Below, piece after piece: positions 1 to 64,000 of a stretch of 64,000 nt of DNA. Each line of letters starts with the position of its first letter. Positions within the stretch are counted from its first letter, which is position 1. Both the position numbers and the translations under genes were made by a program. Source of the DNA: an uncultured Candidatus Cloacimonadota bacterium (GTDB taxonomy: Bacteria > Cloacimonadota > Cloacimonadia > Cloacimonadales > TCS61); contig CAYWJN010000001.1 in assembly GCA_964457455.1 (NCBI GenBank), positions 5,648 through 69,647 of the forward strand, in the 5' to 3' direction. The notes beneath the pieces were generated by a model, which was not told the DNA's origin, searched no databases, and saw only the letters and a list, made by a program, of their open reading frames with translations.

Positions 1-468
1 GCCCGTCTAAGGGATATTATTATAAATATCGAAGATGATGGGCATAAATTATAGAGTGCATAAATAAGATGATTATAAAATATGTGTCTGGCGGGTGCGA
101 TAAATGTAGAAAAAATAAATAAGTGGGTTCGCCCTCTATAGAGGAGAGAAAAACAAGGCAAAAAAGGGGAATATGTGGAGAATGTCTTTGCAAAATGTCC
201 ACTATAATAGAAGCGGGGCATAGATACCACAAATAATATAAAAAAATAATACATTAATGAACTCGCTGTGATAGATATTGCCTTATTGCAAAATACGGAG
301 AAAAAAGACGACAAAGATATATAAGTTACGACCATTTAGTGTCCATTTCGGACAAAAATATAAAACTGCTGATAATGGGGGCTAAATGACTTATCCCTAC
401 TGCTAAGAGACAGACAAAACGAAACGCATAAATAGATTTGAAAAATAATGAATTTAGATTAATAAAGG

Positions 469-512
469 TTTCCGGTTTCCTGCAACCCAAAACCGGAAAG
501 GAGAAAAGAGTG
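469..512 (+). promoter_or_regulatory. hairpin + Shine-Dalgarno leader element, copy 1
   Basis: 10-bp stem TTTCCGGTTT (469-478) / AAACCGGAAA (490-499) with an 11-nt loop. The 3' arm abuts GGAG (500-503) and a GTG start at 510. The 19-nt core AAAACCGGAAAGGAGAAAA (489-507) recurs exactly at 2736-2754. Confidence 0.5.
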
Positions 513-1010
513 AGTAGTCTTATCATTCATAAAAAACATGGTATTAATGCACGGTCAACGACAGTGCTATGTCCAATCTGTCTTAAAAGAAAGCCAGATA
601 ACAACTTGCTTTTATTAGGTCATCAGAATAGCTTACTAAAATGCACAGAATGTGGGCGTAAAGTTATAGGTACGAAAAGAAAACGTAACTGTCCATCATG
701 CAAAGCGAAATCGTCATTGAAATACGAAAGAGAACTCCATGATTATGAAAGCATTGACAATCCCGGATTGAAAATCTGTAGCGATTGTATCAATGAACTG
801 CAGAAGAAACAAATCAAAATTGATGATAATATTGTTTTTTGTGTAGAAGGTAAAAAAGCACGTGACAACATAGCGTTAACGGGAGCATTTTTTGTTTTAA
901 ATAAGAAAAGTAAATGGTTTGAAGAAGAATTATCCAAATATGTAACAGGCAATATTGTTATTATCGATACAGCAACATTTAGAAAGGTATTATCCGATTA
1001 TGGAAAATAA
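510..1010 (+). CDS. zinc-ribbon protein with four CxxC pairs, function unknown
   Basis: ORF track gives 438-1010. I prefer the in-frame GTG at 510 because AAAGGAG lies 6 nt upstream, while ATG 438 has no SD. Translation contains CPIC, CTEC, CPSC and CSDC. Confidence 0.6.
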   Translation: MSSLIIHKKHGINARSTTVLCPICLKRKPDNNLLLLGHQNSLLKCTECGRKVIGTKRKRNCPSCKAKSSLKYERELHDYESIDNPGLKICSDCINELQKKQIKIDDNIVFCVEGKKARDNIALTGAFFVLNKKSKWFEEELSKYVTGNIVIIDTATFRKVLSDYGK

Positions 1011-1025
1011 TCGGTGGGAGGAAAT

Positions 1026-1112
1026 ATGCAAACAAATTATCAAATCCGAGCATTCACAAAGGCTTGCGAGGATCTTTATATTTCTATGGATGAAATCGAA
1101 TGTTACATTTAG
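1026..1112 (+). CDS. small ORF (28 aa), possibly the 5' part of a frame-disrupted gene continued by 1100-1402
   Basis: GGGAGG SD lies 5 nt upstream of ATG 1026 and the ORF ends at TAG 1110-1112. It overlaps ATG 1100, which is in the -1 frame and lacks a clear SD. Confidence 0.35.
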   Translation: MQTNYQIRAFTKACEDLYISMDEIECYI

Positions 1113-1402
1113 TCAATGAAATAACGAGTGAAAATTTGCTTGATCAGATCGATCAAAAAGATTTTGAACAATTTAACGAGACATTTAAACCATACGGTGT
1201 AATCCTTACATCCTTCACCGATCAAATGTTTATTACGATGGGAATGTGGCTTTTCGATATTGTTGAATTTGATAAATTTTTACACAAGATTGGTTATCGA
1301 GAAAATGCTCACGGGTCAATGGAAGATTACCTTCGCAATAATTTTTCCGAAGAAACGGCAGATTTAATAGCATCTTTAATAGAAAAATATCCAAAGACGT
1401 GA
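1100..1402 (+). CDS. hypothetical protein
   Basis: 100-aa ORF from the track, co-directional with its neighbours. No motif recognised. Confidence 0.5.
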   Translation: MLHLVNEITSENLLDQIDQKDFEQFNETFKPYGVILTSFTDQMFITMGMWLFDIVEFDKFLHKIGYRENAHGSMEDYLRNNFSEETADLIASLIEKYPKT

Positions 1403-1433
1403 AGAATGGTACAAAAAATTATTACCTACAGAA

Positions 1434-1646
1434 ATGCTGAAATTTAATAAAATGAACATTCAAGAGCGCGAATGTTATCTCCACAGGTTAAACCATCTGA
1501 GAAAATTATTTGCTCGATACAATATGAAAATATTTTTGATTTATGGTTCCCTTTTGGGGGCTATTAGGAACAAAGGATTAATTCCGCACGATGGAGATAT
1601 TAATATCAGTATTAATGGGATGAAATACTTAATATTTGGTATCTGA
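1434..1646 (+). pseudogene. LicD-family N-terminal fragment, truncated
   Basis: Translation FLIYGSLLGAIRNKGLIPHDGDINI matches the LicD N-terminal signature as I recall it (Y-x-G-[ST]-LLGA-x-R-x-x-G-x-IP-x-D-x-D). The stop at 1644-1646 leaves only about 110 nt before the next gene, so most of a normal LicD is absent. Confidence 0.45.
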
Positions 1647-1755
1647 AATCCTGGAAAAACTCGCAATCGAATTTTTATTCAGAAAAAAACAATATTGAAA
1701 TTGCAACATTTGAAAATATTAGGGTAATTGAAAGACATAATGAATTGGAGAAAAA

Positions 1756-2640
1756 ATGGGCACAACAAAAGTATTAGTAATCGGAAAGAATTCCGACATC
1801 GGTCGGAAAACAATTTCTTTATTAAAAAGAAGGCAATTTATAGTTGAAGAACAATCGGGACATGATCTGCTGAACGGAGAAATCATACATCAGTTAATAG
1901 AATGCTATTATATTGAAAGTATAATTTTATTTGTTGGAACAATGACATCGGAAGCAAGTGAATCAATAATATTGCCTTTTACGGATCTCAAAAACAAAGA
2001 TTTTTTGCATTCGTATAAAGTAAATTATTGGTCGGCGGTACTTACAGCAAGATTAGCAAAAATGTTGTTTCAGAAAAAAGGCGGAACAATAACATTTATT
2101 AGTTCTTCTTCATCGATTTGTGGCAGAAAAAATTATTCTTGTTATTCACCAATGAAAGCTGCTCTTATTAATTTAACTCAATGTTTAGCCGAAGATTTAA
2201 AAAAATATAATATCAGGGTAAACTGCTTGAATCCTGCAAGTGTTAATACGAAAATGAGAGATATTTTTGAAGGTGAAAATTGGACAGAAATGTTACAGCC
2301 AATAGATGTCGCTCATCAGATTCTTCCGTTTGTTACGACTAACGATACAGGAGTAATACACCATTTCAGCTATCATCATCCGAATTTTTATTATATCGAA
2401 ACAATGCAAACATACATTCGATTTTATGGTGCTCCGGATTTCATCTATTATAGAAATATGGTGTTCACTATGGATTTTTATGACGAAGCAGGATTAGTTT
2501 TGACTTATGGTAATAAAAAACATGGAAAGATGATTACAGTTAAAACAGTTAACAGGTACAGTTTTCATAGTTATTCTGATGCAGTAGTTGAAATATCTGA
2601 TGCCACAGCGTTCCGGCATGATATAGAATACAGGGAGTAG
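1756..2640 (+). CDS. short-chain dehydrogenase/reductase (SDR) with C-terminal extension
   Basis: Rossmann glycine motif VLVIGKNSDIGRK. Catalytic YxxxK (YSPMKAAL) is followed by NPASVNT. About 90 extra C-terminal residues have no motif. Confidence 0.7.
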   Translation: MGTTKVLVIGKNSDIGRKTISLLKRRQFIVEEQSGHDLLNGEIIHQLIECYYIESIILFVGTMTSEASESIILPFTDLKNKDFLHSYKVNYWSAVLTARLAKMLFQKKGGTITFISSSSSICGRKNYSCYSPMKAALINLTQCLAEDLKKYNIRVNCLNPASVNTKMRDIFEGENWTEMLQPIDVAHQILPFVTTNDTGVIHHFSYHHPNFYYIETMQTYIRFYGAPDFIYYRNMVFTMDFYDEAGLVLTYGNKKHGKMITVKTVNRYSFHSYSDAVVEISDATAFRHDIEYRE

Positions 2641-2720
2641 TTAATGAAGATTAATAATAAAGAATTAAAGATTTATTGCACTGCTAATGGGCAATTCTCC
2701 ATTTTTCGTGTCCCAAATCG

Positions 2721-2759
2721 ACCGATTTTCGGTATAAAACCGGAAAGGAGAAAAAGATG
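2721..2759 (+). promoter_or_regulatory. hairpin + Shine-Dalgarno leader element, copy 2
   Basis: Exact 19-nt core AAAACCGGAAAGGAGAAAA at 2736-2754. It is preceded by imperfect complementary arms (ACCGA/TCGGT, or TTTTCGGT pairing with AACCGGAAA with one bulge). ATG 2757 lies 6 nt after GGAG. Confidence 0.45.
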
Positions 2760-3431
2760 GGTTTTGGGTATTCAATAATGGAAACAAAATATTTGGCAGA
2801 TATACCGGAAGTAGCAAACAAGCATGGCTTTCCCAAAACGCTTACGATAAGGAATGAGATAATACATCTTAAGCATATTTTCACAGAATTGTTTACTAGA
2901 AAATCAGTAGACATTAGAAATATGCTGGAATATCTCAATATGGATATATACAGGTATATGGAGATCATGACAAATAGAATAAGGAAAATACACCATATAT
3001 CAAGAGGCTATGTAAGAGATTGCAATGCAATCTTGAAACACAATCACAACAAGTTTTTTCCAACCATTCAATTATTGGGTGGATTAAACAACATAATAGT
3101 CTTGGATTTTGATGGGGTTGTAACAGATAAAAGGTTTATAGAAATATATGAGTTATGCAACAAGAGGTGCAGAACTGAAATCTGCAGTGCGAACCCGACA
3201 ATTACATCCAAATGGTTCGAGGCAAAAAATATAACAATGCCGAGCAGAATAAATGCAGTAAAGGGAAAAAAAAAGAAGATATACAAAATAATAGAAATTC
3301 AAAAGAAGTATGATAATGTGTTTTATGTTGATGACGAAAAAAAATATCTTGACTATGTATGGGTATTCGGGGTCAAAACATTTTTATGGAACGGAAAAAA
3401 AATAACAAAGCATTCTTTAAAAACTATATAA
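2757..3431 (+). CDS. HAD-superfamily hydrolase-like protein
   Basis: HAD motif I (hhhhDxDx[TV]) appears as IIVLDFDGVVTD. A late acidic motif FYVDDEKK is present. AAAGGAG SD upstream. Confidence 0.55.
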   Translation: MGFGYSIMETKYLADIPEVANKHGFPKTLTIRNEIIHLKHIFTELFTRKSVDIRNMLEYLNMDIYRYMEIMTNRIRKIHHISRGYVRDCNAILKHNHNKFFPTIQLLGGLNNIIVLDFDGVVTDKRFIEIYELCNKRCRTEICSANPTITSKWFEAKNITMPSRINAVKGKKKKIYKIIEIQKKYDNVFYVDDEKKYLDYVWVFGVKTFLWNGKKITKHSLKTI

Positions 3432-3615
3432 CCAAAAGTTCAATCTGCTTGCTATGGCGACTTCATGAATTGGGTGTTTTCACGAATTTTCAATACACAC
3501 AAAATACTAAGAGCCGACTTATAGTCGCTGCCGATTCACAGTCAGTTTCTCAAAGATGTATCTAAATTCGAAGAGGAAGACTGTCTAAATAAACTCACAA
3601 TAAAAAAGGTTGAGA

Positions 3616-3726
3616 ATGGAACTTACAGAATTATCGGATCAAATGAGTAATATAATAAATCATTTTAAATTGATAATCAAGTTGAATATTTATTATTTTT
3701 CTGCCTTTAATAATAAAGTTGATTGA
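3616..3726 (+). CDS. possible small ORF (36 aa)
   Basis: ATG 3616 follows AAGGTTGAGA. It lies in an otherwise ORF-poor 320-nt gap. Weak support. Confidence 0.25.
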   Translation: MELTELSDQMSNIINHFKLIIKLNIYYFSAFNNKVD

Positions 3727-3755
3727 CATAATATATGATATAAAGGAGGAGTATT

Positions 3756-3992
3756 ATGAAAAAACAACAAACTGTAAAAACACAGAATAAGGCATCAACC
3801 TATACGCCAGAACAGCAAACAACAATTAATAAAATAAACCAAATGGGACACTACGAAATGTGTTATCTTTGGAAATTTGCGTCGAGTGAACATCCTTATT
3901 TTGACAAAACATTGCCTTATGCAGAAATATTCGAAGAACGCCTATTTAAACACTTCGGTGGATTCACACCAGAAATGCGTAAATCACTTTAG
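3756..3992 (+). CDS. hypothetical small protein (78 aa)
   Basis: AAAGGAGGAG SD. The 5' end (SD through codon 8) is duplicated at 3991-4024. Confidence 0.65.
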   Translation: MKKQQTVKTQNKASTYTPEQQTTINKINQMGHYEMCYLWKFASSEHPYFDKTLPYAEIFEERLFKHFGGFTPEMRKSL

Positions 3993-4002
3993 GAGAAGTA
4001 TT

Positions 4003-4089
4003 ATGAAAAAAGAACAAACAGTTAACGAAAAAAAATACCGAGTTACATGGGGAAACAAACTTAATAACCGCACGGGGTATGGTAAATAG
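4003..4089 (+). CDS. small protein (28 aa) sharing its translation-initiation region with the 3756 gene
   Basis: AGGAGAAGTATTATGAAAAAAGAACAAACAGT compares with AGGAGGAGTATTATGAAAAAACAACAAACTGT at 3744. It is in the same frame as track ORF 3877-4089. Confidence 0.45.
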   Translation: MKKEQTVNEKKYRVTWGNKLNNRTGYGK

Positions 4090-4328
4090 CAAGAAAGTAA
4101 AAATATTTGCCAAACATGGGTTGATAAATATAAATGGCAGGGGATAGTGCATTGGGTGGAAATTAAAAAATAACAATCCTGAATTAATTAAAAACTAAGG
4201 GAGAAAGGAGATAAAATGAAAAAAGTAACTATTCGAATTCCTGAGTTCGAAACAATTTGAAAAGATTATGTCTAAAAAAGCGGTAGAATTTTTAGAAAAA
4301 ATTTGGATAGAGAAGGAGGGGGGTGGCA

Positions 4329-4652
4329 ATGAAAAAGAAAATAGGCCCTCGGGGACGTCGGGGAAAGGCAATACAATCAGCCACAGATAAACTGTTGACT
4401 GTTATTATGTCTAACAAAGGCCCCGACATTAAATATTTAGCCGTATACTCATGTAAAAAAACTATGAGCAGATACATTGCTTTGGAATATGGTGGGCGCT
4501 GCCATAATATACGGATATCTGACCATGTTGGATTAGACAATGGTACGTACCAATACGATTTAAGAGTTAAAGAGATTGAGGAAGATTGCCATAAAGTGGG
4601 TATGTCAATCATAAGTCAAATAAAATTAAAAGGAGGGAGAATAGATGCCTAA
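4329..4652 (+). CDS. hypothetical protein
   Basis: Track ORF is 4323-4652 with a GTG start. ATG 4329 has AAGGAGG 8 nt upstream and is preferred. Confidence 0.6.
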   Translation: MKKKIGPRGRRGKAIQSATDKLLTVIMSNKGPDIKYLAVYSCKKTMSRYIALEYGGRCHNIRISDHVGLDNGTYQYDLRVKEIEEDCHKVGMSIISQIKLKGGRIDA

Positions 4653-4968
4653 TATTATTATCATTCCTGTGTTGTATATGGTAATTGTTGTGCTAGTTAT
4701 CATTAATATATCACAGTGGAAAAAACTAAAAATCATGCAGCGCAAAGTAAAGAAAGGAAAGTATGAAATCAAATGCCTCATGGAGTATCTAAAAAAGCAG
4801 ACGGACGAGGCCATTGACAAGTATTCTGATAGTATTCAATCAATAAAGAGAAATGGGTTCTTGGCAGAAATTAACATGGCCAAAGGGTTAAAGATTGGAT
4901 ACAGGGAGGCAAGAAAATTAATAAATGAAATATATAAAATACTAGGGGACAATGATGGAAATAATTAA
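4645..4968 (+). CDS. membrane-anchored protein (N-terminal TM)
   Basis: N-terminal hydrophobic stretch IIIIPVLYMVIVVLVIINI. GGAGGGAG SD upstream. Confidence 0.6.
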   Translation: MPNIIIIPVLYMVIVVLVIINISQWKKLKIMQRKVKKGKYEIKCLMEYLKKQTDEAIDKYSDSIQSIKRNGFLAEINMAKGLKIGYREARKLINEIYKILGDNDGNN

Positions 4969-5335
4969 TATATCTTTGGTGATCATGATCATATTATGTT
5001 TTACGAACATGCTCATTCTCATAATATTCGGGCAAAGGCAAAACAGATTAAAAGATATTGTTTGCCAGATGACCGAAAAATATAATAAAGCAACAGAGGA
5101 AAAGGAAAGAAGGAAGCGCGAATTAAAACATTCCTCATGTTTGGCAAAAAAAGATATATTGAATAAATTAGGCAACACATTCTTAAAATTATTGCCAGAT
5201 TATCAAAAATCAATATTGATGTTATTTAATTATACGGGGTCAAGATTGTTGAACTATAAACTTGGGGTACTTGTGAAGGAATTTATGATTAAGGTGTCAA
5301 AAGAAGCACAAGAAGATAATGTCCATGACAATTGA
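4952..5335 (+). CDS. membrane-anchored protein (N-terminal TM, coiled-coil)
   Basis: N-terminal hydrophobic stretch INISLVIMIILCFTNMLILIIF. Overlaps the previous gene. Confidence 0.55.
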   Translation: MMEIINISLVIMIILCFTNMLILIIFGQRQNRLKDIVCQMTEKYNKATEEKERRKRELKHSSCLAKKDILNKLGNTFLKLLPDYQKSILMLFNYTGSRLLNYKLGVLVKEFMIKVSKEAQEDNVHDN

Positions 5336-5375
5336 GGAGAAAACCCGGTCAGTAGCATGATGCCAATGTGGATAT

Positions 5376-5750
5376 ATGGGTAAAGACATAAATATGTGGA
5401 AAGGAAAAATGAAAAATAAGAAAGATCTTCTTGCCGCTTATCAGCCAGGCATAGCCTCTATTAATTCAGAACTTGCTGATAAAGTTATACGCCGGGCATG
5501 TCAACGATGTGAGAATCCGCTCTGTAAACATGGAGATAATCTGCAGATTCATCATATGGTTGGGCGAAGAAGAAAAGCATGGCTGGGCAACCTTCTCTAT
5601 TTGTGTGATGATTGCCATGATAATGGGGCGCATGGTGTAAGTAACCCAGAAGCAGGAAAATTTGTAGAGGGAAAATTGACACAATTAAAACAATATTACA
5701 AAAAATATTTTACTCCCGAGGAAGTAAGATATTTGATGAATTATAGATAA
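5376..5750 (+). CDS. HNH endonuclease
   Basis: CQRC...LQIHHMVGRRRKAW..GNLLYLCDDCHDNGAH gives the paired Cys plus H-N-H pattern typical of HNH nucleases. Confidence 0.7.
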   Translation: MGKDINMWKGKMKNKKDLLAAYQPGIASINSELADKVIRRACQRCENPLCKHGDNLQIHHMVGRRRKAWLGNLLYLCDDCHDNGAHGVSNPEAGKFVEGKLTQLKQYYKKYFTPEEVRYLMNYR

Positions 5751-5753
5751 AAT

Positions 5754-5819
5754 TCTGGGACATCTGACAATAAATATCAGGTGTCCCAGAAAAATATCTT
5801 GACAATATTCTTTTTTTTT
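5754..5819 (+). terminator. terminator-like hairpins after the HNH gene
   Basis: 13-bp stem TCTGGGACATCTG (5754-5766) / CAGGTGTCCCAGA (5778-5790) with one G-U pair. This is followed by an AT-rich hairpin and a T9 run at 5811-5819. Confidence 0.5.
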
Positions 5820-5844
5820 AGCCATTCGCTTAATAGGAGGATAA

Positions 5845-6138
5845 ATGAGCATCAAAATATTTGGATATGAGATCATCAATATTGAAAGACATATTTTGCT
5901 AGGTCTTGCATTGGGATCGGTAATCAAGGTGATGCGATGGATATGTACGGCAATTGGTTTGAATATGAGTTTCTATAAGACGTGGGCTATAATCATACCA
6001 ATAATTATAGCACTATTTATTGAAATAATCCAATATAATAATTCTTATGATAAAAAATCCTATTTAAAGAAAAAGTGGCCGGATATTATATCTGATATTA
6101 TTTTGACAGCAGGCACCTCAATTATGGTGACACTATGA
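5845..6138 (+). CDS. small multi-pass membrane protein
   Basis: Three hydrophobic segments in 97 aa. TAGGAGG SD upstream. Confidence 0.6.
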   Translation: MSIKIFGYEIINIERHILLGLALGSVIKVMRWICTAIGLNMSFYKTWAIIIPIIIALFIEIIQYNNSYDKKSYLKKKWPDIISDIILTAGTSIMVTL

Positions 6139-6413
6139 TATCATATGTAAGACGGTATGTCCATGATAACCTAGACAAAAAGAAGAGAAAAAATATTAAG
6201 TGCCCATCGATTTTAAAGAAAAGTGAAGTGGCTCCCATGAACATGTCAACTATTGCAAAGAATACTATGAAAACGCCCAATATTTCTGGTCCAAAATTAC
6301 ATAAATCACTGGGAAAGAAGACCGTAGGGCTACTGGGCAAAGGGATGACTGGGCTTTGGTTGGGGACAAGCATTTTTAATGTAATGAAGAAAAGCAAGAA
6401 CATACCATTATAA
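6135..6413 (+). CDS. leader-family member with displaced motif and glycine-rich C-terminus
   Basis: IKCPSILKKS at 6195-6224. ATT sits where paralogs have ATG. The C-terminus GLLGKGMTGLWLGTSIF is Gly-rich and hydrophobic. Confidence 0.55.
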   Translation: MISYVRRYVHDNLDKKKRKNIKCPSILKKSEVAPMNMSTIAKNTMKTPNISGPKLHKSLGKKTVGLLGKGMTGLWLGTSIFNVMKKSKNIPL

Positions 6414-6422
6414 GGAGATATA

Positions 6423-8435
6423 ATGAAATTTTTTAAAGATCCACTAAATGCAAACGATGTATTTAAAGACATAGTTGTCAAGACGGCTGTTTTGGATTTA
6501 ACGAATGACCGCCCAGATCAATGGAGAGAAGAGATAAGAGAATACATCTCAAATAAATATCCATTTTTGACGGCAGGATTAAAGGAAGTTAAATATAATA
6601 AGATAGATGAGTCAACTGGGGATGCTATTGGATCAATAGTATGGATGGAAGGTAATACATCGATGACTATCCCAGTGATAATTGAAAACAACATCCTCAA
6701 AGATATTGACGCAGCGATATACCAGAATAAAGTTATTCCCATATCGGAGTCTTTTATATTATCTGAAGTGGAGAAGAATCAGGAAATGGGGCAAACTGAA
6801 GAGACTAATGATGTTTCTGATGAGATAGAATTTCTTACAGAAGGGGGATTATTTGATGTTAGTGACCAGACGGGCATAAAAGTAGCAGCCACAATATCCA
6901 CTGTTGCAAGGGTAAGAAATTTGTTAGATAGCAGGGGTGTAAAATTGCCAGAAAATATTGAGAATCTTATTAAGGAGGGGGTAGCAAAGGGTAAAAATGA
7001 TGAAGACAGAATATTAGTGATAAAGAGGAGAGAAATTCCAGAAAAACCATATCATTTTTCTGGAATTATGTTAAAACAAGCCTCTGATGGTAAATATAAA
7101 ATAGAAAGGTTTGAAATGTCTGCAGAAGATTTTAATAAAATTGCTGGATTTGTTGAAGGGGGGTGTGTATATGATTCTAATTCTGATTCTGATTGCCTTG
7201 ATAATAGAACAACCAAATATGTATCAATGATACTGGATAAACAGTTAAAGGATATGCCCAAAATCAAAAAGATAACGGAATCGGGGAATTATCAATATAT
7301 ATTATTTAATGGGATTGGAAAAAGAGGTGTTGTCGTAACCGACCCATTAAAAATATGGGAGACAGGAAAATCTAGAGCGTTGGCTGTTTCTGAAAATACC
7401 TCTGCCCTTCACGAAACGAATGACCCACGAGAATGGATTTATGGCGAGGTATATGGTGGGTCAGACGATTATGAAAATTTAAAAACCAAGTCGCAGGGCT
7501 ATTATTTCGGTGGAATGACACCTGTTGATCTACAAAATGTTCAAGGCAAGGATATAATATTTGAAGCCAGCAGGACAATAACCCTCCCATATAGAGTAGA
7601 AGAGGTAACAAAAACACGACTCGCAAAAGATGGACGCGAAATAGTTCTCTATTATTTAAAATCATATCATGATGGTAGTCATGCGACAGTATGGTTAAAT
7701 AGCGGTATTGATAAAGTGACTAAAGCGGACACTGAAAAAATGATTGCTCAAGGACTAGGGGCGATTGTTAGACCGGGCAGGGATATATATCTTTTGCCGG
7801 AATATTATCGCCCCATATTTCTTCCCGGGAAAAGAATCAAGGATTCAAAAATCAAATCTCAAGTGTCAGACATTATGAAAAATATCCAAACAGATTATCC
7901 TATCAAAACAGCTATTGAGATGGTTGACATGGATGAATACAGGGTGACGGTTCGCAATGGAAGTAGGAAGATTTTTGATGAAACTATGAAAAAAGAGGCT
8001 TCACTCCTGGTTGCCAATTACTTTACTGGGCAAAACGCTGACAGAATAGAAGACTATGATCCTAGTGATATTTATTTGTCAAAATATGCTGGAAATATTA
8101 AAGACATAGAACCAAAACACTATGTGGACTTGTCTGCTATGGATAAATATAGAGGGGATTTTATCAAAACAGCATCGATTCTTTGGCGAGAATGGCCAAT
8201 TGAAAAAGATGCCGAAATAGAGAATGTCATTAATGGACTGATTTCCGCAGAATATGCTGATAAAAAAAATATCGTAAATTCAGAAGAACTGTTGGAACTG
8301 CTGAGTAAAACGCTAAATAAAATAGGGAATGTCTTATTATTGTCCAGAATGTCAAAAACACATTTGTCTGAACCAATATTAACGAAGGCTTTTAAGGCAA
8401 TAACAGGGTTGATTTCTGATATAAAGGGCGAATAA
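6423..8435 (+). CDS. large structural or internal virion protein, unknown function
   Basis: 670-aa ORF with an AAGGAG SD. Contains NLIKEGV, which resembles the proposed processing motif. Confidence 0.7.
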   Translation: MKFFKDPLNANDVFKDIVVKTAVLDLTNDRPDQWREEIREYISNKYPFLTAGLKEVKYNKIDESTGDAIGSIVWMEGNTSMTIPVIIENNILKDIDAAIYQNKVIPISESFILSEVEKNQEMGQTEETNDVSDEIEFLTEGGLFDVSDQTGIKVAATISTVARVRNLLDSRGVKLPENIENLIKEGVAKGKNDEDRILVIKRREIPEKPYHFSGIMLKQASDGKYKIERFEMSAEDFNKIAGFVEGGCVYDSNSDSDCLDNRTTKYVSMILDKQLKDMPKIKKITESGNYQYILFNGIGKRGVVVTDPLKIWETGKSRALAVSENTSALHETNDPREWIYGEVYGGSDDYENLKTKSQGYYFGGMTPVDLQNVQGKDIIFEASRTITLPYRVEEVTKTRLAKDGREIVLYYLKSYHDGSHATVWLNSGIDKVTKADTEKMIAQGLGAIVRPGRDIYLLPEYYRPIFLPGKRIKDSKIKSQVSDIMKNIQTDYPIKTAIEMVDMDEYRVTVRNGSRKIFDETMKKEASLLVANYFTGQNADRIEDYDPSDIYLSKYAGNIKDIEPKHYVDLSAMDKYRGDFIKTASILWREWPIEKDAEIENVINGLISAEYADKKNIVNSEELLELLSKTLNKIGNVLLLSRMSKTHLSEPILTKAFKAITGLISDIKGE

Positions 8436-8439
8436 TCAA

Positions 8440-9444
8440 ATGAACTTATTAAAAGTAATTCCCCACTTAGGATTTATAAAGTTGTTGGCATTGTCCGGAT
8501 TTCCCATAAAATCGACTGATGGCATAAAAGGCATAAAAGAGAAGGTCGTGGAGGAGAGTTTTAATAGCATAGATGATAAATATTATGAATATTATATCAA
8601 TGAAATGATGGATGATAAAGCAACAGCAACCATGGTCAAGAAAAATAGGAAAATCCGGGAAGATAATTCCGTGGAAATAGATTCTCTTAAACACAAACCT
8701 ATTATATCTGATCCTAATATATTGGTAAAACACATAAGGGGTGGAGCAGATATAACCACAGCCATGCTAAGTCCATATAGTAGAGAGATAAAAGATGTGA
8801 ACGGATGTGCTAAAAGTGTTTATCATATCTTGAGGTGCAAAAAATTGCGACAATATATTGAAATAAGTATATTGCTGGAAAGATTTAGGGCAGATATTGT
8901 AAAAAATTGGAATCGACATACACAGGAGAATGATTTTAAATTGAGTGAAACAAATCTATACTTTTATCTTTTATATTTCTGGGATGTTGCGAGTGGTTCT
9001 CTTAGAAAAAGAGGGGCAGATATAATGGATATTTATGAATATTTGGTATATGATAAGCAGAATCCTTATTATAGTCCCCACATAGAATTAATGTTCAACC
9101 CTGTGGCGGATGCCCTTTCATATTTTGGGTTAATGAATGAATTTGATAGAATGCAAGACATTAGAGATCTGCGGGGTAAGTCTGGCAGATTGATAAAATC
9201 ACGGTTATCCAAAAAACACCAATCTATAGGTCGTGGTGTGACAGAAATTTTTTCTCATACCGATAGCCAGTTGCAAGAAGATGCATCTAAGGGAGATAGC
9301 GCAGAAAGTTTAAGAGCCGAAATAAGGAGAATGATAGAAAGACTTAAAATAATGCCTCAAGAGAGGAAAACCCTGTATCAATTAAAAGACGAGGTGGTTG
9401 ATACAGGCAATATAGAACAAGATAGCCCCGTCAAAAATAAATAA
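8440..9444 (+). CDS. hypothetical protein
   Basis: 334-aa ORF tightly packed after the previous gene. Confidence 0.65.
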   Translation: MNLLKVIPHLGFIKLLALSGFPIKSTDGIKGIKEKVVEESFNSIDDKYYEYYINEMMDDKATATMVKKNRKIREDNSVEIDSLKHKPIISDPNILVKHIRGGADITTAMLSPYSREIKDVNGCAKSVYHILRCKKLRQYIEISILLERFRADIVKNWNRHTQENDFKLSETNLYFYLLYFWDVASGSLRKRGADIMDIYEYLVYDKQNPYYSPHIELMFNPVADALSYFGLMNEFDRMQDIRDLRGKSGRLIKSRLSKKHQSIGRGVTEIFSHTDSQLQEDASKGDSAESLRAEIRRMIERLKIMPQERKTLYQLKDEVVDTGNIEQDSPVKNK

Positions 9445-9462
9445 TAAAAGGAGAAAGAGACC

Positions 9463-9699
9463 ATGCAGTACTCGAGAATTAGAGATACTGTCCACAGGAA
9501 TGAATTGGCTGTAGGTAACTTGGTTGACTTCACTGATCAAACAAGTATAGATGTCACTCATAATTGGGGATATTATCCAGACGTAACATTAATTGACGGA
9601 GACGGTTATGTCATTGATGGGGAAGTTCAGCATACATCGGTCAATGCTTTTACCGTAACCTTTGTTGAAGAAACTACCGGCAAAATATTCTACAAATAA
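9463..9699 (+). CDS. small beta-rich protein, unknown
   Basis: 78-aa ORF with an AAAGGAG SD. Confidence 0.6.
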   Translation: MQYSRIRDTVHRNELAVGNLVDFTDQTSIDVTHNWGYYPDVTLIDGDGYVIDGEVQHTSVNAFTVTFVEETTGKIFYK

Positions 9700-9713
9700 A
9701 AGGAGAAAAGAAC

Positions 9714-10349
9714 ATGAAGAAATTAGTAATTATTTTGCTTGCGATGTTGTTGGTGACATCGCTATTTGCGAAGGACTTTAAGTCTGCAACTAATCGATTC
9801 TACGGGAAGGTGCAGACGGACAGTACCATGATCACTACTAAAAATGTGGGTACAAAATCTGATAGTGTAGCCTCCGTAGTAGAATATGGCGACGCAAAAT
9901 TCCATGTAACTGAAATTGCAATATCATCTGCCCACTTTGCCGATATACCTGGCGGAGCCGATTTGGCTTTGGGACAGTTACTGTATACTTTCCCCACGGG
10001 GGCAATAGTTGTCAAGGGCGCATATATGAATATTGCTTTGAATGAAAGTGATGGGAATATTACTGCAGACACCCCAGATGTAGGTATTGGAACTACGGTA
10101 GCATCGGGTGTTGTAAATGTGTTGGGCGGAACAGCCGCGTTTGAAAATATTTTAACCGGCCAGACCGCTACAGATTGTGATAGCACTTATACTACGAAAA
10201 CATTGGCATTAGCAGACCCCCTGGAGATTGAGACAGGTGGTGATAAAACAGTATACTTGAATGTCGCTGATGGATGGGCAGCTAGTGGTGAAGATGCATT
10301 GGAATATGTTGGAACAGTTGTGATAGAATGGGTATTACTTAAAGAATAG
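9714..10349 (+). CDS. protein with signal-peptide-like N-terminus
   Basis: MKKLVIILLAMLLVTSLFA-KD resembles a type I signal peptide. AAAGGAG SD upstream and a hairpin directly downstream. Confidence 0.65.
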   Translation: MKKLVIILLAMLLVTSLFAKDFKSATNRFYGKVQTDSTMITTKNVGTKSDSVASVVEYGDAKFHVTEIAISSAHFADIPGGADLALGQLLYTFPTGAIVVKGAYMNIALNESDGNITADTPDVGIGTTVASGVVNVLGGTAAFENILTGQTATDCDSTYTTKTLALADPLEIETGGDKTVYLNVADGWAASGEDALEYVGTVVIEWVLLKE

Positions 10350-10359
10350 CAAAGAAACA

Positions 10360-10384
10360 GGAGGGTGACATAGTGTTGCCCTCC
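10360..10384 (+). terminator. terminator-like hairpin (no T tract)
   Basis: GGAGGGTGAC / GTTGCCCTCC forms a 10-bp stem with two G-U pairs and a 5-nt loop, 11 nt after the stop codon. Confidence 0.4.
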
Positions 10385-10604
10385 ATTCAATAAATAAAGG
10401 GAAAGGTTTTTAGGACTATACATAGAAGGTTGTCATCTTCTCCTGTAAAACTTCCATATGGATTAAAGGGAACAATCGAAAGTATTTTGAGATCTGACAA
10501 AAAAACTTTGAAATATAGGTTTATGCCAAAGGGTATAGATTTCATTAAGACTATAAAAAATAAAGTCCCTAAAAAGTAGAATAATAAATAGGGGGATCAA
10601 TAGG

Positions 10605-11672
10605 ATGAAATGCCCTTGTATCATAAAAACATCGGGAATTAGGAGAATAAGTATGCTTCCAACAATAATTAAGATATCTGCAATAGAGAAGTATTCGTCT
10701 CCCAAATGGATCAAGATGATAAGGTCAGGCAAATTAAGTGAGAAGGCATTAAAAATTCTTGCAAATGCTGGATATAAAGATAGGACAATAAAACATCTTG
10801 GAGTGGGAGGAACAAGAGTCTCTGACTTGGTATTTACTAGTAGGGTGGGTAAAGCTGTTAGAAAAATACCTAATATAGAGGGGGTGTCGAAATATTATAT
10901 TCATGAGCCATATAATAGCCAAGCAAAGGAACATTTTGTATGGAATAAAGTGCAAAAATATTTGTCAAAAAAGAAGATAAAGGTTCCTCGATTGATAAAA
11001 CAAGATGGCCCAATAGGATATTATGAGCATGTTAAAGGTAGGAGCGTTGCTAATAAAGCAAAAAAATTATTTAATAAACTAGACGAATATGGAAAGCAGG
11101 GTGATAGAGTTAGGAGAATTCGGGTAAAGAATGCTAAATTAAGGATGTTAAGGATTCTTAATAAATCACCTATAGATGCTAAAACCATGCGAAAAATAAA
11201 AAGAAAATATCCGAGAATATATGATATGACGAATAGAAATCTTGTTGATAGAACGCTAGTAGACTTTGATATTCTAGGACCCCAAACTTATACAATGGAT
11301 AGAGGACCATCCAAGCATTATCGTGATACTTATAAAGCGTTTGCTAATGGAATGCGTACGACTGAAAACTATAAGAAAACGTTTCCTGGATATTTCAGCA
11401 GAAACAAAAATAAAATAATACCCTCCGTTATATTAGGAGGGGCTTTGGTTGCCGCTGGAATTAGAGAAGCAAAAAATAAAGATAAAAATGGAGTGAATCA
11501 AATCAAAAAAAATGCTATGATAAAATTCTCCGGGATGTTATCAGATATTGCCAGTGCTCGCAAAGCAACTAATGCTAATCCGTCAGAAGCACAGATTAAG
11601 GCAGAAAACTATAAAAAAGTGCCCATAAAGGCGAGAAAATTTATTTCAGGAATTATCAGGAAGATAAGATAA
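10605..11672 (+). CDS. leader-tagged protein-kinase-like protein, paralog A
   Basis: Starts MKCPCIIKTS, then a second degenerate leader MLPTIIKISA. Kinase-like motifs are LGVGGTRVSDLV, GKAVRKIP, YDMTNRN and LVDFD. Ends at NPSEAQIKAENYKK, where paralog B continues. Confidence 0.6.
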   Translation: MKCPCIIKTSGIRRISMLPTIIKISAIEKYSSPKWIKMIRSGKLSEKALKILANAGYKDRTIKHLGVGGTRVSDLVFTSRVGKAVRKIPNIEGVSKYYIHEPYNSQAKEHFVWNKVQKYLSKKKIKVPRLIKQDGPIGYYEHVKGRSVANKAKKLFNKLDEYGKQGDRVRRIRVKNAKLRMLRILNKSPIDAKTMRKIKRKYPRIYDMTNRNLVDRTLVDFDILGPQTYTMDRGPSKHYRDTYKAFANGMRTTENYKKTFPGYFSRNKNKIIPSVILGGALVAAGIREAKNKDKNGVNQIKKNAMIKFSGMLSDIASARKATNANPSEAQIKAENYKKVPIKARKFISGIIRKIR

Positions 11673-11711
11673 CATATTAATGAACAAAAATTATTTAAAG
11701 TAGGCGAACAA

Positions 11712-11834
11712 ATGAAATGTCCTAAAATATTGAAAATTGCCGATGTTGAAGATAGAGGGTTATGGCATTGGCATCCAGATGGTGATCTAAACTGTTCAGG
11801 CACTGTTGTAATCGAATGGGTGTTTGTTAAATAG
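11712..11834 (+). CDS. 40-aa chimeric mini-ORF: leader plus a copy of the C-terminus of the 9714 gene
   Basis: Translation is MKCPKILKIADVEDRGLWHWHPDGDLNCSGTVVIEWVFVK. The tail GTVVIEWVFVK parallels GTVVIEWVLLKE at 10313-10349. Confidence 0.4.
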   Translation: MKCPKILKIADVEDRGLWHWHPDGDLNCSGTVVIEWVFVK

Positions 11835-11836
11835 AA

Positions 11837-11899
11837 TACTGAGGAACCCTTCCCCTTCAGTAGGTGGGCGGTGGTATCAATCTACCGCCTGTTGATTTA
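11837..11899 (+). terminator. two tandem hairpins, terminator-like
   Basis: First hairpin is TACTGAGG / CCTTCAGTA (11837-11862, one bulge). Second is GGCGGTGG / CTACCGCC (11867-11889), followed by TGTTGATTT. Confidence 0.5.
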
Positions 11900-11922
11900 A
11901 AGAGATTGAAAAAGGAGAAATA

Positions 11923-12807
11923 ATGGGAGCATTTAAGACAATAGCTGGAACTACTGCCACCTGCGGCACATTGGGTGGAATGCTCGGTGGGGCAAGTTTA
12001 TGGCAAGGACACCGAAACTACAATAAGTATGTGCGGGGTGGGAGAAAAAACAGATTATCTTTTGGGCAATACATAAAGACGAAATCCGGTAAGGATCTTA
12101 AAGATGCCGCAATAGGGACAGCTATTGGGGGAGCTCTTGTGGGGATGGCAATAGGACCATCGGTGTATCGGCATAAAAGAAGAATGAGAGGGCTTAATGA
12201 AGCAGCAGAAAACATAAGAAGAGGGCTTAATGGAGCAGCAGAAAACATAAGAGGAAGGATGAACCGGGCAATGTGGGAAGATTTAAATAAAAAATATTAT
12301 GAATACTTTAAAAACTTAGGTGGGTTCGCGGTAAAGAGCGGAAATTTAGATAAAGCAATTAAAACGCTAAACATTAATAAATCGTCAGTAAAGACTAAGG
12401 CTCAGGTAAAAAAGATTTTTAGAGCAGCAGCAATGAAAAGCCACCCTGATAAAGGTGGTTCGGAGGATATTATGAAAGAAGTGGTGGGAGCATGGACATC
12501 CATTAAAAACTCAGGGTGGTTCAGTAAACTTGCATATGAGAGAGCACCTTATATACCGAAAACAGCGGTGTCGGGACGACTCGTCACGAATGCGGCGGAT
12601 GTTTCAGGAAAAGCATTTAATGCACTTATTAGGGGTCCGCTCACGAGAAGATTTCGCATGATGAGGAGCCCGAAGACAAGGAAGTATGTATTTAAGTCTC
12701 CAAGAAAATTAGATGAGTTACGTATGAAATACCTAAGAAGGAAATACAGGTTCCAACTCTATAAAAGTAACCCCGAAGCATCTGAATATTTTAAAAAACG
12801 CCACTAA
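11923..12807 (+). CDS. J-domain (DnaJ-like) protein with glycine-rich N-terminus and basic C-terminus
   Basis: KKIFRAAAMKSHPDKGGSEDIMKEV, with HPD at 12442-12450. N-terminal segments are GTLGGMLGGASLW and AIGTAIGGALVGMAIG. Confidence 0.7.
   Translation: MGAFKTIAGTTATCGTLGGMLGGASLWQGHRNYNKYVRGGRKNRLSFGQYIKTKSGKDLKDAAIGTAIGGALVGMAIGPSVYRHKRRMRGLNEAAENIRRGLNGAAENIRGRMNRAMWEDLNKKYYEYFKNLGGFAVKSGNLDKAIKTLNINKSSVKTKAQVKKIFRAAAMKSHPDKGGSEDIMKEVVGAWTSIKNSGWFSKLAYERAPYIPKTAVSGRLVTNAADVSGKAFNALIRGPLTRRFRMMRSPKTRKYVFKSPRKLDELRMKYLRRKYRFQLYKSNPEASEYFKKRH
12187..12252 (+). repeat. 33-nt in-frame tandem duplication (2 copies, 1 mismatch)
   Basis: AGAGGGCTTAATGAAGCAGCAGAAAACATAAGA occurs twice, encoding RGLNEAAENIR and RGLNGAAENIR. 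Confidence 0.9.
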
Positions 12808-12819
12808 AAGAGGTATTAA

Positions 12820-14667
12820 ATGAATTGTCCTGTAATACTGAAGAGAGCTTCTCCAAGATGGGTTAAGATGGTGAGGTCTGGGAAATTAGGAAGAGAGTCG
12901 CTTAAAAGACTGGCGGAAGCTGGGTATAAAGACAGGACGATAAAGCCATTAGGTAGAGGAGCTTTCAGGATCGCCGACCTCGTATTCACAGAAGGTATTG
13001 GAAAAGCTGTTAGAAAAATACCTTTAATAGACAGAAAATCTGCAAGCGATATTATAGGAATATATAAAGCTCAGGCAATGGAGCATAAGGTATGGAATAA
13101 AGCGAGGAAGTTAATGCACAAAAAGGGTATTCCTGTAGCGAAAATGGTAAAGAGAAATAAAGGGATTGGATATTATGAATACATTAAGGGGAGAAAAATT
13201 TCTGATAAAGCGGCAATAATAAAAAAAAATATGGTCCCTAATGAGTATCCAAGAGAGGGGACAGTAGCAGAAAAAATTAGATGGCAAAAAAGAATAATTT
13301 CTATAAACAAGGCAAGAGAAAAAGTTCATAAAATAATTAATGCAAATATAATAAACAAGTCGGACTATAAGAATATTAAAAAAAGGTTTCCTCATCTTAG
13401 AGATACTACCGCTCAAAACACAATAGGAAACACTTTAATAGACTTTGATATTACTAACTATAAGGCATTCCCTACAAACTTGGACATGAAACGTAACATT
13501 AAAAAAGATTCATACAGAGCAATGAGGGAGGCGTTAAATGACAGAATGCCCAATAATATTAAAATAGCAACAATGACCGGAGATATAAATAGGGCTCGAA
13601 AAGATACCAACATTAACCCATCAGATGCCCAAATAAAAGCCGAGAACTACAAAAAAGGGTCATTCAAGTGGAATGGACTGACTATTAAATTGGAGAACCC
13701 AAAGGGATCAACGAGATCCGGAACTGACCCAGATGGTAAATCGTGGTCAATAAAGATGAAATATGATTATGGATACATCTCTAATGCACAGGATGGGAAA
13801 GATGGGGACAAAATTGATGTGTTCATAGGAAGTCATCCAGAAAGTCAGATAGTGTATGTAATTGATCAAGTAGACAAGAACGGTAAATTCGATGAACACA
13901 AGTGTATCCTCGGGGCACTCACTGAAGATGAGGCTAGAAAAACATATCTCGCTAATTATGAGAAGGGATGGAAATGTGGACCGATCACGGCGATGACCGT
14001 AGAGCAATTCAAGGAATGGACTATGAAGGGTAGAACCGGAAGTCCTCTAAATAAACAAAAACTTTTTAAAGTGGGAAAAACAATGAATTGCCCCAGCATT
14101 TTACAAAAAAAGTCTTCCCTAAGGTCTATACTTAAATTAAGACCTTTACTTCGAGAAATAAAGGCGCACAAGATTCCTATAGAGAGGCATTTCATCCCAC
14201 TTAAAAAGATCAATCCCACTCTTAAGAGAATGCTCAATATAGAATATGGGGGAGTCAACTCAGATATTGGGGTAAGAGATTATATTAGATTGCTGCGTGG
14301 CGGGCAATTTCTCAAAGGTAGAGGAAATGATTTATCTATATCTATTCCTAAAGTGAAAAATGTTGCTGTCAGGAAGATCGTCTCTATGCTTCCAAGAAAA
14401 AATGAGCCGGCAGCAGTGTTGTCTCACGAACTGGGGCATGCTGTGAAGAGCAAAAAAGGATTATTGGATATTCTTAAGAAACAAACATATAACCAGAAAT
14501 ATTGGAAGAAGCCTACTGCTATGAACGAGTATTTATCAGAAGCGGAAGCAAGTGCTTTTGGATTGAAGACATTAAATAAAATGAAAGATAAGATTCCATT
14601 AAATATGCCAAAGATAAAGAAAATACTATATAAAAAGTTAAAAATTTATGGGGAGGATTTGTTGTGA
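12820..14667 (+). CDS. leader-tagged multidomain protein: kinase-like + conserved phage/plasmid domain + internal leader + HExxH metallopeptidase-like module
   Basis: Starts MNCPVILKRA. Kinase-like motifs are LGRGAFRIADLV, GKAVRKIP, HLRDTTAQN and LIDFD. The middle domain reads AENYKKGSFKWNGLTIKLENPKGSTRSG...YGYI...DGDKIDVFIG. A second leader MNCPSILQKK lies at 14083. HELGH is at 14425-14439. Confidence 0.65.
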   Translation: MNCPVILKRASPRWVKMVRSGKLGRESLKRLAEAGYKDRTIKPLGRGAFRIADLVFTEGIGKAVRKIPLIDRKSASDIIGIYKAQAMEHKVWNKARKLMHKKGIPVAKMVKRNKGIGYYEYIKGRKISDKAAIIKKNMVPNEYPREGTVAEKIRWQKRIISINKAREKVHKIINANIINKSDYKNIKKRFPHLRDTTAQNTIGNTLIDFDITNYKAFPTNLDMKRNIKKDSYRAMREALNDRMPNNIKIATMTGDINRARKDTNINPSDAQIKAENYKKGSFKWNGLTIKLENPKGSTRSGTDPDGKSWSIKMKYDYGYISNAQDGKDGDKIDVFIGSHPESQIVYVIDQVDKNGKFDEHKCILGALTEDEARKTYLANYEKGWKCGPITAMTVEQFKEWTMKGRTGSPLNKQKLFKVGKTMNCPSILQKKSSLRSILKLRPLLREIKAHKIPIERHFIPLKKINPTLKRMLNIEYGGVNSDIGVRDYIRLLRGGQFLKGRGNDLSISIPKVKNVAVRKIVSMLPRKNEPAAVLSHELGHAVKSKKGLLDILKKQTYNQKYWKKPTAMNEYLSEAEASAFGLKTLNKMKDKIPLNMPKIKKILYKKLKIYGEDLL

Positions 14668-14957
14668 GATGTCCAGGGATAATTAAAGAAGCCTTAACTT
14701 CAACATTGTTAGGGAGAGCGTCTACCAAAGCAATGACTAAAGCAATATTCTCTCATAATTTTATTAACGACCTTTCTAAATATAGAAGATACTACCCTGT
14801 CAGATCAATAAAACTACAAGTCAAGGCAATCCCTTATCAGGTTAACTACATGAGACAGGCAAAGAAATTTGAAAAGGCTAGGCAGATAAAGATGGTTAAG
14901 AAATTAAAAAGAGATGCAAGCGATTTGATATCTATAATAAAGAGGAGAATGAAATGA
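14664..14957 (+). CDS. leader-tagged small basic protein
   Basis: GTG start overlaps the previous stop (GTGA), with GGGGAGGA SD upstream. Starts MRCPGIIKEA. Confidence 0.6.
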   Translation: MRCPGIIKEALTSTLLGRASTKAMTKAIFSHNFINDLSKYRRYYPVRSIKLQVKAIPYQVNYMRQAKKFEKARQIKMVKKLKRDASDLISIIKRRMK

Positions 14958-15205
14958 AATGTCCAGAGATAATTAAGGAAGCCTATGTACCGGGATTAAG
15001 GACGGGTATTGGTATGTTGGGTGGTGGTATAGGAGCATCTATGCTAAATAGCTCATCCCAAAATAAAAGGATTAAAAAAGGTAAACAAAAAAAATACAAT
15101 CCTTTGTCTACAATAGGTGCATTTATGGGAGGAAGTTTGTTAGGTGCAGGAGCTGGCGGTTATGCAGATTATAAGAGAATGGGGAAATGGATTAAACAAC
15201 CGTAA
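14954..15205 (+). CDS. leader-tagged glycine-zipper mini-protein
   Basis: Starts MKCPEIIKEA. Contains GIGMLGGGIGASML and IGAFMGGSLLGAGAGGY. Confidence 0.6.
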   Translation: MKCPEIIKEAYVPGLRTGIGMLGGGIGASMLNSSSQNKRIKKGKQKKYNPLSTIGAFMGGSLLGAGAGGYADYKRMGKWIKQP

Positions 15206-15219
15206 GTAAGAAATATTTA

Positions 15220-16839
15220 ATGAATAAAGCAATAACTCGGAGCGATTTATACCAAGCATGGTTTAAACTTGATGGAGATGCCCTCTCTTTCAAATATTTA
15301 CCCTTTTGGATACCTATAATTAATACTTCTCGATTTACCCTTGAATCTCCTCAAGTTCAACGCCGGGTGATTCTAAAATGTTCGCGTAAAGTAGCCAAAT
15401 CAACAAATGCCGCAATTCTTGCTACCGGATTCGCGATTGAACATAAATATTTTAATACTATTATAACCTTACCTACCGATGCCCAGGTGAGTCGGTTTTC
15501 AACAGACATTCTGAAGGGGATTAACCGGGATTCTGTGGTCACGGATGTTATTTATTACGACCCTCGTTTAAACGAAAGACAAGTAAAAAACAAATCCTAC
15601 TTGACCGGCTCAAGAATACTCTTAGCTAATATTTATGTGTCGCCACTATCTGCTCGGGGAATTATCGGTGATTGCTATATTGAGGACGAGATGCAAGATA
15701 CTCCTGAACAGCACGCTAGTATTGTTGAGTTTGCGCTGAAAAGGTCTAAATATAAATATATGCTTAAGACGGGAACGCCGATGCAACCGGAGAATAGAAT
15801 CCAAACGACATTCGATGATTCAACAGGATGTGAATGGGCGATTAAATGTAGGGCATGCGGCCATTGGAATGTCGGGCTTGGCATAAAGAATATGGGTCTT
15901 AAGGGTATTATCTGCGAAAAATGTCATAAGAGAATTAGCACATGGTGGGGAGAATGGGTAGAGGCGCATCCCGGAAGACCTTTCGAGGGATTTTCAATTA
16001 ACGAGTTGATGATCCCCCCCGAAGCACCCTTTGCTTCAGATTGGGATACAATTTTATACGATTATAATAAAAAAGATGAGGTTGATTTCCATAATGAAGT
16101 TCTAGGGTTATCATTTTCAGACAATATACATCCTATAACATTGCAGAGGGTAGTATATTTATGCGATAGCGATAGGGAATACGTAAAAGATCCTTCTGAA
16201 ATTACTAAAAAAATGAAGGAGTATTCTTTTGCGGCATTGGATTGGGCTGTAGAAGATGACCCGCGGAAAAAATTGTCGAAAATAAAGTCCTATACCATGC
16301 TCACGATAGGATCATACGATCCTGGGTCGCGCAAGATTAATATAAATTTCGTCAGAAGATATTATGGAAAGGGAGAAGATGGATCTCCAGATGATATAAT
16401 TAACGATGTTGTCTATTGGGTAAACCACTTTAATGTATTGATTCTCGGAATGGATTATGGTGCTGGGCACAAAGAAAATATCCGGATAATAGAAATACTT
16501 GGTTTTAAGAGGACGATGGAATTTGAATATGTAGGAGAGTTGGCTGAGAAGGTGGCATATTATCCAGAATTCGAGAAATGGGTAATGGCGAGATCAACGG
16601 TAATGACTGGATTAATAGACGATATTGTGAGAAAAGGTGAATACAAATTTGCAAAATATCCTGGGGAGACCTCAGAATATGCAAAAGACTTGACAAACGT
16701 CTATCGATATCACGATACTGGAAAAAGAAAAATCAGATATGGGAAGTCAGGCACAGATGACTTTTTCCAGAATTTGGTTATATTGAGATTAGTGAAGAAA
16801 TACCATTTTGACGAATTAGAATATAGAGTAAAAAAATAA
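15220..16839 (+). CDS. terL: terminase large subunit
   Basis: Deviant Walker A LKCSRKVAKST and Walker B CYIEDEMQD. The C-terminal half has acidic motifs (AALDWA, LGMDYGAG). A CxxC...CxxC insertion lies at 15847-15924. Position is upstream of the portal and head genes. Confidence 0.7.
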   Translation: MNKAITRSDLYQAWFKLDGDALSFKYLPFWIPIINTSRFTLESPQVQRRVILKCSRKVAKSTNAAILATGFAIEHKYFNTIITLPTDAQVSRFSTDILKGINRDSVVTDVIYYDPRLNERQVKNKSYLTGSRILLANIYVSPLSARGIIGDCYIEDEMQDTPEQHASIVEFALKRSKYKYMLKTGTPMQPENRIQTTFDDSTGCEWAIKCRACGHWNVGLGIKNMGLKGIICEKCHKRISTWWGEWVEAHPGRPFEGFSINELMIPPEAPFASDWDTILYDYNKKDEVDFHNEVLGLSFSDNIHPITLQRVVYLCDSDREYVKDPSEITKKMKEYSFAALDWAVEDDPRKKLSKIKSYTMLTIGSYDPGSRKININFVRRYYGKGEDGSPDDIINDVVYWVNHFNVLILGMDYGAGHKENIRIIEILGFKRTMEFEYVGELAEKVAYYPEFEKWVMARSTVMTGLIDDIVRKGEYKFAKYPGETSEYAKDLTNVYRYHDTGKRKIRYGKSGTDDFFQNLVILRLVKKYHFDELEYRVKK

Positions 16840-16894
16840 ATTGACAAAAAAACAATGGTCAATTAAAAGTAAAGATTAAATAATGGAGGAAAGA

Positions 16895-17053
16895 ATGAAA
16901 GAAGATATTTTCATGGAAGTAATTGTAAAAAAAGGATATGATGATGCGATAGAAAAGATAGCTAAGGGTGAGATTAATCAAATTATCCCCATCTTGAAAG
17001 AAGAAGCAAAAAAAGAACAAGAAACCACTGAAGCCGAAGAAAACAAAAAATAA
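16895..17053 (+). CDS. small acidic protein (52 aa)
   Basis: ATGGAGGAAAGA SD. Below the size cutoff of the supplied track. Confidence 0.4.
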   Translation: MKEDIFMEVIVKKGYDDAIEKIAKGEINQIIPILKEEAKKEQETTEAEENKK

Positions 17054-17064
17054 GAGGGGGAGAC

Positions 17065-18411
17065 GTGAACCCGGGAAACAATATACATTTTGTTGAGCGA
17101 GTGGCTAAAGCAGGGGTAGATGTTGCTGAGGATAATCAGATTTCCCTAACTGATGCTCTCCGAAAAGTAGCGATTGATTATGGGTTAAATCCCGTCCAGG
17201 CAGAAAATGTAGGGGCCCGGATGAACCATATTAAATTCGCCAGAGAAAAAGATAGAAATGGGACACTGACATTTAAGTTTGAAAAGGCAGACTATACTCA
17301 ACTTGGACCATTAGTAGAGAAAAAGGCAAAAGTGATTGAGGGTAAAAGGATGAAAACGGCATCCGAACTGCTGGGTAGTGTAGCCAATGAGCCAAGCCCT
17401 AAAATAAATCCAATCCATAATATTGTGAAAATAGCTGATGCTGCCGAGGAGAATGCTGACGACTTATTGTCTCTTGTAAATAAAAGAGATAATATATTTG
17501 CCCATATAAAGAACACCATTATTGCCCTGTTGCAGGCAGGAGAATCTGCTAATGATATTTACAGAACGCTATATGAGTCTTGGGGCAAGAATAATGAAGA
17601 GGAACTGAAAAAGTATTTTACTGGATTATTAGACGATTTAAAGACCGAAGGCTATATTGATCAAGTGGATTTCAATGTTCCAGATTATACCAATACTGAC
17701 CCCGTTGAATTAACGGATAATGAACTGGCGAAGTCTGCTCATGAAGTTTTAAGATATAGCGATGAGATTATCAAGCGAGAGATCGCCCATCTAAATATGA
17801 TGAATATGTTGCAGAAAGAGGGTGGCGAGAAAAGGGCAGCCATGATTGATAAGTATCTCCAGCATGAATTTATTATAGCCAGCGTATTGCAAGAAGGGTT
17901 AGAAAAATATGCAGGAGTCAACACTGCCGCGAAAATATTTTTCCAGGAAAAGCCATTAGCATACTTGGCCGCAATAGTTGGTGCCCAAATAGCTGCAACC
18001 AAAGGCGTTGATATCATCAATGATGTGACAAAGAAAATCCGAACTAGGAAATTGGAGAAATCGCTTCCTAATCGATTCCCCGGACTGCAGGAAATACCTC
18101 CATCTGAGTATCATGACATCTATGAGACTGTAACTAATTTGAATCCAGTATTGGTTACAGCCCCATACGCCCTCGCGCAGACACTGAAAAAGCACCACAT
18201 AACCGGCACAATGGATTCTGGAAATATTAACCAGATGATATCTGCGGGTAAAAATTATACCCCTCCATTGAATTCAGAGTCTATTAGCAAAGCGGTTCAA
18301 ACTGGAATGTTAGCTGGAGCAAAAGTGGTAGAAGATCAAGATAAGATGGACAAAGAACATGACTTCAAATCTGATCTGGCAATCTATATTAATGAAAAGC
18401 GTAAAAAGTAA
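17065..18411 (+). CDS. hypothetical virion or assembly protein
   Basis: 448-aa ORF with a GTG start after AGAGGGGGAG. The C-terminal half has an Ala/Gly-rich hydrophobic segment AAIVGAQIAATKG. Confidence 0.65.
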   Translation: MNPGNNIHFVERVAKAGVDVAEDNQISLTDALRKVAIDYGLNPVQAENVGARMNHIKFAREKDRNGTLTFKFEKADYTQLGPLVEKKAKVIEGKRMKTASELLGSVANEPSPKINPIHNIVKIADAAEENADDLLSLVNKRDNIFAHIKNTIIALLQAGESANDIYRTLYESWGKNNEEELKKYFTGLLDDLKTEGYIDQVDFNVPDYTNTDPVELTDNELAKSAHEVLRYSDEIIKREIAHLNMMNMLQKEGGEKRAAMIDKYLQHEFIIASVLQEGLEKYAGVNTAAKIFFQEKPLAYLAAIVGAQIAATKGVDIINDVTKKIRTRKLEKSLPNRFPGLQEIPPSEYHDIYETVTNLNPVLVTAPYALAQTLKKHHITGTMDSGNINQMISAGKNYTPPLNSESISKAVQTGMLAGAKVVEDQDKMDKEHDFKSDLAIYINEKRKK

Positions 18412-18468
18412 AGGATATTAAAGAAAGCGGATGATATTTTCGGCGGCAAAAGCAAGGTGAGATAGGTA

Positions 18469-21237
18469 ATGTCATTAGATAGTGTTACTGAAGGCAGCTA
18501 TAATACAAGCAGAATCAAGAATTTGGTGTTCAACCTGAACATGGACAGAATAGTTGTCCCCGTTAGAGCGAAGACCTATTATCGCTATGCGGAGTTTTTC
18601 TTTACCCATACAGCGATTGGGACGGCTATACTCAAGAAGGCAAGATTTGCCATCCAGGATATTAAAATCAGAAGTAATAATCCAGAACTTGAGGATAGAG
18701 CCAAAAAGATGATCAGGGTGATTAAATTAAGAGAAAAAATAGTGAAGACATGTCGTGATTATGATATATATGGGATAAGTGCTGTTTTTCCGATGTATGC
18801 TATTGATAAGGTTATTGTGTGTGAAAGTTGTGGAGATACGTATTTGTTAAAAGATCTCACACATACAGGAGACCCAGAATATAAATGGGATAGTTCGGGA
18901 GAAGGATCGATTCAATATAAATGCCGCAACAAAAAGTGTTCTGCCTATGGGAAAAATGCATCCTTTAAGATGAGAGATAGAAAAGATAGTTCAAATTTAA
19001 AAAGAATGTCTATAGCAGTATGGTCACCTAACAATATTGAAGCAGTTTATAATAAAATAACTGACACAAAACAATATAAATTATATATTGATAAAGAAAT
19101 GCGTAATCTGATACGCAGGGGTGATCATTATATTCTTTGTACAACGCCTCAGATATATATAAGAGCGGCATTGAAAAATCGCAGGATAGTCATCAATCCC
19201 AGCAAACTATTTATCTTTGAGGCTCCGACAATGAATATTCAAGGGATGCCAATTCCACCCATGGTAATGGCATTCCAAGATCTCTATACAAGAATGAAGT
19301 ATGTCCAAGCAAACGCTAATGTTGCCGAAGAATTGATGGTTCCGTTCCGGATGCTTTATCCTATTTGGAGAGGTGAATCTGGAGGTCATCTACCAAGGAC
19401 TCAAACTATTAATTCGTTGACTTGGCGACAGAGCGTTCTCTCACAATATAAAAAATGGAAAAAAGATAATAAACATGTAATGGTGATGCCTATTGAAATG
19501 GGCAGTAAAGACTTTTGGGGAGCCGGCAAACTTCTCGTGCTCGGAAGAGAATTGCGCGAGAACATGTCGGACATATTGGCCACAATAGGTGTACCTATTG
19601 AGTTTATATTCGGTGGAGTAACATGGTCACGACAAAATGTATCAGCGATTATTCTCGAAAATACATTTAAACAATTCGGAATGTTAGTCCAGGAATTATT
19701 AGATTTTATAGCCGAGAAAATAAACTCATCGCAGAATGTAAAAGATAAGGTCGAATTGACTTTGGAAATGCCCAGGTTGGTCGAGGCCCTTGCGGAGTCA
19801 ACTTTTCTCGAAAAGGGTATGGTGAACGGAGATATATCTCCGGAATTATATTATAGTCGGTTTGGTGTTGATCTCCGAGCACAAAGATCAAAAATAGAAG
19901 CCACTAAACAGGATAGAATCTATTTCAAAAAAATGCAGAAACGCCTCGAAGCCCAGGGTGAAGTTGAATTCCAAGAAGTATTGTTATCTGGACAGAAGAA
20001 AATAAAAGAAACTGAACGTCGAGAAGCCCTGAAAGATCAGTTATCTATAGCCGCCATTGAATCCGATAAAATGGAGGCCGCTATTGATAAACATAAGAAA
20101 TTGATGAAAATGGATATTGCATCCAAGAAAAAGTTGTTGGATTATCAATTGGATGTTCAGAATAAACGGCGGATTAATGAGATGGATGGTTCTTTAGAAC
20201 ATATGAAGGAAAGTCTCAAAATACAATCTGATCAGCAGTATAGAGATGCAAAACGATCAATGAAATTGGAATTGAATCAGATGGAAGCCATGGGACTCAA
20301 GGGAGATGAGGTTAATTATAAGAGACAGATGGCCGAAGAATACCGTCAATTGATGGAGATTTATAAAAAATTGCCAAAAACTAAACAACTGGAATTGATC
20401 GGCATGAAGTACGATGACAGAAAGAAATGTCTTCAAGAAATTGCTATAGAACAGGAAATGTCGGCCATTAACGACAATCTTGATCCCCAGACTAAACAGG
20501 AATTGTCCCAATTAAGCGAAGAAGAACGCAATAAGCAACTGGAAAATATATATAAGAAGAAAAAGGATGAAGAACAAATAGAGAAAACGGTCACAATGGA
20601 TCCAAACTTGCAGAAAGAACGTATTAAAAGAATGGACGAAGAAAGAGCAGAAGATCAGAGTATAAATTTGTCTGCTACAACCTATAATAGATTAAATCAG
20701 GACGAGAGAGAATATTTTAAACAGCAATTAATGCAGGAATCTTCGGAGAGGTTCGCTAAAGTTAAAGAAACTGCGGATGCTATGGCCACAATGGGCTATG
20801 CAGATAGATTAGCCAATGCAGACGACAATGAAATATCTGATATAGTTGAGGAGATTGAGGCTCACCGTCCAGATATCGCCAAAGATGTAGAAACCGAACT
20901 GGAAAGCCGAATGTTCATTAAGCAACAAGCCGCGGCCTATGCATCCAGGATGATTAAACTCGAAGGAACACCAGAATTCGGCAAGTTTGTAAAGGAAGTT
21001 CAAAAGTTCCCCGATGAGTTTAAGCAGATGATATCCGACAATCTAGATCAATTCATGAAAATTGAAAAGGACAACACCTTGATTAAAACGGGGGAAGACG
21101 ATGTTGCCAAGGAGATGGCTCTACAGATTCAGGAAAGTTATAATGAAACCGACAGGGTAGAAATGCTAAAGCAACTTCGATACATAAATCCCACATTATA
21201 TAAAAAAATAATAGCAAATATGGATTTAGATAAGTAA
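18469..21237 (+). CDS. putative portal protein with long charged coiled-coil C-terminal extension
   Basis: Largest ORF between terL and the protease/capsid genes, so the call is by synteny. About 470 aa are globular and about 450 aa are K/E/Q-rich. A Cys-pair insertion reads CESC...CRNKKC. Confidence 0.4.
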   Translation: MSLDSVTEGSYNTSRIKNLVFNLNMDRIVVPVRAKTYYRYAEFFFTHTAIGTAILKKARFAIQDIKIRSNNPELEDRAKKMIRVIKLREKIVKTCRDYDIYGISAVFPMYAIDKVIVCESCGDTYLLKDLTHTGDPEYKWDSSGEGSIQYKCRNKKCSAYGKNASFKMRDRKDSSNLKRMSIAVWSPNNIEAVYNKITDTKQYKLYIDKEMRNLIRRGDHYILCTTPQIYIRAALKNRRIVINPSKLFIFEAPTMNIQGMPIPPMVMAFQDLYTRMKYVQANANVAEELMVPFRMLYPIWRGESGGHLPRTQTINSLTWRQSVLSQYKKWKKDNKHVMVMPIEMGSKDFWGAGKLLVLGRELRENMSDILATIGVPIEFIFGGVTWSRQNVSAIILENTFKQFGMLVQELLDFIAEKINSSQNVKDKVELTLEMPRLVEALAESTFLEKGMVNGDISPELYYSRFGVDLRAQRSKIEATKQDRIYFKKMQKRLEAQGEVEFQEVLLSGQKKIKETERREALKDQLSIAAIESDKMEAAIDKHKKLMKMDIASKKKLLDYQLDVQNKRRINEMDGSLEHMKESLKIQSDQQYRDAKRSMKLELNQMEAMGLKGDEVNYKRQMAEEYRQLMEIYKKLPKTKQLELIGMKYDDRKKCLQEIAIEQEMSAINDNLDPQTKQELSQLSEEERNKQLENIYKKKKDEEQIEKTVTMDPNLQKERIKRMDEERAEDQSINLSATTYNRLNQDEREYFKQQLMQESSERFAKVKETADAMATMGYADRLANADDNEISDIVEEIEAHRPDIAKDVETELESRMFIKQQAAAYASRMIKLEGTPEFGKFVKEVQKFPDEFKQMISDNLDQFMKIEKDNTLIKTGEDDVAKEMALQIQESYNETDRVEMLKQLRYINPTLYKKIIANMDLDK

Positions 21238-21246
21238 GGAGAAAAA

Positions 21247-21963
21247 ATGAGCAAAGTATTCGCGGGTATGAAACCTATAAAAATAAAAGGATATGCTGGG
21301 AATCTGACAACAGATGTAAATCAACTTGTTTGGCCACATAATATGGAATATATTTATGGTTCTGTATCAGAAACATTATATTTGTCCAGCTCTGATAACG
21401 GAGATGATCAGGATTATAAAGTGACAGGGGTAGATGCTAATTATGTTTATCAAGAGGTAGAGGTTACATCTTCGGGGCAAACCGGGGTAAAAATTGGAGA
21501 AGATAATTCTTGGAGAAGGGTGTTTAGTATAGAGAATATAGGAGACACCAATAATGCTGGCGACATATATATCGGTACCGAATCTGCTCCGACAGGCGGA
21601 ATACCTAATGATAACAACATTAGAGGTATGATAGAAACCGGAAAAAATAAGAGTGAGATGGCTCTCTATACAGTGCCCAATAAGAAAAGGATCTTCATTA
21701 AAAAGATTATTCTGTCAGAAGCGGGTGCAGATGATGGGAGTTCGCTTATGTCTTTGAATGTAAGACCTTTTGGGAAAGTATTTAAACGGGAATTATCTGT
21801 GTCCCTCCTGAATGGAGTGGCAGAAATAGATTTAGAAGAACCAATAATAGTTGAGAGTAAATCAGACATTGAAATACAAGTAGTCAGCGGTGCGTCTAAT
21901 CCGGGTAAAATAACAGTATTAGTTGAAGCTGGAATAAATCCATTATTCTATGCAGGAGAATAA
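21247..21963 (+). CDS. hypothetical structural protein
   Basis: 238-aa beta-rich ORF with an AAGGAG SD. Confidence 0.6.
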   Translation: MSKVFAGMKPIKIKGYAGNLTTDVNQLVWPHNMEYIYGSVSETLYLSSSDNGDDQDYKVTGVDANYVYQEVEVTSSGQTGVKIGEDNSWRRVFSIENIGDTNNAGDIYIGTESAPTGGIPNDNNIRGMIETGKNKSEMALYTVPNKKRIFIKKIILSEAGADDGSSLMSLNVRPFGKVFKRELSVSLLNGVAEIDLEEPIIVESKSDIEIQVVSGASNPGKITVLVEAGINPLFYAGE

Positions 21964-22846
21964 CGTGCCCAGTGTCAGTCAGAACCAACAAAAATTAATG
22001 GGACTTGTCTATGCAGCCAAAAAGGGCGAAATACCAGTCTCTGCATTACATGGTCCGGCTAGGCAGATATACGAGAAAATGCCCAAAGAAAAAATCAGGG
22101 AATTTGCTAAAACTAAGAGAAAGGGGCTTCCAAAAAAGGCTTCACTACAAAGTGAGGTTATGAGGCAAATGGCCATTAGAATAGGAGGAGGTAGCGCAGT
22201 AGGGGGTGGGCTATCATATGCTGGTACTCTTAAAAACCAATGGGGAAGGTATAAAAAAAAGAATCCATCAGCGACATTTAAACAATTTTATTCTAATAGA
22301 ACACGACGAAATAAAAATGAACTGAAAAAATCTGTGGGTGTGGGTATACGATTAGGGATGTTGGCAGGATCTTTTATCCCGTACAATCACGCAAAATTGC
22401 GGGGCGCATCATATGATGGTTTCAGGCGTGCATATCAACAATACTCAGGGTCGCCGAACATTCCAAAGGCTACCATAAAAAAGAATTTAAGTACTTTCGG
22501 ATTAAAGATGAAAGGAGTTAACTCAAAAAGTCAGGTAAAACAAGCTTATTGGGCAACGATGAGGAAAGTGCATCCCGACAAAGGAGGCAATGAGGAAATT
22601 GCTAAAACAATCAATAGAGCATTTGATGATGTGTCAAAAACGGATTGGTTTAAGAAATTAGCGTATCCCAATATATTGAAGATGGCGCGGGGCAAATCTA
22701 TGCATTTACTTATAGAAAAGAAGGCTTTATGTCCATGGGTATTAAAGGAAGCAACCAAAAGGTGGATACAATCAGCAAATAAATCCATTAAAAGTCGAGG
22801 TACGGAAGGTGTGTGTTCTGGAGCAAACTTTGGTGGACCTACTTGA
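21950..22846 (+). CDS. J-domain protein paralog with leader-like motif near the C-terminus
   Basis: KQAYWATMRKVHPDKGGNEEIAKTI, with HPD at 22571-22579. LCPWVLKEATKRW lies at 22727 onward. An alternative GTG start at 21965 follows GGAG. Confidence 0.7.
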   Translation: MQENNVPSVSQNQQKLMGLVYAAKKGEIPVSALHGPARQIYEKMPKEKIREFAKTKRKGLPKKASLQSEVMRQMAIRIGGGSAVGGGLSYAGTLKNQWGRYKKKNPSATFKQFYSNRTRRNKNELKKSVGVGIRLGMLAGSFIPYNHAKLRGASYDGFRRAYQQYSGSPNIPKATIKKNLSTFGLKMKGVNSKSQVKQAYWATMRKVHPDKGGNEEIAKTINRAFDDVSKTDWFKKLAYPNILKMARGKSMHLLIEKKALCPWVLKEATKRWIQSANKSIKSRGTEGVCSGANFGGPT

Positions 22847-22855
22847 CCACCAAAG
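22828..22855 (+). terminator. hairpin spanning the stop codon of the J-domain gene
   Basis: CTTTGGTGG / CCACCAAAG forms a 9-bp stem with a 10-nt loop. No T tract follows. Confidence 0.35.
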
Positions 22856-22917
22856 ACAAGGCGCTATAATTTGGCGAAAGTCTTCCGGAGGATGGCTCAA
22901 AAAAGAAAGGAGAAGTA

Positions 22918-23616
22918 ATGGATGTTAAGATAATCGTGCTTATTATAGTAGTGCTAACTGGCAGCATTTATCACTTTGCCTATCGAAATGGTGTAAACGA
23001 TACAATCGTTAGGCAAGAGGAAGACCTTGTGTTTATGGATAGCAAGGTGGATTCCTTGACGGAGAGTATAAGTGCGGTTACTCATCAGGCGAATAATTGG
23101 AAATCGATAGCAGATTCGCTATTTACTAATCCCAAGATTATCAAGGATACAATATCAATTATTGTCACAGAAGATGGAGAAACTATTTATGATACTCTCA
23201 TGGTGGCTAATGCTGCTTCCCACACATTAGATTATAGTGGCGATAATGCAATAAAAGTGCGAAAACTCTTTACAGCCGAAGGGGATACTCTGCAATTTGA
23301 TATTCATGAGTGGATAGATATTGATGTAAATCTAGATAAAGATGGAGTAATGTATATCTTTGATAAATTGAGATATCAGATAAAAAATGTGAGGCTCAAT
23401 TGGGAAAGAAAATATATTAAAACCGTTGATAAAGGACAGATATTCTTCGTAGGGGAGACCCAATATGATTATAATCCAGAAGTTAATAATAATAAACAGA
23501 GATTAGATGGTTTTGTAGGCATAGATATCATCTTTGATGAAAGATATGGAATTGGATTAAAGGGGAATACAACAACGGTTGGACTGATGTTTAAATATAA
23601 ACTAATAGGATGGTAA
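22918..23616 (+). CDS. membrane-anchored protein (N-terminal TM)
   Basis: Hydrophobic N-terminus MDVKIIVLIIVVLTGSIY. AAAGGAG SD upstream. Confidence 0.6.
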   Translation: MDVKIIVLIIVVLTGSIYHFAYRNGVNDTIVRQEEDLVFMDSKVDSLTESISAVTHQANNWKSIADSLFTNPKIIKDTISIIVTEDGETIYDTLMVANAASHTLDYSGDNAIKVRKLFTAEGDTLQFDIHEWIDIDVNLDKDGVMYIFDKLRYQIKNVRLNWERKYIKTVDKGQIFFVGETQYDYNPEVNNNKQRLDGFVGIDIIFDERYGIGLKGNTTTVGLMFKYKLIGW

Positions 23617-24110
23617 ATATGATAAATTATGATAAGGGTCTATTGTATAGTAAAGCATTAAAGGCCGGACAATCTGTTGTGATGAAAACGCCAACAATAA
23701 CTAATTCCCGGGCAAGATATGCACCAGCAATAACTAAGAGAAAAACCGATAATGGGATTAAGTTGGCATGCCCAATAGTACTGAAGGAAGCGGGAATAGT
23801 TGCCGCATTAAAAGCATTTAAACCCATCGCTAAACATATATGGAAAAATCCATATACAAAAGCAGGTATTGTTGGTGGATCTGTCGGTGGAATATCATCG
23901 GGCATAAGCGGTGGAAATGTTGTCAAAGGAACTATAGGTGGTGCTGCAATCGGAGTTGGAGGAAGGTTTGGCTACAAGAAGTTAAAAGCAATAAAACCAA
24001 AAGGTATAAAGATAAAACATAATATAATTAAGAATAAAAAATATCCTGCACACATAGTGTTAGGTAAACAACCCTTAGTTGGTAAGCCCTACGTTGTGTC
24101 TGGAGTTTAG
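23610..24110 (+). CDS. glycine-zipper protein with internal leader motif
   Basis: LACPIVLKEA at 23763-23792. TTG 23763 after GGGA could be an alternative start. Contains GIVGGSVGGISSGISGGNVVKGTIGGAAIGVGG. Confidence 0.55.
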   Translation: MVNMINYDKGLLYSKALKAGQSVVMKTPTITNSRARYAPAITKRKTDNGIKLACPIVLKEAGIVAALKAFKPIAKHIWKNPYTKAGIVGGSVGGISSGISGGNVVKGTIGGAAIGVGGRFGYKKLKAIKPKGIKIKHNIIKNKKYPAHIVLGKQPLVGKPYVVSGV

Positions 24111-24124
24111 AAAGGAGAAATAAG

Positions 24125-24394
24125 ATGAAATGTCCACAAATAGTTAAAATGGCCGTTCTCGTAGGTCCTGCCATCGATCTGTCGTTATTTGGAACACCTT
24201 CTTTGATAGGTCATGGAGAAGGTAAGAAAAAGGGATTTAGGGAAGGAGCTATCAGCAGAAAAGAAAATCCGGAACGACTGAAATTTAAAAATTACGCTGG
24301 GCTACTAACGATACCTGGTTCAATAGGTTATCATCTTGGATATATGTCAGGTTGGAGACGAGCACAAACATTAAAAAAAGATAAATCTAGTTAA
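24125..24394 (+). CDS. leader-tagged small protein
   Basis: Starts MKCPQIVKMA, with an AAAGGAG SD. Confidence 0.6.
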   Translation: MKCPQIVKMAVLVGPAIDLSLFGTPSLIGHGEGKKKGFREGAISRKENPERLKFKNYAGLLTIPGSIGYHLGYMSGWRRAQTLKKDKSS

Positions 24395-24436
24395 GTTTTA
24401 AGATGATTAGGCATATAAAACGAGAGGAAAAATAAG

Positions 24437-24568
24437 ACGAAATGTCCTGCATCTGTAAAAATGGCAGCAACTAAAACCGTCTTACAGCCACATCAGGAAA
24501 GGACTGTTAGAAAATCAATGAATAACAATGTTCTTATCCAACACGGTTTAGGATCAGTCAAAAAATAA
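24437..24568 (+). pseudogene. decayed leader-family copy (ACG in place of ATG)
   Basis: GAGAGGAAAAATAAG ACG AAA TGT CCT keeps the SD, spacing and KCP codons but has no canonical start. The frame reads TKCPASVKMAATKTVLQPHQERTV...GLGSVKK then stop. Confidence 0.45.
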
Positions 24569-24648
24569 TTTTGGAGAATATATGATTAAATATAAGGAAT
24601 ATACGATCCAAGACGATATACTGGATTGAAAAAATAAAGGAGAATAAA

Positions 24649-25128
24649 ATGAAATGTCCAAGAATAGTAAAAGAAGCCATTACATTGATGAGAGTATCCA
24701 ACAAAGGTGAGTATAGAGGGTATACCCCAACAAAAGCAAAAGAAATAACAAGCGATAAATATCTGGAATTATCTGATGAATTGAGGAACAAAAGGATAAA
24801 TAGATATAGGAATCTGCCTAAAGTATACAAAAAAAATAGGCAGGTCGCTGGAGGGATATTAGGAGGAGGACTGGGTGGCACAATATCTAGTAGTCTTATG
24901 TCCGGGTCAAAAATAAAAGGAAAATACAAATTACCTATTATATTGGGATCGTCGCTATTAAGTGGAATAGGATTAGGTGCAGCATTTACTCCAAATAAAA
25001 GGAGAATGGAGAGAATGCGAGCATATGCTGATAAAAAAACTGATATAGAAAATTTCAGGAGACATTATCAAAGACCGGGGATAAAGAAAAATCCTAAAAA
25101 CTATAAATACTATATGAGAGATACATAG
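24649..25128 (+). CDS. leader-tagged glycine-zipper protein
   Basis: Starts MKCPRIVKEA. Contains GGILGGGLGGTISSSLMSGS and LLSGIGLGAAF. Confidence 0.65.
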   Translation: MKCPRIVKEAITLMRVSNKGEYRGYTPTKAKEITSDKYLELSDELRNKRINRYRNLPKVYKKNRQVAGGILGGGLGGTISSSLMSGSKIKGKYKLPIILGSSLLSGIGLGAAFTPNKRRMERMRAYADKKTDIENFRRHYQRPGIKKNPKNYKYYMRDT

Positions 25129-25140
25129 GAAATAGAAATA

Positions 25141-25236
25141 GTGAGATGTCCCATTGTAGTTAAAGAGGCGGTGATCAGCACTATATTACAACCTCTATTT
25201 GTTGCAAAGATCAAAAGAGAAGAAAGATATCATTGA
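25141..25236 (+). CDS. 31-aa leader-only mini-ORF
   Basis: GTG start after AGGAAA. Translation is MRCPIVVKEAVISTILQPLFVAKIKREERYH. Confidence 0.35.
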   Translation: MRCPIVVKEAVISTILQPLFVAKIKREERYH

Positions 25237-25280
25237 CCAATTATACGAAGTTATGGAAAGAGCAAATTAAAGGAGAAATA

Positions 25281-25661
25281 ATGAAACGTCCATTAATAAT
25301 TAAAGAAGCAATAGTCAAAGATATTGCAGACATCGAAGACGAAATATCAACTAATCCACAATATACCAAAAGTCAGGCAATAAAAGACTACAAGACTCAT
25401 GCTTTTGATAATATTGAGCAGGGACGATTGCCTGCTGTTCTATTAGGGGCTGGGATAGGGGCACTATCTTCGCTGATAGGACCAAAATCTTTAATGAAGA
25501 CTATGCGTCATGTAGGTGCAGGAGGACTATCTGGGGGGGCAGCAAAAGTTTTATCTGAAATTGATGATTTAAAAGCAAAAGCATTCCCCAGTGTATTACA
25601 GAGAGATGCTGAAAAGTATGTTAATTCATTAATAAAATATTATAGGGCGCCCCGAATATAA
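25281..25661 (+). CDS. leader-variant (RP for CP) glycine-zipper protein
   Basis: Track ORF is 25233-25661. ATG 25281 follows AAAGGAG. Starts MKRPLIIKEA and contains LLGAGIGALSSLIG and VGAGGLSGGAAKV. Confidence 0.6.
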   Translation: MKRPLIIKEAIVKDIADIEDEISTNPQYTKSQAIKDYKTHAFDNIEQGRLPAVLLGAGIGALSSLIGPKSLMKTMRHVGAGGLSGGAAKVLSEIDDLKAKAFPSVLQRDAEKYVNSLIKYYRAPRI

Positions 25662-25673
25662 CTGGGAGAACAA

Positions 25674-27662
25674 ATGATCAAATATATTGACCTCCCATCT
25701 TACGATAAGAATGGGAACCCCACTGTCCAGCCGATTAATTTTTATGGCATGGAGAAAGTGGCTAATTACAATTACATGCCCAAAGATGCTCAGGAGTTTG
25801 TGGCGAACATAACGCCGGTAAAAAATAGGGTCTTCTTGCTGATCAGTGCGGTTGCCGATGAGTGTTGGGGAGCAAATAGTAATTCAGATTTCTTCCCAAC
25901 TATGAGTCTAAGTAATCCTACGGATGATTGGGGGTATAAAACTTACCTTAAGGCACATTATTTTCATCGCCATGAGAATAAAGACCCAGCCAAAGGGTTC
26001 GGTAGAGTGATTTTCTCCACATGGGATGAGATGATGGGCAGAGTGCTGGTAGTTGCAGAGGTGGATACCCTGAAGGATTTGGACACGAAGCAGATGCTGG
26101 ATAGTCACCAGCATATTCCGACATCGATGGGCATGAGGGTTCCTTATGATGTTTGTCGGGTATGCCATCCTAAATGGAAAGAATTCTACAAGATTCCGGA
26201 AAATGAAATGATCAAAATATCTATTTCCGGCGATATTGATGAGATAAAGGCGATTGGCAAAAAGTATGGCGTTGATTTGTCATATATTACTGAATTGAAT
26301 GACGAAGAATTCAAGGAAACTGATGATGGACAAAAGAAGAGTCTCGGAAGAGGTCCTGTTGGGATTCACTCAACATTGAACAAATATTGCGACCATATGA
26401 AGTACATGAGGGGTAGAATGGTGCCCTCAACCGGTATAGTTGTCTCTGTGGTCAATATGAGACCTAAGTTTTTCGATATAAGTAAGGTGGGAACGAATGC
26501 TGAAAAATCCAGTTATGTCCTGCAGAAGGTTGCTAGCAAAGATGACTCTGGCAGAATAACAGAAGAAGAATTAATTGAAATAGAAAAAGCCTCCGAGAAC
26601 AAGAGGGCAGAAGATAAGAAGGCAGATATTGAAAAAGAGGTAGAAGGCCAAGTATTAAGTGATGATCATATGGCGATTAACAATTATATCGGTGAAAAAA
26701 TAGTCCCGGAATTGAAAGCATCTGAAATGGATCTTCCGGTGGGAACAATAAGTGAGATTGCAAAATATCCCATTGATGATATTCTGACAACATTCTTGAG
26801 TGCGGGGGCATACCCTCGTCCACGGGAATTTCAGAGGATTATCTTAATTCAAATGGGGAAAAAAGATGATGCAGATGAATATGATAGACAGAAAATAGTT
26901 ATTCCGGATACAATAGAGGGAATTCCAACATCTGGGGAATGCTTACCAGGAATAACCTTCTCTCCAGATAAAATTAATAACAATATTTTTGATATCATAA
27001 AACCGTTTTTAATGCAAAGGTCATATTATAGACCATGCATGATCAAGAGAATCGTGATGGTAAAGAGGGCAAATGAAATTAATGCATATTTAGATCCGCC
27101 CAAAAATCATAAATCGCCCTTACCTGGAATATTAGGAACCATCGCTGCTACCTATATGTTGTCGAAAACAAAAGCAGGAAAACACCTTGTCCCGCTTGTT
27201 AAAAATATAAAAGGTAACCCAAAACTCTGGATAGCCGCCATTGTCGGCAGCGAGGTGGCTTCGCGTTTATTTAACTATTCGCGGGAAGAAATGGGTAATA
27301 ATATGGTTAAGACATCTGCTAAATATACGAATATAGCTACCTTGGTTGGGCTGCCCGTGGCATCTTATTTATATGCTGGGCATGTTTATAATAAAGCCAA
27401 ATCGGGAAGACATATCAGCGGTGTTGAAAAATTCGTGGCCAAAAATCCTGGAGGGGTTGGAATTGCTGCTGGGCTTACCGCTAATCCCCATACTCGAAAA
27501 GCAATAAAAGTAATACTTAAGGGAGTGGTAGGGAAGCATGCCGAACTTGATATGTTAATAAAAAATGGAATGGATTTTAATGGGATGGATATAACGCAAT
27601 ATCCTATAGAAGATAGAGATAGCATTATTGCATCGATGTGGAAAAATCTATATGATAAATAA
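25674..27662 (+). CDS. prohead serine protease (HK97/S78-like N-terminal domain) with long C-terminal extension
   Basis: The three blocks recalled for this family appear in order. The His block is YFHRHENKDPAKGFGRVIFSTWDEMMGRVLVVAEV. The Ser block is IPTSMGMRV. The late block is FFDISKVGTNAEKSSYV. Position is just upstream of scaffold-like and capsid genes. Confidence 0.55.
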   Translation: MIKYIDLPSYDKNGNPTVQPINFYGMEKVANYNYMPKDAQEFVANITPVKNRVFLLISAVADECWGANSNSDFFPTMSLSNPTDDWGYKTYLKAHYFHRHENKDPAKGFGRVIFSTWDEMMGRVLVVAEVDTLKDLDTKQMLDSHQHIPTSMGMRVPYDVCRVCHPKWKEFYKIPENEMIKISISGDIDEIKAIGKKYGVDLSYITELNDEEFKETDDGQKKSLGRGPVGIHSTLNKYCDHMKYMRGRMVPSTGIVVSVVNMRPKFFDISKVGTNAEKSSYVLQKVASKDDSGRITEEELIEIEKASENKRAEDKKADIEKEVEGQVLSDDHMAINNYIGEKIVPELKASEMDLPVGTISEIAKYPIDDILTTFLSAGAYPRPREFQRIILIQMGKKDDADEYDRQKIVIPDTIEGIPTSGECLPGITFSPDKINNNIFDIIKPFLMQRSYYRPCMIKRIVMVKRANEINAYLDPPKNHKSPLPGILGTIAATYMLSKTKAGKHLVPLVKNIKGNPKLWIAAIVGSEVASRLFNYSREEMGNNMVKTSAKYTNIATLVGLPVASYLYAGHVYNKAKSGRHISGVEKFVAKNPGGVGIAAGLTANPHTRKAIKVILKGVVGKHAELDMLIKNGMDFNGMDITQYPIEDRDSIIASMWKNLYDK

Positions 27663-27749
27663 ATTGCTTGACAAATAATCAGAAAATTATCAAGCATAAC
27701 ATCATATAGTATGAATAATAAAAACATTGTAAAAAAAGGAGTAAAGACA

Positions 27750-28106
27750 ATGGGTGAAATTAAGAAAGTAGCAGAAGAAATGTTGGCAAATGATTTCATT
27801 AGCCTTGGCTATATTGAACAAGCGGAATCATTGGAGAAAGAGGCTTTTAAAATCAATTTTAAGCCAATACTTGGTAAAGGTAAAGGGTTGATGGGCAGGA
27901 TGAAAACCTTTTACGGCAAAGCTAAAAAATTCCCTGCCAAGCATTACAATAAAGCGACAACTTATACCACCAGTACGACTAATAAATTGCGCGATATAGT
28001 TACTGGCAGACGAGGGCGCAAAGCTCAAGCAATTGCAATAGGAACAGGTGGGCTTGGGTTGGCTGGTGCTGGTTATGGTGGATATAATATCCTCAAAAAG
28101 AAGTAA
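27750..28106 (+). CDS. small protein with Gly-rich C-terminus
   Basis: Track ORF is 27711-28106. ATG 27750 follows AAAGGAG. C-terminus reads AIAIGTGGLGLAGAGYGGY. Confidence 0.55.
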   Translation: MGEIKKVAEEMLANDFISLGYIEQAESLEKEAFKINFKPILGKGKGLMGRMKTFYGKAKKFPAKHYNKATTYTTSTTNKLRDIVTGRRGRKAQAIAIGTGGLGLAGAGYGGYNILKKK

Positions 28107-28124
28107 TATAAAAGGAGATAAAAA

Positions 28125-28691
28125 ATGTTTGAATTTTTAAACAAATTAGCCGCAAATGAAGAAGAAACTGGGCTTACAAAAAGTGCTCAATATCTTATTG
28201 TAAAAAAAGCGCAAGATAAAACCATTGAATACCTTAAGGAATCCAAAGAGTTTGAAAATGCATTTCCAGAAGTTATCAAGATTGCCAACGACGAGTTGGA
28301 AAAGATGTCAGAAGAAGATAAAGTAAAGGCCCATAATCTTTATGCTTTTGGTGCTGGGTGTGCATATGGTGAAGCATTAACCAAAGAGGCTATGGCAGGA
28401 CCGATGGCTGACGAAATTTATGCCACAATGATTCAGGTATTGAATGATAAGGGACACGAAAAGTTGGCAGAAGAGGTTGACAAGGTTTTAAACGAGGAGA
28501 GTCCTGCTCTTACCGAGGCTGAAATAATTGCAGAAGTGGCTAGTGAGGCTGCTGCTGAAAATCTGGTCGAAGAAGCTGGTGGAGAAGAAGTGGTGGAAAA
28601 AAATCCTGAAATTGCTGCTGAAATTCTGGAAACATCTCAAGCTATAGGTGCAGAGGTAGCTCAAGAAGTGACAGAAAAAACTGGCGAATAA
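28125..28691 (+). CDS. acidic scaffold-like protein
   Basis: Highly acidic and helical, with a Glu/Ala-rich C-terminus. Position is between the protease and the capsid gene. Confidence 0.5.
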   Translation: MFEFLNKLAANEEETGLTKSAQYLIVKKAQDKTIEYLKESKEFENAFPEVIKIANDELEKMSEEDKVKAHNLYAFGAGCAYGEALTKEAMAGPMADEIYATMIQVLNDKGHEKLAEEVDKVLNEESPALTEAEIIAEVASEAAAENLVEEAGGEEVVEKNPEIAAEILETSQAIGAEVAQEVTEKTGE

Positions 28692-28712
28692 CCCTTTAAA
28701 CAAGGAGATATA

Positions 28713-29192
28713 ATGGAGAATAAAGGAATCTTGGGAAGTTCGAATTTATTGCAATCCATCATAGATAAATCAGCATCTATAATTACCTCTGAAGGTAACA
28801 ACAAGACAGAATCATCCCATATAGACGACGACCCATTATCCCTTGCCCAGCAACTGGAAGAAGCGGCGAAAAAACCGTCAGGCAAAGAACCGAAGAAAAA
28901 ATATCCAGATAAAGAAGATGACAAGAAGAAAGAGCCAGAAAAAACTGCTGAAATAGAATTCTTCAGCAAAGAAGCACATGAAATTTTTGACCGTATTGAG
29001 CAGAGAATATCAGATGTGGATATCATAAAAGAGGGTAAAATTAAGGTTAAAAAGTTTGTATGGCCAGCGATTGCTGCAGCAACAGGAATAGGCGCATTCT
29101 TTGGTGGTAAAAAATATGAAGCTGGGAAAGACGAAACAGAAGATCGTCGAATTGCCAGGTTTTTCTATCGTCTAGGGCAAAGGAGCAAATGA
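28713..29192 (+). CDS. charged protein with IIKEG site and Gly-rich C-terminal segment
   Basis: DIIKEGKIKV is followed by WPAIAAATGIGAFFGG. Confidence 0.55.
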   Translation: MENKGILGSSNLLQSIIDKSASIITSEGNNKTESSHIDDDPLSLAQQLEEAAKKPSGKEPKKKYPDKEDDKKKEPEKTAEIEFFSKEAHEIFDRIEQRISDVDIIKEGKIKVKKFVWPAIAAATGIGAFFGGKKYEAGKDETEDRRIARFFYRLGQRSK

Positions 29193-29596
29193 TGGGTAAT
29201 AATAATAATGAATTAATGAAGAAATCAGCTGGGAAGATCCGTGAACTTGATCAGAAGATCAAAGAAATGGAAAAAGATGCAATAGATAAAAAAAAAGATA
29301 TTGATAAAGCGAATGAAAAGTTGCAACAGGCTAATGACAAGATTGCTTCGCTTGAAAAAGAAAATAAATGTAAGGCTATCGTATCAGGTCTGGTTGACGA
29401 TGAAGTGATTGGGAAGGTACACGAAAAGATTGCTTTTGATAAATTGTATAATAGCCCAAATCCTGAAGATTTGGAAGCAATTTATCGCGCAACCAGAAAT
29501 GATAAAGATGGTGACATAGAAAAATCGGCAGGTAGATATGAGAAATCTAAATCTGCTAAAGAAGAATTCTTACAAAATTTTGTGGGAATTCATTAA
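29189..29596 (+). CDS. coiled-coil scaffold-like protein
   Basis: K/E/D-rich with heptad-like sequence. Overlaps the previous stop (ATGATG). Confidence 0.5.
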   Translation: MMGNNNNELMKKSAGKIRELDQKIKEMEKDAIDKKKDIDKANEKLQQANDKIASLEKENKCKAIVSGLVDDEVIGKVHEKIAFDKLYNSPNPEDLEAIYRATRNDKDGDIEKSAGRYEKSKSAKEEFLQNFVGIH

Positions 29597-29615
29597 TTAA
29601 AAAAAGGAGATAAAA

Positions 29616-30086
29616 ATGTTAGTAGAGAGTCGTAATAAAGTTAAAGGCGCATATTCTGTTCACCTTTTGGTAGACCAAGATGATGATAATTTCGAAAATA
29701 TTGTTGAGGGAACTATCTTGAAGTGGACTGCGAATGGTGTTGTGAAAGCTAGCACAGGAGACTCCCTTGTTCTTACAATTGCTGGGAAGGCTAAATCTAT
29801 AGGCATGTTCTATATTGCAATGGGAAGTTATTTAACTGCAAAAGATCATGGATATATTGCAGCCACTCCCGTTGGAGCAGATTGGGAAGGGGAATTATAT
29901 AATAATCATGCTGCACAAGCCGTCGCATTGGGTGATTATCTTACTATCACAAATGGGGTGTTTACAAAATGCACTTCCGATGGTGAAGTTGCGGTAGCTC
30001 AAGTTATGGAAGCACAGGCTGGAGTCGTTGCAACAGATATTTGGAAGGTTAAATCCTTCGGATTCCCACAGGTTACCCAAGCATAA
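29616..30086 (+). CDS. putative capsid accessory or decoration protein
   Basis: 156-aa beta-rich ORF immediately upstream of the capsid gene. The call is positional only. Confidence 0.35.
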   Translation: MLVESRNKVKGAYSVHLLVDQDDDNFENIVEGTILKWTANGVVKASTGDSLVLTIAGKAKSIGMFYIAMGSYLTAKDHGYIAATPVGADWEGELYNNHAAQAVALGDYLTITNGVFTKCTSDGEVAVAQVMEAQAGVVATDIWKVKSFGFPQVTQA

Positions 30087-30098
30087 AGGAGATGAGAG

Positions 30099-31106
30099 AT
30101 GAATATAGATAATACACAATTAATAAAAGAGGCGAACGATATTCTGCAAGACCTTGCGATGAATGGTCGTGAGGCAAAAGATAATTTTATAACGAAATTC
30201 GGAACTTCTCTGGAAAATTACGTCAAGAGATATGTAAGGGAAGAGGCTTTCTCTGAGAAACTCTTGGTCAATAAAACCATGTCACCGAAGGATCCGGGTA
30301 TTCAAGAGACCGAAGATGCTGATGTATTTTACGTACTTGACAAGAAGGAAATCGGAGCAACCGCTGCCGAGGTCTCTATAAGAGGTGATACCCAACCCAT
30401 TTTCGTAGACACAAAAAAATATAAGATATGGATCGGCAAAATTGAAACAGAACGGCACAAAAAACCATGGCTGGAACTTGAAACATCTTCTGCTTCCGAT
30501 CTTGTTGATATGGTAACGAAAAATGGTGCCGAAGCAATAAGGCGAACTCAAGATTTAGGCTTTATCAAGAATGTTGCTTCCATATTGACAATTACGGGTA
30601 ATCATGTTGGTGGAGACACCACAGTATATACTGATACTATCGATTGGACAAATAGTGGTAGAAAAAAAGATCTTACGAACCTAATGTCCTATATCACACG
30701 ACAAGGACTTGTGCCTGCTAAATGGTTGATGTCTCAGACTGCATGGAATGATATGCTTGCATTTGATGCTGGTGAAGTTGGTAATCTTGCTGGAGAGACT
30801 TTTAAAAACGGTATAGCGCAGAAAGTCCTGCTGGATATTCCTGTCATTACAACCATAAAGGCAGACCTTAAAAATGATGATGAAACTATTTACTATTTTG
30901 ATAAAGAAGGTGATAGCGGCGAGCTCTATACAGATATCTATTTGTTTGTAGATCCATCTTATTTGGGTAAAAACATCAAAATTGGAAGCGATAAATCTGA
31001 TTCCAAATGGGAATGGGATGATTTCATCTGGGGTGCATGGAGATATACCGGTCACGGATTTGGCGACACTCGTGGTATCTGTAGGATGAGAATCCGAATT
31101 AAATAA
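30099..31106 (+). CDS. putative major capsid protein
   Basis: 335-aa ORF with a strong AAAGGAG SD, following the protease and scaffold-like genes and preceding a strong terminator region. The N-terminus carries LIKEA at 30120-30134. Confidence 0.55.
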   Translation: MNIDNTQLIKEANDILQDLAMNGREAKDNFITKFGTSLENYVKRYVREEAFSEKLLVNKTMSPKDPGIQETEDADVFYVLDKKEIGATAAEVSIRGDTQPIFVDTKKYKIWIGKIETERHKKPWLELETSSASDLVDMVTKNGAEAIRRTQDLGFIKNVASILTITGNHVGGDTTVYTDTIDWTNSGRKKDLTNLMSYITRQGLVPAKWLMSQTAWNDMLAFDAGEVGNLAGETFKNGIAQKVLLDIPVITTIKADLKNDDETIYYFDKEGDSGELYTDIYLFVDPSYLGKNIKIGSDKSDSKWEWDDFIWGAWRYTGHGFGDTRGICRMRIRIK

Positions 31107-31119
31107 TTGGGAATAGAGA

Positions 31120-31713
31120 ATGTTTCGCATACTCAATATAACGCGTAAAAATCCGCATATTAAGTCCTATGAGAATGTAACAATAATGGACGGGGAACAT
31201 AAACTTGTTGTCCGTCCTAAAAAGGTTACTGTTATTAGTGATGAGGTTCATGAACATTACAAGGGAATGATGACCGATACCACGGATAAAAGTGAATGGA
31301 CCGTCGACACCAAATTCTATGCTGTCAAAATCATATCTGTCTCGGGATTAACTATTTCGAACGATGAGGAAGAGACAATAGAAGATAAGGTTGAAGAAGG
31401 CTCAAAGAAACCGGATGAACCTGAACTCAAAGGGAGCGAAGAAGGTGAAGGGATTACTAATAAGGCTGAAGATGGTGATATTTCCGAGAAAAAAGAATTA
31501 ATATTGAAACAGGAAGAGGTAGCCAAAAAAGAAATAAAGGGCGATGAAATCACCAATAAAAAGGAAGGGCCAAAACCGTTGAACCGTGCCAAGATCATGG
31601 AAAATTTGGATGCTTATAATGAAACTCGTGATACTGATGAAAAAGTTACTTATCGCAAAAAGGACACCCTTGACACTCTGCAAAAACTTTGGGGTGGCCT
31701 GAATAAAGAATAA
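31120..31713 (+). CDS. acidic head-associated protein
   Basis: 197-aa ORF whose C-terminal two thirds are E/K/D-rich. Contains the 30-nt exact repeat at 31336-31365. Confidence 0.55.
   Translation: MFRILNITRKNPHIKSYENVTIMDGEHKLVVRPKKVTVISDEVHEHYKGMMTDTTDKSEWTVDTKFYAVKIISVSGLTISNDEEETIEDKVEEGSKKPDEPELKGSEEGEGITNKAEDGDISEKKELILKQEEVAKKEIKGDEITNKKEGPKPLNRAKIMENLDAYNETRDTDEKVTYRKKDTLDTLQKLWGGLNKE
31336..31365 (+). repeat. 30-nt exact direct repeat, copy 1 (partner 48879-48908)
   Basis: TCTGTCTCGGGATTAACTATTTCGAACGAT is identical at both sites. Both copies are codon-aligned and encode SVSGLTISND. Confidence 0.9.
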
Positions 31714-31719
31714 TTGATT

Positions 31720-31795
31720 CTTATCTGCCCATAGTGATAAGATATTAAAGGCATGGAGAATATGAACACAGTTTAATCTCTATGCCTTTTAATTT
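31720..31795 (+). terminator. intrinsic terminator region after the capsid operon
   Basis: A 6-bp hairpin CTTATC / GATAAG is followed by a 13-bp stem AAAGGCATGGAGA (31747-31759) / TCTCTATGCCTTT (31777-31789) with one G-U pair. The stem ends in TTTT AATTT. Confidence 0.65.
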
Positions 31796-31805
31796 AGAAG
31801 GAAAA

Positions 31806-32207
31806 ATGAATAATAACCAATTGATATCTCGCGTTAGGGCAATGTTCCGCGATATAGTTATAGAAAATAAACTAATGGATTCTTATGAGTATAGTGAGGA
31901 TGATATTATCAGTGCATCAGTAATCGCACTATCAAAAATAAATACTGATCATATTTATCAAACCGGGTATACAGTTGAGGATTGCCCAGAGCATATGTTG
32001 GTATTGGGCACAGCTTATTATGCTATGCAAGCGAGGGTTGCTCAAAAAATAAGAAATAAAGTTACTATAAACGATGGAGGAGTAATAGCAGATAGAGAGG
32101 GGAATACGCCTCTCTATATATCTTTAATGGCATCAATGAAGCAAGAGTTCGAAGAATCAATAAACAAGATTAAAGGTTGGGCAGATATCCAGCGAGCAAT
32201 GCCATGA
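31806..32207 (+). CDS. head-tail connector or neck protein (positional)
   Basis: Track ORF is 31782-32207. ATG 31806 follows AGAAGGA and lies outside the terminator stem. Confidence 0.45.
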   Translation: MNNNQLISRVRAMFRDIVIENKLMDSYEYSEDDIISASVIALSKINTDHIYQTGYTVEDCPEHMLVLGTAYYAMQARVAQKIRNKVTINDGGVIADREGNTPLYISLMASMKQEFEESINKIKGWADIQRAMP

Positions 32208-32950
32208 GAATAAGTGAATTTACAGCAGAAAGAACAAATACTCATACTGTCTTATTAATGTGGACGACAATGCCCCCAATAATGGAGTTAGAATTTGATG
32301 TATTAAGGGCATTAAATGATGGGGATGAGTTCCAAATAATATCTCGGGGAAAAGCCACATCATATCTTGATATAGAACAGAAAGCGATTAATAATAAGTA
32401 TATTAAATATAAAATAGTGTGTGGGAAAGAAGAATCTAACATCGTGACTCCTAATAATATTGGTGATCCTTATTTGTTGGGAGTTGCTTCAGATATTTTA
32501 TGGCAATTGGAAAAAGTTCCCCTCGGGGAGATATCTTATATTTATTGCAAATCAGAAACGAATATGAATTGTACTAATTGCTACAATGAGACTCTAAAAA
32601 AAAGAATCAAATCTTCCTGCTCAAGTTGTGGTGGCAGTGGAAGAATAAACGGATATAAAGGACCGGTTACAACATATATCAATTATAGTAGGACAATAAC
32701 GGATGATATTCAAATTGGTCAAATCGAAAAAGAAGAAGAAGTTGTACAGGCTTATATGTCAAATTTACCCATCGTTAAACAGGGAGACATAGTTATCAGG
32801 AGCAATCGGGAGCGATATGTCGTGAACAGACAACCGGATTACACATATTTAATGGGATCTATGGGCAAATTTATCGTGAGGCAGAATATCCTCCTAAAAA
32901 AACTCCATTATCAGGATATTGCATTTACTCTGGAAGTGCCGAATGTTTAA
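32204..32950 (+). CDS. neck or head-completion protein with zinc-ribbon insertion
   Basis: ATGA overlap start at 32204. CTNC...CSSCGGSG matches the CxxCxGxG pattern. Confidence 0.45.
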   Translation: MRISEFTAERTNTHTVLLMWTTMPPIMELEFDVLRALNDGDEFQIISRGKATSYLDIEQKAINNKYIKYKIVCGKEESNIVTPNNIGDPYLLGVASDILWQLEKVPLGEISYIYCKSETNMNCTNCYNETLKKRIKSSCSSCGGSGRINGYKGPVTTYINYSRTITDDIQIGQIEKEEEVVQAYMSNLPIVKQGDIVIRSNRERYVVNRQPDYTYLMGSMGKFIVRQNILLKKLHYQDIAFTLEVPNV

Positions 32951-33470
32951 TAAAACGGCGTTAAAAGAAGCAAATTTGATATGGTTAAGGGGATTACTCT
33001 TTAATCATGAAGATTATTCTGCGGACAATTTTTATACATCTGGAGATTGGGCGGAAAAAATGGAATATCCGGGCATGGTTGTATCAATAGCAAGGGAAAA
33101 TGTAGTAATCAATGGCAGCAATGGATTATTATCATATGATCCTATGAGCGAAGACCGTATATATTTATATATATCAGATTTTACTATCGTTGTTGAAATA
33201 TACAGCACAAACGATGAAGAGGTTGAATCTATCGCAAGCTATCTCATGTCTCAAATGAGGGAGACCTATACTCTCCCAAAATCTACGGACATAAGTATTT
33301 CAAGAACATTTGATGATATTGTTAAAGATAAAGCAACACCCAGGGAAAATAACTTTATGAAAGGATGGGTGTCGACAGTTTATTATGATATAAGAGTCAA
33401 TATGACAAAAACAATAGAAGGGGAATTTCATGATTGGTTCCCAACGGTGAGAGAAGTAAGTGGAGACTAA
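32943..33470 (+). CDS. tail-completion or neck protein (positional)
   Basis: ATG 32943 overlaps the previous stop. Starts MFNKTALKEAN. Confidence 0.45.
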   Translation: MFNKTALKEANLIWLRGLLFNHEDYSADNFYTSGDWAEKMEYPGMVVSIARENVVINGSNGLLSYDPMSEDRIYLYISDFTIVVEIYSTNDEEVESIASYLMSQMRETYTLPKSTDISISRTFDDIVKDKATPRENNFMKGWVSTVYYDIRVNMTKTIEGEFHDWFPTVREVSGD

Positions 33471-33538
33471 TGTAGAAATTAGTTGACAAATAAATGATAA
33501 AATATATGTAATTAATCAAATTTGATAAGGAGACGAAA

Positions 33539-35581
33539 ATGAGTAGAAATGGTGTATTTACAAACATACTATATCAAATACAAGGGAGTAGCCTGGTCGC
33601 GCCCACGAGAGGGGCCGTTGTTGTTGGTGTCCCATTGAGGGTATCGAAAAAAACTTATCATGGACCGATATTGGTAGGCGATCTGACTATTGACGCTACA
33701 GAAGACAATAAAATGAAATTAAATGATGCTGAGAAAATGCAGGCAAACGGTGACATGAAATTGTTCATCAGAAAAGCTGGCGAAGAGGATCCTGCTGCTA
33801 TTCAAATGTCAACAGCATATTATTTCAACACAAACCCCACTATCAGTAAAACAAATTATAATAATGATGGCATTGCGACCATAACGTTCCTCTCAACTGA
33901 TTTCTTGCGACAGATTGGCAAAAACTATGGTGGCGCTAATTTAACCTATACTATGGATGCTGGGGGTGAAATAGTTACGGTTGGAGGCTCAAACGCAACA
34001 AAATTTATGTCGCTATTAGAGGTTGGGCAATGTTTTTATCATGGAGACGATGATAAGTATTACGAGATATTGTCTATTGATGTGGGCAATAGCCAGTTTA
34101 CTCTTGTTGAGGTTGTAACAGGGGCATTGGCTGCCAGTGTGGATGATAGCATATGGTATGATTATCTTGGGTCTAACATGAATACCCCGAAAGTCAGACG
34201 TCCTGTTCTCCTTTATGATATTATAGTTCAGAAAACAGACATTAGCGGACTTTATACCATTACATCGGTTGGTGATCTCGTGGATAAGTTTGGATCGGAG
34301 AGTCTAGAAGACCCAGACAGCAATCTGGCTTTTGGTGCGTTTTTACATTTGGCCGCTAATGGTGGAGTCAATCAATTTAGGATTTATGCTATTCCTGTTG
34401 ATGGGACCGACGCATTATCAACGATATTGGCTGCTAATACAAGTTGGGTTGCTGCCCAAGAGTCAATTAATGGGGTATCAACCGCATTCTTTATAGTTCC
34501 CCTAACAGACAATGAAACGGTTTTGAGCGGATTTAAAACCTGGGCAGAGACACAGTCCGGAACAGACTATAAACGTGAGAAACAGGTATTTATTTCGGAA
34601 AAAGTAGTAAACGGGGGCAACGGACTTACCTATGGAGAAGATGGAGATGAATTTACTATCTCTGAAATTGCGGCGGCATCAGATGGATCAAAAACAGTGG
34701 TTACAATAGGGGCTGGCGAGGCCGCAGACATTAAAGCCGGAATGGTATTTTCTGCAACTTATGGCGGAATAACCGTTGAGTCTGATGTTATTGCTGTTGA
34801 TACTTCGAATGACACATTTACTGTCAATAAAGATTATGGTAGTACCTTTGGAGACCTTTCTGCGGAAGTATTATCCTGGCCACAGGATAGTCTATTCTGT
34901 GATAGTGGATATACTCCTCAAACTGATGCAGATACAGCGGTTACTGTTCCAAATGGCTATGATAGTCAGCGAGTAGTATTATGTGGTCCATATTATGCAA
35001 TGATGGGAGACACAAAACTATTTGGTTATCATATTGCTGTGATAGTGGCCGGTTATGTCTCTTCAAAAATATTGGGTTATGTATTCACTAATGATGCACT
35101 TCCTTTGATTACTTGGCTACCTACCATTAATTATTTCACAATAAATCAACTTGAGGCAATTAAAGACTCTGGGTGGTTTATGTTACACCAGGAAATGGAA
35201 GGGGCACCTATTGGTATTTATCATCAGAAAACAACCGCTCAGGCTATTCTTGAAAAAAAAGAGTTATCAATAGTAATCGTGACTGTCAGCGTTGCTCAGG
35301 CTATTAGATCAACCCTTAGACCACATGTGGCAAAAGGGGTAGATAATAGCATCTCCCACGAAGCAACTAATTCGGCTAAAAATAGGAGATATATCAAAAA
35401 ATTGAATAACGATCTAGCTACTATCAGATATAAGTTTGTTAATGAAATAGAATGTTTGGCTGACTTTAAAGTAATTGGAGTTGCTGCAAATGTGGTAAAT
35501 AGAGATCAAGTCGATAACAAGGTTGAAATAAAGCATTATTATCCAGTCAACAGAATAAACAATTATATTTATATAGTGTGA
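33539..35581 (+). CDS. tail sheath protein
   Basis: 680-aa ORF directly upstream of the tube, chaperone-frameshift and tape-measure genes, which is the classical contractile-tail order. Confidence 0.6.
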   Translation: MSRNGVFTNILYQIQGSSLVAPTRGAVVVGVPLRVSKKTYHGPILVGDLTIDATEDNKMKLNDAEKMQANGDMKLFIRKAGEEDPAAIQMSTAYYFNTNPTISKTNYNNDGIATITFLSTDFLRQIGKNYGGANLTYTMDAGGEIVTVGGSNATKFMSLLEVGQCFYHGDDDKYYEILSIDVGNSQFTLVEVVTGALAASVDDSIWYDYLGSNMNTPKVRRPVLLYDIIVQKTDISGLYTITSVGDLVDKFGSESLEDPDSNLAFGAFLHLAANGGVNQFRIYAIPVDGTDALSTILAANTSWVAAQESINGVSTAFFIVPLTDNETVLSGFKTWAETQSGTDYKREKQVFISEKVVNGGNGLTYGEDGDEFTISEIAAASDGSKTVVTIGAGEAADIKAGMVFSATYGGITVESDVIAVDTSNDTFTVNKDYGSTFGDLSAEVLSWPQDSLFCDSGYTPQTDADTAVTVPNGYDSQRVVLCGPYYAMMGDTKLFGYHIAVIVAGYVSSKILGYVFTNDALPLITWLPTINYFTINQLEAIKDSGWFMLHQEMEGAPIGIYHQKTTAQAILEKKELSIVIVTVSVAQAIRSTLRPHVAKGVDNSISHEATNSAKNRRYIKKLNNDLATIRYKFVNEIECLADFKVIGVAANVVNRDQVDNKVEIKHYYPVNRINNYIYIV

Positions 35582-35591
35582 GGGAGCAAAT

Positions 35592-36206
35592 ATGGTACCT
35601 ACATTAGATGAAAGTTTAAACCCCAACGAACCCATTGGTGGGCAAGCGAACTCCATAGAATTCATCGGGGGCGATGGTATTATCGTCGCTCCCGGTCCTG
35701 CTTTGCTTGCAAATATGTCAACCTATGGTTATGGAGTAATAGACTTAAAACCTATTGGGTTATTGCAAGGGTTGGATGTCAACACATTTAAAAGAGTCAA
35801 TAAAACAAGTGAGCTTGGCACACATGCTCGATACAACACAACAAGTAGGGGCGACAAGGTTATTGCCATACCGCGGATAATAACCAAACAGAGCAATCTC
35901 TTGAAAGCGATGTATAACTTTTTGTTAGATGTTGAACATGGTGAAAATTCTGACGAGCCATGGACAGTAGAGACGGGAGATTATCCGTATGGAAATATCT
36001 GGAAAAACATTGACCATCCATTATTCAAAAAACCCACAGGTTTACTTATTGAGATGATGAACGGCAAAAGAGAATTGTTGATGCTAGCCTATTTGGAAAA
36101 CGTATTAATCCAGCAAATGAGCGATGTTGTGGCAGAAGGACAAAGAGGCCTAGCCGAAAATGTTGTGATCAAGTGGGCAAAAACAAGATATTTGCCAATA
36201 ACATAG
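35592..36206 (+). CDS. tail tube protein
   Basis: 204-aa ORF after the sheath gene. It is a paralog of the next ORF. Confidence 0.55.
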   Translation: MVPTLDESLNPNEPIGGQANSIEFIGGDGIIVAPGPALLANMSTYGYGVIDLKPIGLLQGLDVNTFKRVNKTSELGTHARYNTTSRGDKVIAIPRIITKQSNLLKAMYNFLLDVEHGENSDEPWTVETGDYPYGNIWKNIDHPLFKKPTGLLIEMMNGKRELLMLAYLENVLIQQMSDVVAEGQRGLAENVVIKWAKTRYLPIT

Positions 36207-36216
36207 GAGAAACAAT

Positions 36217-36807
36217 ATGAAAACAGTGCAGGAAGTAATAGATAATCCTACATATCCTATTATAGAAGGCTTGATCAGTCCAAATTTATTAAGTGGTGAT
36301 GAAGTTATGTTGGCCGTCGCTGATCCCCAGGAAAACGACGGTGATCCACTTCTTTCGGATTATCATATCATTGGAATGATATCAACTCAACAGTGGACTG
36401 CAGGTCGTGGAGTAACAACCGTTGGGGAGATTGGTTCAAAGGCTTTGTATACTTTGTTAACCGATGGAGACGAGAGATTGGCTGTTAATCGATTAATATT
36501 ATTCAAGGACCTATTAAAATCAATTTACGATGTATTGGAATATGATGGAGAACTAACTAATACGCAGATATTTCTTGATTTAGACAGCGATCTATTTGAT
36601 AGACCAGTTAATTTAATGTTGATTTTCTTCGAAAATAATGCTGACAATAACTATTTAACGGGAAGATCAATAGCGCAGTTATTGCGACTTAAAAATGCTA
36701 TTCCCGAAAGAGCGAGTATGGGCTTCAAGGCTGGTCAGCGAGGGGTTATGCAGTCGGCTACATTTGTCTGGGAAAAAACCGAGCCATTGCCGGTGGGGAC
36801 ACCATAA
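36217..36807 (+). CDS. tail tube paralog
   Basis: Alignable blocks with 35592-36206: GEIGSKALYTLLTDGDERLAVNRL versus SELGTHARYNTTSRGDKVIAIPRI, and FVWEKTEPLP versus IKWAKTRYLP. Confidence 0.5.
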   Translation: MKTVQEVIDNPTYPIIEGLISPNLLSGDEVMLAVADPQENDGDPLLSDYHIIGMISTQQWTAGRGVTTVGEIGSKALYTLLTDGDERLAVNRLILFKDLLKSIYDVLEYDGELTNTQIFLDLDSDLFDRPVNLMLIFFENNADNNYLTGRSIAQLLRLKNAIPERASMGFKAGQRGVMQSATFVWEKTEPLPVGTP

Positions 36808-36824
36808 TAACAGGAGAATAATAT

Positions 36825-37310
36825 ATGGATATTGACAAAATAAAGAAAGACAAAGAGCGAGATCAGAAGAAAATAAAAAGTATAGATAATACCACGGCAA
36901 AAGAGAAAGAACAGGGAGAAATTAATAGAATTATTGACTGTGAGATAAGTGGAAAGCCGATTGAAGTAGACCATACGATATGCAACGGCAAAATATTCTT
37001 TACATTGAGGGAGATAACTTCGAAGATGGCACTGCGATGCGAAGGGCTGATATTCAGGGAGCCAGTTATTGGAACGATACCATCAATAACTAACCAGATT
37101 TCAGTGGCAGCTTATCTGGCCAAATATAACGATAAAGATTTTGTTGCGAGCCAGGGAAATAAATTTGAACAGGAAGAAGGATTAAAAGAACGCATAGAAT
37201 TCGTTTCCAAAATGAAGTTTAATATTCGCAATATAATTCTTGAGAAGAAAGGAGAGTTTCAAGAATTACTAAAAAAAGCATTTTCATCTGATAACTTAAA
37301 AAATTTATAA
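36825..37310 (+). CDS. tail assembly chaperone (G-like, zero-frame product)
   Basis: Lies between the tube and tape-measure genes. It ends 4 nt after a slippery heptamer. Confidence 0.6.
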   Translation: MDIDKIKKDKERDQKKIKSIDNTTAKEKEQGEINRIIDCEISGKPIEVDHTICNGKIFFTLREITSKMALRCEGLIFREPVIGTIPSITNQISVAAYLAKYNDKDFVASQGNKFEQEEGLKERIEFVSKMKFNIRNIILEKKGEFQELLKKAFSSDNLKNL

Positions 37311-37364
37311 GCACTCCCGCAGGCTGGGCGCGGGTAAAAATGTTATCAATTTCTCCGGGAGTGC
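37298..37364 (+). promoter_or_regulatory. programmed -1 ribosomal frameshift cassette
   Basis: Slippery A_AAA_AAT at 37298-37304 in the zero frame (TTA AAA AAT), then a 6-nt spacer. The GC-rich structure is a 9-bp stem GCACTCCCG (37311-37319) / CGGGAGTGC (37356-37364), or a local CCCGC / GCGGG hairpin at 37316-37334. The -1 frame is open into ATG 37340. Confidence 0.65.
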
Positions 37365-37582
37365 AAATAAATCGAAATAGTCCAGCGTTTTATCTGCTAA
37401 AACACTTTTATGAGAAAGAGGCCTTAGCAGATATAGTTCGTGCCAGATTACCATATCTGGAAGATAGGCAAAAGGCTATAGAATTATTATCCTCGCTTAT
37501 TTACCCACCATTGGAAACAATAAAGAAAAATGAAATCAATAATTTAATGCACAAAATGAATTATTTTCTTGGAGATGAATAG
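37340..37582 (+). CDS. C-terminal extension of the frameshifted chaperone (GT-like), or an independent 80-aa ORF
   Basis: In the -1 frame relative to 36825-37310, with no intervening stop from 37304 onward. Confidence 0.55.
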   Translation: MLSISPGVQINRNSPAFYLLKHFYEKEALADIVRARLPYLEDRQKAIELLSSLIYPPLETIKKNEINNLMHKMNYFLGDE

Positions 37583-40179
37583 TGGCAAATATGGACGATG
37601 TTGTAAAAGAGTTAAGAACTGGCTTCGGATTACTGTCTAAAGATATACAGTTGTTAATTCGTTCCGGCGGAGAAGCCATGAGAATGGGGGCAACATCAGC
37701 TACTAAAATTCATGGCACCATGAGAGAAGCGATGAATATAGCTTCCGAATCACCAAGATCATTTATGCAGGAAACCTTTAGCAAACAGTTTAATCGACCA
37801 GCATTATGGTCACGAGATATTGTGGCTCTCTCTGGAGTTCAGCCAGAATATATGGATATGACACGGCGAGAAGCCGAATACTACGCAGCAAAGCATTGGG
37901 GACAAAGAGGTCAGTATCTGGCAGCAACGGGGGCCGAAATAGCCGCATGGTCAATGGGAATTGTCCCCGGGGCAATTTATTCATTTGGGGTGCGCCCTTT
38001 GATAGATAAATATATAGGCAGAAAGCATGATTGGTGGAATTTTCTTGATAGATCCGGCAAGAATAATATTCTAGCTGGACAGAGTTCAAACCGGATTACT
38101 TATACTGGGTGGGATGACTCTCAATTAACGGAATTGTCCAGATTTATGACCACATCACACCGCGGGTATGGGTTTAAACGAGATGAAGCCGATAATATCT
38201 TTAAAATGGCTGACCAGCAAGGATATTTTAAAAAGACAGGAGATGTCGAAACATTTAAGCGATCTTACAGAGAATTATTGGAGGGCGTTAAAGAAATTAT
38301 GCAGACAATGCATACTTCTTATACAGAAGCAACTCAGGTAATGTCCGATATTAGTTCAATGCAAATATCCAATCCCGCAGGGTACATCAAGGGACTTAAT
38401 GTAGCATCAGCATACTCAGGATTATCTGCACAACAATTAACCTCATGGAGCAAGGACACCGCGAGGAGAATATATTCCACTTACGGTATACCCATGTCTA
38501 CCGGAGGTGAATTGGCATTAAATATTGTTCAAGACAAGGACACTTCTGGATTAAAAAGTTGGGGATTGAATGAAATTATGTCAAATCCTATATATTTTGC
38601 TGCATTATCAGACTATAAGGACGGGGAATTAACTTTAAACGAGGAGGTCTTAAATAAGTTTTTAACTGGTCAGATAGGAGTAGGAGGACTATCTGAAAGA
38701 GCGGCAGAATATTTCCGGGGAGGCAATATTATGGATAAATATATTGCTCTACAGACAGGAATGCCCGGATTGTTAGAACAAATTGGACCCAACCGGTCTG
38801 GGGAAATTATGTCATCGCTGGCGTTGACCAAAGCGCGGATGATAGTTGACCAAATGTATCCAGATGATAGTAAAGAAAGAACTAATGCAATGCGCTTTAC
38901 TCTTGAGAATATGGGATTAAATCAGGGGCAGATCAATGCTTCAATGAAATTATATAAAGGAGAATACGATAAAAATCTTGCATTAGAACTAAAAAAGTAT
39001 AGAAAAGGGGAAAAGACTGTATGGGAAGAGTTAGACGATGTAATATTCACCCCCATAAGTAATCTTATTGAGGACGTGACAAGACCCCAAAATGAATTGT
39101 TCTCAATATTAGCAAGTGACCCAAGCAGAGCAGAACAAATGTATATTGAATTAAGGGAAAAATACGGGATAGAAAAGCCACCAAAATATCTAACATATGG
39201 AGGCGTGGGGGGTCATATGCCTTATGCGAGCATGCTGTTTGCAGCGATTCAATCTGGAGAGTATGAAGGATTAGCTGATGAGGTTATGGATAGGGTTGGT
39301 TTTGGCGATAAAGATTTCTGGCGAGCAAATAAAAAAACTATTATGCAATTGTATAAACAGGGGTATGTTCGAGATAAGGGAAACTGGTTTTCTCCATGGA
39401 GAACAAAAAAAGAAGTAACCAGGCAAGCAAAAATTCTGGAAAGATTTTCAGAGGGGATGATATCAGGGAAATATGATGACATGGGAGGAATCCTAAAAAG
39501 TAAGGATGCAGAAGCTTTATTGGGTGCGATAGGGGAGGCAAGACGCAAGGGTGAAGACGTAGATGTAGCAATGTTGTTTGGAAAATTAGGGTATTTGGAA
39601 CAAGAAGATATAACCGATGAGGATATGGCGACATTCTTGAGATCCGTCCACATGTATGCTGACATAAAGGGCGTCCATGTTGATACATCTTTCATAGGTT
39701 TGATGGGACAGTCTCCTGGTGGACTCTATGGAAAATGGGCAGGAGACTTAGAATATTTATCAAGGAGAGGTAGTAGTCGAACCAGAGAACTGTTGTCAAC
39801 ATCAGAAGGACAAAGGTTATTTACCGAAATAGCTGTTGACCTAAAAACAAAAAGCTTTCCATGGGATGAGATAAGAGCGGATGTTCATAAAGAATTTATA
39901 AAACTAACTGATAAGAGTGTTTCTCCCGGGGCACTAGATCCTCTATTTGATGATGTTAATAGTTTGTTGGTCTCACACCATGGGTCTATTACAGGCGCTC
40001 AAGCATTTTTGGACAAAAAAGACCTTGATCAAAAAGATAGAATGACAGAGGTTTCTGGAATTTACAAAGGGCAATGGGGGGATGTTATAACATTGTTCAA
40101 TAATTTATTGATAGCGGCCGAACAACATAAAACGGCGACCAGAGAAATATTAGCCGAAGTCAGAGCATGGAAGGGATAA
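37582..40179 (+). CDS. tail tape measure protein
   Basis: 865-aa ORF after the chaperone pair. GTG start overlaps the TAG stop. The sequence is helical and Gly/Ala-rich. Confidence 0.6.
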   Translation: MANMDDVVKELRTGFGLLSKDIQLLIRSGGEAMRMGATSATKIHGTMREAMNIASESPRSFMQETFSKQFNRPALWSRDIVALSGVQPEYMDMTRREAEYYAAKHWGQRGQYLAATGAEIAAWSMGIVPGAIYSFGVRPLIDKYIGRKHDWWNFLDRSGKNNILAGQSSNRITYTGWDDSQLTELSRFMTTSHRGYGFKRDEADNIFKMADQQGYFKKTGDVETFKRSYRELLEGVKEIMQTMHTSYTEATQVMSDISSMQISNPAGYIKGLNVASAYSGLSAQQLTSWSKDTARRIYSTYGIPMSTGGELALNIVQDKDTSGLKSWGLNEIMSNPIYFAALSDYKDGELTLNEEVLNKFLTGQIGVGGLSERAAEYFRGGNIMDKYIALQTGMPGLLEQIGPNRSGEIMSSLALTKARMIVDQMYPDDSKERTNAMRFTLENMGLNQGQINASMKLYKGEYDKNLALELKKYRKGEKTVWEELDDVIFTPISNLIEDVTRPQNELFSILASDPSRAEQMYIELREKYGIEKPPKYLTYGGVGGHMPYASMLFAAIQSGEYEGLADEVMDRVGFGDKDFWRANKKTIMQLYKQGYVRDKGNWFSPWRTKKEVTRQAKILERFSEGMISGKYDDMGGILKSKDAEALLGAIGEARRKGEDVDVAMLFGKLGYLEQEDITDEDMATFLRSVHMYADIKGVHVDTSFIGLMGQSPGGLYGKWAGDLEYLSRRGSSRTRELLSTSEGQRLFTEIAVDLKTKSFPWDEIRADVHKEFIKLTDKSVSPGALDPLFDDVNSLLVSHHGSITGAQAFLDKKDLDQKDRMTEVSGIYKGQWGDVITLFNNLLIAAEQHKTATREILAEVRAWKG

Positions 40180-40182
40180 ATA

Positions 40183-41118
40183 ATGGAAATATTATTCACT
40201 GATGGAGAGACAAGAAATTATCCGCGGGCAGTAATATCGGTGGGTAGATCAAATTCATCTGATTTTATATTAACATCGGTAACCCAGAAAAGATCTGAAC
40301 AAATTGCGGTCAATCATCATTATGATGATTATAAAATAGGCATTAAAAATAAGATCATAGAGCCATATAAATTTAGTGGGATTGTGATTGACACAAAAAA
40401 TACTACATGGGAGACGCAATTTATTGAGAATTATAAAAACCTCTGGAGAGCCAGCGTATGTTTGGGGTCTCAGGATAAGTCTGCACAAAGGAAGGATACA
40501 TATGTATCAGTCGTATATAAAGGCATTCAGATAAATGGTTATATGGTTGATATGTCTATCATGTCAAACAATACAGGTTTATCTTATTTTTCGTTTACTC
40601 TGATTCCCTTGGGGAATCCGGTGGAGAACTTGGCTGGCGAAATAGATTATATTGATAAGGCTGATATATCTAATGTTCAAAGAGAGGATAATAAGGCATC
40701 TATATTTATGAGTAATAAGCCCATAGAAGAACAACCAATGAGAGAGTTCTCTCTACAATCGATCAATAAATACTTCTTGGAAAAATATCAATTCACAGGT
40801 GTATATGGGGGGATTACTAGTTTTGGGAGTTATCCCGATACCTATATTTTTGGTTTAATATTACCGGATACAAAAGAGAGCGTAATAGTAGAAGGTGTTG
40901 AATATTCATGGAAGCACCTATTTAATAAATATTATCGCGAAAAATGGAGTGTAAAGAATTTATATAGGGATCAGAAAGTGCATATTGTATATAAAAACAG
41001 GGTGGCCACGGGTTATATTATGAGTTTAACGGATAATGTGAAGGCCGGGGAAACATTCTCAAGAGTAGAACTACGAATGTTGGTAAAAAGTGATTATGCT
41101 GACATGGGGGGGCATTAA
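40183..41118 (+). CDS. distal tail or baseplate protein
   Basis: Position is after the tape measure gene. Contains the 26-nt exact repeat at 40463-40488. Confidence 0.5.
   Translation: MEILFTDGETRNYPRAVISVGRSNSSDFILTSVTQKRSEQIAVNHHYDDYKIGIKNKIIEPYKFSGIVIDTKNTTWETQFIENYKNLWRASVCLGSQDKSAQRKDTYVSVVYKGIQINGYMVDMSIMSNNTGLSYFSFTLIPLGNPVENLAGEIDYIDKADISNVQREDNKASIFMSNKPIEEQPMREFSLQSINKYFLEKYQFTGVYGGITSFGSYPDTYIFGLILPDTKESVIVEGVEYSWKHLFNKYYREKWSVKNLYRDQKVHIVYKNRVATGYIMSLTDNVKAGETFSRVELRMLVKSDYADMGGH
40463..40488 (+). repeat. 26-nt exact direct repeat, copy 1 (partner 62943-62968)
   Basis: TGGGGTCTCAGGATAAGTCTGCACAA is identical at both sites and in the same codon phase. Both copies encode GSQDKSAQ. 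Confidence 0.9.
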
Positions 41119-43058
41119 TGAGAGGTGTTGATCTGAATACCGTTTGCTACTTGGAGGGAATAAAGGTCCCAATGATGAAAATAAGTATATCCATGCATGA
41201 GAATAATCTGTGTGTAGCCACAATTACCTTGCCCCAAGTGGGGAAACTGTCGGAGATCAAGGACGGTACAATCATAACGGTATTCTATTACGATTGTGAT
41301 TCAGAGGTCTACCGATTATTATTTGACGGTGTAACCACGGGTGTTACCTATAATAGGCAAAGAGACCTTAGGACGAGATCTATATTAGCCGTTGGACAGA
41401 ATAAATATCTGAACGATCTGCCATCTCAATATTTATCCGCTCTTGAGTTCGAGAATTTTTTTCAATTAGTTGGTTCATATGAATTTTATGGTATGGATGA
41501 TGCAAATATGGGGACAACCGTGATAAACAACGCTATAAAAAATGCTTTTCAGATATTTAATCTCGGAGATCCTGTTAAACTTAATGTTGTTGATTATTTT
41601 GATAAAGTTTTATCCCTATTAAAGGATTCGTGGGAATATTATTATAAAAATATCAACAAGAGACTGAAAATTAGTCGCGATCATGTTTATGTTGATGAAG
41701 ATTTGTTTAAAGAATTTTATAGGGCGGAGGGGTTGACCAACTTTCTGGAATCTACCAATATGGATGTCATATTGAACAATGAAACACCATTGGATGGTAT
41801 TTTGAGAAAACTAATGCATGTGGGATACCGCTATATCAACATTGGTTGTCCCGCCTATAATGATAAGGGAGTGGAGAAAATACTGTCTGGGCTAAAAATC
41901 CAAACAAATGATAAATCGATGGCTAAATATGTATTGCTGCCCGATATATTAAATGTCGCTCCTCCCAAATGTAATGTCTTTATTGCCGGTGATGATGTAG
42001 AATTGTTAAATGACAATATCCGGAGCACCCCCATAACGCGACTACGCCATGTCTATAAAATATTCGATAATAATCTTTTCAGTCGAGAATCGCCCGGGGA
42101 TTTAAAGGAAAATAAGTATAATCTGACAGATGAAGAATATGAATTTGGGATACGGGGAGCAATTGAGATAAAGAGTTATCTGTTTAATAGAATAATTGGA
42201 GAAGACATTCTAAAACCTGAAGAAATTGCTGAACAACAAAGCAATATTGTTTGGCAAAACCTCTGTGATTATGAATTTATGAAAAAACGATATTCACAGA
42301 ACATCCTGCAATGTTCATTTCCAGAATTACACCCCTATGGAGTAGTGGGATTTCCGAGCATTGTCTATGATGTACCACAGGATGCTGTTTATTATGGAAT
42401 ATTATCCAGCGTAAATATAATGATAGATCAGTCTGCGGGAAAAACCGGGACACAAATTGAGATGACTAATGTCAGAAAAATAACCAGTCTGACAGATATC
42501 GGTTTGATCAATCCATTTCTGGAGAGGGAAGTATTTACAAATATTAATAAGATATACGATTATTGCTACAATCCTATTCTTACTGGTTCTAAAGGGGTTG
42601 CAGCCAAAGTAGTTGAAAGCGAATATTCTCCCGGTATTTTGGGAATGATAGGTTATATTCCCATAACAGAACATTCGAATGATCTAAAACTACTAAAAAG
42701 GAGAAAACGCGAAAAAAGAACTGGCTCCGAGGTAGTAAACAGCGTTAATGCTATAAAAACAAATCATCAAGATTTATTTAAAAAAGATGGGTATTGTAAA
42801 CGAGAAATCATTACATTTGGAGAATATTTGTATTCAAGAGGACTGATAACACGAGATAATACCCCTAAGAGTATATATGAATTGAAATATAAGAAAATTA
42901 TACCCGATATGGCATCAGAAGTTACAGATCAAGTGAAAACGTTAGAAGAGCATGGAACAACTGTCGTGCCAGATGGGACGGTATTTATAACGGAGAGGCG
43001 AGATAAAATCCTGGAATTACTAGAAGAATATGGAGACGATATATTGCCAAGGAGATAA
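41118..43058 (+). CDS. baseplate hub-like protein (positional)
   Basis: 646-aa ORF with an ATGA-type overlap with the previous gene. Confidence 0.45.
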   Translation: MRGVDLNTVCYLEGIKVPMMKISISMHENNLCVATITLPQVGKLSEIKDGTIITVFYYDCDSEVYRLLFDGVTTGVTYNRQRDLRTRSILAVGQNKYLNDLPSQYLSALEFENFFQLVGSYEFYGMDDANMGTTVINNAIKNAFQIFNLGDPVKLNVVDYFDKVLSLLKDSWEYYYKNINKRLKISRDHVYVDEDLFKEFYRAEGLTNFLESTNMDVILNNETPLDGILRKLMHVGYRYINIGCPAYNDKGVEKILSGLKIQTNDKSMAKYVLLPDILNVAPPKCNVFIAGDDVELLNDNIRSTPITRLRHVYKIFDNNLFSRESPGDLKENKYNLTDEEYEFGIRGAIEIKSYLFNRIIGEDILKPEEIAEQQSNIVWQNLCDYEFMKKRYSQNILQCSFPELHPYGVVGFPSIVYDVPQDAVYYGILSSVNIMIDQSAGKTGTQIEMTNVRKITSLTDIGLINPFLEREVFTNINKIYDYCYNPILTGSKGVAAKVVESEYSPGILGMIGYIPITEHSNDLKLLKRRKREKRTGSEVVNSVNAIKTNHQDLFKKDGYCKREIITFGEYLYSRGLITRDNTPKSIYELKYKKIIPDMASEVTDQVKTLEEHGTTVVPDGTVFITERRDKILELLEEYGDDILPRR

Positions 43059-43059
43059 T

Positions 43060-43701
43060 ATGGAATATAATGATGTCCTAAAGAAATATCAACCTTTAAT
43101 TAATTCAACTGTCAATAGATTTTCTGGGAGCACAATACCTAAAAACCTGTTAAGATTGCAGGCGGAAATATTAGTCGGAGAAGCTCTCAATACTTTTGAT
43201 CCCCAAAAAGGTCCATTGGCTAACCATGTGAGCAATTATATGAAATCGATGAATAGGTTTGTGAATGAAGCGAGTCCTATATATATTCCTGAAGAAAGAT
43301 CGCAGAAATTTGGCAAATTCACATCCGAGGTGGCTACCTTTGAGGAGAAGGTCGGACGAAAGCCAACCTACGAGGAAATGGCTGACAGATTAAAGATGGG
43401 TATTGGCGACATAAAAAGATTATCAGAGGAAACTGGCAGAAAATTAACATCAGATATCTCTTTTGCAGACAATATCACAATGGCTTTTGATCCCACATTC
43501 AATGAAAAAAACTTCTTGGATATGGTTTATAATAAACTTGAGAATTCTGACGAAAAGAAAATATTGGCACTAACTTATGGGATACACGGATATCCAAGAT
43601 TGTCAACTAATGAGCAGATTGCTCAACGGGTAGGGGTGTCAGAATCTACAATAAGGCGGAAAAAAGATAACATTATTACAGTAATGAGGAAATTGAAATA
43701 A
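43060..43701 (+). CDS. sigma-70 family (group 4-like) sigma factor
   Basis: Track ORF is 43030-43701. ATG 43060 follows AAGGAG. The region 2-like block reads YQPLINSTVNRF...LLRLQAEILVGEALNTFDP. The C-terminal HTH reads NEQIAQRVGVSESTIRRKKDNIITVMRKL. Confidence 0.65.
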   Translation: MEYNDVLKKYQPLINSTVNRFSGSTIPKNLLRLQAEILVGEALNTFDPQKGPLANHVSNYMKSMNRFVNEASPIYIPEERSQKFGKFTSEVATFEEKVGRKPTYEEMADRLKMGIGDIKRLSEETGRKLTSDISFADNITMAFDPTFNEKNFLDMVYNKLENSDEKKILALTYGIHGYPRLSTNEQIAQRVGVSESTIRRKKDNIITVMRKLK

Positions 43702-43702
43702 A

Positions 43703-45652
43703 ATGCAGAACTGCCCACTATCAGAGGCTATTAATCTTAAACACGCTATAGACCTATCAAAGCAGATAGAAAAATCTGGGATAGTAAGTCTTGGATTGGG
43801 GATTCTTGGGCTATGGCTAGGCCCAATCATTGGCGAGATAATGAATACGATAGAGAATCTCGGCGATATTGGGGATGCATTTGTAAAGGCAATTAATGAT
43901 ATTGTCGGATCAATAAGTCCATTGTCGTGGGCATTATATATTGCACAATATCAAGCAAATTTAGTGCGTGAATCATGCACATGGGAGATAACTCTACTGA
44001 ATTTGATTAAGTCGCGCGTGAGATTAATTGAAAATAAATCCAAAATGTCGGAGGGACCATATAAGAAACTTGAAGAAATATGTAATCATATCAGACCACA
44101 GATAAAAGCCGCTATCAACAATATGATATTATCCTCAAACAGCAGTATAATCCTGGGGAATTTAAAATCAGCCAAAAAAAAAGCCCAAGCTCTCAAGGAT
44201 ATTCTCTCATTAGAATCTACGGGGATAAGCTCCAAAGTTTTAGAGATTATTAAAGAAGTGATAGTACAAAGACTTGAACAGGAAGTTTTGGGAGAGGGAT
44301 TAAACCTCGAAGAATACCAAAAACAGAGAAAAAAGCCAATAAAAACCGCATTAACCGATATTGATATAAAAAAATTTATGTCCGATAATCTTTCCTCGCT
44401 GTTAGATGCGTCTGGTAATTATCTTATAAGAGAGTTTATTGGTATCCTGAGAGCATATTTTGAGATATTGAGATATTATTCGGGAAGGGATATGGTGATA
44501 TATGCCGATAAGATTGCAGAACAAGTACGATTAATGATTAATGATCAGGAACCGGTCACAGCACCATCTATATCATCAATGGTAGATATAAAAAAAATGC
44601 TTAAGGATATGGGTGAATCTGCAGTAGCACCATTCTTTACCTTTGATAATGACCCGAATATTCTTGAGTGGGTAGATGGACTGAATGGTAGTTGTAGAGA
44701 CTTAACGGTGTTTGGTGCCCAATCGCAAGTATTGTCTGGAGTTGAAATTCTTCAGCAGTTAAACAAATTGATGCCCGACTATACTGATCAAGAAACGATA
44801 GGAAAGCATGAAAAAGAGAGGGCAGATATTATTTCTAATATAAAGAATAAATCTAATGCCATAAAAAACCTTATCCCGGATAAATGTACTATCCGGAATA
44901 TGCGGGATCGTATCCAAGCATGGAAAAAATATTATGACATTTACAGAAAATTGCGATATGTTGATAATATTGTGGCTGACGATTTGGAGAAAATAGAAGG
45001 ACAAAGAGATTATGCCGAAAAATTATCAAGGGCTGTTAGTATCCTGAATAATATTGAATGGGGTGGTGACGAACCTAACTTTACTATCAATTTTATTCTT
45101 GGATTGGGGCTTCATATTGTTAAGGACATGCTGTTGGGGCAACCATCCTATGATTATTACTATCAACTTATTGATGATAGAATAGCATATTTAACATCGA
45201 TAAAAACGGGCATAAAGGATTTGACGGGATATTCCGATCCTCATATCGATGGGCTTATTGGCTCTTTGCGGGAACTGGGCTTAATGCCCCTGCTTAATAA
45301 GATTATGCAGGCTGAAATTTTTTTGAATAAAATAAGTGTGGGGAATGCTATAATATTTGGTGGTGGAATAGGGATGATTATAGCAAAATGCATTATTCCC
45401 CCGTTTGGCAACCCAAAAATATCAAAGGATCTATTAAGGTCTATACAAAAAACAGCCAGTAAAATTATCAAGAGGTTAGAAGAAACATTTGATAAGACAG
45501 TAAATCAAGCGATAGACTCGGCGATGAACATTGTTGGATTAGGATCAGACTTAGTAAGAGAAGTAGCGGACATTAAAATCAAAATGGATGAGGGCGAAAG
45601 ACAGTTGAATAGAATTACCGGAGTGTCTCGAATGATGTCGGAGGTTACATGA
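43703..45652 (+). CDS. large structural protein with N-terminal hydrophobic segment
   Basis: 649-aa ORF. Starts MQNCPLSEAI and contains GIVSLGLGILGLWLGPIIG. Confidence 0.55.
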   Translation: MQNCPLSEAINLKHAIDLSKQIEKSGIVSLGLGILGLWLGPIIGEIMNTIENLGDIGDAFVKAINDIVGSISPLSWALYIAQYQANLVRESCTWEITLLNLIKSRVRLIENKSKMSEGPYKKLEEICNHIRPQIKAAINNMILSSNSSIILGNLKSAKKKAQALKDILSLESTGISSKVLEIIKEVIVQRLEQEVLGEGLNLEEYQKQRKKPIKTALTDIDIKKFMSDNLSSLLDASGNYLIREFIGILRAYFEILRYYSGRDMVIYADKIAEQVRLMINDQEPVTAPSISSMVDIKKMLKDMGESAVAPFFTFDNDPNILEWVDGLNGSCRDLTVFGAQSQVLSGVEILQQLNKLMPDYTDQETIGKHEKERADIISNIKNKSNAIKNLIPDKCTIRNMRDRIQAWKKYYDIYRKLRYVDNIVADDLEKIEGQRDYAEKLSRAVSILNNIEWGGDEPNFTINFILGLGLHIVKDMLLGQPSYDYYYQLIDDRIAYLTSIKTGIKDLTGYSDPHIDGLIGSLRELGLMPLLNKIMQAEIFLNKISVGNAIIFGGGIGMIIAKCIIPPFGNPKISKDLLRSIQKTASKIIKRLEETFDKTVNQAIDSAMNIVGLGSDLVREVADIKIKMDEGERQLNRITGVSRMMSEVT

Positions 45653-46044
45653 TTGACTTAAAAATATTAGACAATATAGGTTCTCAGGATTCCGAAACAT
45701 GTTTTGATATAATAAACAATGGTCCCCGGGCAACCGGTAAAGTCTCTGTGTCACAGAGGTTTTGTAGATTATTATATGGAAGTGATTGTGGGGGCTTATT
45801 AGATGCCTATAAAACCATAAAGTTATCAAATAAAAATGTTGGGTTAATGCATAATACCATTATATCAGCGTTGAGTAAAACCTCAGAGAAAATGCTTAAG
45901 TTACAAGAAAATGAAGAACTCCTGGCAACTGAGACATTTGTAAGGGCAAAGTTAAAAAATCTTGACATAATTATCACCAATGGTCAGGTGAATATGAGTA
46001 TTGAGTTGGTCACCCTCGATGGTGTCCAACAATTAGAATTATAG
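45649..46044 (+). CDS. baseplate wedge protein, gp25/W-like (tentative)
   Basis: 131 aa, immediately upstream of a J-like ORF. The C-terminal pattern NGQVNMSIELVTLDG fits my recollection of the family. Confidence 0.4.
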   Translation: MIDLKILDNIGSQDSETCFDIINNGPRATGKVSVSQRFCRLLYGSDCGGLLDAYKTIKLSNKNVGLMHNTIISALSKTSEKMLKLQENEELLATETFVRAKLKNLDIIITNGQVNMSIELVTLDGVQQLEL

Positions 46045-46052
46045 GAGACATA

Positions 46053-47768
46053 ATGGATATTGTTGAATTTATAAGAGAGACATTTGCAGAGGATGAAACT
46101 TTAAAAAATTATGATATCCGAGAAGGCAGCAATATTTATGAGCTGTTGATAGTACCTCTCGTATATATTTTAACTACCAAGATGTCGCTCGATGTGATTG
46201 ACACAGAAAAAGATGCTCTAAATTTATCCAATTATTCAAACATGACGGTTGATCAGATAAAGCGATTAGCCTCTAATTTTCTAGTCACAGAGGGAAAATC
46301 TAATGAAACAACGGGCATGATCACATTATATTTTACGGAACCAATTTCTTGGGAAATAGCCGCGGGGAATAAACTATATTCTGGAAATAAGGAATTTGAA
46401 TTTACTGATAATGTTATTTTGTCCACGAATGCCAATGTCTATACCGTGATTGACGGTTATTTCACTATTGGGAATATTCGAGTAAAAAATACTAGAGGGG
46501 AGAGCATTGCAGAAAATACACTGGGACAAGTAGATGATGCTCCGGCAGAATTGGTTAAAATCGTCCACGAAGCAATGACCAGCGGAACATCCGATTATAC
46601 TGTATCTGAATATTATAATTTAATAAGAAATTCTATAAATTCGCGAAATATGATGTCAAAATCAGGGATTGAACTATCCATTAGAGAGAATTTCCGAGGA
46701 CTTAGAAATATAGATATTGTTGGTGCTGGGGACAACGAGATGGTAAGGGATCTTCTCTATAATACCATAATAGCCAATGGCGAATATAATAGAACCAGTA
46801 ATTTTGTGGGTAAACTCAAAGGTAACATAGCAGCCGTGCCCAATAAAGCATTTTATCTCTTTAGACAGTCTGGTGAATTGTCCAATGCAATAGAATCTGC
46901 AGATGGAGAAGAATTTAATCAGTATCAATATAATAAAATATCTTTCGAGGATACTGATCTTATAGAAATCAGCACCGACAATATATTGAACGAGACTTTT
47001 ACCCAATCATCTGAAGTTATCGGGGAAATTGAGAATGTCCTCAATGATATTGGCTTAACTGACACGATTATACACATGAATAGTTATTCAGGATTCGAAG
47101 AAGGTAATACAATAAACATTATTGACCCTACAGAAGCAGAATCTACCCGGGTAAACATTATTAAATCAATCACCTCGGCTTCTCATACAGGAGTAGAAAC
47201 AGATAAAGATAATGAATATATTATTATCCCGGGTGACCAAACTGCTAAAATGAAAGCGGGAATGAAATTGACTTTATCCGATGCGGGTGCAGACGATGGA
47301 GAACATACTGTTATATCCGTTGGTTATGACGAGGGTGAAGACGAGACAACTATCACCGTTGCATCGATTACAGAGGACAATACTGGATGTTCCGTAACAT
47401 ATACATACATTGAAGTTTATAATAACATCAACGGAACATATTTGGCCGCAAATGGATGTTATATTGAGAATGTTATAGGTGAGGGTTTTAATATAGGTAA
47501 TGGATGGATAAAAAGCGAGCACGGGTTATCCGTGGGAAGTTATCTGGACAAAAAAGAAGTGATGGTCGTGGACGGGGAATTAGTGTTAGGGACGATAAGT
47601 TCCGCCTATAGTGGCAATATCGTAGCGGAAATGATCATACGGGCTGGTGTGCAGAAATTTATTCAGGCAGTTAGGGATTCCAGCCAAATAGTTTTCACGA
47701 GACCGCGAGGAAATAATAATGAAGTTGTCGTCAATGATGGTGATAGTGTCTATATACAAGGAGAATAA
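46053..47768 (+). CDS. baseplate J-like protein
   Basis: 571 aa. The N-terminal region (EGSNIYELLIVPLVYILT...QIKRLASNFLVTEGKSNETTGMITLYF) resembles the Baseplate_J pattern. Synteny is consistent. Confidence 0.5.
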   Translation: MDIVEFIRETFAEDETLKNYDIREGSNIYELLIVPLVYILTTKMSLDVIDTEKDALNLSNYSNMTVDQIKRLASNFLVTEGKSNETTGMITLYFTEPISWEIAAGNKLYSGNKEFEFTDNVILSTNANVYTVIDGYFTIGNIRVKNTRGESIAENTLGQVDDAPAELVKIVHEAMTSGTSDYTVSEYYNLIRNSINSRNMMSKSGIELSIRENFRGLRNIDIVGAGDNEMVRDLLYNTIIANGEYNRTSNFVGKLKGNIAAVPNKAFYLFRQSGELSNAIESADGEEFNQYQYNKISFEDTDLIEISTDNILNETFTQSSEVIGEIENVLNDIGLTDTIIHMNSYSGFEEGNTINIIDPTEAESTRVNIIKSITSASHTGVETDKDNEYIIIPGDQTAKMKAGMKLTLSDAGADDGEHTVISVGYDEGEDETTITVASITEDNTGCSVTYTYIEVYNNINGTYLAANGCYIENVIGEGFNIGNGWIKSEHGLSVGSYLDKKEVMVVDGELVLGTISSAYSGNIVAEMIIRAGVQKFIQAVRDSSQIVFTRPRGNNNEVVVNDGDSVYIQGE

Positions 47769-47771
47769 TTT

Positions 47772-49718
47772 ATGGCACAATTCGTAGAAGATGTGGTAAA
47801 TCAGAGTTTACCAGTATCCCCAACGGGGGATACTCCGTCTGCTGTTAATCCAACTACCAATATCGCTCTCCGTTTTGATGTTTCAAAGTTCTTGGAAGAA
47901 TATAGCAGCGGAGATGATATTCCTGTTGAAACTTATAACCCAATATGTCAGAAAAAGTTGAGTTCAGAATTGCAGAAAAATATTGAGATAACGGGGAAGT
48001 TTAGAACCGATTATGATCCTGTTGAAAGCGGGAGCCATGGCGGATATAGTTATATTACTGTGAGAAAACCATCTTCCGGGAAGGCAGATGCCATTAGCGG
48101 ATACGGAATAGTATGGAGACCTTCATCCTACGATGCAGAAAGTCTTGAATTAACGGGAACAGTCTCTGGAACAACAATAACACTAAATCCTGGGGACGGA
48201 GTACACCTGGGTACCAACACAGTAGCATTTATATCTAATGTTATTGGGAATAAAATCTATTATGTTCCGTTTGAGTTTACCCGAGACACAGATATTTTGA
48301 CAGATTGTGTGTTTCCGGAAAATATCACACCATCAGGAGAAGTAACCATACTCGTTTGTGAACCCAATATCTTCATTGTTGATAATGATCTGGTGAATGC
48401 TGATATGTATGTCAATAAAGTGATGGAATTCCCCGGTAATACATTAGCATACATAGTGTCTGGAATAACCAAGATTGAAAAAAATACTGATTATTATTTC
48501 AAAATGCAAATAAGCGAAGATAATGCGATCGATTTCTATTTGGAAGAAACAGAAGAAGCCCTTGAGGAAGCAACGGCAAAAATAAGTTGTGGGGCGAGAA
48601 CTCCCTTATCAGAATATCTTGCCACCTCTAATATGGATGCCTTCGGAATATCAACGGTTGATACGGCTGGGTATAAATGGTATTATGATAACATTCAGAT
48701 AAGAAGATTGGCGGGAGAATATGCTGTCAACTATTTTGAATTCGATATCAGCACCTTGGCGGACATGATCCAACTCTACATCAAAGGATATGGTTCCGGA
48801 TATGGGGGAGATGGATTAAAAATGTATGTATGGGATCCATCTCAAGAAGTATGGGAACAAATAGCAGAAAATACATTTTCTGTCTCGGGATTAACTATTT
48901 CGAACGATATTGATACAGAGTATTATGCGACAGATAATACTATTAAAATAAAAGTACAAACATCCTATCCCTCGGGATTAACAACAGAGGCGGCAATTTC
49001 TCTGGATTATATAGATGTTCGGAGTTCATACAATAGTGGGGTCAATATAGGTGGATGTGTGGACGTTTATATTGATGATGAATATCTCAAAAGCGATACG
49101 GTGGATGTGGAACCGGATTTATCTGACTACATTAACGTGATAGATTTTAGCAATAGAGTGCCAGTATGGATTGATAAAATAATTATCAAAGATAGTAGTC
49201 CAGAGATTGAATTGACGGAGGGGATTGACTATATATGGGAACACAATGACAATAATTATGAAAGATCTGTACGGGGACAGAGTATTATAAAATTTAATCC
49301 CGCAATCTCAAGTGAGGTGAGAATAACTTATTATTATAGTTCCCTGGTTAAAAATGTGCAAAATTGGGTCAATGAGCCACATATTCATTATAAGGGGCAG
49401 GATATTTTGGTCAGGCATAAAAATATTCATCTATTGTCCATTGTTGCTACAACTGGCGATAACACTATTTTGTCCACCATAAAAGGCCATATTGAGGATT
49501 ATGTTAATACCTTAACATCAAAGGATGGGGAGGTATCCCTAACATATGAAGGAATTAAAGAATATTTATATCTACAGGGGGTAAGAGAACTATCCTATTT
49601 GGTCGTTACCGATAATTATAGGGAAAACGGCGTGAAGACAAAAGAAATTATCAATGTTCCCGGAGATGTAATAACTATTAATAAAACGGCTATATTTAGA
49701 TTAGAAGGTAGAATATAA
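47772..49718 (+). CDS. baseplate or tail fibre-associated protein
   Basis: 648-aa ORF after the J-like gene. Contains copy 2 of the 30-nt repeat. Confidence 0.5.
   Translation: MAQFVEDVVNQSLPVSPTGDTPSAVNPTTNIALRFDVSKFLEEYSSGDDIPVETYNPICQKKLSSELQKNIEITGKFRTDYDPVESGSHGGYSYITVRKPSSGKADAISGYGIVWRPSSYDAESLELTGTVSGTTITLNPGDGVHLGTNTVAFISNVIGNKIYYVPFEFTRDTDILTDCVFPENITPSGEVTILVCEPNIFIVDNDLVNADMYVNKVMEFPGNTLAYIVSGITKIEKNTDYYFKMQISEDNAIDFYLEETEEALEEATAKISCGARTPLSEYLATSNMDAFGISTVDTAGYKWYYDNIQIRRLAGEYAVNYFEFDISTLADMIQLYIKGYGSGYGGDGLKMYVWDPSQEVWEQIAENTFSVSGLTISNDIDTEYYATDNTIKIKVQTSYPSGLTTEAAISLDYIDVRSSYNSGVNIGGCVDVYIDDEYLKSDTVDVEPDLSDYINVIDFSNRVPVWIDKIIIKDSSPEIELTEGIDYIWEHNDNNYERSVRGQSIIKFNPAISSEVRITYYYSSLVKNVQNWVNEPHIHYKGQDILVRHKNIHLLSIVATTGDNTILSTIKGHIEDYVNTLTSKDGEVSLTYEGIKEYLYLQGVRELSYLVVTDNYRENGVKTKEIINVPGDVITINKTAIFRLEGRI
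48879..48908 (+). repeat. 30-nt exact direct repeat, copy 2
   Basis: Identical to 31336-31365. Confidence 0.9.
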
Positions 49719-49833
49719 TCACGAATGGCAAAAAAAGAAAAGAAGAAAGAGCCAGTAAAGAAAAAGCAAAAAGGGGTACCAAGTTCTGCCCCTATTCATC
49801 ATAAACCGTCTATAGTAATGAAAAGGAGCGAAA

Positions 49834-50229
49834 ATGGAGCAAATAATTAAACAATTTAGTATGGAGATAGTAATGTTTTTCTTTCTATCTCTCTGTGTAT
49901 ATGCTGTGGTAAATATATTATCCAGTATGATCAAAGCATTTCCGGACGAATGGGGAAAAATCTTTAAAGATGGATTTCCCAAAGAAATCCAGCGATGGTT
50001 GAACGCTGGTTTTGCTTATTTGTTCTCCTGGACGCTAAAATTTACCGTAGTCTCAAAGATATTTGCCGCCTATAACGGCAACGGAGCAACTATTTCCGAA
50101 CATGTTAATTATTTGATTGTGGCCGCCCTAGTATTCATGGGTGCCCAGAATATTTATCGCTGGATAACAAGCAGAAAAGAAATTATGGAAGGAAAAGCAA
50201 AGGCCTCAAATGGTATTAAACAGTCTTAA
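49834..50229 (+). CDS. three-TM membrane protein embedded in the tail module
   Basis: Hydrophobic segments are VMFFFLSLCVYAVVNILSSMI, GFAYLFSWTLKF and LIVAALVFMGA. Confidence 0.55.
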   Translation: MEQIIKQFSMEIVMFFFLSLCVYAVVNILSSMIKAFPDEWGKIFKDGFPKEIQRWLNAGFAYLFSWTLKFTVVSKIFAAYNGNGATISEHVNYLIVAALVFMGAQNIYRWITSRKEIMEGKAKASNGIKQS

Positions 50230-53200
50230 CGAAGCAAGATCCCTGTGGCAGGTGGTTAGTGATTATTATATTCTTTTAAAAAACAAAAGACCTATCACAA
50301 AGATTTGGCAGGGAATGATTGAATTAGTTAGAGAATTGAAGAATAAAGAAGATGCTGTGGCTCTTATGTTTCCAGATTCTGCTCTGGAATTTAGAAAGCG
50401 TTATTGGGAAAAGTTTTCAAATCTTTATGGGATAAAAACTGAGCATACAACAGAGCCTCTGGCAGTTACAGAGGTTATCCCGGCCTATTGGGGAGATGCA
50501 TCGATTATTAATAATGGCTATTGGTATAGTGTTGATTGTGTACAAACAGGGAATGCAATTATAGTCAGAGTGGATCTTTCAACAATGGCTGTAACTACCA
50601 AAAGTATAGACGATGATGTTGATTTCCATGTGGGAGGTTTTTTAAATTGTATTGTAATTAAAGATGGTTATTTGTGGATAGCAGATTATTGTGATCCGGC
50701 GCAGACGAATCCTGACCCATTCCAACCGCATTTATATAAGATAGATTTAGACACCCTGGAAGTTGTTGAAACATGGGAGGTATTCGCATCAAGTGATGCT
50801 ATTGGATCAAACCACGGAACAAGTTCTGGATGCGCTGATGATGAATATATATATCTTGGGGGATATGAAACAGGGGATATAATAAAATTTAAGATATCTG
50901 ACGGCACAATATTCAGCGAGAATATAGATGGAGCGAACTATTTCGATGATAGCAACACAAATATTCGCTGTATAATAGAAGATGGAGATTATTTATACGC
51001 TTATAGTAACACATTAAAAGAAATGTATAAAATATTGAAGTCCGATTTGTCTCTTGATCAAAGAACGGCAGATCCTTCCACCTCAATAAATGGAGATAAT
51101 ATAGTCCAGGATGAATACTATGTCTATACTATAGATGAATCAGGCACTCCCGTGGGCATAAACCGATGGAAAAAACAGGATTTATCTGTGGAACACATCC
51201 ATAATCTTGGAGAAGGTACCTATGGGAGCGATCTAATTATAAACAATAATCTGATTATCTTGCCTAGAGTTGTAGCAGATGGAGAAGACCAATATACAAT
51301 CAAACTGGTTAACCTGAAAACATTTGAGATGATTCCCCGGATAATAACAGTTGCTGTCGGCACTGGGTACAAATGTTGGAATATTATGATAGACCCAGAT
51401 GCTCCTGAATATATTTATCTGTATCGACAGTTGTCAAGTGGATCAGAGGCTGTGTTGGAACGATATTCCACAATGTCTTTACTTTATGGAGATTGCACAT
51501 CATATCTGCTGAATGAAGATGTTTTTGGCATTGAGAATATGCAAAATAAGATAAATACCGCGACGGCGTTAATTGAAGAGGGAACAAATTATGAAATAAT
51601 TGATCAATATTTACCGTTTATATCCGGAGTTGTAAGAAACGACCATTTAGGAGATAATAGGAAAGTCTTAATCCAAACAGCATCTCAATTATCAGCAGAT
51701 GGGGATTTAGATGATTATTGGGCACAGGAAATTTATATCAAGAACGATATTGCAGAAAATTTTGTGACCGGGCTATTGGATGTTTCTCTCGGAGATTATC
51801 ATTATGATATAAAAATAAGTTTATTGAGGATGATTTGGACAATAGTTCGAACCGGTCCAACAGAAGATAATCTAAATTTCTTTATTCATGCCATGGCTGG
51901 GATACCTTTCGCGAAATATCCCGGAATGGTAAAAATAATTGAAACAGACTATCCTAGCGACATCCTTCCCAGATATAGGTTATATTATTCAGTACCCGTT
52001 TATGCGGTAAAAGATAATGAAAGAATATATATAGCGGATAAAAAAGTTAAATATAACGGCCAGGCGGTAACTTCTAATGTTATTATCGGGATTGGCGAAA
52101 ACGCCTCTGTTAATGATATTGTAATCATAGATGGTAATGTCTACCAAGTAATAGAGAAAGATGGTGATAATGCTGTTCTTGATGCTACAATAACAGATGG
52201 AACATATGACATAGTGGTCTATACTTTATTAGATCGTTCAATCTATAAGAATTGTGTTTTATTCGATAGAGTGAATAAAAAAATAATAGAACTATCTTTA
52301 GATAATGAGATTCCAGAAGGTGAAGTCTTAATGGTTCATCAGCGCAATGTAAATTATGATGATAATGGATATCCATATATTGCAACCGAATCAGAAACGC
52401 TGGAGAAATATATAGAATTTCCGGACAATGTCAAGGATGGAGACAGAATACCAAGGTTTAAAAATTTGCAAAAAGCATTCGAAATATCAGGATGGTTAGA
52501 CAATTACATAGATAATGATGTTGCGGGATACGGGGAGGCATTAAGACCTAGTTATGTTAAAGCAATTTACAGCGAAGAAGTTGATAAAATATATAGTCCC
52601 ACAGAGAGCAATACTGGAGATAATACCAAGGTAAATTTGGACAGTGTTGACAACCTCGCGGACGGTGAGAGTATTACCATAAAACCAAGATTATCTACTA
52701 ACTCCCATAGAATTGTAAAGGCTTATCAGGATGAAAATGGCTATTGGTGGGTAGAAGTAGAAGACATGGACTATAATTTTAGAGGTCTTGAACAGATATT
52801 AATAGTCTGGGATGAAGATACAGAAAATTGTCATTATGGAGGATATGCTATAATACTGGAGGGAAACTACGACAGGATTCTGGACAGATACGCTCTTAAG
52901 GTTGATATTGATTTATCCAATATGGTTAATTATATAATTGATGGGGAAGGGAATTATCTTGTCACAGAAAATGGTGACTTGATTATATCATTAATAGACG
53001 CATATGTATATCCTCTCGATAACAAATTATATACAAGAAAGTTAGATGGGCTGATTGGTCTAGAATGTGAAATGGACGCCGAAATATCTGTCAATATTAA
53101 TACTCTGCCGATAGTTAAAAAGGCTGCATATCTTGGTTATGGCGACAATGTAGTGAAAGTACTTCAATCAAATGCTAATGCTCACCAGAATGAAATTGTT

Positions 53201-53605
53201 TTGGCGAGTGAAATAAATATAATCAACACATATCGTTATATATTGATTTATGGAGATACAACAGAAGCGGAATTGCATAAAATAATAGGAATAGAAGGGC
53301 AAACGCTTACCCTTGCTGAAAATCTAGAACATAATTATAAAATTGCAGACAATGCAAAAATCCTGTTGTTAAAGAGTTTGTCGGTTCACAATAAAATAAC
53401 AATCGATGGATTAGTAAAGACGAATGTTGTAACTGAAGACGGATATTATATTGTGACCGATGCCGGAGAATATATGATCACGCCCATTAAAATACTACAT
53501 GGGTATGAAAATATCTTGACAAATTTTCCAAATTACCAAGAAAATATTACAAAGGTTCTAAATGTCCTGTTACCAAAAGGAGGTGGACATCTTTGGAACA
53601 TATAA
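50210..53605 (+). CDS. large tail fibre or receptor-binding protein with beta-propeller-like repeats
   Basis: 1131 aa. It shows repeated blade-like units such as DGYLWIADY..LYKIDLDTLEVV, DEYIYLGGYETGDIIKFKISDG and DGDYLYAYSN..MYKILKSDL. Confidence 0.5.
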   Translation: MVLNSLNEARSLWQVVSDYYILLKNKRPITKIWQGMIELVRELKNKEDAVALMFPDSALEFRKRYWEKFSNLYGIKTEHTTEPLAVTEVIPAYWGDASIINNGYWYSVDCVQTGNAIIVRVDLSTMAVTTKSIDDDVDFHVGGFLNCIVIKDGYLWIADYCDPAQTNPDPFQPHLYKIDLDTLEVVETWEVFASSDAIGSNHGTSSGCADDEYIYLGGYETGDIIKFKISDGTIFSENIDGANYFDDSNTNIRCIIEDGDYLYAYSNTLKEMYKILKSDLSLDQRTADPSTSINGDNIVQDEYYVYTIDESGTPVGINRWKKQDLSVEHIHNLGEGTYGSDLIINNNLIILPRVVADGEDQYTIKLVNLKTFEMIPRIITVAVGTGYKCWNIMIDPDAPEYIYLYRQLSSGSEAVLERYSTMSLLYGDCTSYLLNEDVFGIENMQNKINTATALIEEGTNYEIIDQYLPFISGVVRNDHLGDNRKVLIQTASQLSADGDLDDYWAQEIYIKNDIAENFVTGLLDVSLGDYHYDIKISLLRMIWTIVRTGPTEDNLNFFIHAMAGIPFAKYPGMVKIIETDYPSDILPRYRLYYSVPVYAVKDNERIYIADKKVKYNGQAVTSNVIIGIGENASVNDIVIIDGNVYQVIEKDGDNAVLDATITDGTYDIVVYTLLDRSIYKNCVLFDRVNKKIIELSLDNEIPEGEVLMVHQRNVNYDDNGYPYIATESETLEKYIEFPDNVKDGDRIPRFKNLQKAFEISGWLDNYIDNDVAGYGEALRPSYVKAIYSEEVDKIYSPTESNTGDNTKVNLDSVDNLADGESITIKPRLSTNSHRIVKAYQDENGYWWVEVEDMDYNFRGLEQILIVWDEDTENCHYGGYAIILEGNYDRILDRYALKVDIDLSNMVNYIIDGEGNYLVTENGDLIISLIDAYVYPLDNKLYTRKLDGLIGLECEMDAEISVNINTLPIVKKAAYLGYGDNVVKVLQSNANAHQNEIVLASEINIINTYRYILIYGDTTEAELHKIIGIEGQTLTLAENLEHNYKIADNAKILLLKSLSVHNKITIDGLVKTNVVTEDGYYIVTDAGEYMITPIKILHGYENILTNFPNYQENITKVLNVLLPKGGGHLWNI

Positions 53606-53616
53606 ATGGAGGATAA

Positions 53617-54063
53617 ATGACATTACCCATTCCGACTAAGCAGGTGTCTGAGTTAGATCCAGTAACATCAGCGGCTTTAACAGATTTGACAGCTGTTTAT
53701 CAAGATTCTACATCGAAATTAAAATATGCAACCCTTGCTATTCTGCAGAGATTGATGTTGCAGGTTCCGTTTAAAATAATTGCCGTTGCTGATAGCCCTT
53801 ACACTGTATTGAATACTGATTATATTATCGAATTAAATACCGCTGATGGAGACATCACTGTTGTCCTGGATACAGATTTACTGATAGCTGGCAAGAGGTA
53901 TTTATTTAAAAAAGTTTCAGCCAGCAATACCGCATCTATAACCACCGAAGGATCTGAGACCATTGAGGGATCAGCGTCACAAGATCTCACCAGCAATAAT
54001 GAGACTTTATATATTTATAGTGACGGGTCAAATTGGAAAATAGGGGCAGGGAGCGCGGTGTGA
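53617..54063 (+). CDS. small tail fibre-associated protein
   Basis: 148 aa with an ATGGAGG SD, sitting between fibre genes. Confidence 0.5.
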   Translation: MTLPIPTKQVSELDPVTSAALTDLTAVYQDSTSKLKYATLAILQRLMLQVPFKIIAVADSPYTVLNTDYIIELNTADGDITVVLDTDLLIAGKRYLFKKVSASNTASITTEGSETIEGSASQDLTSNNETLYIYSDGSNWKIGAGSAV

Positions 54064-56915
54064 ATATTTTTACTGATTTTGCTAATCTAATAATGCAGAG
54101 AAGACGCGTATTGGAGTATCTGCAATTACAGATGGTGAAGAATATTCAGCAAAGATATGACTCCATGTTTACATCTGGAGGGGTGTTGTCATTTGGTGTA
54201 ATCGCTGGGATAAAAAGCGACGGGCGATTAACAGATAATGATTATTTTACTGTTACCAAACTAAACACAACGACAGTTCGAGTACAACCGGGCTATGCCA
54301 TGGGATCAGACGGTGAAATAATATATTTGTCTGCATTAACAAATGTCTCAATTCCAGATGTAGAGGGACATTATTATCTTTACGTTGAATATGATGAGGA
54401 AAAATCTCTCACCGGATATGAGAATGCATTCCCCGGCGGGACAATGACCCCGGATACGATTTATCCCCTATTAAATGATTCTGCTCAACTAACCGTTGGA
54501 ACAGTGGATGCAGCAAGAGATACTAGTAAAGTAGCAATCGCATATATTTATGTCAACAGTAGTGGAGAAATAGCATCTAATTCAAGTACTATTACAAGTG
54601 GCGAAACAACAGTAGATGACGATAGCGGAGATTTATCATTATCTGGGGCATTGGCAAACTACGATTCTAATACTCCGTATTTGCTAGTAGGAAATGAATA
54701 TATTGAGGTCAGCGAAAGCGGAGGTGTCTATACTATCGTATCCCGTGGAGGTTATAACACCGTTCCCGATCATCACCATTTTGAGAATGTTGCCAGCACG
54801 GTAGTTTGGTCTCCGATTATTGATATCAGACATTACAATAAAGCAACAATCAATACAGGAGAAATATCTCAATTAATACAACTTCATAGGGGGATAGTAA
54901 ATATTGACGAACTGGGAGTCAACTATTTATTTTATCATACAGATCGCCTTACGGCAAATCAAGCAAGAAGACTTTATACTCTATCGAATAATCTTGTGAT
55001 CAATCTGGATGATGGAGAAGGGGATAAAATGGTGTTGGCAGAAAAAATACCATCAATGCCTAATGCCATAAACACGAATACTATAACGGTTGAGATAACT
55101 CCGGACGATTATGATATCGCCGATAAGGTTTATGAAGATATCAAATTAAGAGAAATATCTATATCTAATAGATCGAGATACCAGGGAAAATCAAGCACAA
55201 TTCAAGAAATTATTAATAAAGTAAATAAATTACAACTATGGTCAGAGAAGGTTACAAATGGTGATTTTTCTGCTGATGTTAATTGGACAAAAGGCACAGG
55301 GTGGACAATCTCTGGGGGCAATGCCTCACATTCCGGTGGAGATGGAGATCTTGAACAAGACATATTGGTAGCATCATCAACTAAATATAGGTTAACCTTT
55401 AACGTCAGCGGATATACTGGGGGAACGCTGACTCCAGAAATAGGTGGCACCGAAGGTTCTGTAATAACGGCTAATGGAACTTATGAGCAGGATATAACTA
55501 CAGTGGGAACAGGTAACCTGAAATTTAAGGCGACGGACAGTTTAGGATGTAACATAGATGATGTTAATGTAAAAAAATATAATGATCTAACATCTAGGAT
55601 AGACGACGCTGAAACCTCGGGAGCAATTAGTTCGAGCGAGGCAGACAACTTGTTATCTTATATATTGGGGGAAGAAAGTGATTTTATAGATGATGCTAAT
55701 GATTATAAAGATATATTCGATGATCAAGTGGCAACCGAGAGTGAAGTAATAGAGGGGCTTGAAGACTCTATTTACGAAGAATCCGAAAAAATTAATGAGG
55801 GGACTCCTTTTGTCACGGGGAAAATGGATATACACTGGGATGAACCGGCCTTGATTGATAATGAAAAGATAATAGGATATAGAGTTAAATCCTACGCCGT
55901 GGTAAAAACATTCAGCGAAACACAAGAATCTCTGATTACATTAGGGGCAACAGATCCATACAATTTTGAGGATAAGATAGCGGAAGACCAAATATTGCAG
56001 AAACTTGATGAAAAACACACTGATTATAAAAGAAAGACAGTTATTGATGATCCGGGCCACCCTTTAGGTAAAAGCTATACATGGAACACGGTTGTAAATG
56101 AAAGAAATATCCAATACAAAGTAAGTGCCGAAATGAGATTTGTTATCTATATTGCCAGTATCTCGGAATATGGGGTAGTCGGAGACTGGTGTAATCCGTA
56201 CGTAATAAACATACCGGCCGTTATTGTGCAGCCGGATCCGGAAATAATCTTTTCTGATTGGGTCGATGAGAGAGCGACCTTAAGAAGAATGAGAAAAGGT
56301 ATTGAAGATGCGAAGATTAAAAGACAAACAGAAGATGATATTACTCAGATAAGAAATGACGTAAATGGTAAGGCGGGCATAAGTGAAGTTGAAAGGATTG
56401 TCGCCAGCGAAATACAGCAGACACAAGATATGGTTACCGACATATTTGGGGATGTTCCTGACGAGTGTTTAATCTCGGGGCCAACGCTTATTAATAATAA
56501 TAATGAATTCACAATAACTTTCAATGCAATATCTGTTGTTGGTAATTACCAAATAGAGTATATGTGGTTTCGCCCAGATACGATATTGGATGATCCCGTT
56601 GACTGGGACAACCCTCAAGAAGATATTCAAACTCTCATGTCAACACAGAATACCCTTAGGGGCATAAATCTACCTGTGGGAGATAGTAAATATGATAGCG
56701 ATGGTATAACAAAACTTGTTTATAGAGGGCGATTTGGCAATACGACTAAGAATACAAATTGGTCTGATACAAAGAATTATACCATACATGCTCCGGACAA
56801 TCCAACCTTGGCAGAACTTAAGGCTGCCATTGTAGAGGATGAGGATTTTGCTGACCTTGTTGGAAGGACAATGAAAGTTAGCAAAACCTTTGTGGATGCA
56901 GAAGAAAGTGAATAA
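54060..56915 (+). CDS. tail fibre protein with carbohydrate-binding-module-like jelly roll
   Basis: Track ORF is 54033-56915 with a TTG start. GTG 54060 overlaps the stop (GTGA). VTNGDFSADVNWTKGTGWTISGG...YRLTFNVSGYTGGTL resembles a CBM4/9-type module. Confidence 0.5.
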   Translation: MNIFTDFANLIMQRRRVLEYLQLQMVKNIQQRYDSMFTSGGVLSFGVIAGIKSDGRLTDNDYFTVTKLNTTTVRVQPGYAMGSDGEIIYLSALTNVSIPDVEGHYYLYVEYDEEKSLTGYENAFPGGTMTPDTIYPLLNDSAQLTVGTVDAARDTSKVAIAYIYVNSSGEIASNSSTITSGETTVDDDSGDLSLSGALANYDSNTPYLLVGNEYIEVSESGGVYTIVSRGGYNTVPDHHHFENVASTVVWSPIIDIRHYNKATINTGEISQLIQLHRGIVNIDELGVNYLFYHTDRLTANQARRLYTLSNNLVINLDDGEGDKMVLAEKIPSMPNAINTNTITVEITPDDYDIADKVYEDIKLREISISNRSRYQGKSSTIQEIINKVNKLQLWSEKVTNGDFSADVNWTKGTGWTISGGNASHSGGDGDLEQDILVASSTKYRLTFNVSGYTGGTLTPEIGGTEGSVITANGTYEQDITTVGTGNLKFKATDSLGCNIDDVNVKKYNDLTSRIDDAETSGAISSSEADNLLSYILGEESDFIDDANDYKDIFDDQVATESEVIEGLEDSIYEESEKINEGTPFVTGKMDIHWDEPALIDNEKIIGYRVKSYAVVKTFSETQESLITLGATDPYNFEDKIAEDQILQKLDEKHTDYKRKTVIDDPGHPLGKSYTWNTVVNERNIQYKVSAEMRFVIYIASISEYGVVGDWCNPYVINIPAVIVQPDPEIIFSDWVDERATLRRMRKGIEDAKIKRQTEDDITQIRNDVNGKAGISEVERIVASEIQQTQDMVTDIFGDVPDECLISGPTLINNNNEFTITFNAISVVGNYQIEYMWFRPDTILDDPVDWDNPQEDIQTLMSTQNTLRGINLPVGDSKYDSDGITKLVYRGRFGNTTKNTNWSDTKNYTIHAPDNPTLAELKAAIVEDEDFADLVGRTMKVSKTFVDAEESE

Positions 56916-57495
56916 AGACGAATTTCTGGATATATTTCTTAAAGATTATCTTAAAAAACGAAATAAAGAGATAGTTAATATTGAAGAAGGTGGATCATTA
57001 TCTAAATTTGATATTGTTGGACACGGGGGTAACCTAAGAAGAGTAGAGGATGTTAGGTCAAAAGGAATTGGAGTTTATTATGCCAGCGCTAAATGTTTTG
57101 GTGATAAATGTGATTGGATAGTAATCACAATTAATGCGGGTATGATCGCAGATGATCGAGAAAATTCAAACTTTGTTCTCGGATTAGTTTCTACAGGGGC
57201 CTATTACAGTTTTGGAACGACTGAAAATGATGAAGTTTGCGGACAGTTTGAATATAAAAGTGCCGGATTCAGTAGTCAATTTAATAGCGATCAGTTTGCC
57301 ACTTCATCTGACATGCTACACGTTTCGGCATTGGCTCTAAAAAGTGCTATAATGTCAGCATTTGGGATTAGAATGAAAAATATTGTTGTTTGTGTTGCTA
57401 ATAAGGTGTATTGTAAAGCATCATATTTTGATAGATTAATTAAGTATGGTGGTTTTAGCGATCAATTCAGCGATCAATTTTACAAAGGAGAATAA
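56896..57495 (+). CDS. hypothetical fibre-associated protein
   Basis: Track ORF is 56890-57495 with a TTG start, and ATG 56896 is in frame. The C-terminus has the tandem FSDQFSDQF. Confidence 0.5.
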   Translation: MQKKVNKDEFLDIFLKDYLKKRNKEIVNIEEGGSLSKFDIVGHGGNLRRVEDVRSKGIGVYYASAKCFGDKCDWIVITINAGMIADDRENSNFVLGLVSTGAYYSFGTTENDEVCGQFEYKSAGFSSQFNSDQFATSSDMLHVSALALKSAIMSAFGIRMKNIVVCVANKVYCKASYFDRLIKYGGFSDQFSDQFYKGE

Positions 57496-57500
57496 TAATC

Positions 57501-58544
57501 ATGGCTGATACAAAAAGAACGCTTGCTGCGTTAAAATTACTTTTTCCTGACGCAGGGGAAGATGCAACCTGCCAAGATGTGCGAGATATTCTGGAATCAA
57601 TGTATATTCAAACACTTTCGGATAATATCGAAGACCCGTCTACACAATTAAATGCCATTGCCGGTGTTTCAAGCGGAACAACGTTTGTTATTATCGAAGA
57701 TTCTTCCGATTCAAAAAGAAATACTCTTTATCTCTGGAAAAATATTTCCATCACGGAAGATCCTCCGTATGTTGTAGATGGAAGTTCGGGGCAATGGTAT
57801 GCGATAGCAGGAACTTATGTTTACAAACAGGCAGCAGGAGCAGGAGTCTGGAAAGATTGTCCGATAGAAGTATTTGTCAATGGAGTTGTTGTTGAAGATG
57901 AGTTTACATTTCTCGATACACAAAAATGGGATTCTCTCGACGATGGTGCAACCGGCACTAATACACTTTCGGAAGCTACAAATGATGAAAATGGTGTTGC
58001 ATTTATAAAAACAGACGCAGAGGATAATGATTATCATTACATGGTGTCAAAAGCGAAATTTGCTAAATTGAAGGAGAATAAACCTATTTTCATTGAATTC
58101 CGAAAAAGGCTTGAAGAAACAAATATAGATGCTGCTAATTGGATTGTTGGATTAACAAGTAATATTGCTGCTGATAACCTACAAAATGATGGAGGTGGAT
58201 TAACTACTGGATCATTCTCCAGAATGATATTTTTCAAAACAGATGGTGATATGAAAATTAAATTCGGAACTTGTATTGGATTGACGGTGACAAATCAAGA
58301 AATCAGTAATGTCGTTGACCCTTTTGTTAGCAATACTTGGTATAAACTTGGGATTAAAATTGAAATTACTTCGACAAATAATTATAAGTTTACTCCTTAT
58401 GTAAATGGAGTTGCCGGAACTCCACACACTCTAAATACCGCAAGTGCTATCGTTGTTATGGGAATAATGTATGGTGTTAAAGCCGGTGGAGCAAATGCAG
58501 AATCATTAAAAATCGATAAACTATTATTCGGACAGGAAAGATAA
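57501..58544 (+). CDS. tail fibre-like protein
   Basis: The N-terminus TLAALKLLFPDAGEDATCQDVRDILESM resembles a conserved fibre N-terminal motif that I recall from other phages. Confidence 0.45.
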   Translation: MADTKRTLAALKLLFPDAGEDATCQDVRDILESMYIQTLSDNIEDPSTQLNAIAGVSSGTTFVIIEDSSDSKRNTLYLWKNISITEDPPYVVDGSSGQWYAIAGTYVYKQAAGAGVWKDCPIEVFVNGVVVEDEFTFLDTQKWDSLDDGATGTNTLSEATNDENGVAFIKTDAEDNDYHYMVSKAKFAKLKENKPIFIEFRKRLEETNIDAANWIVGLTSNIAADNLQNDGGGLTTGSFSRMIFFKTDGDMKIKFGTCIGLTVTNQEISNVVDPFVSNTWYKLGIKIEITSTNNYKFTPYVNGVAGTPHTLNTASAIVVMGIMYGVKAGGANAESLKIDKLLFGQER

Positions 58545-60569
58545 TTGTTACAATTAGAGATTTTACAAAAACACACCTACGCTGGATTGCACAGGATAGA
58601 TCGCCTTCATGCTTTCTTTTACAATGAAGGTTATTTATGGGTTTTAGAGCAATATCCGACTCAAAGCGTTTTCAAAATTAACATAAATGATCTAAATGAT
58701 TTTGAAAAAGTTGACTTTGGTGCTGGAGAAAAGATCAAAGGTTGGTCTTTCGATCTCGCAAAAGATTATATCTGGTGCTGCCATCCCGATAAAGTAAGAA
58801 TTTACAGGGTAGATATTACTGATTTATCGGTAACGATTTTTGAACATTCTACCGAGTCAGAAACAGTTTATAATCCGGAATGCATAAGAACTGTCGGAGA
58901 CTATTTGTATATTTTCGGCAGGTATTCAACCGGTAAAGGTGGAATTTGTAAAGTTAATATTACCAATCCAGATAGTATCTCTGACGATGATTATACTTTT
59001 GCGGAATACCCTGATATTGCAGATGCTATTCATGGTGTTGGTATTAGTGGAGATTATTTCTTTATAACTATCTCGGCTATGAATAAAGTTTGGAAAATAC
59101 ATAAAGATACATTGGTTCTCGACTCCTATAAAAATTTTTATAGTTTTTATGTTTTTCACGATGAACATGCCTCTTATGGTAGTAAATTATTTTTTGGAAC
59201 AGGTCTCGGAGAGATGGTTGAACCGTTAGATTTATATACACACAGAAGATATTGTACTATGTTTGCTGATACAATGAACTTTTACACCTATATAGAAGAA
59301 TGGGGAGACAAATATAATGAAGTATATGGTTCATTTTACTACAATGGGTTGATTTTTTATTGTTTTTCTGGACGACCTGGGTATGGGGATATTCCCAACG
59401 GTTTTCTCGTTATTAAAAATACCGAAATGGAAACTTTGGTCAAAGAGAATTTCGGTGTCGATTTTCTGGCAGCAAATGGAATTGCATATAAAGACAGCAA
59501 TAATATCTGGATATCTTTTTATGGGAATCAGAATATCCCTGATTCTTTAAAGCTAATCAAATTCCGTCTATACGATGATGAAAACACTTTCTCTATTAAT
59601 GACGGAGCAGAATTCACGGTTGATCAGGAAGTAACACTTAACAATTTCATTAAAAAAAGCGGACAAACTCATTACATGGCTTCGGAATCAGCAGATTTTA
59701 CCGGAGCTTTATGGAAAACATATTCGACTGCTCCATCTTTCAAACTTTCCCACGATCACGGAACGAAAACTATTTATTTTAAAACGAAAAATGCGAATGG
59801 ATTTGAATCGCCAATACAGACAGCAAGCATTCGATATGCTGACATCAGACCAAGGGACTTTAATTCCTCTCATCTTGCGATTAATAAAACCGATGATGAG
59901 AATACCAGAATAATGTGTGTCAGGGCTGCGAATATGAATGGGCTGTGTGGAGACGGAGAGATAGATGGCGAGAGTAATTGGATACAAAGCAATGATCAAC
60001 CTGGCGCAAAAAAGCCCATATCTGGAGGAGGATGTTCGGAGGGAATAAATGGAGCAATATGCGCCGTATGTGCCAATGCTTGCCCTTTTGATTATATTTA
60101 TTGTAGAATAACGCGGACAAAAAGGATATTAAGTGATATGCCCAGTGCCATTAAAAACAGGTATGCAGATATAATTGCCGGAATAGATAATGAAGAAAAA
60201 AGGAAGGAACTGATGTCACAACTTATTCAAGTAACTGATGATAATGGAGGATCAGGATTTGATAAATCGGTTGATTATCATATAGATATAGGCTGTTCAA
60301 AAATAGCGATTGACGAAATGTTATTTAAAACGGTTTCTACTGATTGGAGTTTGTGGATACTACAAAATGATAATGGTTATGCATCCGATGATGCCAATGT
60401 AAAAAAACGATTAATAGTATCTCATCATAGTGGGGATAAACATGAAACTGCTATGGGGATAATATACAGGGATGAGGATGTTTCAAATGAGTTACATTTC
60501 TATTATCTGGATCATGACGGGTCGAATAAATTAACAGAAATAATGATCAGTGGGGTTAAAAGGTACTAA
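58545..60569 (+). CDS. second beta-propeller-like receptor-binding protein
   Basis: TTG start after AGGAAAG. Blade-like units include EGYLWVLEQ..VFKININDL, DYIWCCHPDKVRIYRVDITDL, GDYLYIFG..ICKVNITNP and GDYFFITIS..VWKIHKDTL. Confidence 0.5.
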   Translation: MLQLEILQKHTYAGLHRIDRLHAFFYNEGYLWVLEQYPTQSVFKININDLNDFEKVDFGAGEKIKGWSFDLAKDYIWCCHPDKVRIYRVDITDLSVTIFEHSTESETVYNPECIRTVGDYLYIFGRYSTGKGGICKVNITNPDSISDDDYTFAEYPDIADAIHGVGISGDYFFITISAMNKVWKIHKDTLVLDSYKNFYSFYVFHDEHASYGSKLFFGTGLGEMVEPLDLYTHRRYCTMFADTMNFYTYIEEWGDKYNEVYGSFYYNGLIFYCFSGRPGYGDIPNGFLVIKNTEMETLVKENFGVDFLAANGIAYKDSNNIWISFYGNQNIPDSLKLIKFRLYDDENTFSINDGAEFTVDQEVTLNNFIKKSGQTHYMASESADFTGALWKTYSTAPSFKLSHDHGTKTIYFKTKNANGFESPIQTASIRYADIRPRDFNSSHLAINKTDDENTRIMCVRAANMNGLCGDGEIDGESNWIQSNDQPGAKKPISGGGCSEGINGAICAVCANACPFDYIYCRITRTKRILSDMPSAIKNRYADIIAGIDNEEKRKELMSQLIQVTDDNGGSGFDKSVDYHIDIGCSKIAIDEMLFKTVSTDWSLWILQNDNGYASDDANVKKRLIVSHHSGDKHETAMGIIYRDEDVSNELHFYYLDHDGSNKLTEIMISGVKRY

Positions 60570-62027
60570 ATGGCTGTGACAGTAAGTTTGAGCAATACAA
60601 AAATCGATGTAACATCGACGGGTGGAGTCCAAGAGCCTCTGGAATTAATATATCAAGCGGTTATTGCCATCGATGCTACGAGGATGACACGATCAGGGTC
60701 AGGTATCGAGGGAGAACCTTATATATATACAATTCCTCCTAAGTCTGGGCAAGTTTATTGTGAATTTGAGATATCCTCAGGATGTAAAGTTTTGTTCCAA
60801 AATTCGGGGTCCAATTATTCAAAACTTCAGTGGACATGGGGATCAACATCAGGGATTTATACAGTTTTTGACATGGCAACAGGGAGTGAGATAGAAGTTG
60901 AAGCAGGATTTGAGTTTGATTTTGATACAGCAGGAACACATAGAGGTTATGCTTACTGGTGGGGCAAGTCTACGTTATCAGGGTCAAGTGGCAATGAGAT
61001 TATCTTGAAGCATATGCGAAGCAACTATTTTTATCCTAGAGACGACTTTGACTGGGATTATGTAAAGATACAAGATGTATCCTATAGCACAGGGTATATG
61101 GTTTATATGGGTTATGATTATCATACCGATAAATTGCCAACATGCTCTTTTGATAATATAACTGTTGAGAATACAAACGCTAATTATTGGGGCAGGATAT
61201 ATTTGGGACATAATGCAACAGTACCTTTAGATAACAGGACTTTTAACAACTGGCATGTGGAGCATTTGGATCATCCACTTTATAATATTTCAGGTAATGT
61301 AAAAATAAGCAATTCGACCTTTAAGGATTGTAAAGGTCCAATTGTCTGTTATTCGAGTGGTAACGGGATAGGTTTACCGTTCAATACATCTAAGACTCAG
61401 TTAGTTAATAATAAAACTTTTCAGCCGATGACGGTTTTTGATAATTGTGTAATTGACGACATAGACCATGCTGGAATATCGGGCAATGGTGTTTATGGAT
61501 TGTATTGTTTTTATGGTGGCAGGGTTCTTTGGAAAGACGGAGAGATTAAAAATCAGGATTACGGAGCAAGAGTTTCTCAAGGGGGTTTAGTTTTTTGGCA
61601 GGGAACGACGACTTTTACGAATATAGATACTGCTAACAAGATGTGGACTTATAATGGAACACATCTTCATGTGTTCTCTTTAGGTTTAACTGTTAATGAT
61701 ATAAATGGAAGTCCTATAGAAAATGCGGCTGTAAGTATTATTCAGCAGTCGGTAGCATCAAAAGAATGGCATGCAGGATTGACAAATAGCAATGGACAAT
61801 TAAAGAATGTTTGGGGAGATAATCCTGTCTTTGTCGAAAAAGAAGAGACCTCGGAAGATATTTTTGAACAATGGTCGGATTCTATTGATAATAGTAGGTA
61901 TCATCAAATAAGTGTGTCTAAAAGTGGATATCGGATAGAAACAAGAAATATTGAATTTACGGACGATATAACAATGGAGATAGTGCTGAAATCACAATAT
62001 TCGGGTAAAGAATTGAGCACTATATAA
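60570..62027 (+). CDS. tail spike-like protein (possible beta-helix plus C-terminal beta-sandwich)
   Basis: 485 aa with N/G/T-rich repetitive beta segments. The C-terminus LTVNDINGSPIENAAVSIIQ resembles a carboxypeptidase-regulatory-like fold. Confidence 0.35.
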   Translation: MAVTVSLSNTKIDVTSTGGVQEPLELIYQAVIAIDATRMTRSGSGIEGEPYIYTIPPKSGQVYCEFEISSGCKVLFQNSGSNYSKLQWTWGSTSGIYTVFDMATGSEIEVEAGFEFDFDTAGTHRGYAYWWGKSTLSGSSGNEIILKHMRSNYFYPRDDFDWDYVKIQDVSYSTGYMVYMGYDYHTDKLPTCSFDNITVENTNANYWGRIYLGHNATVPLDNRTFNNWHVEHLDHPLYNISGNVKISNSTFKDCKGPIVCYSSGNGIGLPFNTSKTQLVNNKTFQPMTVFDNCVIDDIDHAGISGNGVYGLYCFYGGRVLWKDGEIKNQDYGARVSQGGLVFWQGTTTFTNIDTANKMWTYNGTHLHVFSLGLTVNDINGSPIENAAVSIIQQSVASKEWHAGLTNSNGQLKNVWGDNPVFVEKEETSEDIFEQWSDSIDNSRYHQISVSKSGYRIETRNIEFTDDITMEIVLKSQYSGKELSTI

Positions 62028-62075
62028 TAATAAAGCCAAGAAGAATGAAGGCGAAGTTATCGGGGGTGAATATAA

Positions 62076-62819
62076 ATGAATAACAGTAGAGAATCAACAG
62101 CAAAACAATTAGCAGATATAAATGCTGATATTATAAGAGAATTACAAGAAAGAATAGCCAAAGAACGCGGGCAATTCGAGCAAATAATGGACTGTGTATC
62201 GCATCCATCATATATCGCGAGTATACAGTCCGACAAAATATTATTTGAAAATGCTTCTTTGAAAAAATTGATGAAAAAAAGTGTGCTTGGGGAAAAATGT
62301 TGTAAAGCATTACAAGGGCTTGATTATAAATACACATTCCGCAATACTGAGACAGTACAGCTAAATATCCTCCCTGCATTGGAGAAAAAAAATCTAACGA
62401 ATAATAGGTGGTACAGATATCATGCTACTTTAATCGATTGGCATGGAGAGAGGGCAAAATTTGTTTTAGCCATCGATATTCATGAAAAGAAGCATACAGA
62501 AGCACTGTTGAGGGCAATTGTAGGTTACTCGCCATATGGAATTGCCGTAACATATCCAGATGGTGGAATATATATGATCAACGATAGGTTCGCGAAGAAA
62601 TTTGGCTATACAAAAGAGAAAATGTTAAATATGAATACGCGTCAATTTTATCTTTATCCAGAACAAGGGAGGGTTTACCTTGAACAGCATAAAAATGACA
62701 CCTTTCAATATACAACTGACTATGTTGATAAAGAAGGTAAACAAATAACCCTCACTCTTGAAAGTAGACGCGTTGAAAATGGAGACCTTAAGTTTATAAA
62801 CTATATAGTAAATGAATAG
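62076..62819 (+). CDS. tandem PAS-domain protein without output domain
   Basis: The second half, LLRAIVGYSPYGIAVTYPDGGIYMINDRFAKKFGYTKEKMLNMNTRQFY, is a typical PAS N-terminal pattern. The first half, FEQIMDCVSHPSYIASIQSDKILFENASLKKLM, is similar. Confidence 0.55.
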   Translation: MNNSRESTAKQLADINADIIRELQERIAKERGQFEQIMDCVSHPSYIASIQSDKILFENASLKKLMKKSVLGEKCCKALQGLDYKYTFRNTETVQLNILPALEKKNLTNNRWYRYHATLIDWHGERAKFVLAIDIHEKKHTEALLRAIVGYSPYGIAVTYPDGGIYMINDRFAKKFGYTKEKMLNMNTRQFYLYPEQGRVYLEQHKNDTFQYTTDYVDKEGKQITLTLESRRVENGDLKFINYIVNE

Positions 62820-62836
62820 AGATAAGGAAAACACAT

Positions 62837-63238
62837 ATGAACCAGGATGAACGAAGGTTAATATTATTAGAGTGTTTAAAAAAAACGAAAACGGAACTTG
62901 ATACTGACAAAAAAGAGATTATGGGTTTATTAATGAAGATAATGGGGTCTCAGGATAAGTCTGCACAATGGAGGATAGATACAGGAAAGATCGTTGATAG
63001 TAATCTTTTGCGGATTGGGACAATAGAAAAAGAATATGTGCCACGGGACAAAATCGAAAGTATGATAAGCAAATTCAAAGAACCTCTAAGCGAGGATAAA
63101 ATAGAAACAATGATAAATGATAAATTTGACCAGAAAGATAAATCAGAAAGCAGGAAAGAATATAATACAATAGCCAAAATAGCGATTATTATATCAGCAT
63201 TAACTTTCGTGGTAATGATTATAACTCTTATATTATGA
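62837..63238 (+). CDS. tail-anchored membrane protein
   Basis: C-terminal TM segment IAKIAIIISALTFVVMIITLIL. Contains copy 2 of the 26-nt repeat. Confidence 0.55.
   Translation: MNQDERRLILLECLKKTKTELDTDKKEIMGLLMKIMGSQDKSAQWRIDTGKIVDSNLLRIGTIEKEYVPRDKIESMISKFKEPLSEDKIETMINDKFDQKDKSESRKEYNTIAKIAIIISALTFVVMIITLIL
62943..62968 (+). repeat. 26-nt exact direct repeat, copy 2
   Basis: Identical to 40463-40488. Confidence 0.9.
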
Positions 63239-63287
63239 CGAAAATGCCATAAATCTGTTATATAATAAATAGAGTCATGTATAGCAA

Positions 63288-63327
63288 ACCGCCCACAAAA
63301 AAAGCGATAGCAGTGGGCGGTTTTTTT
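63288..63327 (+). terminator. rho-independent terminator
   Basis: 9-bp GC-rich stem ACCGCCCAC (63288-63296) / GTGGGCGGT (63313-63321) with a 16-nt loop. A T7 run lies at 63321-63327. Confidence 0.8.
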
Positions 63328-63350
63328 AGACTCTAAAAACAGGAGGAAAA

Positions 63351-63665
63351 ATGTTTGTCACATTCTTATGGATTGGTTTAGTACAAAGTTTAAGAGGTAT
63401 GTGGATCGCTATGAAAAAACTGGAAGTACCCATCTTTTTGGACATTCTAATTAGAAGTCCCTGGTTTGCCATCCCTGTCGTAACCATATGGATAGTGATG
63501 GGGTGGTTGAGTGCGTTGATACTGTTTGTAGCAGGGTTCGTATGGAATGTTCTGCGTGAGTATTATTACTTGACTCATACAAAGAAAGGGCAGGAATATC
63601 TTAAAAAATGTTATCGGTATAAAATAATTGAATTACCATCTCTCGACAATGTTGTGACACAATAA
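63351..63665 (+). CDS. small membrane protein (holin-like size and topology)
   Basis: 104 aa with 2-3 hydrophobic segments. CAGGAGG SD upstream. It is the first gene after the terminator. Confidence 0.5.
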   Translation: MFVTFLWIGLVQSLRGMWIAMKKLEVPIFLDILIRSPWFAIPVVTIWIVMGWLSALILFVAGFVWNVLREYYYLTHTKKGQEYLKKCYRYKIIELPSLDNVVTQ

Positions 63666-63681
63666 TTTAAAAGGAGGAAGA

Positions 63682-63921
63682 ATGAGTAAGAAGGGTTATA
63701 TCTTCATTGTCATAGCTATATTGGTGGCCATGGCTTTGATCGCAACTGTAGAAACGGGGTTCATGGATGTTGTTGTGTTGAATCCAGATTCTGCAGAACT
63801 CGAAGAGGCATTCGTTCTTTACGAAGGTAAAACCGGAAAGGATCGTAATGACATGTCTTACTATGATATCGCAAACTATGTTTCAATGATAAGGGAATTC
63901 CAAACAAAGGAGGAAAAATGA
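63682..63921 (+). CDS. small N-terminally anchored protein
   Basis: Hydrophobic N-terminus YIFIVIAILVAMALIATV. AAAGGAGG SD upstream. Confidence 0.55.
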   Translation: MSKKGYIFIVIAILVAMALIATVETGFMDVVVLNPDSAELEEAFVLYEGKTGKDRNDMSYYDIANYVSMIREFQTKEEK

Positions 63922-64000
63922 AAACTATATTAATCGCTGGCGGTGGCGGATTGATTGTCGGTGGCTTTTTGGGGGCATTATTGTTTCCAAGAAAAGCAAA
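63918..64000 (+). CDS. partial ORF, Gly-rich membrane N-terminus (runs off the window)
   Basis: ATGA overlap start. Translation MKTILIAGGGGLIVGGFLGALLF. Confidence 0.45.
   Translation, partial: MKTILIAGGGGLIVGGFLGALLFPRKA

What the first reader, a model, noticed from the sequence alone, without database searches (positions are those of the whole stretch)
25674..27662. Prohead protease candidate, with matching [IL]IKE[AG] sites in the capsid protein and other head proteins
Seen in sequence, the N-terminal 270 aa or so shows the ordered His, Ser and late blocks that I recall for HK97/S78-type prohead proteases:
- His block: HRHENKDPAKGFGRV..MGRVLVVAEV
- Ser block: TSMGMRV
- Late block: FFDISKVGTNAEKS

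An acidic linker and Gly/Ala-rich hydrophobic segments follow.

Outside the leader family, the leader core also appears in three places:
- Residues 8-12 of the putative major capsid protein (TQLIKEAND, 30120-30134).
- DIIKEGKI in 28713-29192.
- NLIKEGVA in 6423-8435.

A related ALKEAN lies at the N-terminus of 32943-33470.

Established knowledge: T4-type and many HK97-fold proteases cut after Glu in hydrophobic-x-E contexts and trim the capsid protein N-terminus.

Inference: hydrophobic-hydrophobic-K-E followed by A or G is this protease's recognition site. That would link the leader to head maturation. I have not computed a formal enrichment.
Basis: partly seen in the sequence, partly recalled or inferred. 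Interest (0 to 1): 0.6.

Follow-up and report, generated by a model that had tools for sequence, protein, structure and literature searches.

The report
Unannotated phage head protease, shared motif
This gene very probably encodes the enzyme that trims a phage's head proteins during assembly; it belongs to a widespread branch with no database family, and its likely recognition tag (hydrophobic-x-Lys-x-Ala) marks the capsid protein, the scaffold-like proteins, the enzyme itself and a set of small leader-bearing head proteins.

Summary
ORF 25674-27662 (662 aa) carries the three blocks described, and they are the most conserved parts of a family of more than 180 metagenomic homologues. His100 and Ser151 are invariant. 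Every cited [IL]IKE[AG] site is at the stated coordinates, and the strict motif occurs 9 times against 0.7 expected.

The protease call is supported by fold, not by profile. There is no Pfam, PHROG or PDB sequence hit. An AlphaFold model (pLDDT 93) matches 96 viral models, many named prohead protease. Profile comparison links it to Bacillus phage G gp19 and to a Gordonia phage "capsid maturation protease".

The motif needs revising. The conserved residues are Lys and Ala in hydrophobic-x-K-x-A, and Glu is optional. This motif:
- flanks the protease domain on both sides (K28/A30 in 91 of 91 sequences);
- sits in the N-terminus of 65% of capsid-protein relatives;
- is enriched 3-6 fold in the head module of the window and of 8 related phages;
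- is not enriched in tail genes or as permuted variants.

Published N-terminal sequencing of the phage G capsid protein places the cut after the equivalent Ala. "Cuts after Glu like T4" is therefore not supported.

This is a known kind of system with a new specificity and architecture.

The parts
25674..27662 (+). ORF of 662 aa: protease domain, acidic linker and helical C-terminal region
   Evidence: There are 181 homologues at E<=1e-3, most 550-700 aa. The start MIKYID is conserved in homologues.
25749..25763 (+). N-flank motif M26-E-K28-V-A30, the putative N-terminal self-cleavage site
   Evidence: K28 and A30 are present in 91 of 91 sequences inside an otherwise variable N-terminus. Position 26 is F/L/M; position 29 is T/V/L/I/M/E.
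25764..26534 (+). Catalytic domain (aa 31-287) with a prohead-protease fold
   Evidence: AF2 model of aa 1-300: pLDDT 92.9, pTM 0.83. Foldseek against BFVD gives 96 hits at E<=1e-3, many named prohead protease or COG3740. hhalign gives probability 99.8% to phage G gp19 and 99.1% to Stormageddon gp13.
25965..26009 (+). His block; putative catalytic His100 (nt 25971-25973)
   Evidence: H100, N102 and G110 are invariant and K103 nearly so.
26121..26141 (+). Ser block; putative nucleophile Ser151 (nt 26124-26126)
   Evidence: S151-M152-G153 are invariant. The block aligns with HK97 gp4 Ser114 'MSVGF' (weak statistics). Inteins are inserted between G153 and residue 154 in 5 homologues.
26154..26165 (+). 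C161-x2-C164, first half of a putative Cys3-His zinc site
   Evidence: Nearly invariant. Also present in phage G gp19 and Stormageddon gp13 but absent from HK97 gp4. Weak Zn_ribbon hits occur in two homologues. Inteins are inserted at V160|C161 in two homologues.
26181..26372 (+). Lineage-specific insertion (aa 170-233) between the two halves of the Cys/His cluster
   Evidence: Absent from distant homologues, where query aa 169 joins aa 234 directly. Predicted helices and strands at pLDDT of about 96-98.
26388..26396 (+). C239-D-H241, second half of the putative zinc site
   Evidence: Y238, C239 and H241 are nearly invariant.
26469..26510 (+). Late block FFDISKVGTNAEKS
   Evidence: F266, D268, S270 and A276 are invariant. 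The block aligns with HK97 gp4 'REISVCTFPANEQA' once the insertion is removed (weak statistics).
26520..26534 (+). C-flank motif L283-Q-K285-V-A287, the putative self-cleavage site that releases the catalytic domain
   Evidence: K285 is present in 87 of 91 sequences, A287 in 86 of 91, and position 283 is M/L/I. The equivalent 'ILEKVAS' occurs in phage G gp19.
26535..26654 (+). Acidic/charged linker (aa 288-327)
   Evidence: Sequence. This is where an InPase domain (PF18823) is inserted in some homologues. It contains a conserved K-x-A-x-I-x-K-x-V.
26655..27074 (+). Conserved all-helical domain (aa 328-467, includes PRPREFQRIILI); function unknown
   Evidence: AF2 pLDDT is 85-98 over this stretch. 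No significant PDB fold match. F386 and Q387 are nearly invariant.
27111..27518 (+). Gly/Ala-rich, moderately hydrophobic C-terminal segments (aa 480-615)
   Evidence: Sequence and hydropathy. Low-confidence helices.
30099..31106 (+). Major capsid protein (335 aa)
   Evidence: PHROG 2522 major head protein, 1.6e-5. The family profile matches phage G gp27 (major capsid) at probability 99.4%. Synteny with the protease holds in 8 loci.
30120..30134 (+). Capsid-protein motif L8-I-K10-E-A12, the putative maturation site (12-residue propeptide if cut after Ala12)
   Evidence: K10 is invariant and position 12 is A/G in close relatives. The motif lies in the first 60 aa of 94 of 145 family representatives, against 12.2 +/- 3.2 in shuffles.
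28125..28691 (+). Acidic scaffold-like protein with 5 motif copies (aa 5, 17, 25, 50, 85)
   Evidence: K19/A21, K52/A54 and K87/A89 are invariant in three orthologues of 35-52% identity.
27711..28106 (+). Small head-module protein with 2 motif copies and a Gly-rich C-terminus
28713..29192 (+).
   Evidence: DIIKEG aligns with VVKEA in the L002 orthologue; FSKEA is invariant.
29189..29596 (+). Coiled-coil-like head-module protein with 3 motif copies
6423..8435 (+).
   Evidence: No Pfam or PHROG hit.
10605..10634 (+). Leader copy MKCPCIIKTS (N-terminus of the 355-aa protein)
11712..11741 (+). Leader copy MKCPKILKIA (40-aa mini-ORF, probable remnant)
12820..12849 (+). Leader copy MNCPVILKRA (N-terminus of the InPase/metallopeptidase cargo protein)
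14083..14112 (+). Internal, degenerate leader copy MNCPSILQKK inside ORF 12820-14667
   Evidence: It lacks the Lys/Ala register.
14664..14693 (+). Leader copy (V/M)RCPGIIKEA
14954..14983 (+). Leader copy MKCPEIIKEA (83-aa Gly-rich protein)
22727..22753 (+). Internal leader-like copy LCPWVLKEA near the C-terminus of ORF 21950-22846
23766..23792 (+). Internal leader-like copy ACPIVLKEA (aa 53-61 of ORF 23610-24110)
24125..24154 (+). Leader copy MKCPQIVKMA
24649..24678 (+). Leader copy MKCPRIVKEA (159-aa Gly-rich protein)
25141..25170 (+). Leader copy (V/M)RCPIVVKEA (31-aa mini-ORF, probable remnant)
25281..25310 (+). Leader copy MKRPLIIKEA (probable true start of ORF 25233-25661)
6198..6224 (+). 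Internal leader-like copy KCPSILKKS in ORF 6135-6413
32943..33470 (+). Protein downstream of the capsid gene starting MFNKTALKEAN; substrate status uncertain
   Evidence: Orthologues read VAIKEAN, MLIKESA and VAIKAHV.

Best explanation
ORF 25674-27662 encodes this uncultured myovirus's head-maturation (prohead) serine protease.

Architecture:
- Residues about 31-287 form a catalytic domain of the HK97/assemblin fold class. The likely dyad is His100/Ser151, and there is an inserted Cys3-His (zinc-ribbon-like) element.
- The domain belongs to a clade that has no Pfam or PHROG model. Its cultured members include Bacillus phage G gp19, Gordonia phage Stormageddon gp13, Salmonella phage Arash gp222 and Vibrio phage D181 gp277.
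- An acidic linker joins it to a conserved helical C-terminal region of unknown role.

Proposed mechanism (inferred):
- The protein is built into the procapsid and then cuts at hydrophobic-x-Lys-x-Ala, most probably directly after the Ala.
- This frees its own catalytic domain at K28-V-A30 and K285-V-A287.
- It removes about 12 residues (MNIDNTQLIKEA) from the capsid protein.
- It fragments the scaffold-like proteins encoded between the protease and capsid genes.
- It removes the ~10-residue 'M-K-C-P-x-hydrophobic-hydrophobic-K-x-A' leaders from at least 10 small Gly-rich proteins and enzyme cargo.
- The leaders thus act like T4 capsid-targeting sequences: address plus cleavage tag.

What is shown and what is not:
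- Shown: the fold, the invariant residues, and the location, conservation and enrichment of the motif.
- Inferred: catalysis, that the motif is the cleavage site, and the scissile bond.
For: Fold:
- The AF2 model has pLDDT 92.9.
- It has 96 BFVD matches at E<=1e-3, including many entries named prohead protease or COG3740. The top hits are phage G gp19, phiRSL1 and PaBG proteins.
- The weak PDB hits cluster on HCMV/HSV assemblin and T4 gp21.

Family:
- hhalign gives probability 99.8% (E = 2.7e-28) to phage G gp19. A preprint calls gp19 the head maturation protease (10.1101/2024.12.16.628780).
- hhalign gives probability 99.1% to Stormageddon gp13, annotated 'capsid maturation protease'.

Active site:
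- H100 and S151 are invariant in 91 sequences, 51 residues apart. The corresponding spacing in HK97 gp4 is 49.
- Ser151 and the late block align with HK97 Ser114 and 'EISVCTFPAN'.
- Inteins sit at three of the invariant spots: N68|S69, G153|154 and V160|C161.

Context:
- The gene lies upstream of the scaffold-like genes, a decoration-like gene and the capsid gene in the window and in 8 related loci.
- Arash gp222 is a virion protein by mass spectrometry (PMC10585845).

Motif:
- K28/A30 occur in 91 of 91 sequences, K285 in 87 of 91 and A287 in 86 of 91.
- The capsid family carries the motif in the first 60 aa in 94 of 145 representatives. Shuffles give 12.2 +/- 3.2, and other 60-aa windows of the same proteins give 7-11.
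- In the window it lies in the first 45 aa of 16 of 33 head-region ORFs against 1 of 37 others (Fisher P = 7.6e-6).
- Over all positions the head region has 49 copies against 16.6 +/- 3.9 expected (z = 8.2). The rest of the window has 11 against 11.8.
- All 8 related loci are enriched 3.5-6 fold in the head core (0 of 1000 shuffles reach the observed count). None is enriched downstream of the capsid gene.
- Permuted or substituted motifs are not comparably enriched (|z| <= 3.4, against 25.7 for the motif pooled).
- Sites are positionally invariant in orthologous scaffold-like proteins.

Scissile bond:
- The phage G capsid protein is 282 aa and its mature form is 255 aa by N-terminal sequencing (PMC5646251 Table 1).
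- That places the cut after A27 in ...EEGRVALA|QAMANPIRV.
- A27 lies 8 residues before the anchor Arg. Eight is the most common spacing between the motif Ala and that Arg in the capsid family (31 proteins at 8, 25 at 9).
- The family is homologous to G gp27 (probability 99.4%).
Against: - There is no Pfam, PHROG or PDB sequence match for this ORF or for any tested family member. HK97 gp4 hits PF04586 at 4.9e-30 in the same run.
- hhalign to HK97 gp4 itself is at noise level (E = 0.017-0.19) and does not place the His block.
- No experiment on any member of the K-x-A group shows cleavage.
- The motif was generalised after looking at the data. The tail genes, the permuted motifs and the eight other loci serve as controls, but those loci were chosen by protease homology.
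- Some leader copies lack the Lys or the Ala: ILQKK at 14083, IIKTS at 10605, ILKKS at 6198.
- The phage G capsid site has Ala, not Lys, at the Lys position.
- In the subgroup with a spacing of 9 (Arash, D181), the mapping of the G cut is ambiguous by one residue.
Confidence: 0.72

Rival explanations
1. The protease is T4-like in specificity and cuts after Glu in hydrophobic-hydrophobic-K-E|[AG], so the mature capsid protein would start at Ala12 (ANDIL...).
For: In this window the commonest residue between Lys and Ala is Glu (11 of 49 sites), and most leaders read IIKEA. I-K-E fits the T4 gp21 consensus hydrophobic-x-E (established knowledge). K-E-A is enriched (z = 3.9 in the window, 8.9 pooled), although that is expected as a subset of K-x-A.
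Against: - The residue is not conserved at orthologous sites. At the protease N-flank it is T58, V14, L4, I4, M3, E2 of 91. In capsid-protein sites it is T17, E15, V14, L13 and others. In the C-flank it is V/I/L.
- Hydrophobic-x-E-[AG] is not enriched in the 8 related loci (z = 0.7).
- Several leaders in the window itself have T, R, K, M or I there.
- The phage G capsid protein is cut after an Ala, with Leu at the Glu-equivalent position.
Confidence: 0.08
2. Same protease and same motif, but the cut is directly after the Lys (hydrophobic-x-K|x-A). The register matches HK97 (F-N-K103|S) and T4 (hydrophobic-x-E|). The capsid protein would then start at Glu11.
For: Lys is the most conserved position, and P1 usually dominates specificity. 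The hydrophobic residue two positions before it matches the P3 preference of T4 gp21. The HK97 gp5 sequence reads ...KTFNK|SLGSD at the known 103/104 cleavage site (plus established knowledge of the HK97 cut).
Against: The only experimental anchor in this clade, the phage G capsid protein, is cut after the Ala-equivalent residue and has no Lys at the site. The invariant Ala two residues after the cut would then need a separate explanation.
Confidence: 0.12
3. The motif is a docking or targeting signal recognised by the scaffold, the capsid interior or the protease, and is not itself cleaved. Processing, if any, happens elsewhere.
For: The leaders carry extra conserved residues (Cys-Pro four to five residues upstream) that are not needed for a minimal cleavage site. 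No cleavage data exist. Arash gp222 is recovered from virions with 85% peptide coverage.
Against: - Multiple copies per scaffold-like protein (5 in 188 aa) and copies flanking the catalytic domain fit degradation or release better than docking.
- Internal copies occur, not only N-terminal ones.
- The homologous position in the phage G capsid protein is a proven cleavage point.
Confidence: 0.06
4. The ORF is a structural or cargo protein with a degenerate, inactive protease-like fold. The cutting is done by another enzyme: a host protease, or the HELGH metallopeptidase domain of ORF 12820-14667.
For: No profile match to any curated protease family. The protein stays in Arash virions. The window encodes an M91/M48-like HExxH domain.
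Against: - His100 and Ser151 and their neighbours are invariant in 91 diverged sequences, and inteins target them. Inactive homologues normally lose such residues.
- The motif is conserved in phages of very different hosts (Salmonella, Vibrio, uncultured), which argues against a host enzyme.
- The metallopeptidase itself carries a leader, so it is cargo.
- No other protease-like hit was found among the head-module ORFs tested.
Confidence: 0.03

Closest known systems
Bacillus phage G gp19 and actinobacteriophage 'capsid maturation protease' (e.g. Gordonia phage Stormageddon gp13)
   Same: Clear homologues of the catalytic domain (hhalign probability 99.8% and 99.1%). They share the H-x-N, VSMGC, CxxC...CxH and FF(D/E)IS motifs. 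G gp19 is flanked by LVKTA and LEKVA copies. The phage G capsid protein is homologous to this capsid family and is N-terminally processed.
   Different: G gp19 is 300 aa without the helical C-terminal half. Stormageddon gp13 is a 1089-aa fusion. The window protein has an extra 64-aa insertion inside the Cys/His cluster. None of them matches a Pfam protease model. No cleavage motif has been described for them in the literature I could search.
T4 gp21 prohead protease with the capsid-targeting sequences of internal proteins (IPI-III, Alt)
   Same: The logic is the same. One head protease trims the capsid protein, degrades the core and scaffold, processes itself, and removes ~10-residue N-terminal leaders that address internal proteins to the head. 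There is a hydrophobic residue two positions before the key residue.
   Different: There is no sequence or profile relationship (PF03420 not hit). T4 cuts after Glu. Here Glu is dispensable, and Lys and Ala are the fixed residues.
phiKZ gp175 and SPN3US gp245 (giant-phage prohead proteases)
   Same: Many head and ejection proteins are cleaved at one consensus. The protease has a removable C-terminal part. Paralogous families of internal proteins exist (PMC10052503).
   Different: Their motif is (S/A/G)-x-E or A-x-E with Glu at P1, and their propeptides are often above 100 aa. Here the propeptides are mostly 10-30 aa, and the motif is hydrophobic-x-K-x-A.
HK97 gp4 (Pfam PF04586, Peptidase_S78)
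   Same: Same fold class by comparison with viral models named prohead protease or COG3740. His comes before Ser at similar spacing (49 against 51). The Ser and late blocks can be aligned. The gene sits immediately upstream of the capsid module.
   Different: The profile is not matched. HK97 gp4 has no Cys/His cluster and no long C-terminal region. HK97 cuts its capsid protein after Lys103 and removes a 103-residue scaffolding domain.
Herpesvirus assemblin (S21)
   Same: The weak structural hits in PDB cluster on HCMV and HSV proteases. Assemblin cuts after Ala in (V/L)-x-A|S (established knowledge), which resembles the proposed K-x-A| with small residues often following.
   Different: The matches are not significant. 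Assemblin uses a Ser-His-His triad, which was not examined here. Its hosts are eukaryotic.

Membership tests
HK97-type prohead serine protease (Pfam PF04586 Peptidase_S78) | Sequence matches the family profile above threshold | tested here: not met
   No Pfam hit for the ORF at E<=0.1. None of 9 relatives hits at E<=10, while HK97 gp4 scores 4.9e-30 in the same run.
HK97-type prohead serine protease (Pfam PF04586 Peptidase_S78) | Assemblin-like protease fold | tested here: met
   The AF2 model (pLDDT 92.9) has 96 BFVD matches at E<=1e-3 with probability 1.00, many named prohead protease or COG3740. Against solved structures there are only weak hits to assemblin and T4 gp21.
HK97-type prohead serine protease (Pfam PF04586 Peptidase_S78) | Catalytic His followed about 50 residues later by catalytic Ser, both conserved | tested here: met
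   H100 and S151 are invariant in 91 sequences. S151 aligns with HK97 Ser114 (weak statistics). The His alignment to HK97 His65 was not recovered by hhalign.
HK97-type prohead serine protease (Pfam PF04586 Peptidase_S78) | Gene lies in the head module upstream of the scaffold and major capsid genes | tested here: met
   the same order is found in the window and in 8 related loci.
HK97-type prohead serine protease (Pfam PF04586 Peptidase_S78) | Proteolytic activity on capsid proteins | not testable with these tools
   Indirect evidence only: the phage G capsid protein, from a phage with a homologous protease, loses 27 residues (PMC5646251).
T4 gp21-type prohead protease (Pfam PF03420 Peptidase_S77) | Profile match | tested here: not met
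   Only a weak structural hit to 5jbl (E = 0.85).
T4 gp21-type prohead protease (Pfam PF03420 Peptidase_S77) | Substrate sites have Glu at P1 (hydrophobic-x-E) | tested here: not met
   Glu is not conserved at orthologous sites. Hydrophobic-x-E-[AG] is not enriched in related loci (z = 0.7).
T4 gp21-type prohead protease (Pfam PF03420 Peptidase_S77) | Short cleavable N-terminal leaders on internal head proteins (capsid-targeting sequences) | tested here: inconclusive
   At least 10 leader-bearing ORFs end in the shared motif. Neither targeting nor cleavage has been shown.
Phage G gp19-like protease clade (no curated model) | Profile-level homology to G gp19 | tested here: met
   hhalign probability 99.8%, E = 2.7e-28. 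tblastn 8e-3. Second-ranked BFVD hit.
Phage G gp19-like protease clade (no curated model) | CxxC...CxH cluster after the catalytic Ser strand | tested here: met
   C161, C164, C239 and H241 are nearly invariant. The cluster is also present in G gp19 and Stormageddon gp13. Metal binding was not tested.
Phage G gp19-like protease clade (no curated model) | Partner capsid protein homologous to G gp27 with an N-terminal propeptide | tested here: met
   hhalign probability 99.4%. The propeptide is proven only for phage G.
Herpesvirus assemblin (S21) | Cleavage after Ala in (V/L)-x-A|S | tested here: inconclusive
   The Ala is invariant in the motif and small residues often follow it. The cut after Ala is inferred from the phage G capsid protein only.

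The most novel reading that the evidence does not exclude
Hydrophobic-x-K-x-A may be the address and cleavage code of a large, essentially unannotated clade of phage head proteases, reaching from phage G and actinophages to Arash, marine Vibrio phages and many uncultured phages.

In this phage the extended 'MKCPx-hydrophobic-hydrophobic-KxA' leader would then be a portable tag. It would load a varied cargo into the head for delivery into the host. The cargo would include an InPase plus metallopeptidase polyvalent protein, J-domain proteins and a family of Gly-rich mini-proteins. The protease's own helical C-terminal half would be one of the delivered proteins.

If so, the motif would let the packaged and ejected proteome of these phages be read from sequence alone. 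It would also offer a T4-CTS-like handle for packaging foreign proteins.
Probability: 0.35. Interest if true: 0.65.

Novelty: new variant of a known kind. Interest (0 to 1): 0.5.

Why it matters
Head-maturation proteases and their cleavage codes are worked out for only a few phage lineages: T4, phiKZ/SPN3US, HK97 and lambda.

- **An unannotated protease.** This protein has no curated family, yet it has more than 180 relatives in metagenomes. In several cultured phages (Arash, Vibrio D181/D148/D69) its homologue is annotated only as 'structural' or 'hypothetical'. Recognising it gives those genomes their missing protease.
- **A readable code.** The motif gives a testable rule for which head proteins are processed. 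It also predicts which small proteins and enzymes are packaged as cargo.
- **An evolutionary link.** If the cut is after Ala, the specificity resembles herpesvirus assemblin more than T4. That bears on the shared ancestry of these enzymes.

The general principle, however, is already well known.

Tried and rejected
Searches that found nothing useful:
- Pfam and PHROG scans of the ORF and of 9 relatives gave no protease family.
- phmmer and profile searches against PDB sequences gave only chance hits, such as enterovirus VP1 at E = 0.26.
- Foldseek against PDB gave nothing at E<=1e-3. MlaD/MCE hits topped the list and were dismissed as beta-barrel noise.
- Fold search of the C-terminal half gave only insignificant helical membrane-protein hits, so its function remains unknown.
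- hhalign to HK97 gp4 was at noise level with or without the insertion. It is used only as a consistency check.
- The word-indexed search with the capsid protein found only 5 relatives. It was replaced by the exhaustive profile search.
- Megablast of nt 20000-32000 against cultured phages found no match. The cluster look-up gave no names.

Literature:
- The Arash paper and its supplements hold no peptide-level data and no protease call.
- The phage G cryo-EM paper (PMC7316594) is not held.
- Searches for a Lys/Ala-type prohead cleavage motif, the Felix O1 paper and the jumbo-phage survey gave nothing relevant.

Ideas considered and rejected:
- That the enrichment merely reflects leader paralogy. 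It persists in non-homologous proteins, in orthologous columns and in 8 other loci.
- That it reflects helix or coiled-coil composition. Shuffles and permuted motifs exclude this.
- That another head-module ORF is the protease. No candidate turned up.

Full report
**Setting.** The window is a phage morphogenesis region. All sizeable ORFs are on the + strand, with uniformly positive GC skew.

Recognisable genes:
- a gpA-type large terminase at 15220-16839 (Pfam 2.5e-8, PHROG 1.2e-40);
- a major capsid protein at 30099-31106 (PHROG 'major head protein' 1.6e-5);
- a tail sheath at 33539-35581.

Proteins identical to the window's capsid protein and to the ORF under study occur on a 134.6-kb metagenomic contig. 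No cultured phage matches at the DNA level.

**Checking the observation.**
- There are 181 homologues at E<=1e-3, none with a name or Pfam domain apart from inserted inteins or an InPase domain.
- In an alignment of 91 of them the invariant residues are K28, A30, N68, D72, H100, N102, G110, R123, S151, M152, G153, D159, N261, F266, D268, S270 and A276.
- C161, C164, C239 and H241 are nearly invariant.
- All four cited motif sites are present.
- The strict pattern [ILV][ILV]KE[AG] occurs 10 times in the six-frame translation, only in + strand coding frames between nt 6966 and 30120.
- In called ORFs it occurs 9 times against 0.68 expected. The three copies outside the leader family give P = 0.033 across all ORFs, or 0.006 for head-region ORFs only.

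**Is it a prohead protease?**

By profile, no:
- Pfam and PHROGs give nothing for this ORF.
- Nine relatives tested, including phage G gp19 and Stormageddon gp13, also give nothing. HK97 gp4 hits Peptidase_S78 at 4.9e-30 in the same run.
- PDB sequence searches give only chance hits.

By fold and by profile-profile comparison, yes:
- An AlphaFold2 model of residues 1-300 is confident (pLDDT 92.9, pTM 0.83).
- Foldseek against solved structures finds nothing significant. The weak hits that are not MlaD barrels are all HCMV/HSV assemblin and T4 gp21.
- Against predicted viral structures there are 96 matches at E<=1e-3, all listed ones with probability 1.00. Many are named prohead protease, prohead serine protease or COG3740 head maturation protease. 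The list is led by Bacillus phage G gp19 and by phiRSL1 and PaBG proteins.
- hhalign of the family profile gives probability 99.8% (E = 2.7e-28) to G gp19. It gives 99.1% to the N-terminus of Gordonia phage Stormageddon gp13, annotated 'capsid maturation protease'.
- A recent preprint lists G gp19 as the head maturation protease.
- Against HK97 gp4 itself the alignment is at noise level. It nevertheless puts Ser151 on the catalytic Ser114 ('MSVGF' against 'TSMGM'). With the lineage-specific insertion removed, it puts the late block on 'REISVCTFPAN'.
- His-to-Ser spacing is 51 residues here and 49 in HK97 gp4.

Independent support comes from inteins. Eight homologues carry inteins at three different points:
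- between G153 and residue 154 (five proteins);
- between N68 and S69 (one protein);
- between V160 and C161 (two proteins).

All three points sit next to invariant residues. Inteins characteristically sit in the functional core of essential proteins (established knowledge).

The gene lies upstream of small scaffold-like genes, a decoration-like gene and the capsid gene, in the window and in eight related loci. The homologue in Salmonella phage Arash (gp222, 'structural protein') was found in virions by mass spectrometry. That paper names no protease.

**Distinctive anatomy.**
- A CxxC...CxH cluster follows the catalytic Ser strand. It is shared with G gp19 and Stormageddon gp13 and absent from HK97 gp4.
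- In the window protein a 64-residue, confidently folded insertion (aa 170-233) splits this cluster. Distant homologues lack it.
- After residue 287 comes an acidic linker. Some homologues carry an inserted InPase domain there.
- Next is a conserved all-helical domain (aa ~328-467, pLDDT 85-98), followed by low-confidence Gly/Ala-rich helices.
- This half has no significant structural match, and I cannot assign it a role.

**The motif, revised.** Comparing orthologous sites changes its definition.

In the protease family:

| Site | Hydrophobic position | Lys | Residue between Lys and Ala | Ala |
|---|---|---|---|---|
| N-flank (aa 26-30) | F/L/M | K28, 91 of 91 | T58, V14, L4, I4, M3, E2 | A30, 91 of 91 |
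| C-flank (aa 283-287), end of catalytic domain | M/L/I | K285, 87 of 91 | V/I/L/A | A287, 86 of 91 |

The catalytic domain is thus bracketed by two copies of hydrophobic-x-K-x-A.

Capsid-protein N-termini in relatives read as follows:
- LIKEA (window), MIKEA, MVKQS, LEKIA, IEKIG and LEKTG among closer relatives;
- LVKEA (Arash), LTKEA (D181), LQKTA and ITKAA among more distant ones.

An exhaustive profile search gave 344 capsid relatives. Among 145 full-length representatives:
- the motif lies in the first 60 residues in 94;
- shuffling gives 12.2 +/- 3.2;
- other 60-residue windows of the same proteins give 7-11;
- the residue between Lys and Ala is T, E, V, L, F, Q and others.

In the window:
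- The motif falls in the first 45 residues of 16 of 33 head-region ORFs against 1 of 37 others (Fisher P = 7.6e-6).
- Over all positions the head region has 49 copies against 16.6 +/- 3.9 expected (z = 8.2). The remaining genes have 11 against 11.8.

In related loci:
- In each of eight loci, including the cultured phages Arash and D181, the head core has 16-36 copies against 3.7-8.3 expected (0 of 1000 shuffles reach the observed count).
- Genes downstream of the capsid gene are at expectation.

Specificity controls:
- Permuted orders and K-to-R, A-to-S, A-to-G and A-to-L substitutions are not comparably enriched (|z| <= 3.4, against 25.7 for the motif pooled).
- T4-style hydrophobic-x-E-[AG] has z = 0.7 in the pooled loci.
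- Glu fills the middle position in 11 of 49 window sites and 39 of 208 pooled sites. It is the commonest residue there but is clearly not required.

Sites are positionally conserved in divergent orthologues:
- K19/A21, K52/A54 and K87/A89 are invariant in the scaffold-like protein 28125-28691.

**Where is the cut?** No member with the K-x-A motif has been studied. There is, however, one experimental anchor.
- Hua et al. 2017 (PMC5646251, Table 1) give the phage G capsid protein as 282 residues, and 255 when mature, by N-terminal sequencing.
- The gp27 sequence then places the cut after Ala27...EEGRVALA|QAMANPIRV.
- The capsid family here is homologous to gp27 (hhalign probability 99.4%).
- Ala27 lies 8 residues before the conserved Arg of the first helix. 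That is the most common distance between the motif Ala and that Arg in the family (31 proteins at 8, 25 at 9).
- The best reading is therefore cleavage directly after the Ala: hydrophobic(P5)-x-K(P3)-x-A(P1)|.
- This recalls herpesvirus assemblin's (V/L)-x-A|S (established knowledge).

Caveats:
- The phage G site has Ala, not Lys, at P3.
- In the 9-spaced subgroup (Arash, D181) the mapping is uncertain by one residue.
- A cut after Lys remains possible. That is the register of HK97's F-N-K103|S, visible.

**The leaders.**
- Thirteen copies of [C/R]-P-x-[ILV]-[ILV]-[K/Q] occur on the + strand between nt 6198 and 25310.
- Nine or ten are true N-termini of the form M-K/R/N-C-P-x-hydrophobic-hydrophobic-K-x-A.
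- They head small basic proteins with Gly-rich hydrophobic stretches, and two larger enzymes: 10605-11672 and 12820-14667. The latter combines InPase PF18823 (1e-50) with an HELGH M91/M48-like domain.
- Four copies are internal (nt 6198, 14083, 22727, 23766). This fits a processing site better than a translation-start feature.
- Close relatives have the same kind of leader: MRSPEIIKIA and MQCPIIIKEA in L002, MELIKCPVMIKIG in L005.
- More distant relatives have different leaders that still end in K-x-A: [MS]xFWxGFEK[QKR]A in L006, FLQGFLKEA in L007.
- This is the architecture of the T4 capsid-targeting sequence: a short N-terminal address ending at the protease site.
- The role of the conserved Cys-Pro is unexplained.

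**Mechanism proposed.** Steps 2-5 are inferred.
1. The 662-residue protein is a His100/Ser151 protease of the HK97/assemblin fold class.
2. It co-assembles into the procapsid.
3. On activation it cuts at hydrophobic-x-K-x-A. This releases its catalytic domain from the N-terminal 30 residues and from the C-terminal half.
4. It removes the first 12 residues of the capsid protein. It also fragments the scaffold-like proteins, which have 2-5 sites each and whose pieces can leave the shell.
5. It strips the leaders from internal proteins, which stay inside and are probably ejected with the DNA.

**Comparison and novelty.**
- Functionally this is the T4 / phiKZ / SPN3US paradigm (PMC10052503), run by an enzyme of the phage G gp19 clade.
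- It fails the Pfam membership tests for S78 and S77. It meets the fold, catalytic-residue and gene-context criteria.
- What appears to be new:
  - the hydrophobic-x-K-x-A code, for which I found no description in the searchable literature;
  - the zinc-ribbon-like insert and the fused helical half;
  - the breadth of an unannotated clade that supplies the 'missing' protease of Arash and the Vibrio D-phages.
- I rate it a new variant of a known kind, of moderate interest.

Noticed in passing
homologues P0014, P0020, P0024, P0026, P0040 (after window aa 153); P0100 (after aa 68); P0103, P0108 (after aa 160): Eight metagenomic homologues of the protease carry inteins (147-397 aa, some with LAGLIDADG/HINT Pfam domains). 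They sit at three different insertion points, each next to invariant residues.
   Followed up: yes
window 12820-14667 and 10605-11672: The 615-aa leader-bearing protein combines a ~250-aa unknown domain, an InPase domain (PF18823, 1e-50), an internal second leader-like copy (MNCPSILQKK, nt 14083) and an HELGH M91/M48-like metallopeptidase. It looks like a packaged 'polyvalent' cargo protein. ORF 10605-11672 is a paralogue truncated at the start of the InPase domain.
   Followed up: partly
window 11712-11834 and 25141-25236: Two mini-ORFs (40 and 31 aa) consist of little more than a leader (MKCPKILKIA..., (V/M)RCPIVVKEA...). They are probably remnants of decayed leader-family genes. The first is preceded by 'QKLFKVGEQ', which matches the end of the InPase module in ORF 12820.
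   Followed up: partly
window 11923-12807 and 21950-22846: Two head-region proteins have sub-threshold J-domain matches with an HPD motif (DnaJ 1.1e-4 and 2.2e-4). The second also has DUF3008 (1.1e-13) and a leader-like LCPWVLKEA near its C-terminus.
   Followed up: partly
window 14954-15205, 23610-24110, 24649-25128, 25281-25661, 27711-28106, 28713-29192: A set of small basic proteins have Gly-zipper-like stretches (GGILGGGLGG, GIVGGSVGGISSGISGG, LGAGIGALSS, GTGGLGLAGAGYGG), resembling the Gly/Ala-rich C-terminus of the protease ORF. No Pfam hits. They may be internal or ejection proteins.
   Followed up: partly
window 18469-21237 and 17065-18411: The 922-aa and 448-aa proteins after the terminase have no Pfam or PHROG hit, so the portal is not identifiable by profile. 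The 448-aa protein carries 5 motif copies and the 922-aa protein one.
   Followed up: partly
window 22918-23616: A 232-aa protein with an N-terminal transmembrane-like segment gives a weak PHROG hit to Rz-like spanin (8.6e-6). It lies in the middle of the head module.
   Followed up: no
window 9714-10349: A 211-aa protein with a signal-peptide-like N-terminus (MKKLVIILLAMLLVTSLFA) lies among the head-region genes.
   Followed up: no
L005 14265-15488 and P0131, P0137, P0141, P0142, P0144 and others: Some capsid-protein relatives are 370-445 aa and match the profile in two stretches. This implies a domain of about 70-100 aa inserted into the HK97-fold capsid protein in some lineages.
   Followed up: no
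L001 (Salmonella phage Arash) 14887-16362; L009 (Vibrio phage D181) 12001-13416: The protease homologues of these cultured phages are annotated only as 'structural protein' or 'hypothetical protein'. Their head modules are as rich in the K-x-A motif as the window: 32 against 5.6 expected in Arash, and 36 against 6.1 in D181.
   Followed up: yes

Follow-up and report, generated by a model that had tools for sequence, protein, structure and literature searches.

The window analyzed here, a stretch of 64,000 nucleotides, belongs to an uncultured, contractile-tailed phage for which neither the phage GenBank collection nor IMG/VR holds a close relative. Around it, about 81 kb of the genome was read; the longest contig carrying these genes measures 134.6 kb, which is a possible genome size. 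A circular genome of 78.3 kb was considered and rejected, as the 92-nt identity between the ends proved to be a repeat and ENA scaffolds continue with different sequence beyond it. Downstream of the putative tape-measure gene runs a long block of large baseplate/fiber genes, and split multisubunit RNA polymerase genes lie just outside the window, with a LAGLIDADG ORF between the two beta-prime pieces. The genome also holds an MxCPxI[IV]K leader family, common to otherwise unrelated proteins at 72-89% DNA identity. The features on which the analysis centers, including the two genes that share a 30-nt repeat, are as follows.

15220-16839: large terminase gene (family match)
30099-31106: major capsid protein gene (phrog_2522)
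31120-31713, + strand: recipient gene directly after the major capsid gene, encoding a 197-aa protein
31336-31365, + strand: 30-nt copy read below as derived (recipient copy), SVSGLTISND, residues 73-82 of the post-capsid protein
33539-35581: tail sheath gene (family match)
37582-40179: putative tape-measure gene, 865 aa (by size and position only, no family match)
47772-49718, + strand: donor gene in the baseplate/fiber block, encoding a 648-aa protein (weak precomputed PF27237 (AF_1625_C) match)
48879-48908, + strand: 30-nt copy read below as native (template copy), residues 370-379 of the 648-aa baseplate-region protein

The first-pass annotation had labeled the two repeat-bearing genes head-associated and baseplate/fiber, respectively. 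These labels are reasonable but rest on gene position: ORF 47772 sits in the baseplate block after the sheath gene and the 865-aa gene, and Pfam/PHROGs scans gave no family assignment for the post-capsid protein.

Within the window, exactly two sites carry the 30-mer TCTGTCTCGGGATTAACTATTTCGAACGAT, 31336-31365 and 48879-48908, both of them on the + strand. As the annotation had described, the match is exact at both places, covers ten whole codons in each ORF and is bounded by unrelated sequence. Both copies start on a codon boundary and read SVSGLTISND in ORF 31120-31713 and ORF 47772-49718, and their flanks are dissimilar right up to the edges (anchored extension, P=0.13 on the left and no extension on the right). 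In the same line, a BLASTP comparison of the 197-aa and 648-aa proteins returned the shared peptide as the sole alignment, the proteins being otherwise unrelated. Within the window, no third match with up to three mismatches was found (none expected from 100 shuffles), nor any degenerate copy with up to ten mismatches on either strand. A repeat of 30 nt is far beyond chance: in 30 third-order Markov simulations of the window the longest exact repeat measured 16-20 nt, and in phage lambda, taken for comparison, it measures 16 nt. A further repeat in the window, of 21 nt at 10851/13003, was set aside as a separate matter, since the genes that carry it are paralogs of 39% identity.

The copy in the baseplate gene is native. 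A search for homologs of the 648-aa protein (P0001-P0008) recovered, as full-length matches, an identical sequence, five orthologs of 55-65% identity and two of 36%, and the synteny of the donor gene is conserved in relatives. Across the repeat, all five of the closer orthologs align free of indels, and their peptide at this place, S[TS]xxL-[STM]IS[NKD][DN], is homologous but written in other codons. Where the window reads FSVSGL-TISNDID, orthologs read FSTASL-SISNDVD, YSSLAL-TISKNID, FSSSKL-MISDDIE and FSSSDI-MISDDII. The DNA of the nearest ortholog at the repeat is TCG ACA GCC TCT TTA TCA ATA TCA AAC GAC, that of the window TCT GTC TCG GGA TTA ACT ATT TCG AAC GAT, and the flanking DNA on both sides of the baseplate copy is collinear with this ortholog. 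Complementarily, an AlphaFold model built on the ortholog alignment predicts a beta-sandwich for residues 320-420 (pLDDT ~78-86), with a strand at residues 373-376 inside the peptide. Fold searches with the 648-aa model returned galectin, CBM6 and MAM-like (lectin/CBM-like) sandwiches, together with weak local Foldseek matches to phi812 baseplate chains (E ~0.004-0.012). Since the orthologs carry a homologous peptide with divergent codons, the baseplate copy is ordinary ancestral coding sequence and hence the template.

The post-capsid gene presents the opposite picture. Relatives' capsid neighborhoods, retrieved through capsid homologs, contain syntenic post-capsid orthologs at L008:10990-11529, L011:11013-11564, L012:11013-11534 and L027:1248-1877. 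These orthologs are common to three lineages, namely rel1 (the ENA NODE_1094 phage), rel2 (JGI ML8-type, two strains) and L027; a further phage, L028, has no post-capsid gene at all. They share a conserved N-terminal domain of ~70 aa followed by a variable linker that is charged or proline-rich and of low complexity. The window protein, for which a single-sequence structure model was uninformative (pLDDT 40), continues with an acidic low-complexity linker and a short C-terminal part. All four orthologs lack the segment, being 4-7 residues shorter exactly at the border between domain and linker, as the aligned rows illustrate.

Window: ...DTKFYAVKIISVSGLTISNDEEETIEDK
L008: ...DTKLYV------SNVEKTGDETPEKEK
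L011/L012: ...DIKFMVV-------KKDLDITTPLKKK
L027: ...DTVFMLI----SAPEKKVKKPKPKRK

Judged by these alignments, the 31.3-kb copy is a derived addition at the point where the conserved N-terminal domain meets the variable linker. The first-pass annotation had asked whether orthologs lack the ten-codon segment, which those of the post-capsid gene do (4/4). It had also reasoned that the same peptide with divergent codons in the orthologs of both genes would mark an ancient protein motif; the peptide was found in orthologs of the baseplate gene only, so that this objection holds for one side of the pair and an ancient motif shared by the two proteins is not what the relatives display. Taken together, the segment-free post-capsid orthologs and the native baseplate copy indicate that the transfer ran from the baseplate gene to the post-capsid gene. 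The edges of the 30-nt patch show no visible microhomology, and the linker there varies too much among relatives for the pre-insertion sequence to be rebuilt.

The transfer is also recent. Zero differences in 30 nt would have a probability of 0.04 if the copies were separated by 0.1 substitutions per site, and the two therefore differ by less than about this amount; the companion pair described below likewise shows no difference in 26 nt. The DNA of the nearest relative, for scale, is ~33-36% diverged. Older, decayed copies were not detected, as self-blastn of 78 kb returned nothing above simulation apart from paralog families.

A second pair of repeats lies in the same window, and the two pairs interleave at 31.3, 40.5, 48.9 and 62.9 kb, in the order given by the first-pass annotation. 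Its copies, at 40463-40488 and 62943-62968, match at 26 of 26 nt and read in frame as GSQDKSAQ in both ORFs.

40463-40502, + strand: companion derived copy, with an eight-codon insertion (GSQDKSAQ, 40465-40488) in a 311-aa protein whose gene follows the putative tape-measure gene (865 aa)
62943-62981, + strand: companion presumed template, in a 133-aa ORF (62837-63238), with the exact 26 nt in frame

Relative to two orthologs of the 311-aa protein, the 40.5-kb copy is a clean insertion of eight residues, net 24 nt: the window reads ASVCLGSQDKSAQRKDTYV, the orthologs ASQCM--------RENTYI and ASLCM--------RNHLMV. In the DNA of the orthologs, TGT ATG is directly followed by AGG or CGG, and the window has TGT TTG, the 24 nt, and then AGG. 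For this pair, a 2-nt match is present on the left edge, and on the right, with a 3-nt gap, imperfect similarity continues (AGGAAGGATACA versus TGG-AGGATAGATACA; anchored score 7, P ~0.01), so that blastn reports 40 nt at 92.5%. The copy in the 133-aa ORF is the presumed template; a library-wide phmmer search with this ORF found no orthologs, returning only itself and two chance matches to repeat proteins. The 26-nt pair probably arose by the same kind of event as the 30-nt pair.

A third case was found in rel1, the nearest relative (65% protein identity), of which 40 kb were scanned. Here, a 29-nt exact inverted repeat, CTGGGCCAACTATTTCTCTGCCCACGATA, connects the putative tape-measure gene with a 792-aa fiber-like gene, and both copies are translated through in frame. 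Four separate assemblies contain the tape-measure copy. Neither copy stands out as the template, the putative tape-measure region being variable and the C-terminus of the fiber-like protein lacking an ortholog. This inverted pair represents a separate, independent event. In two other relatives (31 kb and 22 kb, 53 kb together), no distant exact repeats of at least 17 nt were detected, which, combined with the lack of decayed copies, indicates that the process is rare.

Overall, the 30-nt pair probably goes back to a recent, one-off event in which polymerase template switching inserted a templated tract, leaving a scar without a function of its own. The tract is identical to one elsewhere in the same genome (30/30, with 26/26 in the companion pair), the recipient copy is missing from the orthologs, and the template locus of the 30-nt pair is native and unaltered. 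We infer the enzymology of the event, and its neutrality, from this pattern. In a pool of phage DNA undergoing replication or break repair, a growing 3' end may have left its own template, primed briefly at an ectopic site, copied ~30 nt and returned; a less likely variant would be that a break captured a short piece of the genome. The copied tract landed where the post-capsid N-terminal domain ends and the variable acidic linker begins, leaving the template intact. Survivors would be those products that preserve the frame at tolerant positions, others being lost. The 30-nt product probably survived because it comprises whole codons, is free of stop codons and occupies a tolerant linker, and the 40.5-kb insertion site, a hydrophilic stretch between conserved blocks, would be similarly tolerant. 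Comparable products are documented elsewhere. In SARS-CoV-2, inserts of 9-24 nt that exactly match distant parts of the genome, six of them matching the coding strand and one the complementary strand, have been ascribed to template switching (PMC8632935), and templated insertions at microhomology are documented for MMBIR (break-induced replication mediated by microhomology; PMC8421209).

Size sits uneasily with random template switching. With lengths of 30 nt, 26 nt (30 with one mismatch) and 29 nt, the three events span a range narrower than random switching predicts, which is the one oddity of the data set; the sample consists of three events, and events under ~20 nt are undetectable. Other points count against this reading as well: both window events kept the donor's strand and frame, which has a chance of ~1 in 12 (3/6 and 4/6 frames open), the 30-nt patch lacks visible microhomology, and neither older, decayed copies nor an allele free of the insertion turned up.

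We next weigh the view that the repeats are functional, serving as a DNA or RNA site for a phage factor (for instance a promoter-like site recognized by the RNA polymerase of the phage itself, or a shared regulatory target) or as a peptide that both proteins require, perhaps for binding one common partner, with selection or conversion keeping the copies identical. This is unlikely. In its favor, frame and strand of the donor are kept in both window pairs, a multisubunit RNA polymerase is among the phage's gene products, and both repeats contain GTCTCNGGAT, which is found only at the four repeat sites within the ~78-81 kb of this genome that were searched. The first-pass annotation had drawn attention to a similar core in the two repeats, and the strings GTCTCGGGATTAA and GTCTCAGGATAA are indeed present as described. 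Their similarity, however, is not significant: the local alignment of GTCTCGGGAT with GTCTCAGGAT scores 8, a value reached by 7% of random window pairs (P ~0.07), and the core begins at codon position 1 in one repeat and at position 3 in the other. The search for the core that the annotation had proposed found it nowhere beyond the four repeat sites in ~81 kb, and not once in ~180 kb of relatives' loci, which argues against a common recognition element. A 9-nt string, AACTATTTC, common to the relative's 29-mer has P ~0.03 and is unconvincing after multiple looks.

Other kinds of site fared no better. The long exact repeats of T7, run for contrast, are all either the terminal repeat or multi-copy, mostly intergenic polymerase promoters; that long exact repeats can be promoters speaks for a polymerase site, but here each sequence has two copies only and all lie inside coding sequence. 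The annotation had also raised protein or RNA binding sites. A structured RNA or DNA site found no backing: fold z-scores are unremarkable, no window repeat folds better than its shuffles, alone or in context, and neither Rfam families nor tRNAs were detected in the window. GTCTC and GGTCTC are type IIS restriction sites; restriction was rejected as an explanation, GTCTC not being depleted (28 and 61 occurrences versus 25 and 55 expected). Selection on the peptide, finally, would not require identical codons, and relatives have neither the recipient segments nor the core, so any function would be new and lineage-specific.

Whether the segments might themselves be mobile was addressed by the annotation, which had suggested short mobile in-frame insertions or gene-conversion tracts. 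The in-frame insertion stands, given the segment-free post-capsid orthologs and the clean eight-codon insertion at 40.5 kb, and so does the notion of a tract copied from elsewhere. The mobile element does not: each sequence has two copies, one of them native coding sequence, with no terminal repeats and no target duplication. Nor do the repeats resemble MITEs or Rickettsia palindromic elements (RPEs), there being two copies only, no degenerate copies and folding no better than shuffles. No further exact copies exist in ~81 kb of this genome, the GTDB genomes and JGI metagenome contigs contain no match to either repeat that would indicate an external source or a CRISPR spacer, and IMG/VR lacks the 30-mer.

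A more far-reaching proposal is that a dedicated mechanism moving ~30-nt units made all three pairs, using spacer-sized oligonucleotides from a nuclease/integrase or a primer-synthesizing enzyme. In its broadest form, the lineage would practice a natural micro-exon shuffling among structural genes by oligonucleotide integration or primer relocation, with in-frame grafts favored by selection. We consider the mechanism improbable and the shuffling system equally so. The tight size clustering of three independent events, the sharp edges of the 30-nt patch without microhomology and the kept donor frame in both window events would all fit, and ~40% of the genome lies outside the sequence read. Against this, Pfam/PHROGs scans and precomputed Pfam lists revealed no RT, recombinase, integrase, invertase, transposase or Cas1 domain in the ~81 kb read, a scope that takes in all but the small ORFs at window 12.6-21.2 kb. 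Moreover, no target-site duplication is found at the recipient sites, the second pair has a net gain of 24 nt with partial homology beyond, two other relatives show no events, and the clustering itself comes from three events with a detection limit of ~20 nt.

Even less probable is programmed recombination, in which the direct repeats would be crossover sites (att-like, shufflon or invertase) for excising or rearranging segments of 17.5 kb and 22.5 kb. Site-specific recombination typically uses core sites of 26-30 bp, the length seen here, and two direct-repeat pairs interleave. Excision would, however, remove the sheath, putative tape-measure and baseplate genes. No recombinase gene, integrase and invertase domains included, was found in the sequence read, one copy of the repeat is conserved ordinary coding sequence, the repeats are missing from relatives whose gene order is the same, and every assembly has the same arrangement.

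An assembly or sequencing artifact placing the same k-mer at two positions, which the first-pass annotation had named as a possible undoing of the repeat, is scarcely credible: the contigs are short-read metagenome contigs of identical phage copies whose assemblies may share reads, but the same sequence was obtained from at least five samples and two pipelines, both ORFs are uninterrupted and in frame, each of the two pairs has an inserted length of whole codons, and the relative's 29-nt copy is seen in four separate assemblies. The sequence is present in the ENA assemblies ERZ23498668, ERZ23498658 and ERZ23498639 and the JGI assemblies 3300013119 and 3300009008, and its identity across several samples makes an assembly artifact unlikely. 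Across ENA and JGI samples, contigs show either full (100%) identity or 1 mismatch in 20.5 kb, are collinear throughout and carry both copies of both repeats. All recovered assemblies of the phage thus stem from a single clone, and shared reads may underlie some of them. In line with a clonal population, every contig with the capsid gene carries the same neighbor gene, and no allele without the 30-nt insertion was found among them.

Polymerase template switching thus being the preferred reading, its product can be set beside known systems. MMBIR-type templated insertions are similar in that a short insert is identical to sequence elsewhere in the genome while the template stays unchanged, and in that copies occur on either strand, sporadically and without a dedicated element. 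They differ in being eukaryotic and nuclear, with templates usually nearby and visible microhomology, whereas here the genome is that of a phage, the templates lie 17.5-22.5 kb away, the 30-nt patch has no visible microhomology, and the events are known only as fixed in-frame survivors in structural genes. The SARS-CoV-2 inserts likewise match other parts of the viral genome exactly and lie in frame in structural genes; they arise, however, in an RNA virus by RdRp copy-choice tied to subgenomic RNA synthesis, and a dsDNA tailed phage must use a different polymerase in a different setting (replication fork or break repair).

Diversity-generating retroelements share with the present case a one-way transfer from template to target inside a phage structural gene. 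They need an RT and homologous TR/VR of ~60-200 nt, and they produce adenine-specific differences; in contrast, no RT domain was found in the ~81 kb scanned here, the tract is 30 nt long with 100% identity and zero mismatches, and the recipient has no homology to the donor beyond it. Rickettsia palindromic elements form multi-copy palindromic families of ~100-150 bp in which every copy is an insertion. They, too, are short sequences translated in frame within protein genes, but each sequence found here has two copies, is non-palindromic and includes one native copy. Short motifs common to phage virion proteins, such as the capsid-targeting leaders of T4 internal proteins and the His boxes of T-even fibers, are old, multi-copy and present in orthologs, with differing codons. 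The 30-mer resembles them as a short in-frame sequence common to otherwise unrelated virion proteins and departs from them in being exact, in having two copies and in being missing from the recipient's orthologs.

The mutational event is therefore of a known kind, of which this is a new example; ectopic micro-insertions are well known from eukaryotic genomes and from SARS-CoV-2, and the literature searched contained no description of them in phages. What the locus offers is a graft of a short piece of one structural gene into another whose direction is resolved, with template and recipient both identified and the segment-less state visible in relatives. It shows that a short exact repeat found in two unrelated phage genes is not necessarily a regulatory site or a mobile element. 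Ectopic copying also creates direct repeats of 26-30 bp, and repeats of this length, which reach the minimal homology for recombination, could seed lethal deletions. Were a large survey to confirm the ~30-nt size, a specific enzyme would be implicated, a far more interesting outcome. As matters stand, ectopic micro-insertions may plausibly contribute, in a minor way, new loops and linkers to virion proteins.

The post-capsid gene, which lies after the major capsid gene, has in the ML8-type relatives a linker made up of 15-nt units in a tandem array (APVEE repeats). Because the copy number of these units varies between the two ML8-type strains (184 aa versus 174 aa), the linker is shown to be a hotspot for length change. 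The nearest relative, a related phage with 65% protein identity, carries its own 29-nt exact inverted repeat, with one copy in a putative tape-measure gene and the other in a fibre-like gene encoding 792 aa; translation revealed that a reading frame runs through both copies.

L011:11265-11420 and L012:11265-11390, APVEE tandem array in the two ML8-type strains
L001:1594-1622 (+) and L001:18693-18721 (-), 29-nt inverted pair of the nearest relative
L002:174, L003:1594, L004:1594 and L008:19633, loci that also have the 29-nt sequence

The ML8-type relatives additionally encode a 102-aa ORF, seen in relatives only, with a Pfam match to Cas12f1-like_TNB (TnpB zinc-ribbon; L011:7297-7605), located between the head genes and a 660-aa gene that is the counterpart of window 25674-27662.

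Two copies of a repeat of at least 94 nt lie outside the window, at a distance of about 78.3 kb from each other; the repeat includes two stretches that form hairpins.

L019:1-92 and L020:3062-3155, upstream copy, about 5.2 kb before the window
L015:20311-20402, downstream copy, about 9.1 kb beyond the window

The ends of a 78,445-bp JGI contig coincide with this repeat, which mimics circularity, but other scaffolds extend past it. About 1.1-9.5 kb past the window's right end (L015:11266-19625), the minus strand carries the beta and beta-prime genes of a multisubunit RNA polymerase, the latter in pieces with a 358-aa LAGLIDADG_3 homing-endonuclease ORF between them. Within the window, 43030-43701 encodes a 223-aa protein that matches sigma-70 region 3 and, at E=2e-7, region 4; the gene is embedded midway in the baseplate block, and the protein is conserved at this position in all relatives.

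Two unusual phage cargo genes encode a short-chain dehydrogenase (adh_short, E=8e-20; window 1756-2640) and a PAS-domain protein (PAS_9, E=1e-7; window 62076-62819), the latter immediately 5' of the 133-aa ORF carrying the 26-nt repeat. Window 10605-11672 and 12820-14667 encode paralogous proteins (39% identity across about 320 aa), the longer of which combines an inorganic pyrophosphatase domain (InPase, PF18823, E=1e-50) with a weak Peptidase_M91-like region.

Finally, at least eight ORFs of the window, some of them at internal in-frame positions, start with a leader, MxCPxI[IV]K(E)A, that they have in common.

Window 10605, 12820, 14083, 14664, 14954, 23763, 24125 and 24649, leader sites
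Window 11706, 24431, 25142 and 25282, further leader sites
L001:11938-11981, 44-nt match (93%) 3' of the baseplate gene in the nearest relative

Including the ribosome-binding region, the leader DNA is 72-89% identical between copies. The leader may represent a shared signal at the N-terminus for targeting or cleavage, comparable to the leaders that direct T4 internal proteins to the capsid.

Follow-up and report, generated by a model that had tools for sequence, protein, structure and literature searches.

How two otherwise unrelated genes of one phage came to share 26 identical nucleotides is the question raised by this locus. The window, the 64-kb stretch of DNA that was analyzed, contains two exact copies of the 26-mer TGGGGTCTCAGGATAAGTCTGCACAA, one at 40463-40488 and the other at 62943-62968, on the plus strand in both cases and 22.5 kb apart. 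Each copy is internal to an open reading frame (ORF), and the codon frame is common to both, being read as L-GSQDKSAQ-R in the 311-aa product of ORF 40183-41118 and as M-GSQDKSAQ-W in the 133-aa product of ORF 62837-63238. A sequence-only reading of the window had reported a direct repeat of one orientation and codon phase at these positions, and indeed all 26 of 26 nucleotides agree at both coordinates. The same reading held that the rest of the two proteins is dissimilar, and BLASTP of the 311-aa protein against the 133-aa protein found no similarity outside GSQDKSAQ. Moreover, all synonymous positions are identical, and the reading was right to place the cause at the level of DNA rather than in convergence on a protein motif.

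Chance and composition account poorly for a repeat of this length. In null sequences generated by Markov models of order 1, 3, and 5 and by codon shuffling within genes (60 replicates each), the longest exact direct repeat measured 15 to 22 nt and averaged about 17 nt. Thus, a repeat of 26 nt is not explained by composition, and the concern that many such repeats would be expected from composition, which the sequence-only reading had raised against itself, did not hold. That reading had also proposed an exhaustive scan for exact repeats, and when run on the window, the scan confirmed the 26-mer and showed that it is not the sole outlier, as a 30-mer stood out as well. The next longest repeats measured 21, 19, 19, and 18 nt, and those of 21 nt or less were A-rich strings or reflected homology between paralogues (10605-11672 and 12820-14667). 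No further match to the 26-mer was found within the 64-kb window when up to three mismatches were allowed, and no third copy was found when the loci that span the 10 kb to the left and to the right of the window were searched with up to five. In all, the search for copies took in about 84 kb of a genome that measures at least 134.6 kb. In 100 kb of phage T4, long exact repeats measured 22 to 47 nt, and each was either a regulatory cassette between genes or a start region that paralogous genes have in common; no isolated exact repeat inside genes comparable to the 26-mer was found there. The base rate of such isolated intragenic repeats may be low. Two features that might have united the 26-mer and the 30-mer were rejected. 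A shared core, GTCTCRGGAT(T)AA, with BsaI- and BsmAI-like sites, was estimated to lie at about chance level. A frameshift or slippery site was set aside, as the two repeats share no heptamer and their out-of-frame stops fall in different frames.

An exact repeat might also be produced by assembly or sequencing error at a shared k-mer, as the sequence-only reading had allowed. The 26-mer, however, is present at both sites in ENA assemblies ERZ23498668, ERZ23498660, and ERZ23498639, in JGI assemblies 3300007510 and 3300013119, and in Logan SRR8062346. The contigs concerned are colinear with the window in the flanks and 99.9 to 100% identical to it, and both ORFs that host the 26-mer remain intact in the other assemblies. 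Because several samples and assemblers reproduce both sites, an artifact is effectively refuted, and we give it next to no weight. Isolated repeats of about 25 to 30 nt in metagenomic phage contigs can be genuine and need not be assembly errors. The longest contig on record for this phage is 134,618 bp. The population is nearly clonal: the cluster at 90% identity has one member, no insertion-free variant of the 311-aa gene was found in the 90%-identity clusters, and the eight-residue insert described below is fixed across all the contigs sampled.

The phage to which the window belongs is uncultured and very divergent. When both regions were compared by blastn in distant mode with 50,697 phage records, no match was found. 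Among the few matches to Pfam and PHROG families in the window are a sigma-70-like gene at 43030-43701, a terminase ATPase, and, weakly, a major head protein at 30099-31106. The sequence-only reading had the repeats bracket essentially the whole baseplate and fiber module, a designation that is at best putative, as the genes between the two 26-mer copies are almost without family matches, one of them being sigma-factor-like. Just downstream of the window lie genes for a multisubunit RNA polymerase, with a LAGLIDADG ORF between the pieces of beta-prime. Two syntenic relatives, L018 and L022, lack the 26-mer and keep gene order across the site. The 311-aa gene was 46% identical to its counterpart in L018 and 36% to that in L022, and for the 646-aa gene the values were 53% and 37%; the 865-aa gene was compared with L022 only (36%), its counterpart in L018 being broken by a run of N. 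Nothing like the 26-mer or the 30-mer was found in the loci fetched from relatives, where at most 18 positions matched. The sequence-only reading had suggested a search of related phages, and an exact search for the 26-mer in viral, metagenome, and genome collections (185,579 species' genomes) gave no match; the source contigs are evidently not part of these collections.

Which copy is derived was decided by the homologues of the 311-aa protein. A word-indexed protein search with this protein returned only itself, and neither Pfam nor PHROG gave a match, whereas an exhaustive HMMER search found 19 remote homologues. In an alignment of 13 sequences, all 12 aligned homologues (21 to 47% identity), those of L018 and L022 among them, have a gap of eight residues exactly at GSQDKSAQ. 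Because every one of the 12 lacks precisely those residues, the copy at 40463-40488 is derived and, as judged from the alignment, is a lineage-specific 24-nt in-frame insertion at 40465-40488. The 26-nt identity consists of the 24-nt insert and a TG that precedes it at both loci. The gap lies within the best-conserved motif of the family, WRASxC[LM]/R (the slash marks the gap), in which S91 and C93 are nearly invariant, and it falls between the C93-[LMI] pair and the next R or K. For example, the window reads WRASVCL-GSQDKSAQ-RKDTYVSVVYKG where homologue P0006 reads WKASQCM-RENTYITISYKN. At the level of DNA, L018 has TGT ATG/AGG and L022 has TGT ATG/CGG, and the window has TGT TTG-(GGG TCT CAG GAT AAG TCT GCA CAA)-AGG. 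The uninterrupted ancestral site in the 311-aa gene reads …TGTWTGAGGAAGGATACA…. Among 17 orthologue sets compared with L018 and L022, GSQDKSAQ is the longest internal insertion specific to the window. Moreover, a near-exact match at another place in the window was found only for the GSQDKSAQ and 30-mer sites (28/30 and 34/42, flanks included), and the best matches of other window-specific inserts are at background level. A candidate for a third, older graft, IGSQ at 45676 (14/18 against the 26-mer region), proved to be merely a two-residue difference in length in a variable N terminus.

What the insertion does to the 311-aa protein was considered on a structural model. AlphaFold2, run on the alignment of 13 sequences, predicted two tandem halves, each with a tail-tube fold (mean pLDDT, 78; pTM, 0.79). 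Foldseek matched the model to the T5 tail tip chains 7qg9_G (E value, 5.5e-8) and 7qg9_A, to the DT57C baseplate chain 8hqz_L and the DT57C tube, and to other tail-tube proteins. The gene at 40183-41118 (plus strand) thus appears to encode a duplicated tail-tube fold resembling the rings of tail tips and baseplates. The sequence-only reading had called it a baseplate gene, which is roughly right insofar as the nearest folds are the tail-tip and baseplate ring proteins of T5 and DT57C, though neither Pfam nor PHROG supports the name. In the model, the insert comprises residues 95 to 102 and occupies the loop that joins a helix (residues 90 to 94) to a strand (residues 108 to 112). Residues 97 to 102 have a pLDDT below 50 and form one of only two segments modeled with confidence that low. 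Plausibly, the loop at the insertion site can tolerate added residues.

Where the inserted sequence came from is suggested by the other copy. The gene at 62837-63238 (plus strand), whose 133-aa product has a hydrophobic segment at its C terminus, IAKIAIIISALTFVVMIITLIL, carries the exact match at 62943-62968, the probable template. A word-indexed search of 5.8 billion proteins with the 133-aa protein found only itself, neither Pfam nor PHROG gave a match, and a search for related loci with the 311-aa, 133-aa, and 485-aa proteins found nothing. The protein contains six DK dipeptides where about 1.5 are expected, and PRDKIESM, SEDKIETM, QKDKSESR, and SQDKSAQW place them in similar contexts. This enrichment hints that the copy is native here, as the GSQDKSAQ motif looks at home in a DK-rich protein. 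We infer that copying ran from 62943 to 40463, and the simplest history would be a single event in which 62945-62968 was copied into the 311-aa gene.

The junctions bear directly on how such copying might have happened. To the right of the insert, the recipient sequence AGGAAGGATACA (40489-40500, plus strand; R-K-D-T) matches the donor-side sequence AGGATAGATACA (62972-62983, plus strand) at 10 of 12 positions. When 20,000 random pairs of sites were scored likewise, 0.13% did as well, an empirical P value of about 0.0013. The right flank is native to the 311-aa gene, because L018 has AGG GAG AAT ACC (R-E-N-T) at the same place. We read the match as a preexisting chance microhomology that drew the two loci together. 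To the left, just 2 nt (TG) are identical, and the scores of the left flanks fall at the very low end of the null distribution. The sequence-only reading had described the flanks as unrelated save for a loose GGA(A)GGATA, a description that stands on the left; on the right, GGA(A)GGATA is the zero-offset form of the 10/12 similarity. The donor side of that match begins 3 nt downstream of the repeat, such that the two flanks pair only with a 3-nt offset or a 1-nt bulge, and no simple single-register switch gives the exact junction. The enzymatic route would be either a template switch or the repair of a break on an ectopic template.

We conclude that the repeat is probably the scar of a microhomology-associated templated insertion, that is, of ectopic short-patch copying, and that no function is indicated. 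In an ancestor of this phage lineage, DNA synthesis, whether in replication or in the repair of a break, would have been under way in the tail-tube-like gene. Synthesis would then have shifted to the small membrane-protein gene 22.5 kb off, on the same or a sister molecule, with the aid of the chance 10/12 match between the right flanks. There, 24 nt would have been copied before synthesis returned at the 2-nt match TG. The insert may have been tolerated and fixed because its length is a multiple of three, because it is free of stop codons in frame, and because it falls in a loop predicted with low confidence. That the copies are still identical would mean that the event is young compared with the pace at which the sequence changes, not that the copies have a joint function. 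Several observations speak against this reading: the left junction shares only TG, the right-flank match fits no single register, the 133-aa protein has no known homologue, the insert interrupts the family's best-conserved motif, two such events with orientation and frame kept are more than neutrality requires, and 100 kb of T4 contains nothing comparable.

The 30-mer appears to tell a similar story. The sequence TCTGTCTCGGGATTAACTATTTCGAACGAT occurs at 31336 and at 48879, identical at 30 of 30 positions, direct, and in frame (SVSGLTISND), in genes for proteins of 197 and 648 aa that are otherwise unrelated. In the 648-aa gene, the orthologues are ungapped across the 30-mer, with STASLSISND in L018 and SSLALTISKN in L022 opposite SVSGLTISND, and the DNA of this copy differs from that of the relatives by ordinary orthologous divergence; the 648-aa protein is 65% identical to its L018 orthologue. 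Because the orthologues of L018 and L022 align there without gaps, the copy at 48879-48908 (plus strand) is native and would be the template. In the 197-aa gene, which lies downstream of the capsid-like gene, the homology to relatives stops just before the 30-mer, and the linker of L018 and L022 is shorter and unrelated. Thus, the copy at 31336-31365 (plus strand), in a variable linker, is the derived one, at a site less clean than that of the 26-mer. A supposed 175-aa variant of the 197-aa protein was merely another start call. No microhomology above the null was found in the flanks of the 30-mer, and an exact search for the 30-mer in a viral contig collection, which evidently lacks the source contigs, gave no match. 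The 30-mer pair behaves similarly, and we propose that it arose by another templated insertion, independent of the first.

Whether the repeat instead marks a functional element of DNA or RNA, such as a recombination site, a module boundary, the target of an enzyme or guide RNA, or a pairing site for a regulatory RNA, was the concern of most of the explanations in the sequence-only reading. Exact identity and direct orientation would suit such an element, as would a co-oriented block of genes that includes tail and capsid-like genes and in which family matches are very scarce, and just beyond the window there is a gene for a LAGLIDADG endonuclease. The 26-mer is missing from every homologue, however, and the relatives are syntenic across the site. 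An exchange of modules is poorly served by copies inside ORFs and by L018 and L022, which lack the sequence, are colinear, and resemble the window to a comparable degree to the left and right of the site. When all 69 ORFs of the window were compared with Pfam, no integrase, invertase, transposase, recombinase, reverse transcriptase, or TnpB-type family was found, and the genes called in the 10-kb flanks included no recombinase family. With neither a recombinase, a reverse transcriptase, nor TnpB in the window and no third copy within about 84 kb, an enzyme or guide-RNA target is unsupported. As read from the sequence, the 26-mer has no dyad or internal inverted symmetry. The window contains no Rfam family and no tRNA, and no promoter-like or terminator-like site was found at either copy. 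The two pairs of repeats interleave (31336 < 40463 < 48879 < 62943) and differ in sequence, unlike nested excisable units. Finally, a deletion between the 26-mers would cost about 22 kb and 15 genes, eight of which encode proteins of 485 to 1,131 aa. We consider a functional element very improbable, and no explanation offered in the sequence-only reading found support.

Two further explanations keep the copying and change its cause or its source. The eight-residue loop might have been fixed as advantageous, for example, by disrupting a DNA or protein feature recognized by a host defense or by adding an interaction shared with the membrane protein. The insert lies where a neutral insertion is unexpected and is fixed in all sampled contigs, and a neutral process does not need two events within 64 kb that each kept the direct orientation and the donor frame. 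Each repeat, however, has a stop codon in one of its three frames, as read from the sequence, such that the donor frame would be kept by chance about 1 time in 2 per event. Orientation is likewise 1 in 2 per event, and the joint chance for both pairs is about 1 in 16. As a sign of selection, the coincidence is suggestive at most. Moreover, the loop is modeled at low confidence, the peptide contains no known motif, neither protein matches Pfam or PHROG, and the population has no variation in which selection could show. Thus weighed, a selected graft seems unlikely. Slightly less credible is a third source for both copies, either in the remaining 50 kb or so of the genome or in foreign DNA, in which case neither copy in the window was the template. 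The lack of homologues for the 133-aa protein would fit a third source, as would the extent of the search, about 84 kb of at least 134.6 kb. A third source requires two insertion events instead of one, however, and the significant flank match ties the loci at 40463 and 62943 directly. The collections searched hold no exact match to the 26-mer, and for the 30-mer pair, one copy in the window is demonstrably native.

Templated insertion is thus the reading that we carry forward, and what it would mean is modest. A striking repeat that seems to bracket a host-range module would be a mutational footprint, not a site of recombination or targeting. Its value would lie in being a clear case, found in nature, of templated insertion over a distance in a phage genome, with homologues to tell which copy is derived. 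The contrast between two events in 64 kb here and none in 100 kb of T4 may bear on the share of such micrografts in the evolution of phage structural proteins. We speculate, with considerable doubt, that this phage lineage is prone to grafting short in-frame peptide-coding patches, through template switching or the repair of breaks, between genes of the co-oriented block, and that at least one graft, the eight-residue loop of the tail-tube-like protein, was perhaps selected, for example, as an escape from host defense acting at a DNA or protein site. If so, shuffling on the scale of peptides would be a source of variation in structural proteins.

How the 26-mer compares with known repeats of phages is instructive. 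Shuffling of phage modules has been proposed to proceed by way of repeated T4-type cassettes of promoters and stem-loops and by way of the boundary sequences of lambdoid phages. Like these, the 26-mer is a short exact repeat dispersed in a phage genome, but they are intergenic or sit where genes begin, and related phages have them too, whereas the 26-mer is intragenic, occurs only twice, and is found in no relative. The crossover sites of Hin, Gin, and Cin are 26 bp long, inverted, and dyad symmetric, lie beside a serine-recombinase gene, and switch tail-fiber genes. The length of 26 bp and the nearness to tail genes are shared; the copies here, in contrast, are direct and without dyad symmetry, there is no recombinase in the window, and the relatives lack the site. 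More generally, att, hix, gix, cix, and shufflon sites differ from a sequence that has no recombinase in the window or its 10-kb flanks and is not conserved in relatives. A diversity-generating retroelement needs a reverse transcriptase, repeats of at least about 100 nt, and adenine-specific differences, whereas here there is no reverse transcriptase in the window, the repeat is 26 nt, and there are no differences. Finally, unlike the protospacer of a CRISPR or other guide RNA, the 26-mer has no third or array copy within the window or its 10-kb flanks.

The closer likeness is to mutations made by copying. In the rII region of T4, mutations are templated by quasipalindromes or imperfect repeats. 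In template-switch mutations of Escherichia coli and T4, as would be the case here, the nascent strand copies an ectopic or misaligned template, returns, and leaves a perfect repeat. Their templates, however, are nearby and inverted or quasipalindromic and change few bases, whereas a distant direct template would here have given a net insertion of 24 nt. Closer still are the insertions of MMBIR-type or synthesis-dependent repair, in which a short tract is copied to a new site, with microhomology at the junctions or close by and with no change to the donor. Two hallmarks of templated insertion were found here, as the tract is identical elsewhere in the genome (26/26 for the first pair and 30/30 for the second) and is absent from homologues at the recipient site. 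The MMBIR-type insertions described in PMC8421209 and PMC11724301 come from yeast and human cancer cells, whereas the present one comes from an uncultured phage, its template would be 22.5 kb away, and its junction is not a clean single-register switch. Template switching at microhomology is, according to those two papers, an established mutational process that yields templated insertions, and template switching in bacterial replication is treated in PMC6357072. The 26-mer insertion is, in that sense, a fresh instance of a type of mutation already known.

Besides the 26-nt repeat, the window has a second exact direct repeat, 30 nt long and isolated, at 31336-31365 and 48879-48908, where it is read in frame as SVSGLTISND. 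The genes that carry it are unrelated, one encoding 197 aa and the other 648 aa. Orthologues indicate that the copy at 48879 is native, and the copy at 31336 falls within a variable linker. The counterpart of the 197-aa gene in L022, a syntenic relative of the window, is found after the capsid gene and contains tandem 15-nt repeats (L022 1188-1340) coding for AP(V/E)EE-type units. Moreover, L022 has a 98-nt exact direct repeat (19855-19952 and 20055-20152), the copies of which are 200 nt apart. Finally, the window has a 21-nt exact repeat (10851 and 13003), which is explained by the paralogy of the genes in which it resides, 10605-11672 and 12820-14667. Several peptides (AQIKAENYKK, AGYKDRTIK, and GKAVRKIP) are common to the two genes, even though the DNA has diverged.

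A 14-nt perfect palindrome, GATACATATGTATC (40495-40508), begins 6 nt 3' of the 26-nt repeat copy in the tail-tube-like gene and overlaps the microhomology that flanks that copy. Separately, in two samples, contigs terminate or begin at approximately 8625-8636 of the window (scaffold_2979 and scaffold_837, both of ERZ23498668, and Ga0171656_1007540), which suggests that this site is either variable or hard to assemble.

Genes resembling those for the beta and beta-prime subunits of multisubunit RNA polymerase lie on the minus strand approximately 0.1 to 8.5 kb past the 3' end of the window (10421-18780 of L009, a locus that extends beyond that end). Between the Rpb1_2 and Rpb1_5 pieces is a LAGLIDADG_3 ORF of 335 to 358 aa, one gene call for which overlaps the upstream RNA polymerase piece. 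The ORF could be an intein; alternatively, it could be a homing endonuclease that stands alone. A sigma-70-like gene with regions 3 and 4 (43030-43701) sits downstream of the tail-tube-like gene amid large genes of unknown function, and its position is kept in both syntenic relatives, L018 and L022. Directly upstream of the 133-aa gene, a PAS-domain protein is encoded at 62076-62819 (C-terminal PAS_9; E = 1.3e-7), and such a domain is unusual for a phage block that otherwise contains tail and capsid-like genes.

Short motifs also recur. Three copies of the motif (T)AAAACCGGAAAGGAG(AAAA) are present (489-507, 2735-2754, and 63828-63842), of which the one at 2736 immediately precedes the ATG located at 2757. 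The motif may be regulatory or an extended form of a ribosome-binding site. At the protein level, an N-terminal decapeptide, M(K/N/R)CPxI(I/V)K(E)A, is common to at least eight ORFs of the window (starts at 10605, 11712, 12820, 14664, 14954, 24125, 24649, 25141, and 25281). A ribosome-binding site lies ahead of most of the ORFs, which range widely in length, from 31 to 615 aa. The decapeptide may be a common leader or targeting signal. Internal proteins of phage T4 carry a capsid-targeting sequence, to which the decapeptide, if it is such a signal, would be comparable.
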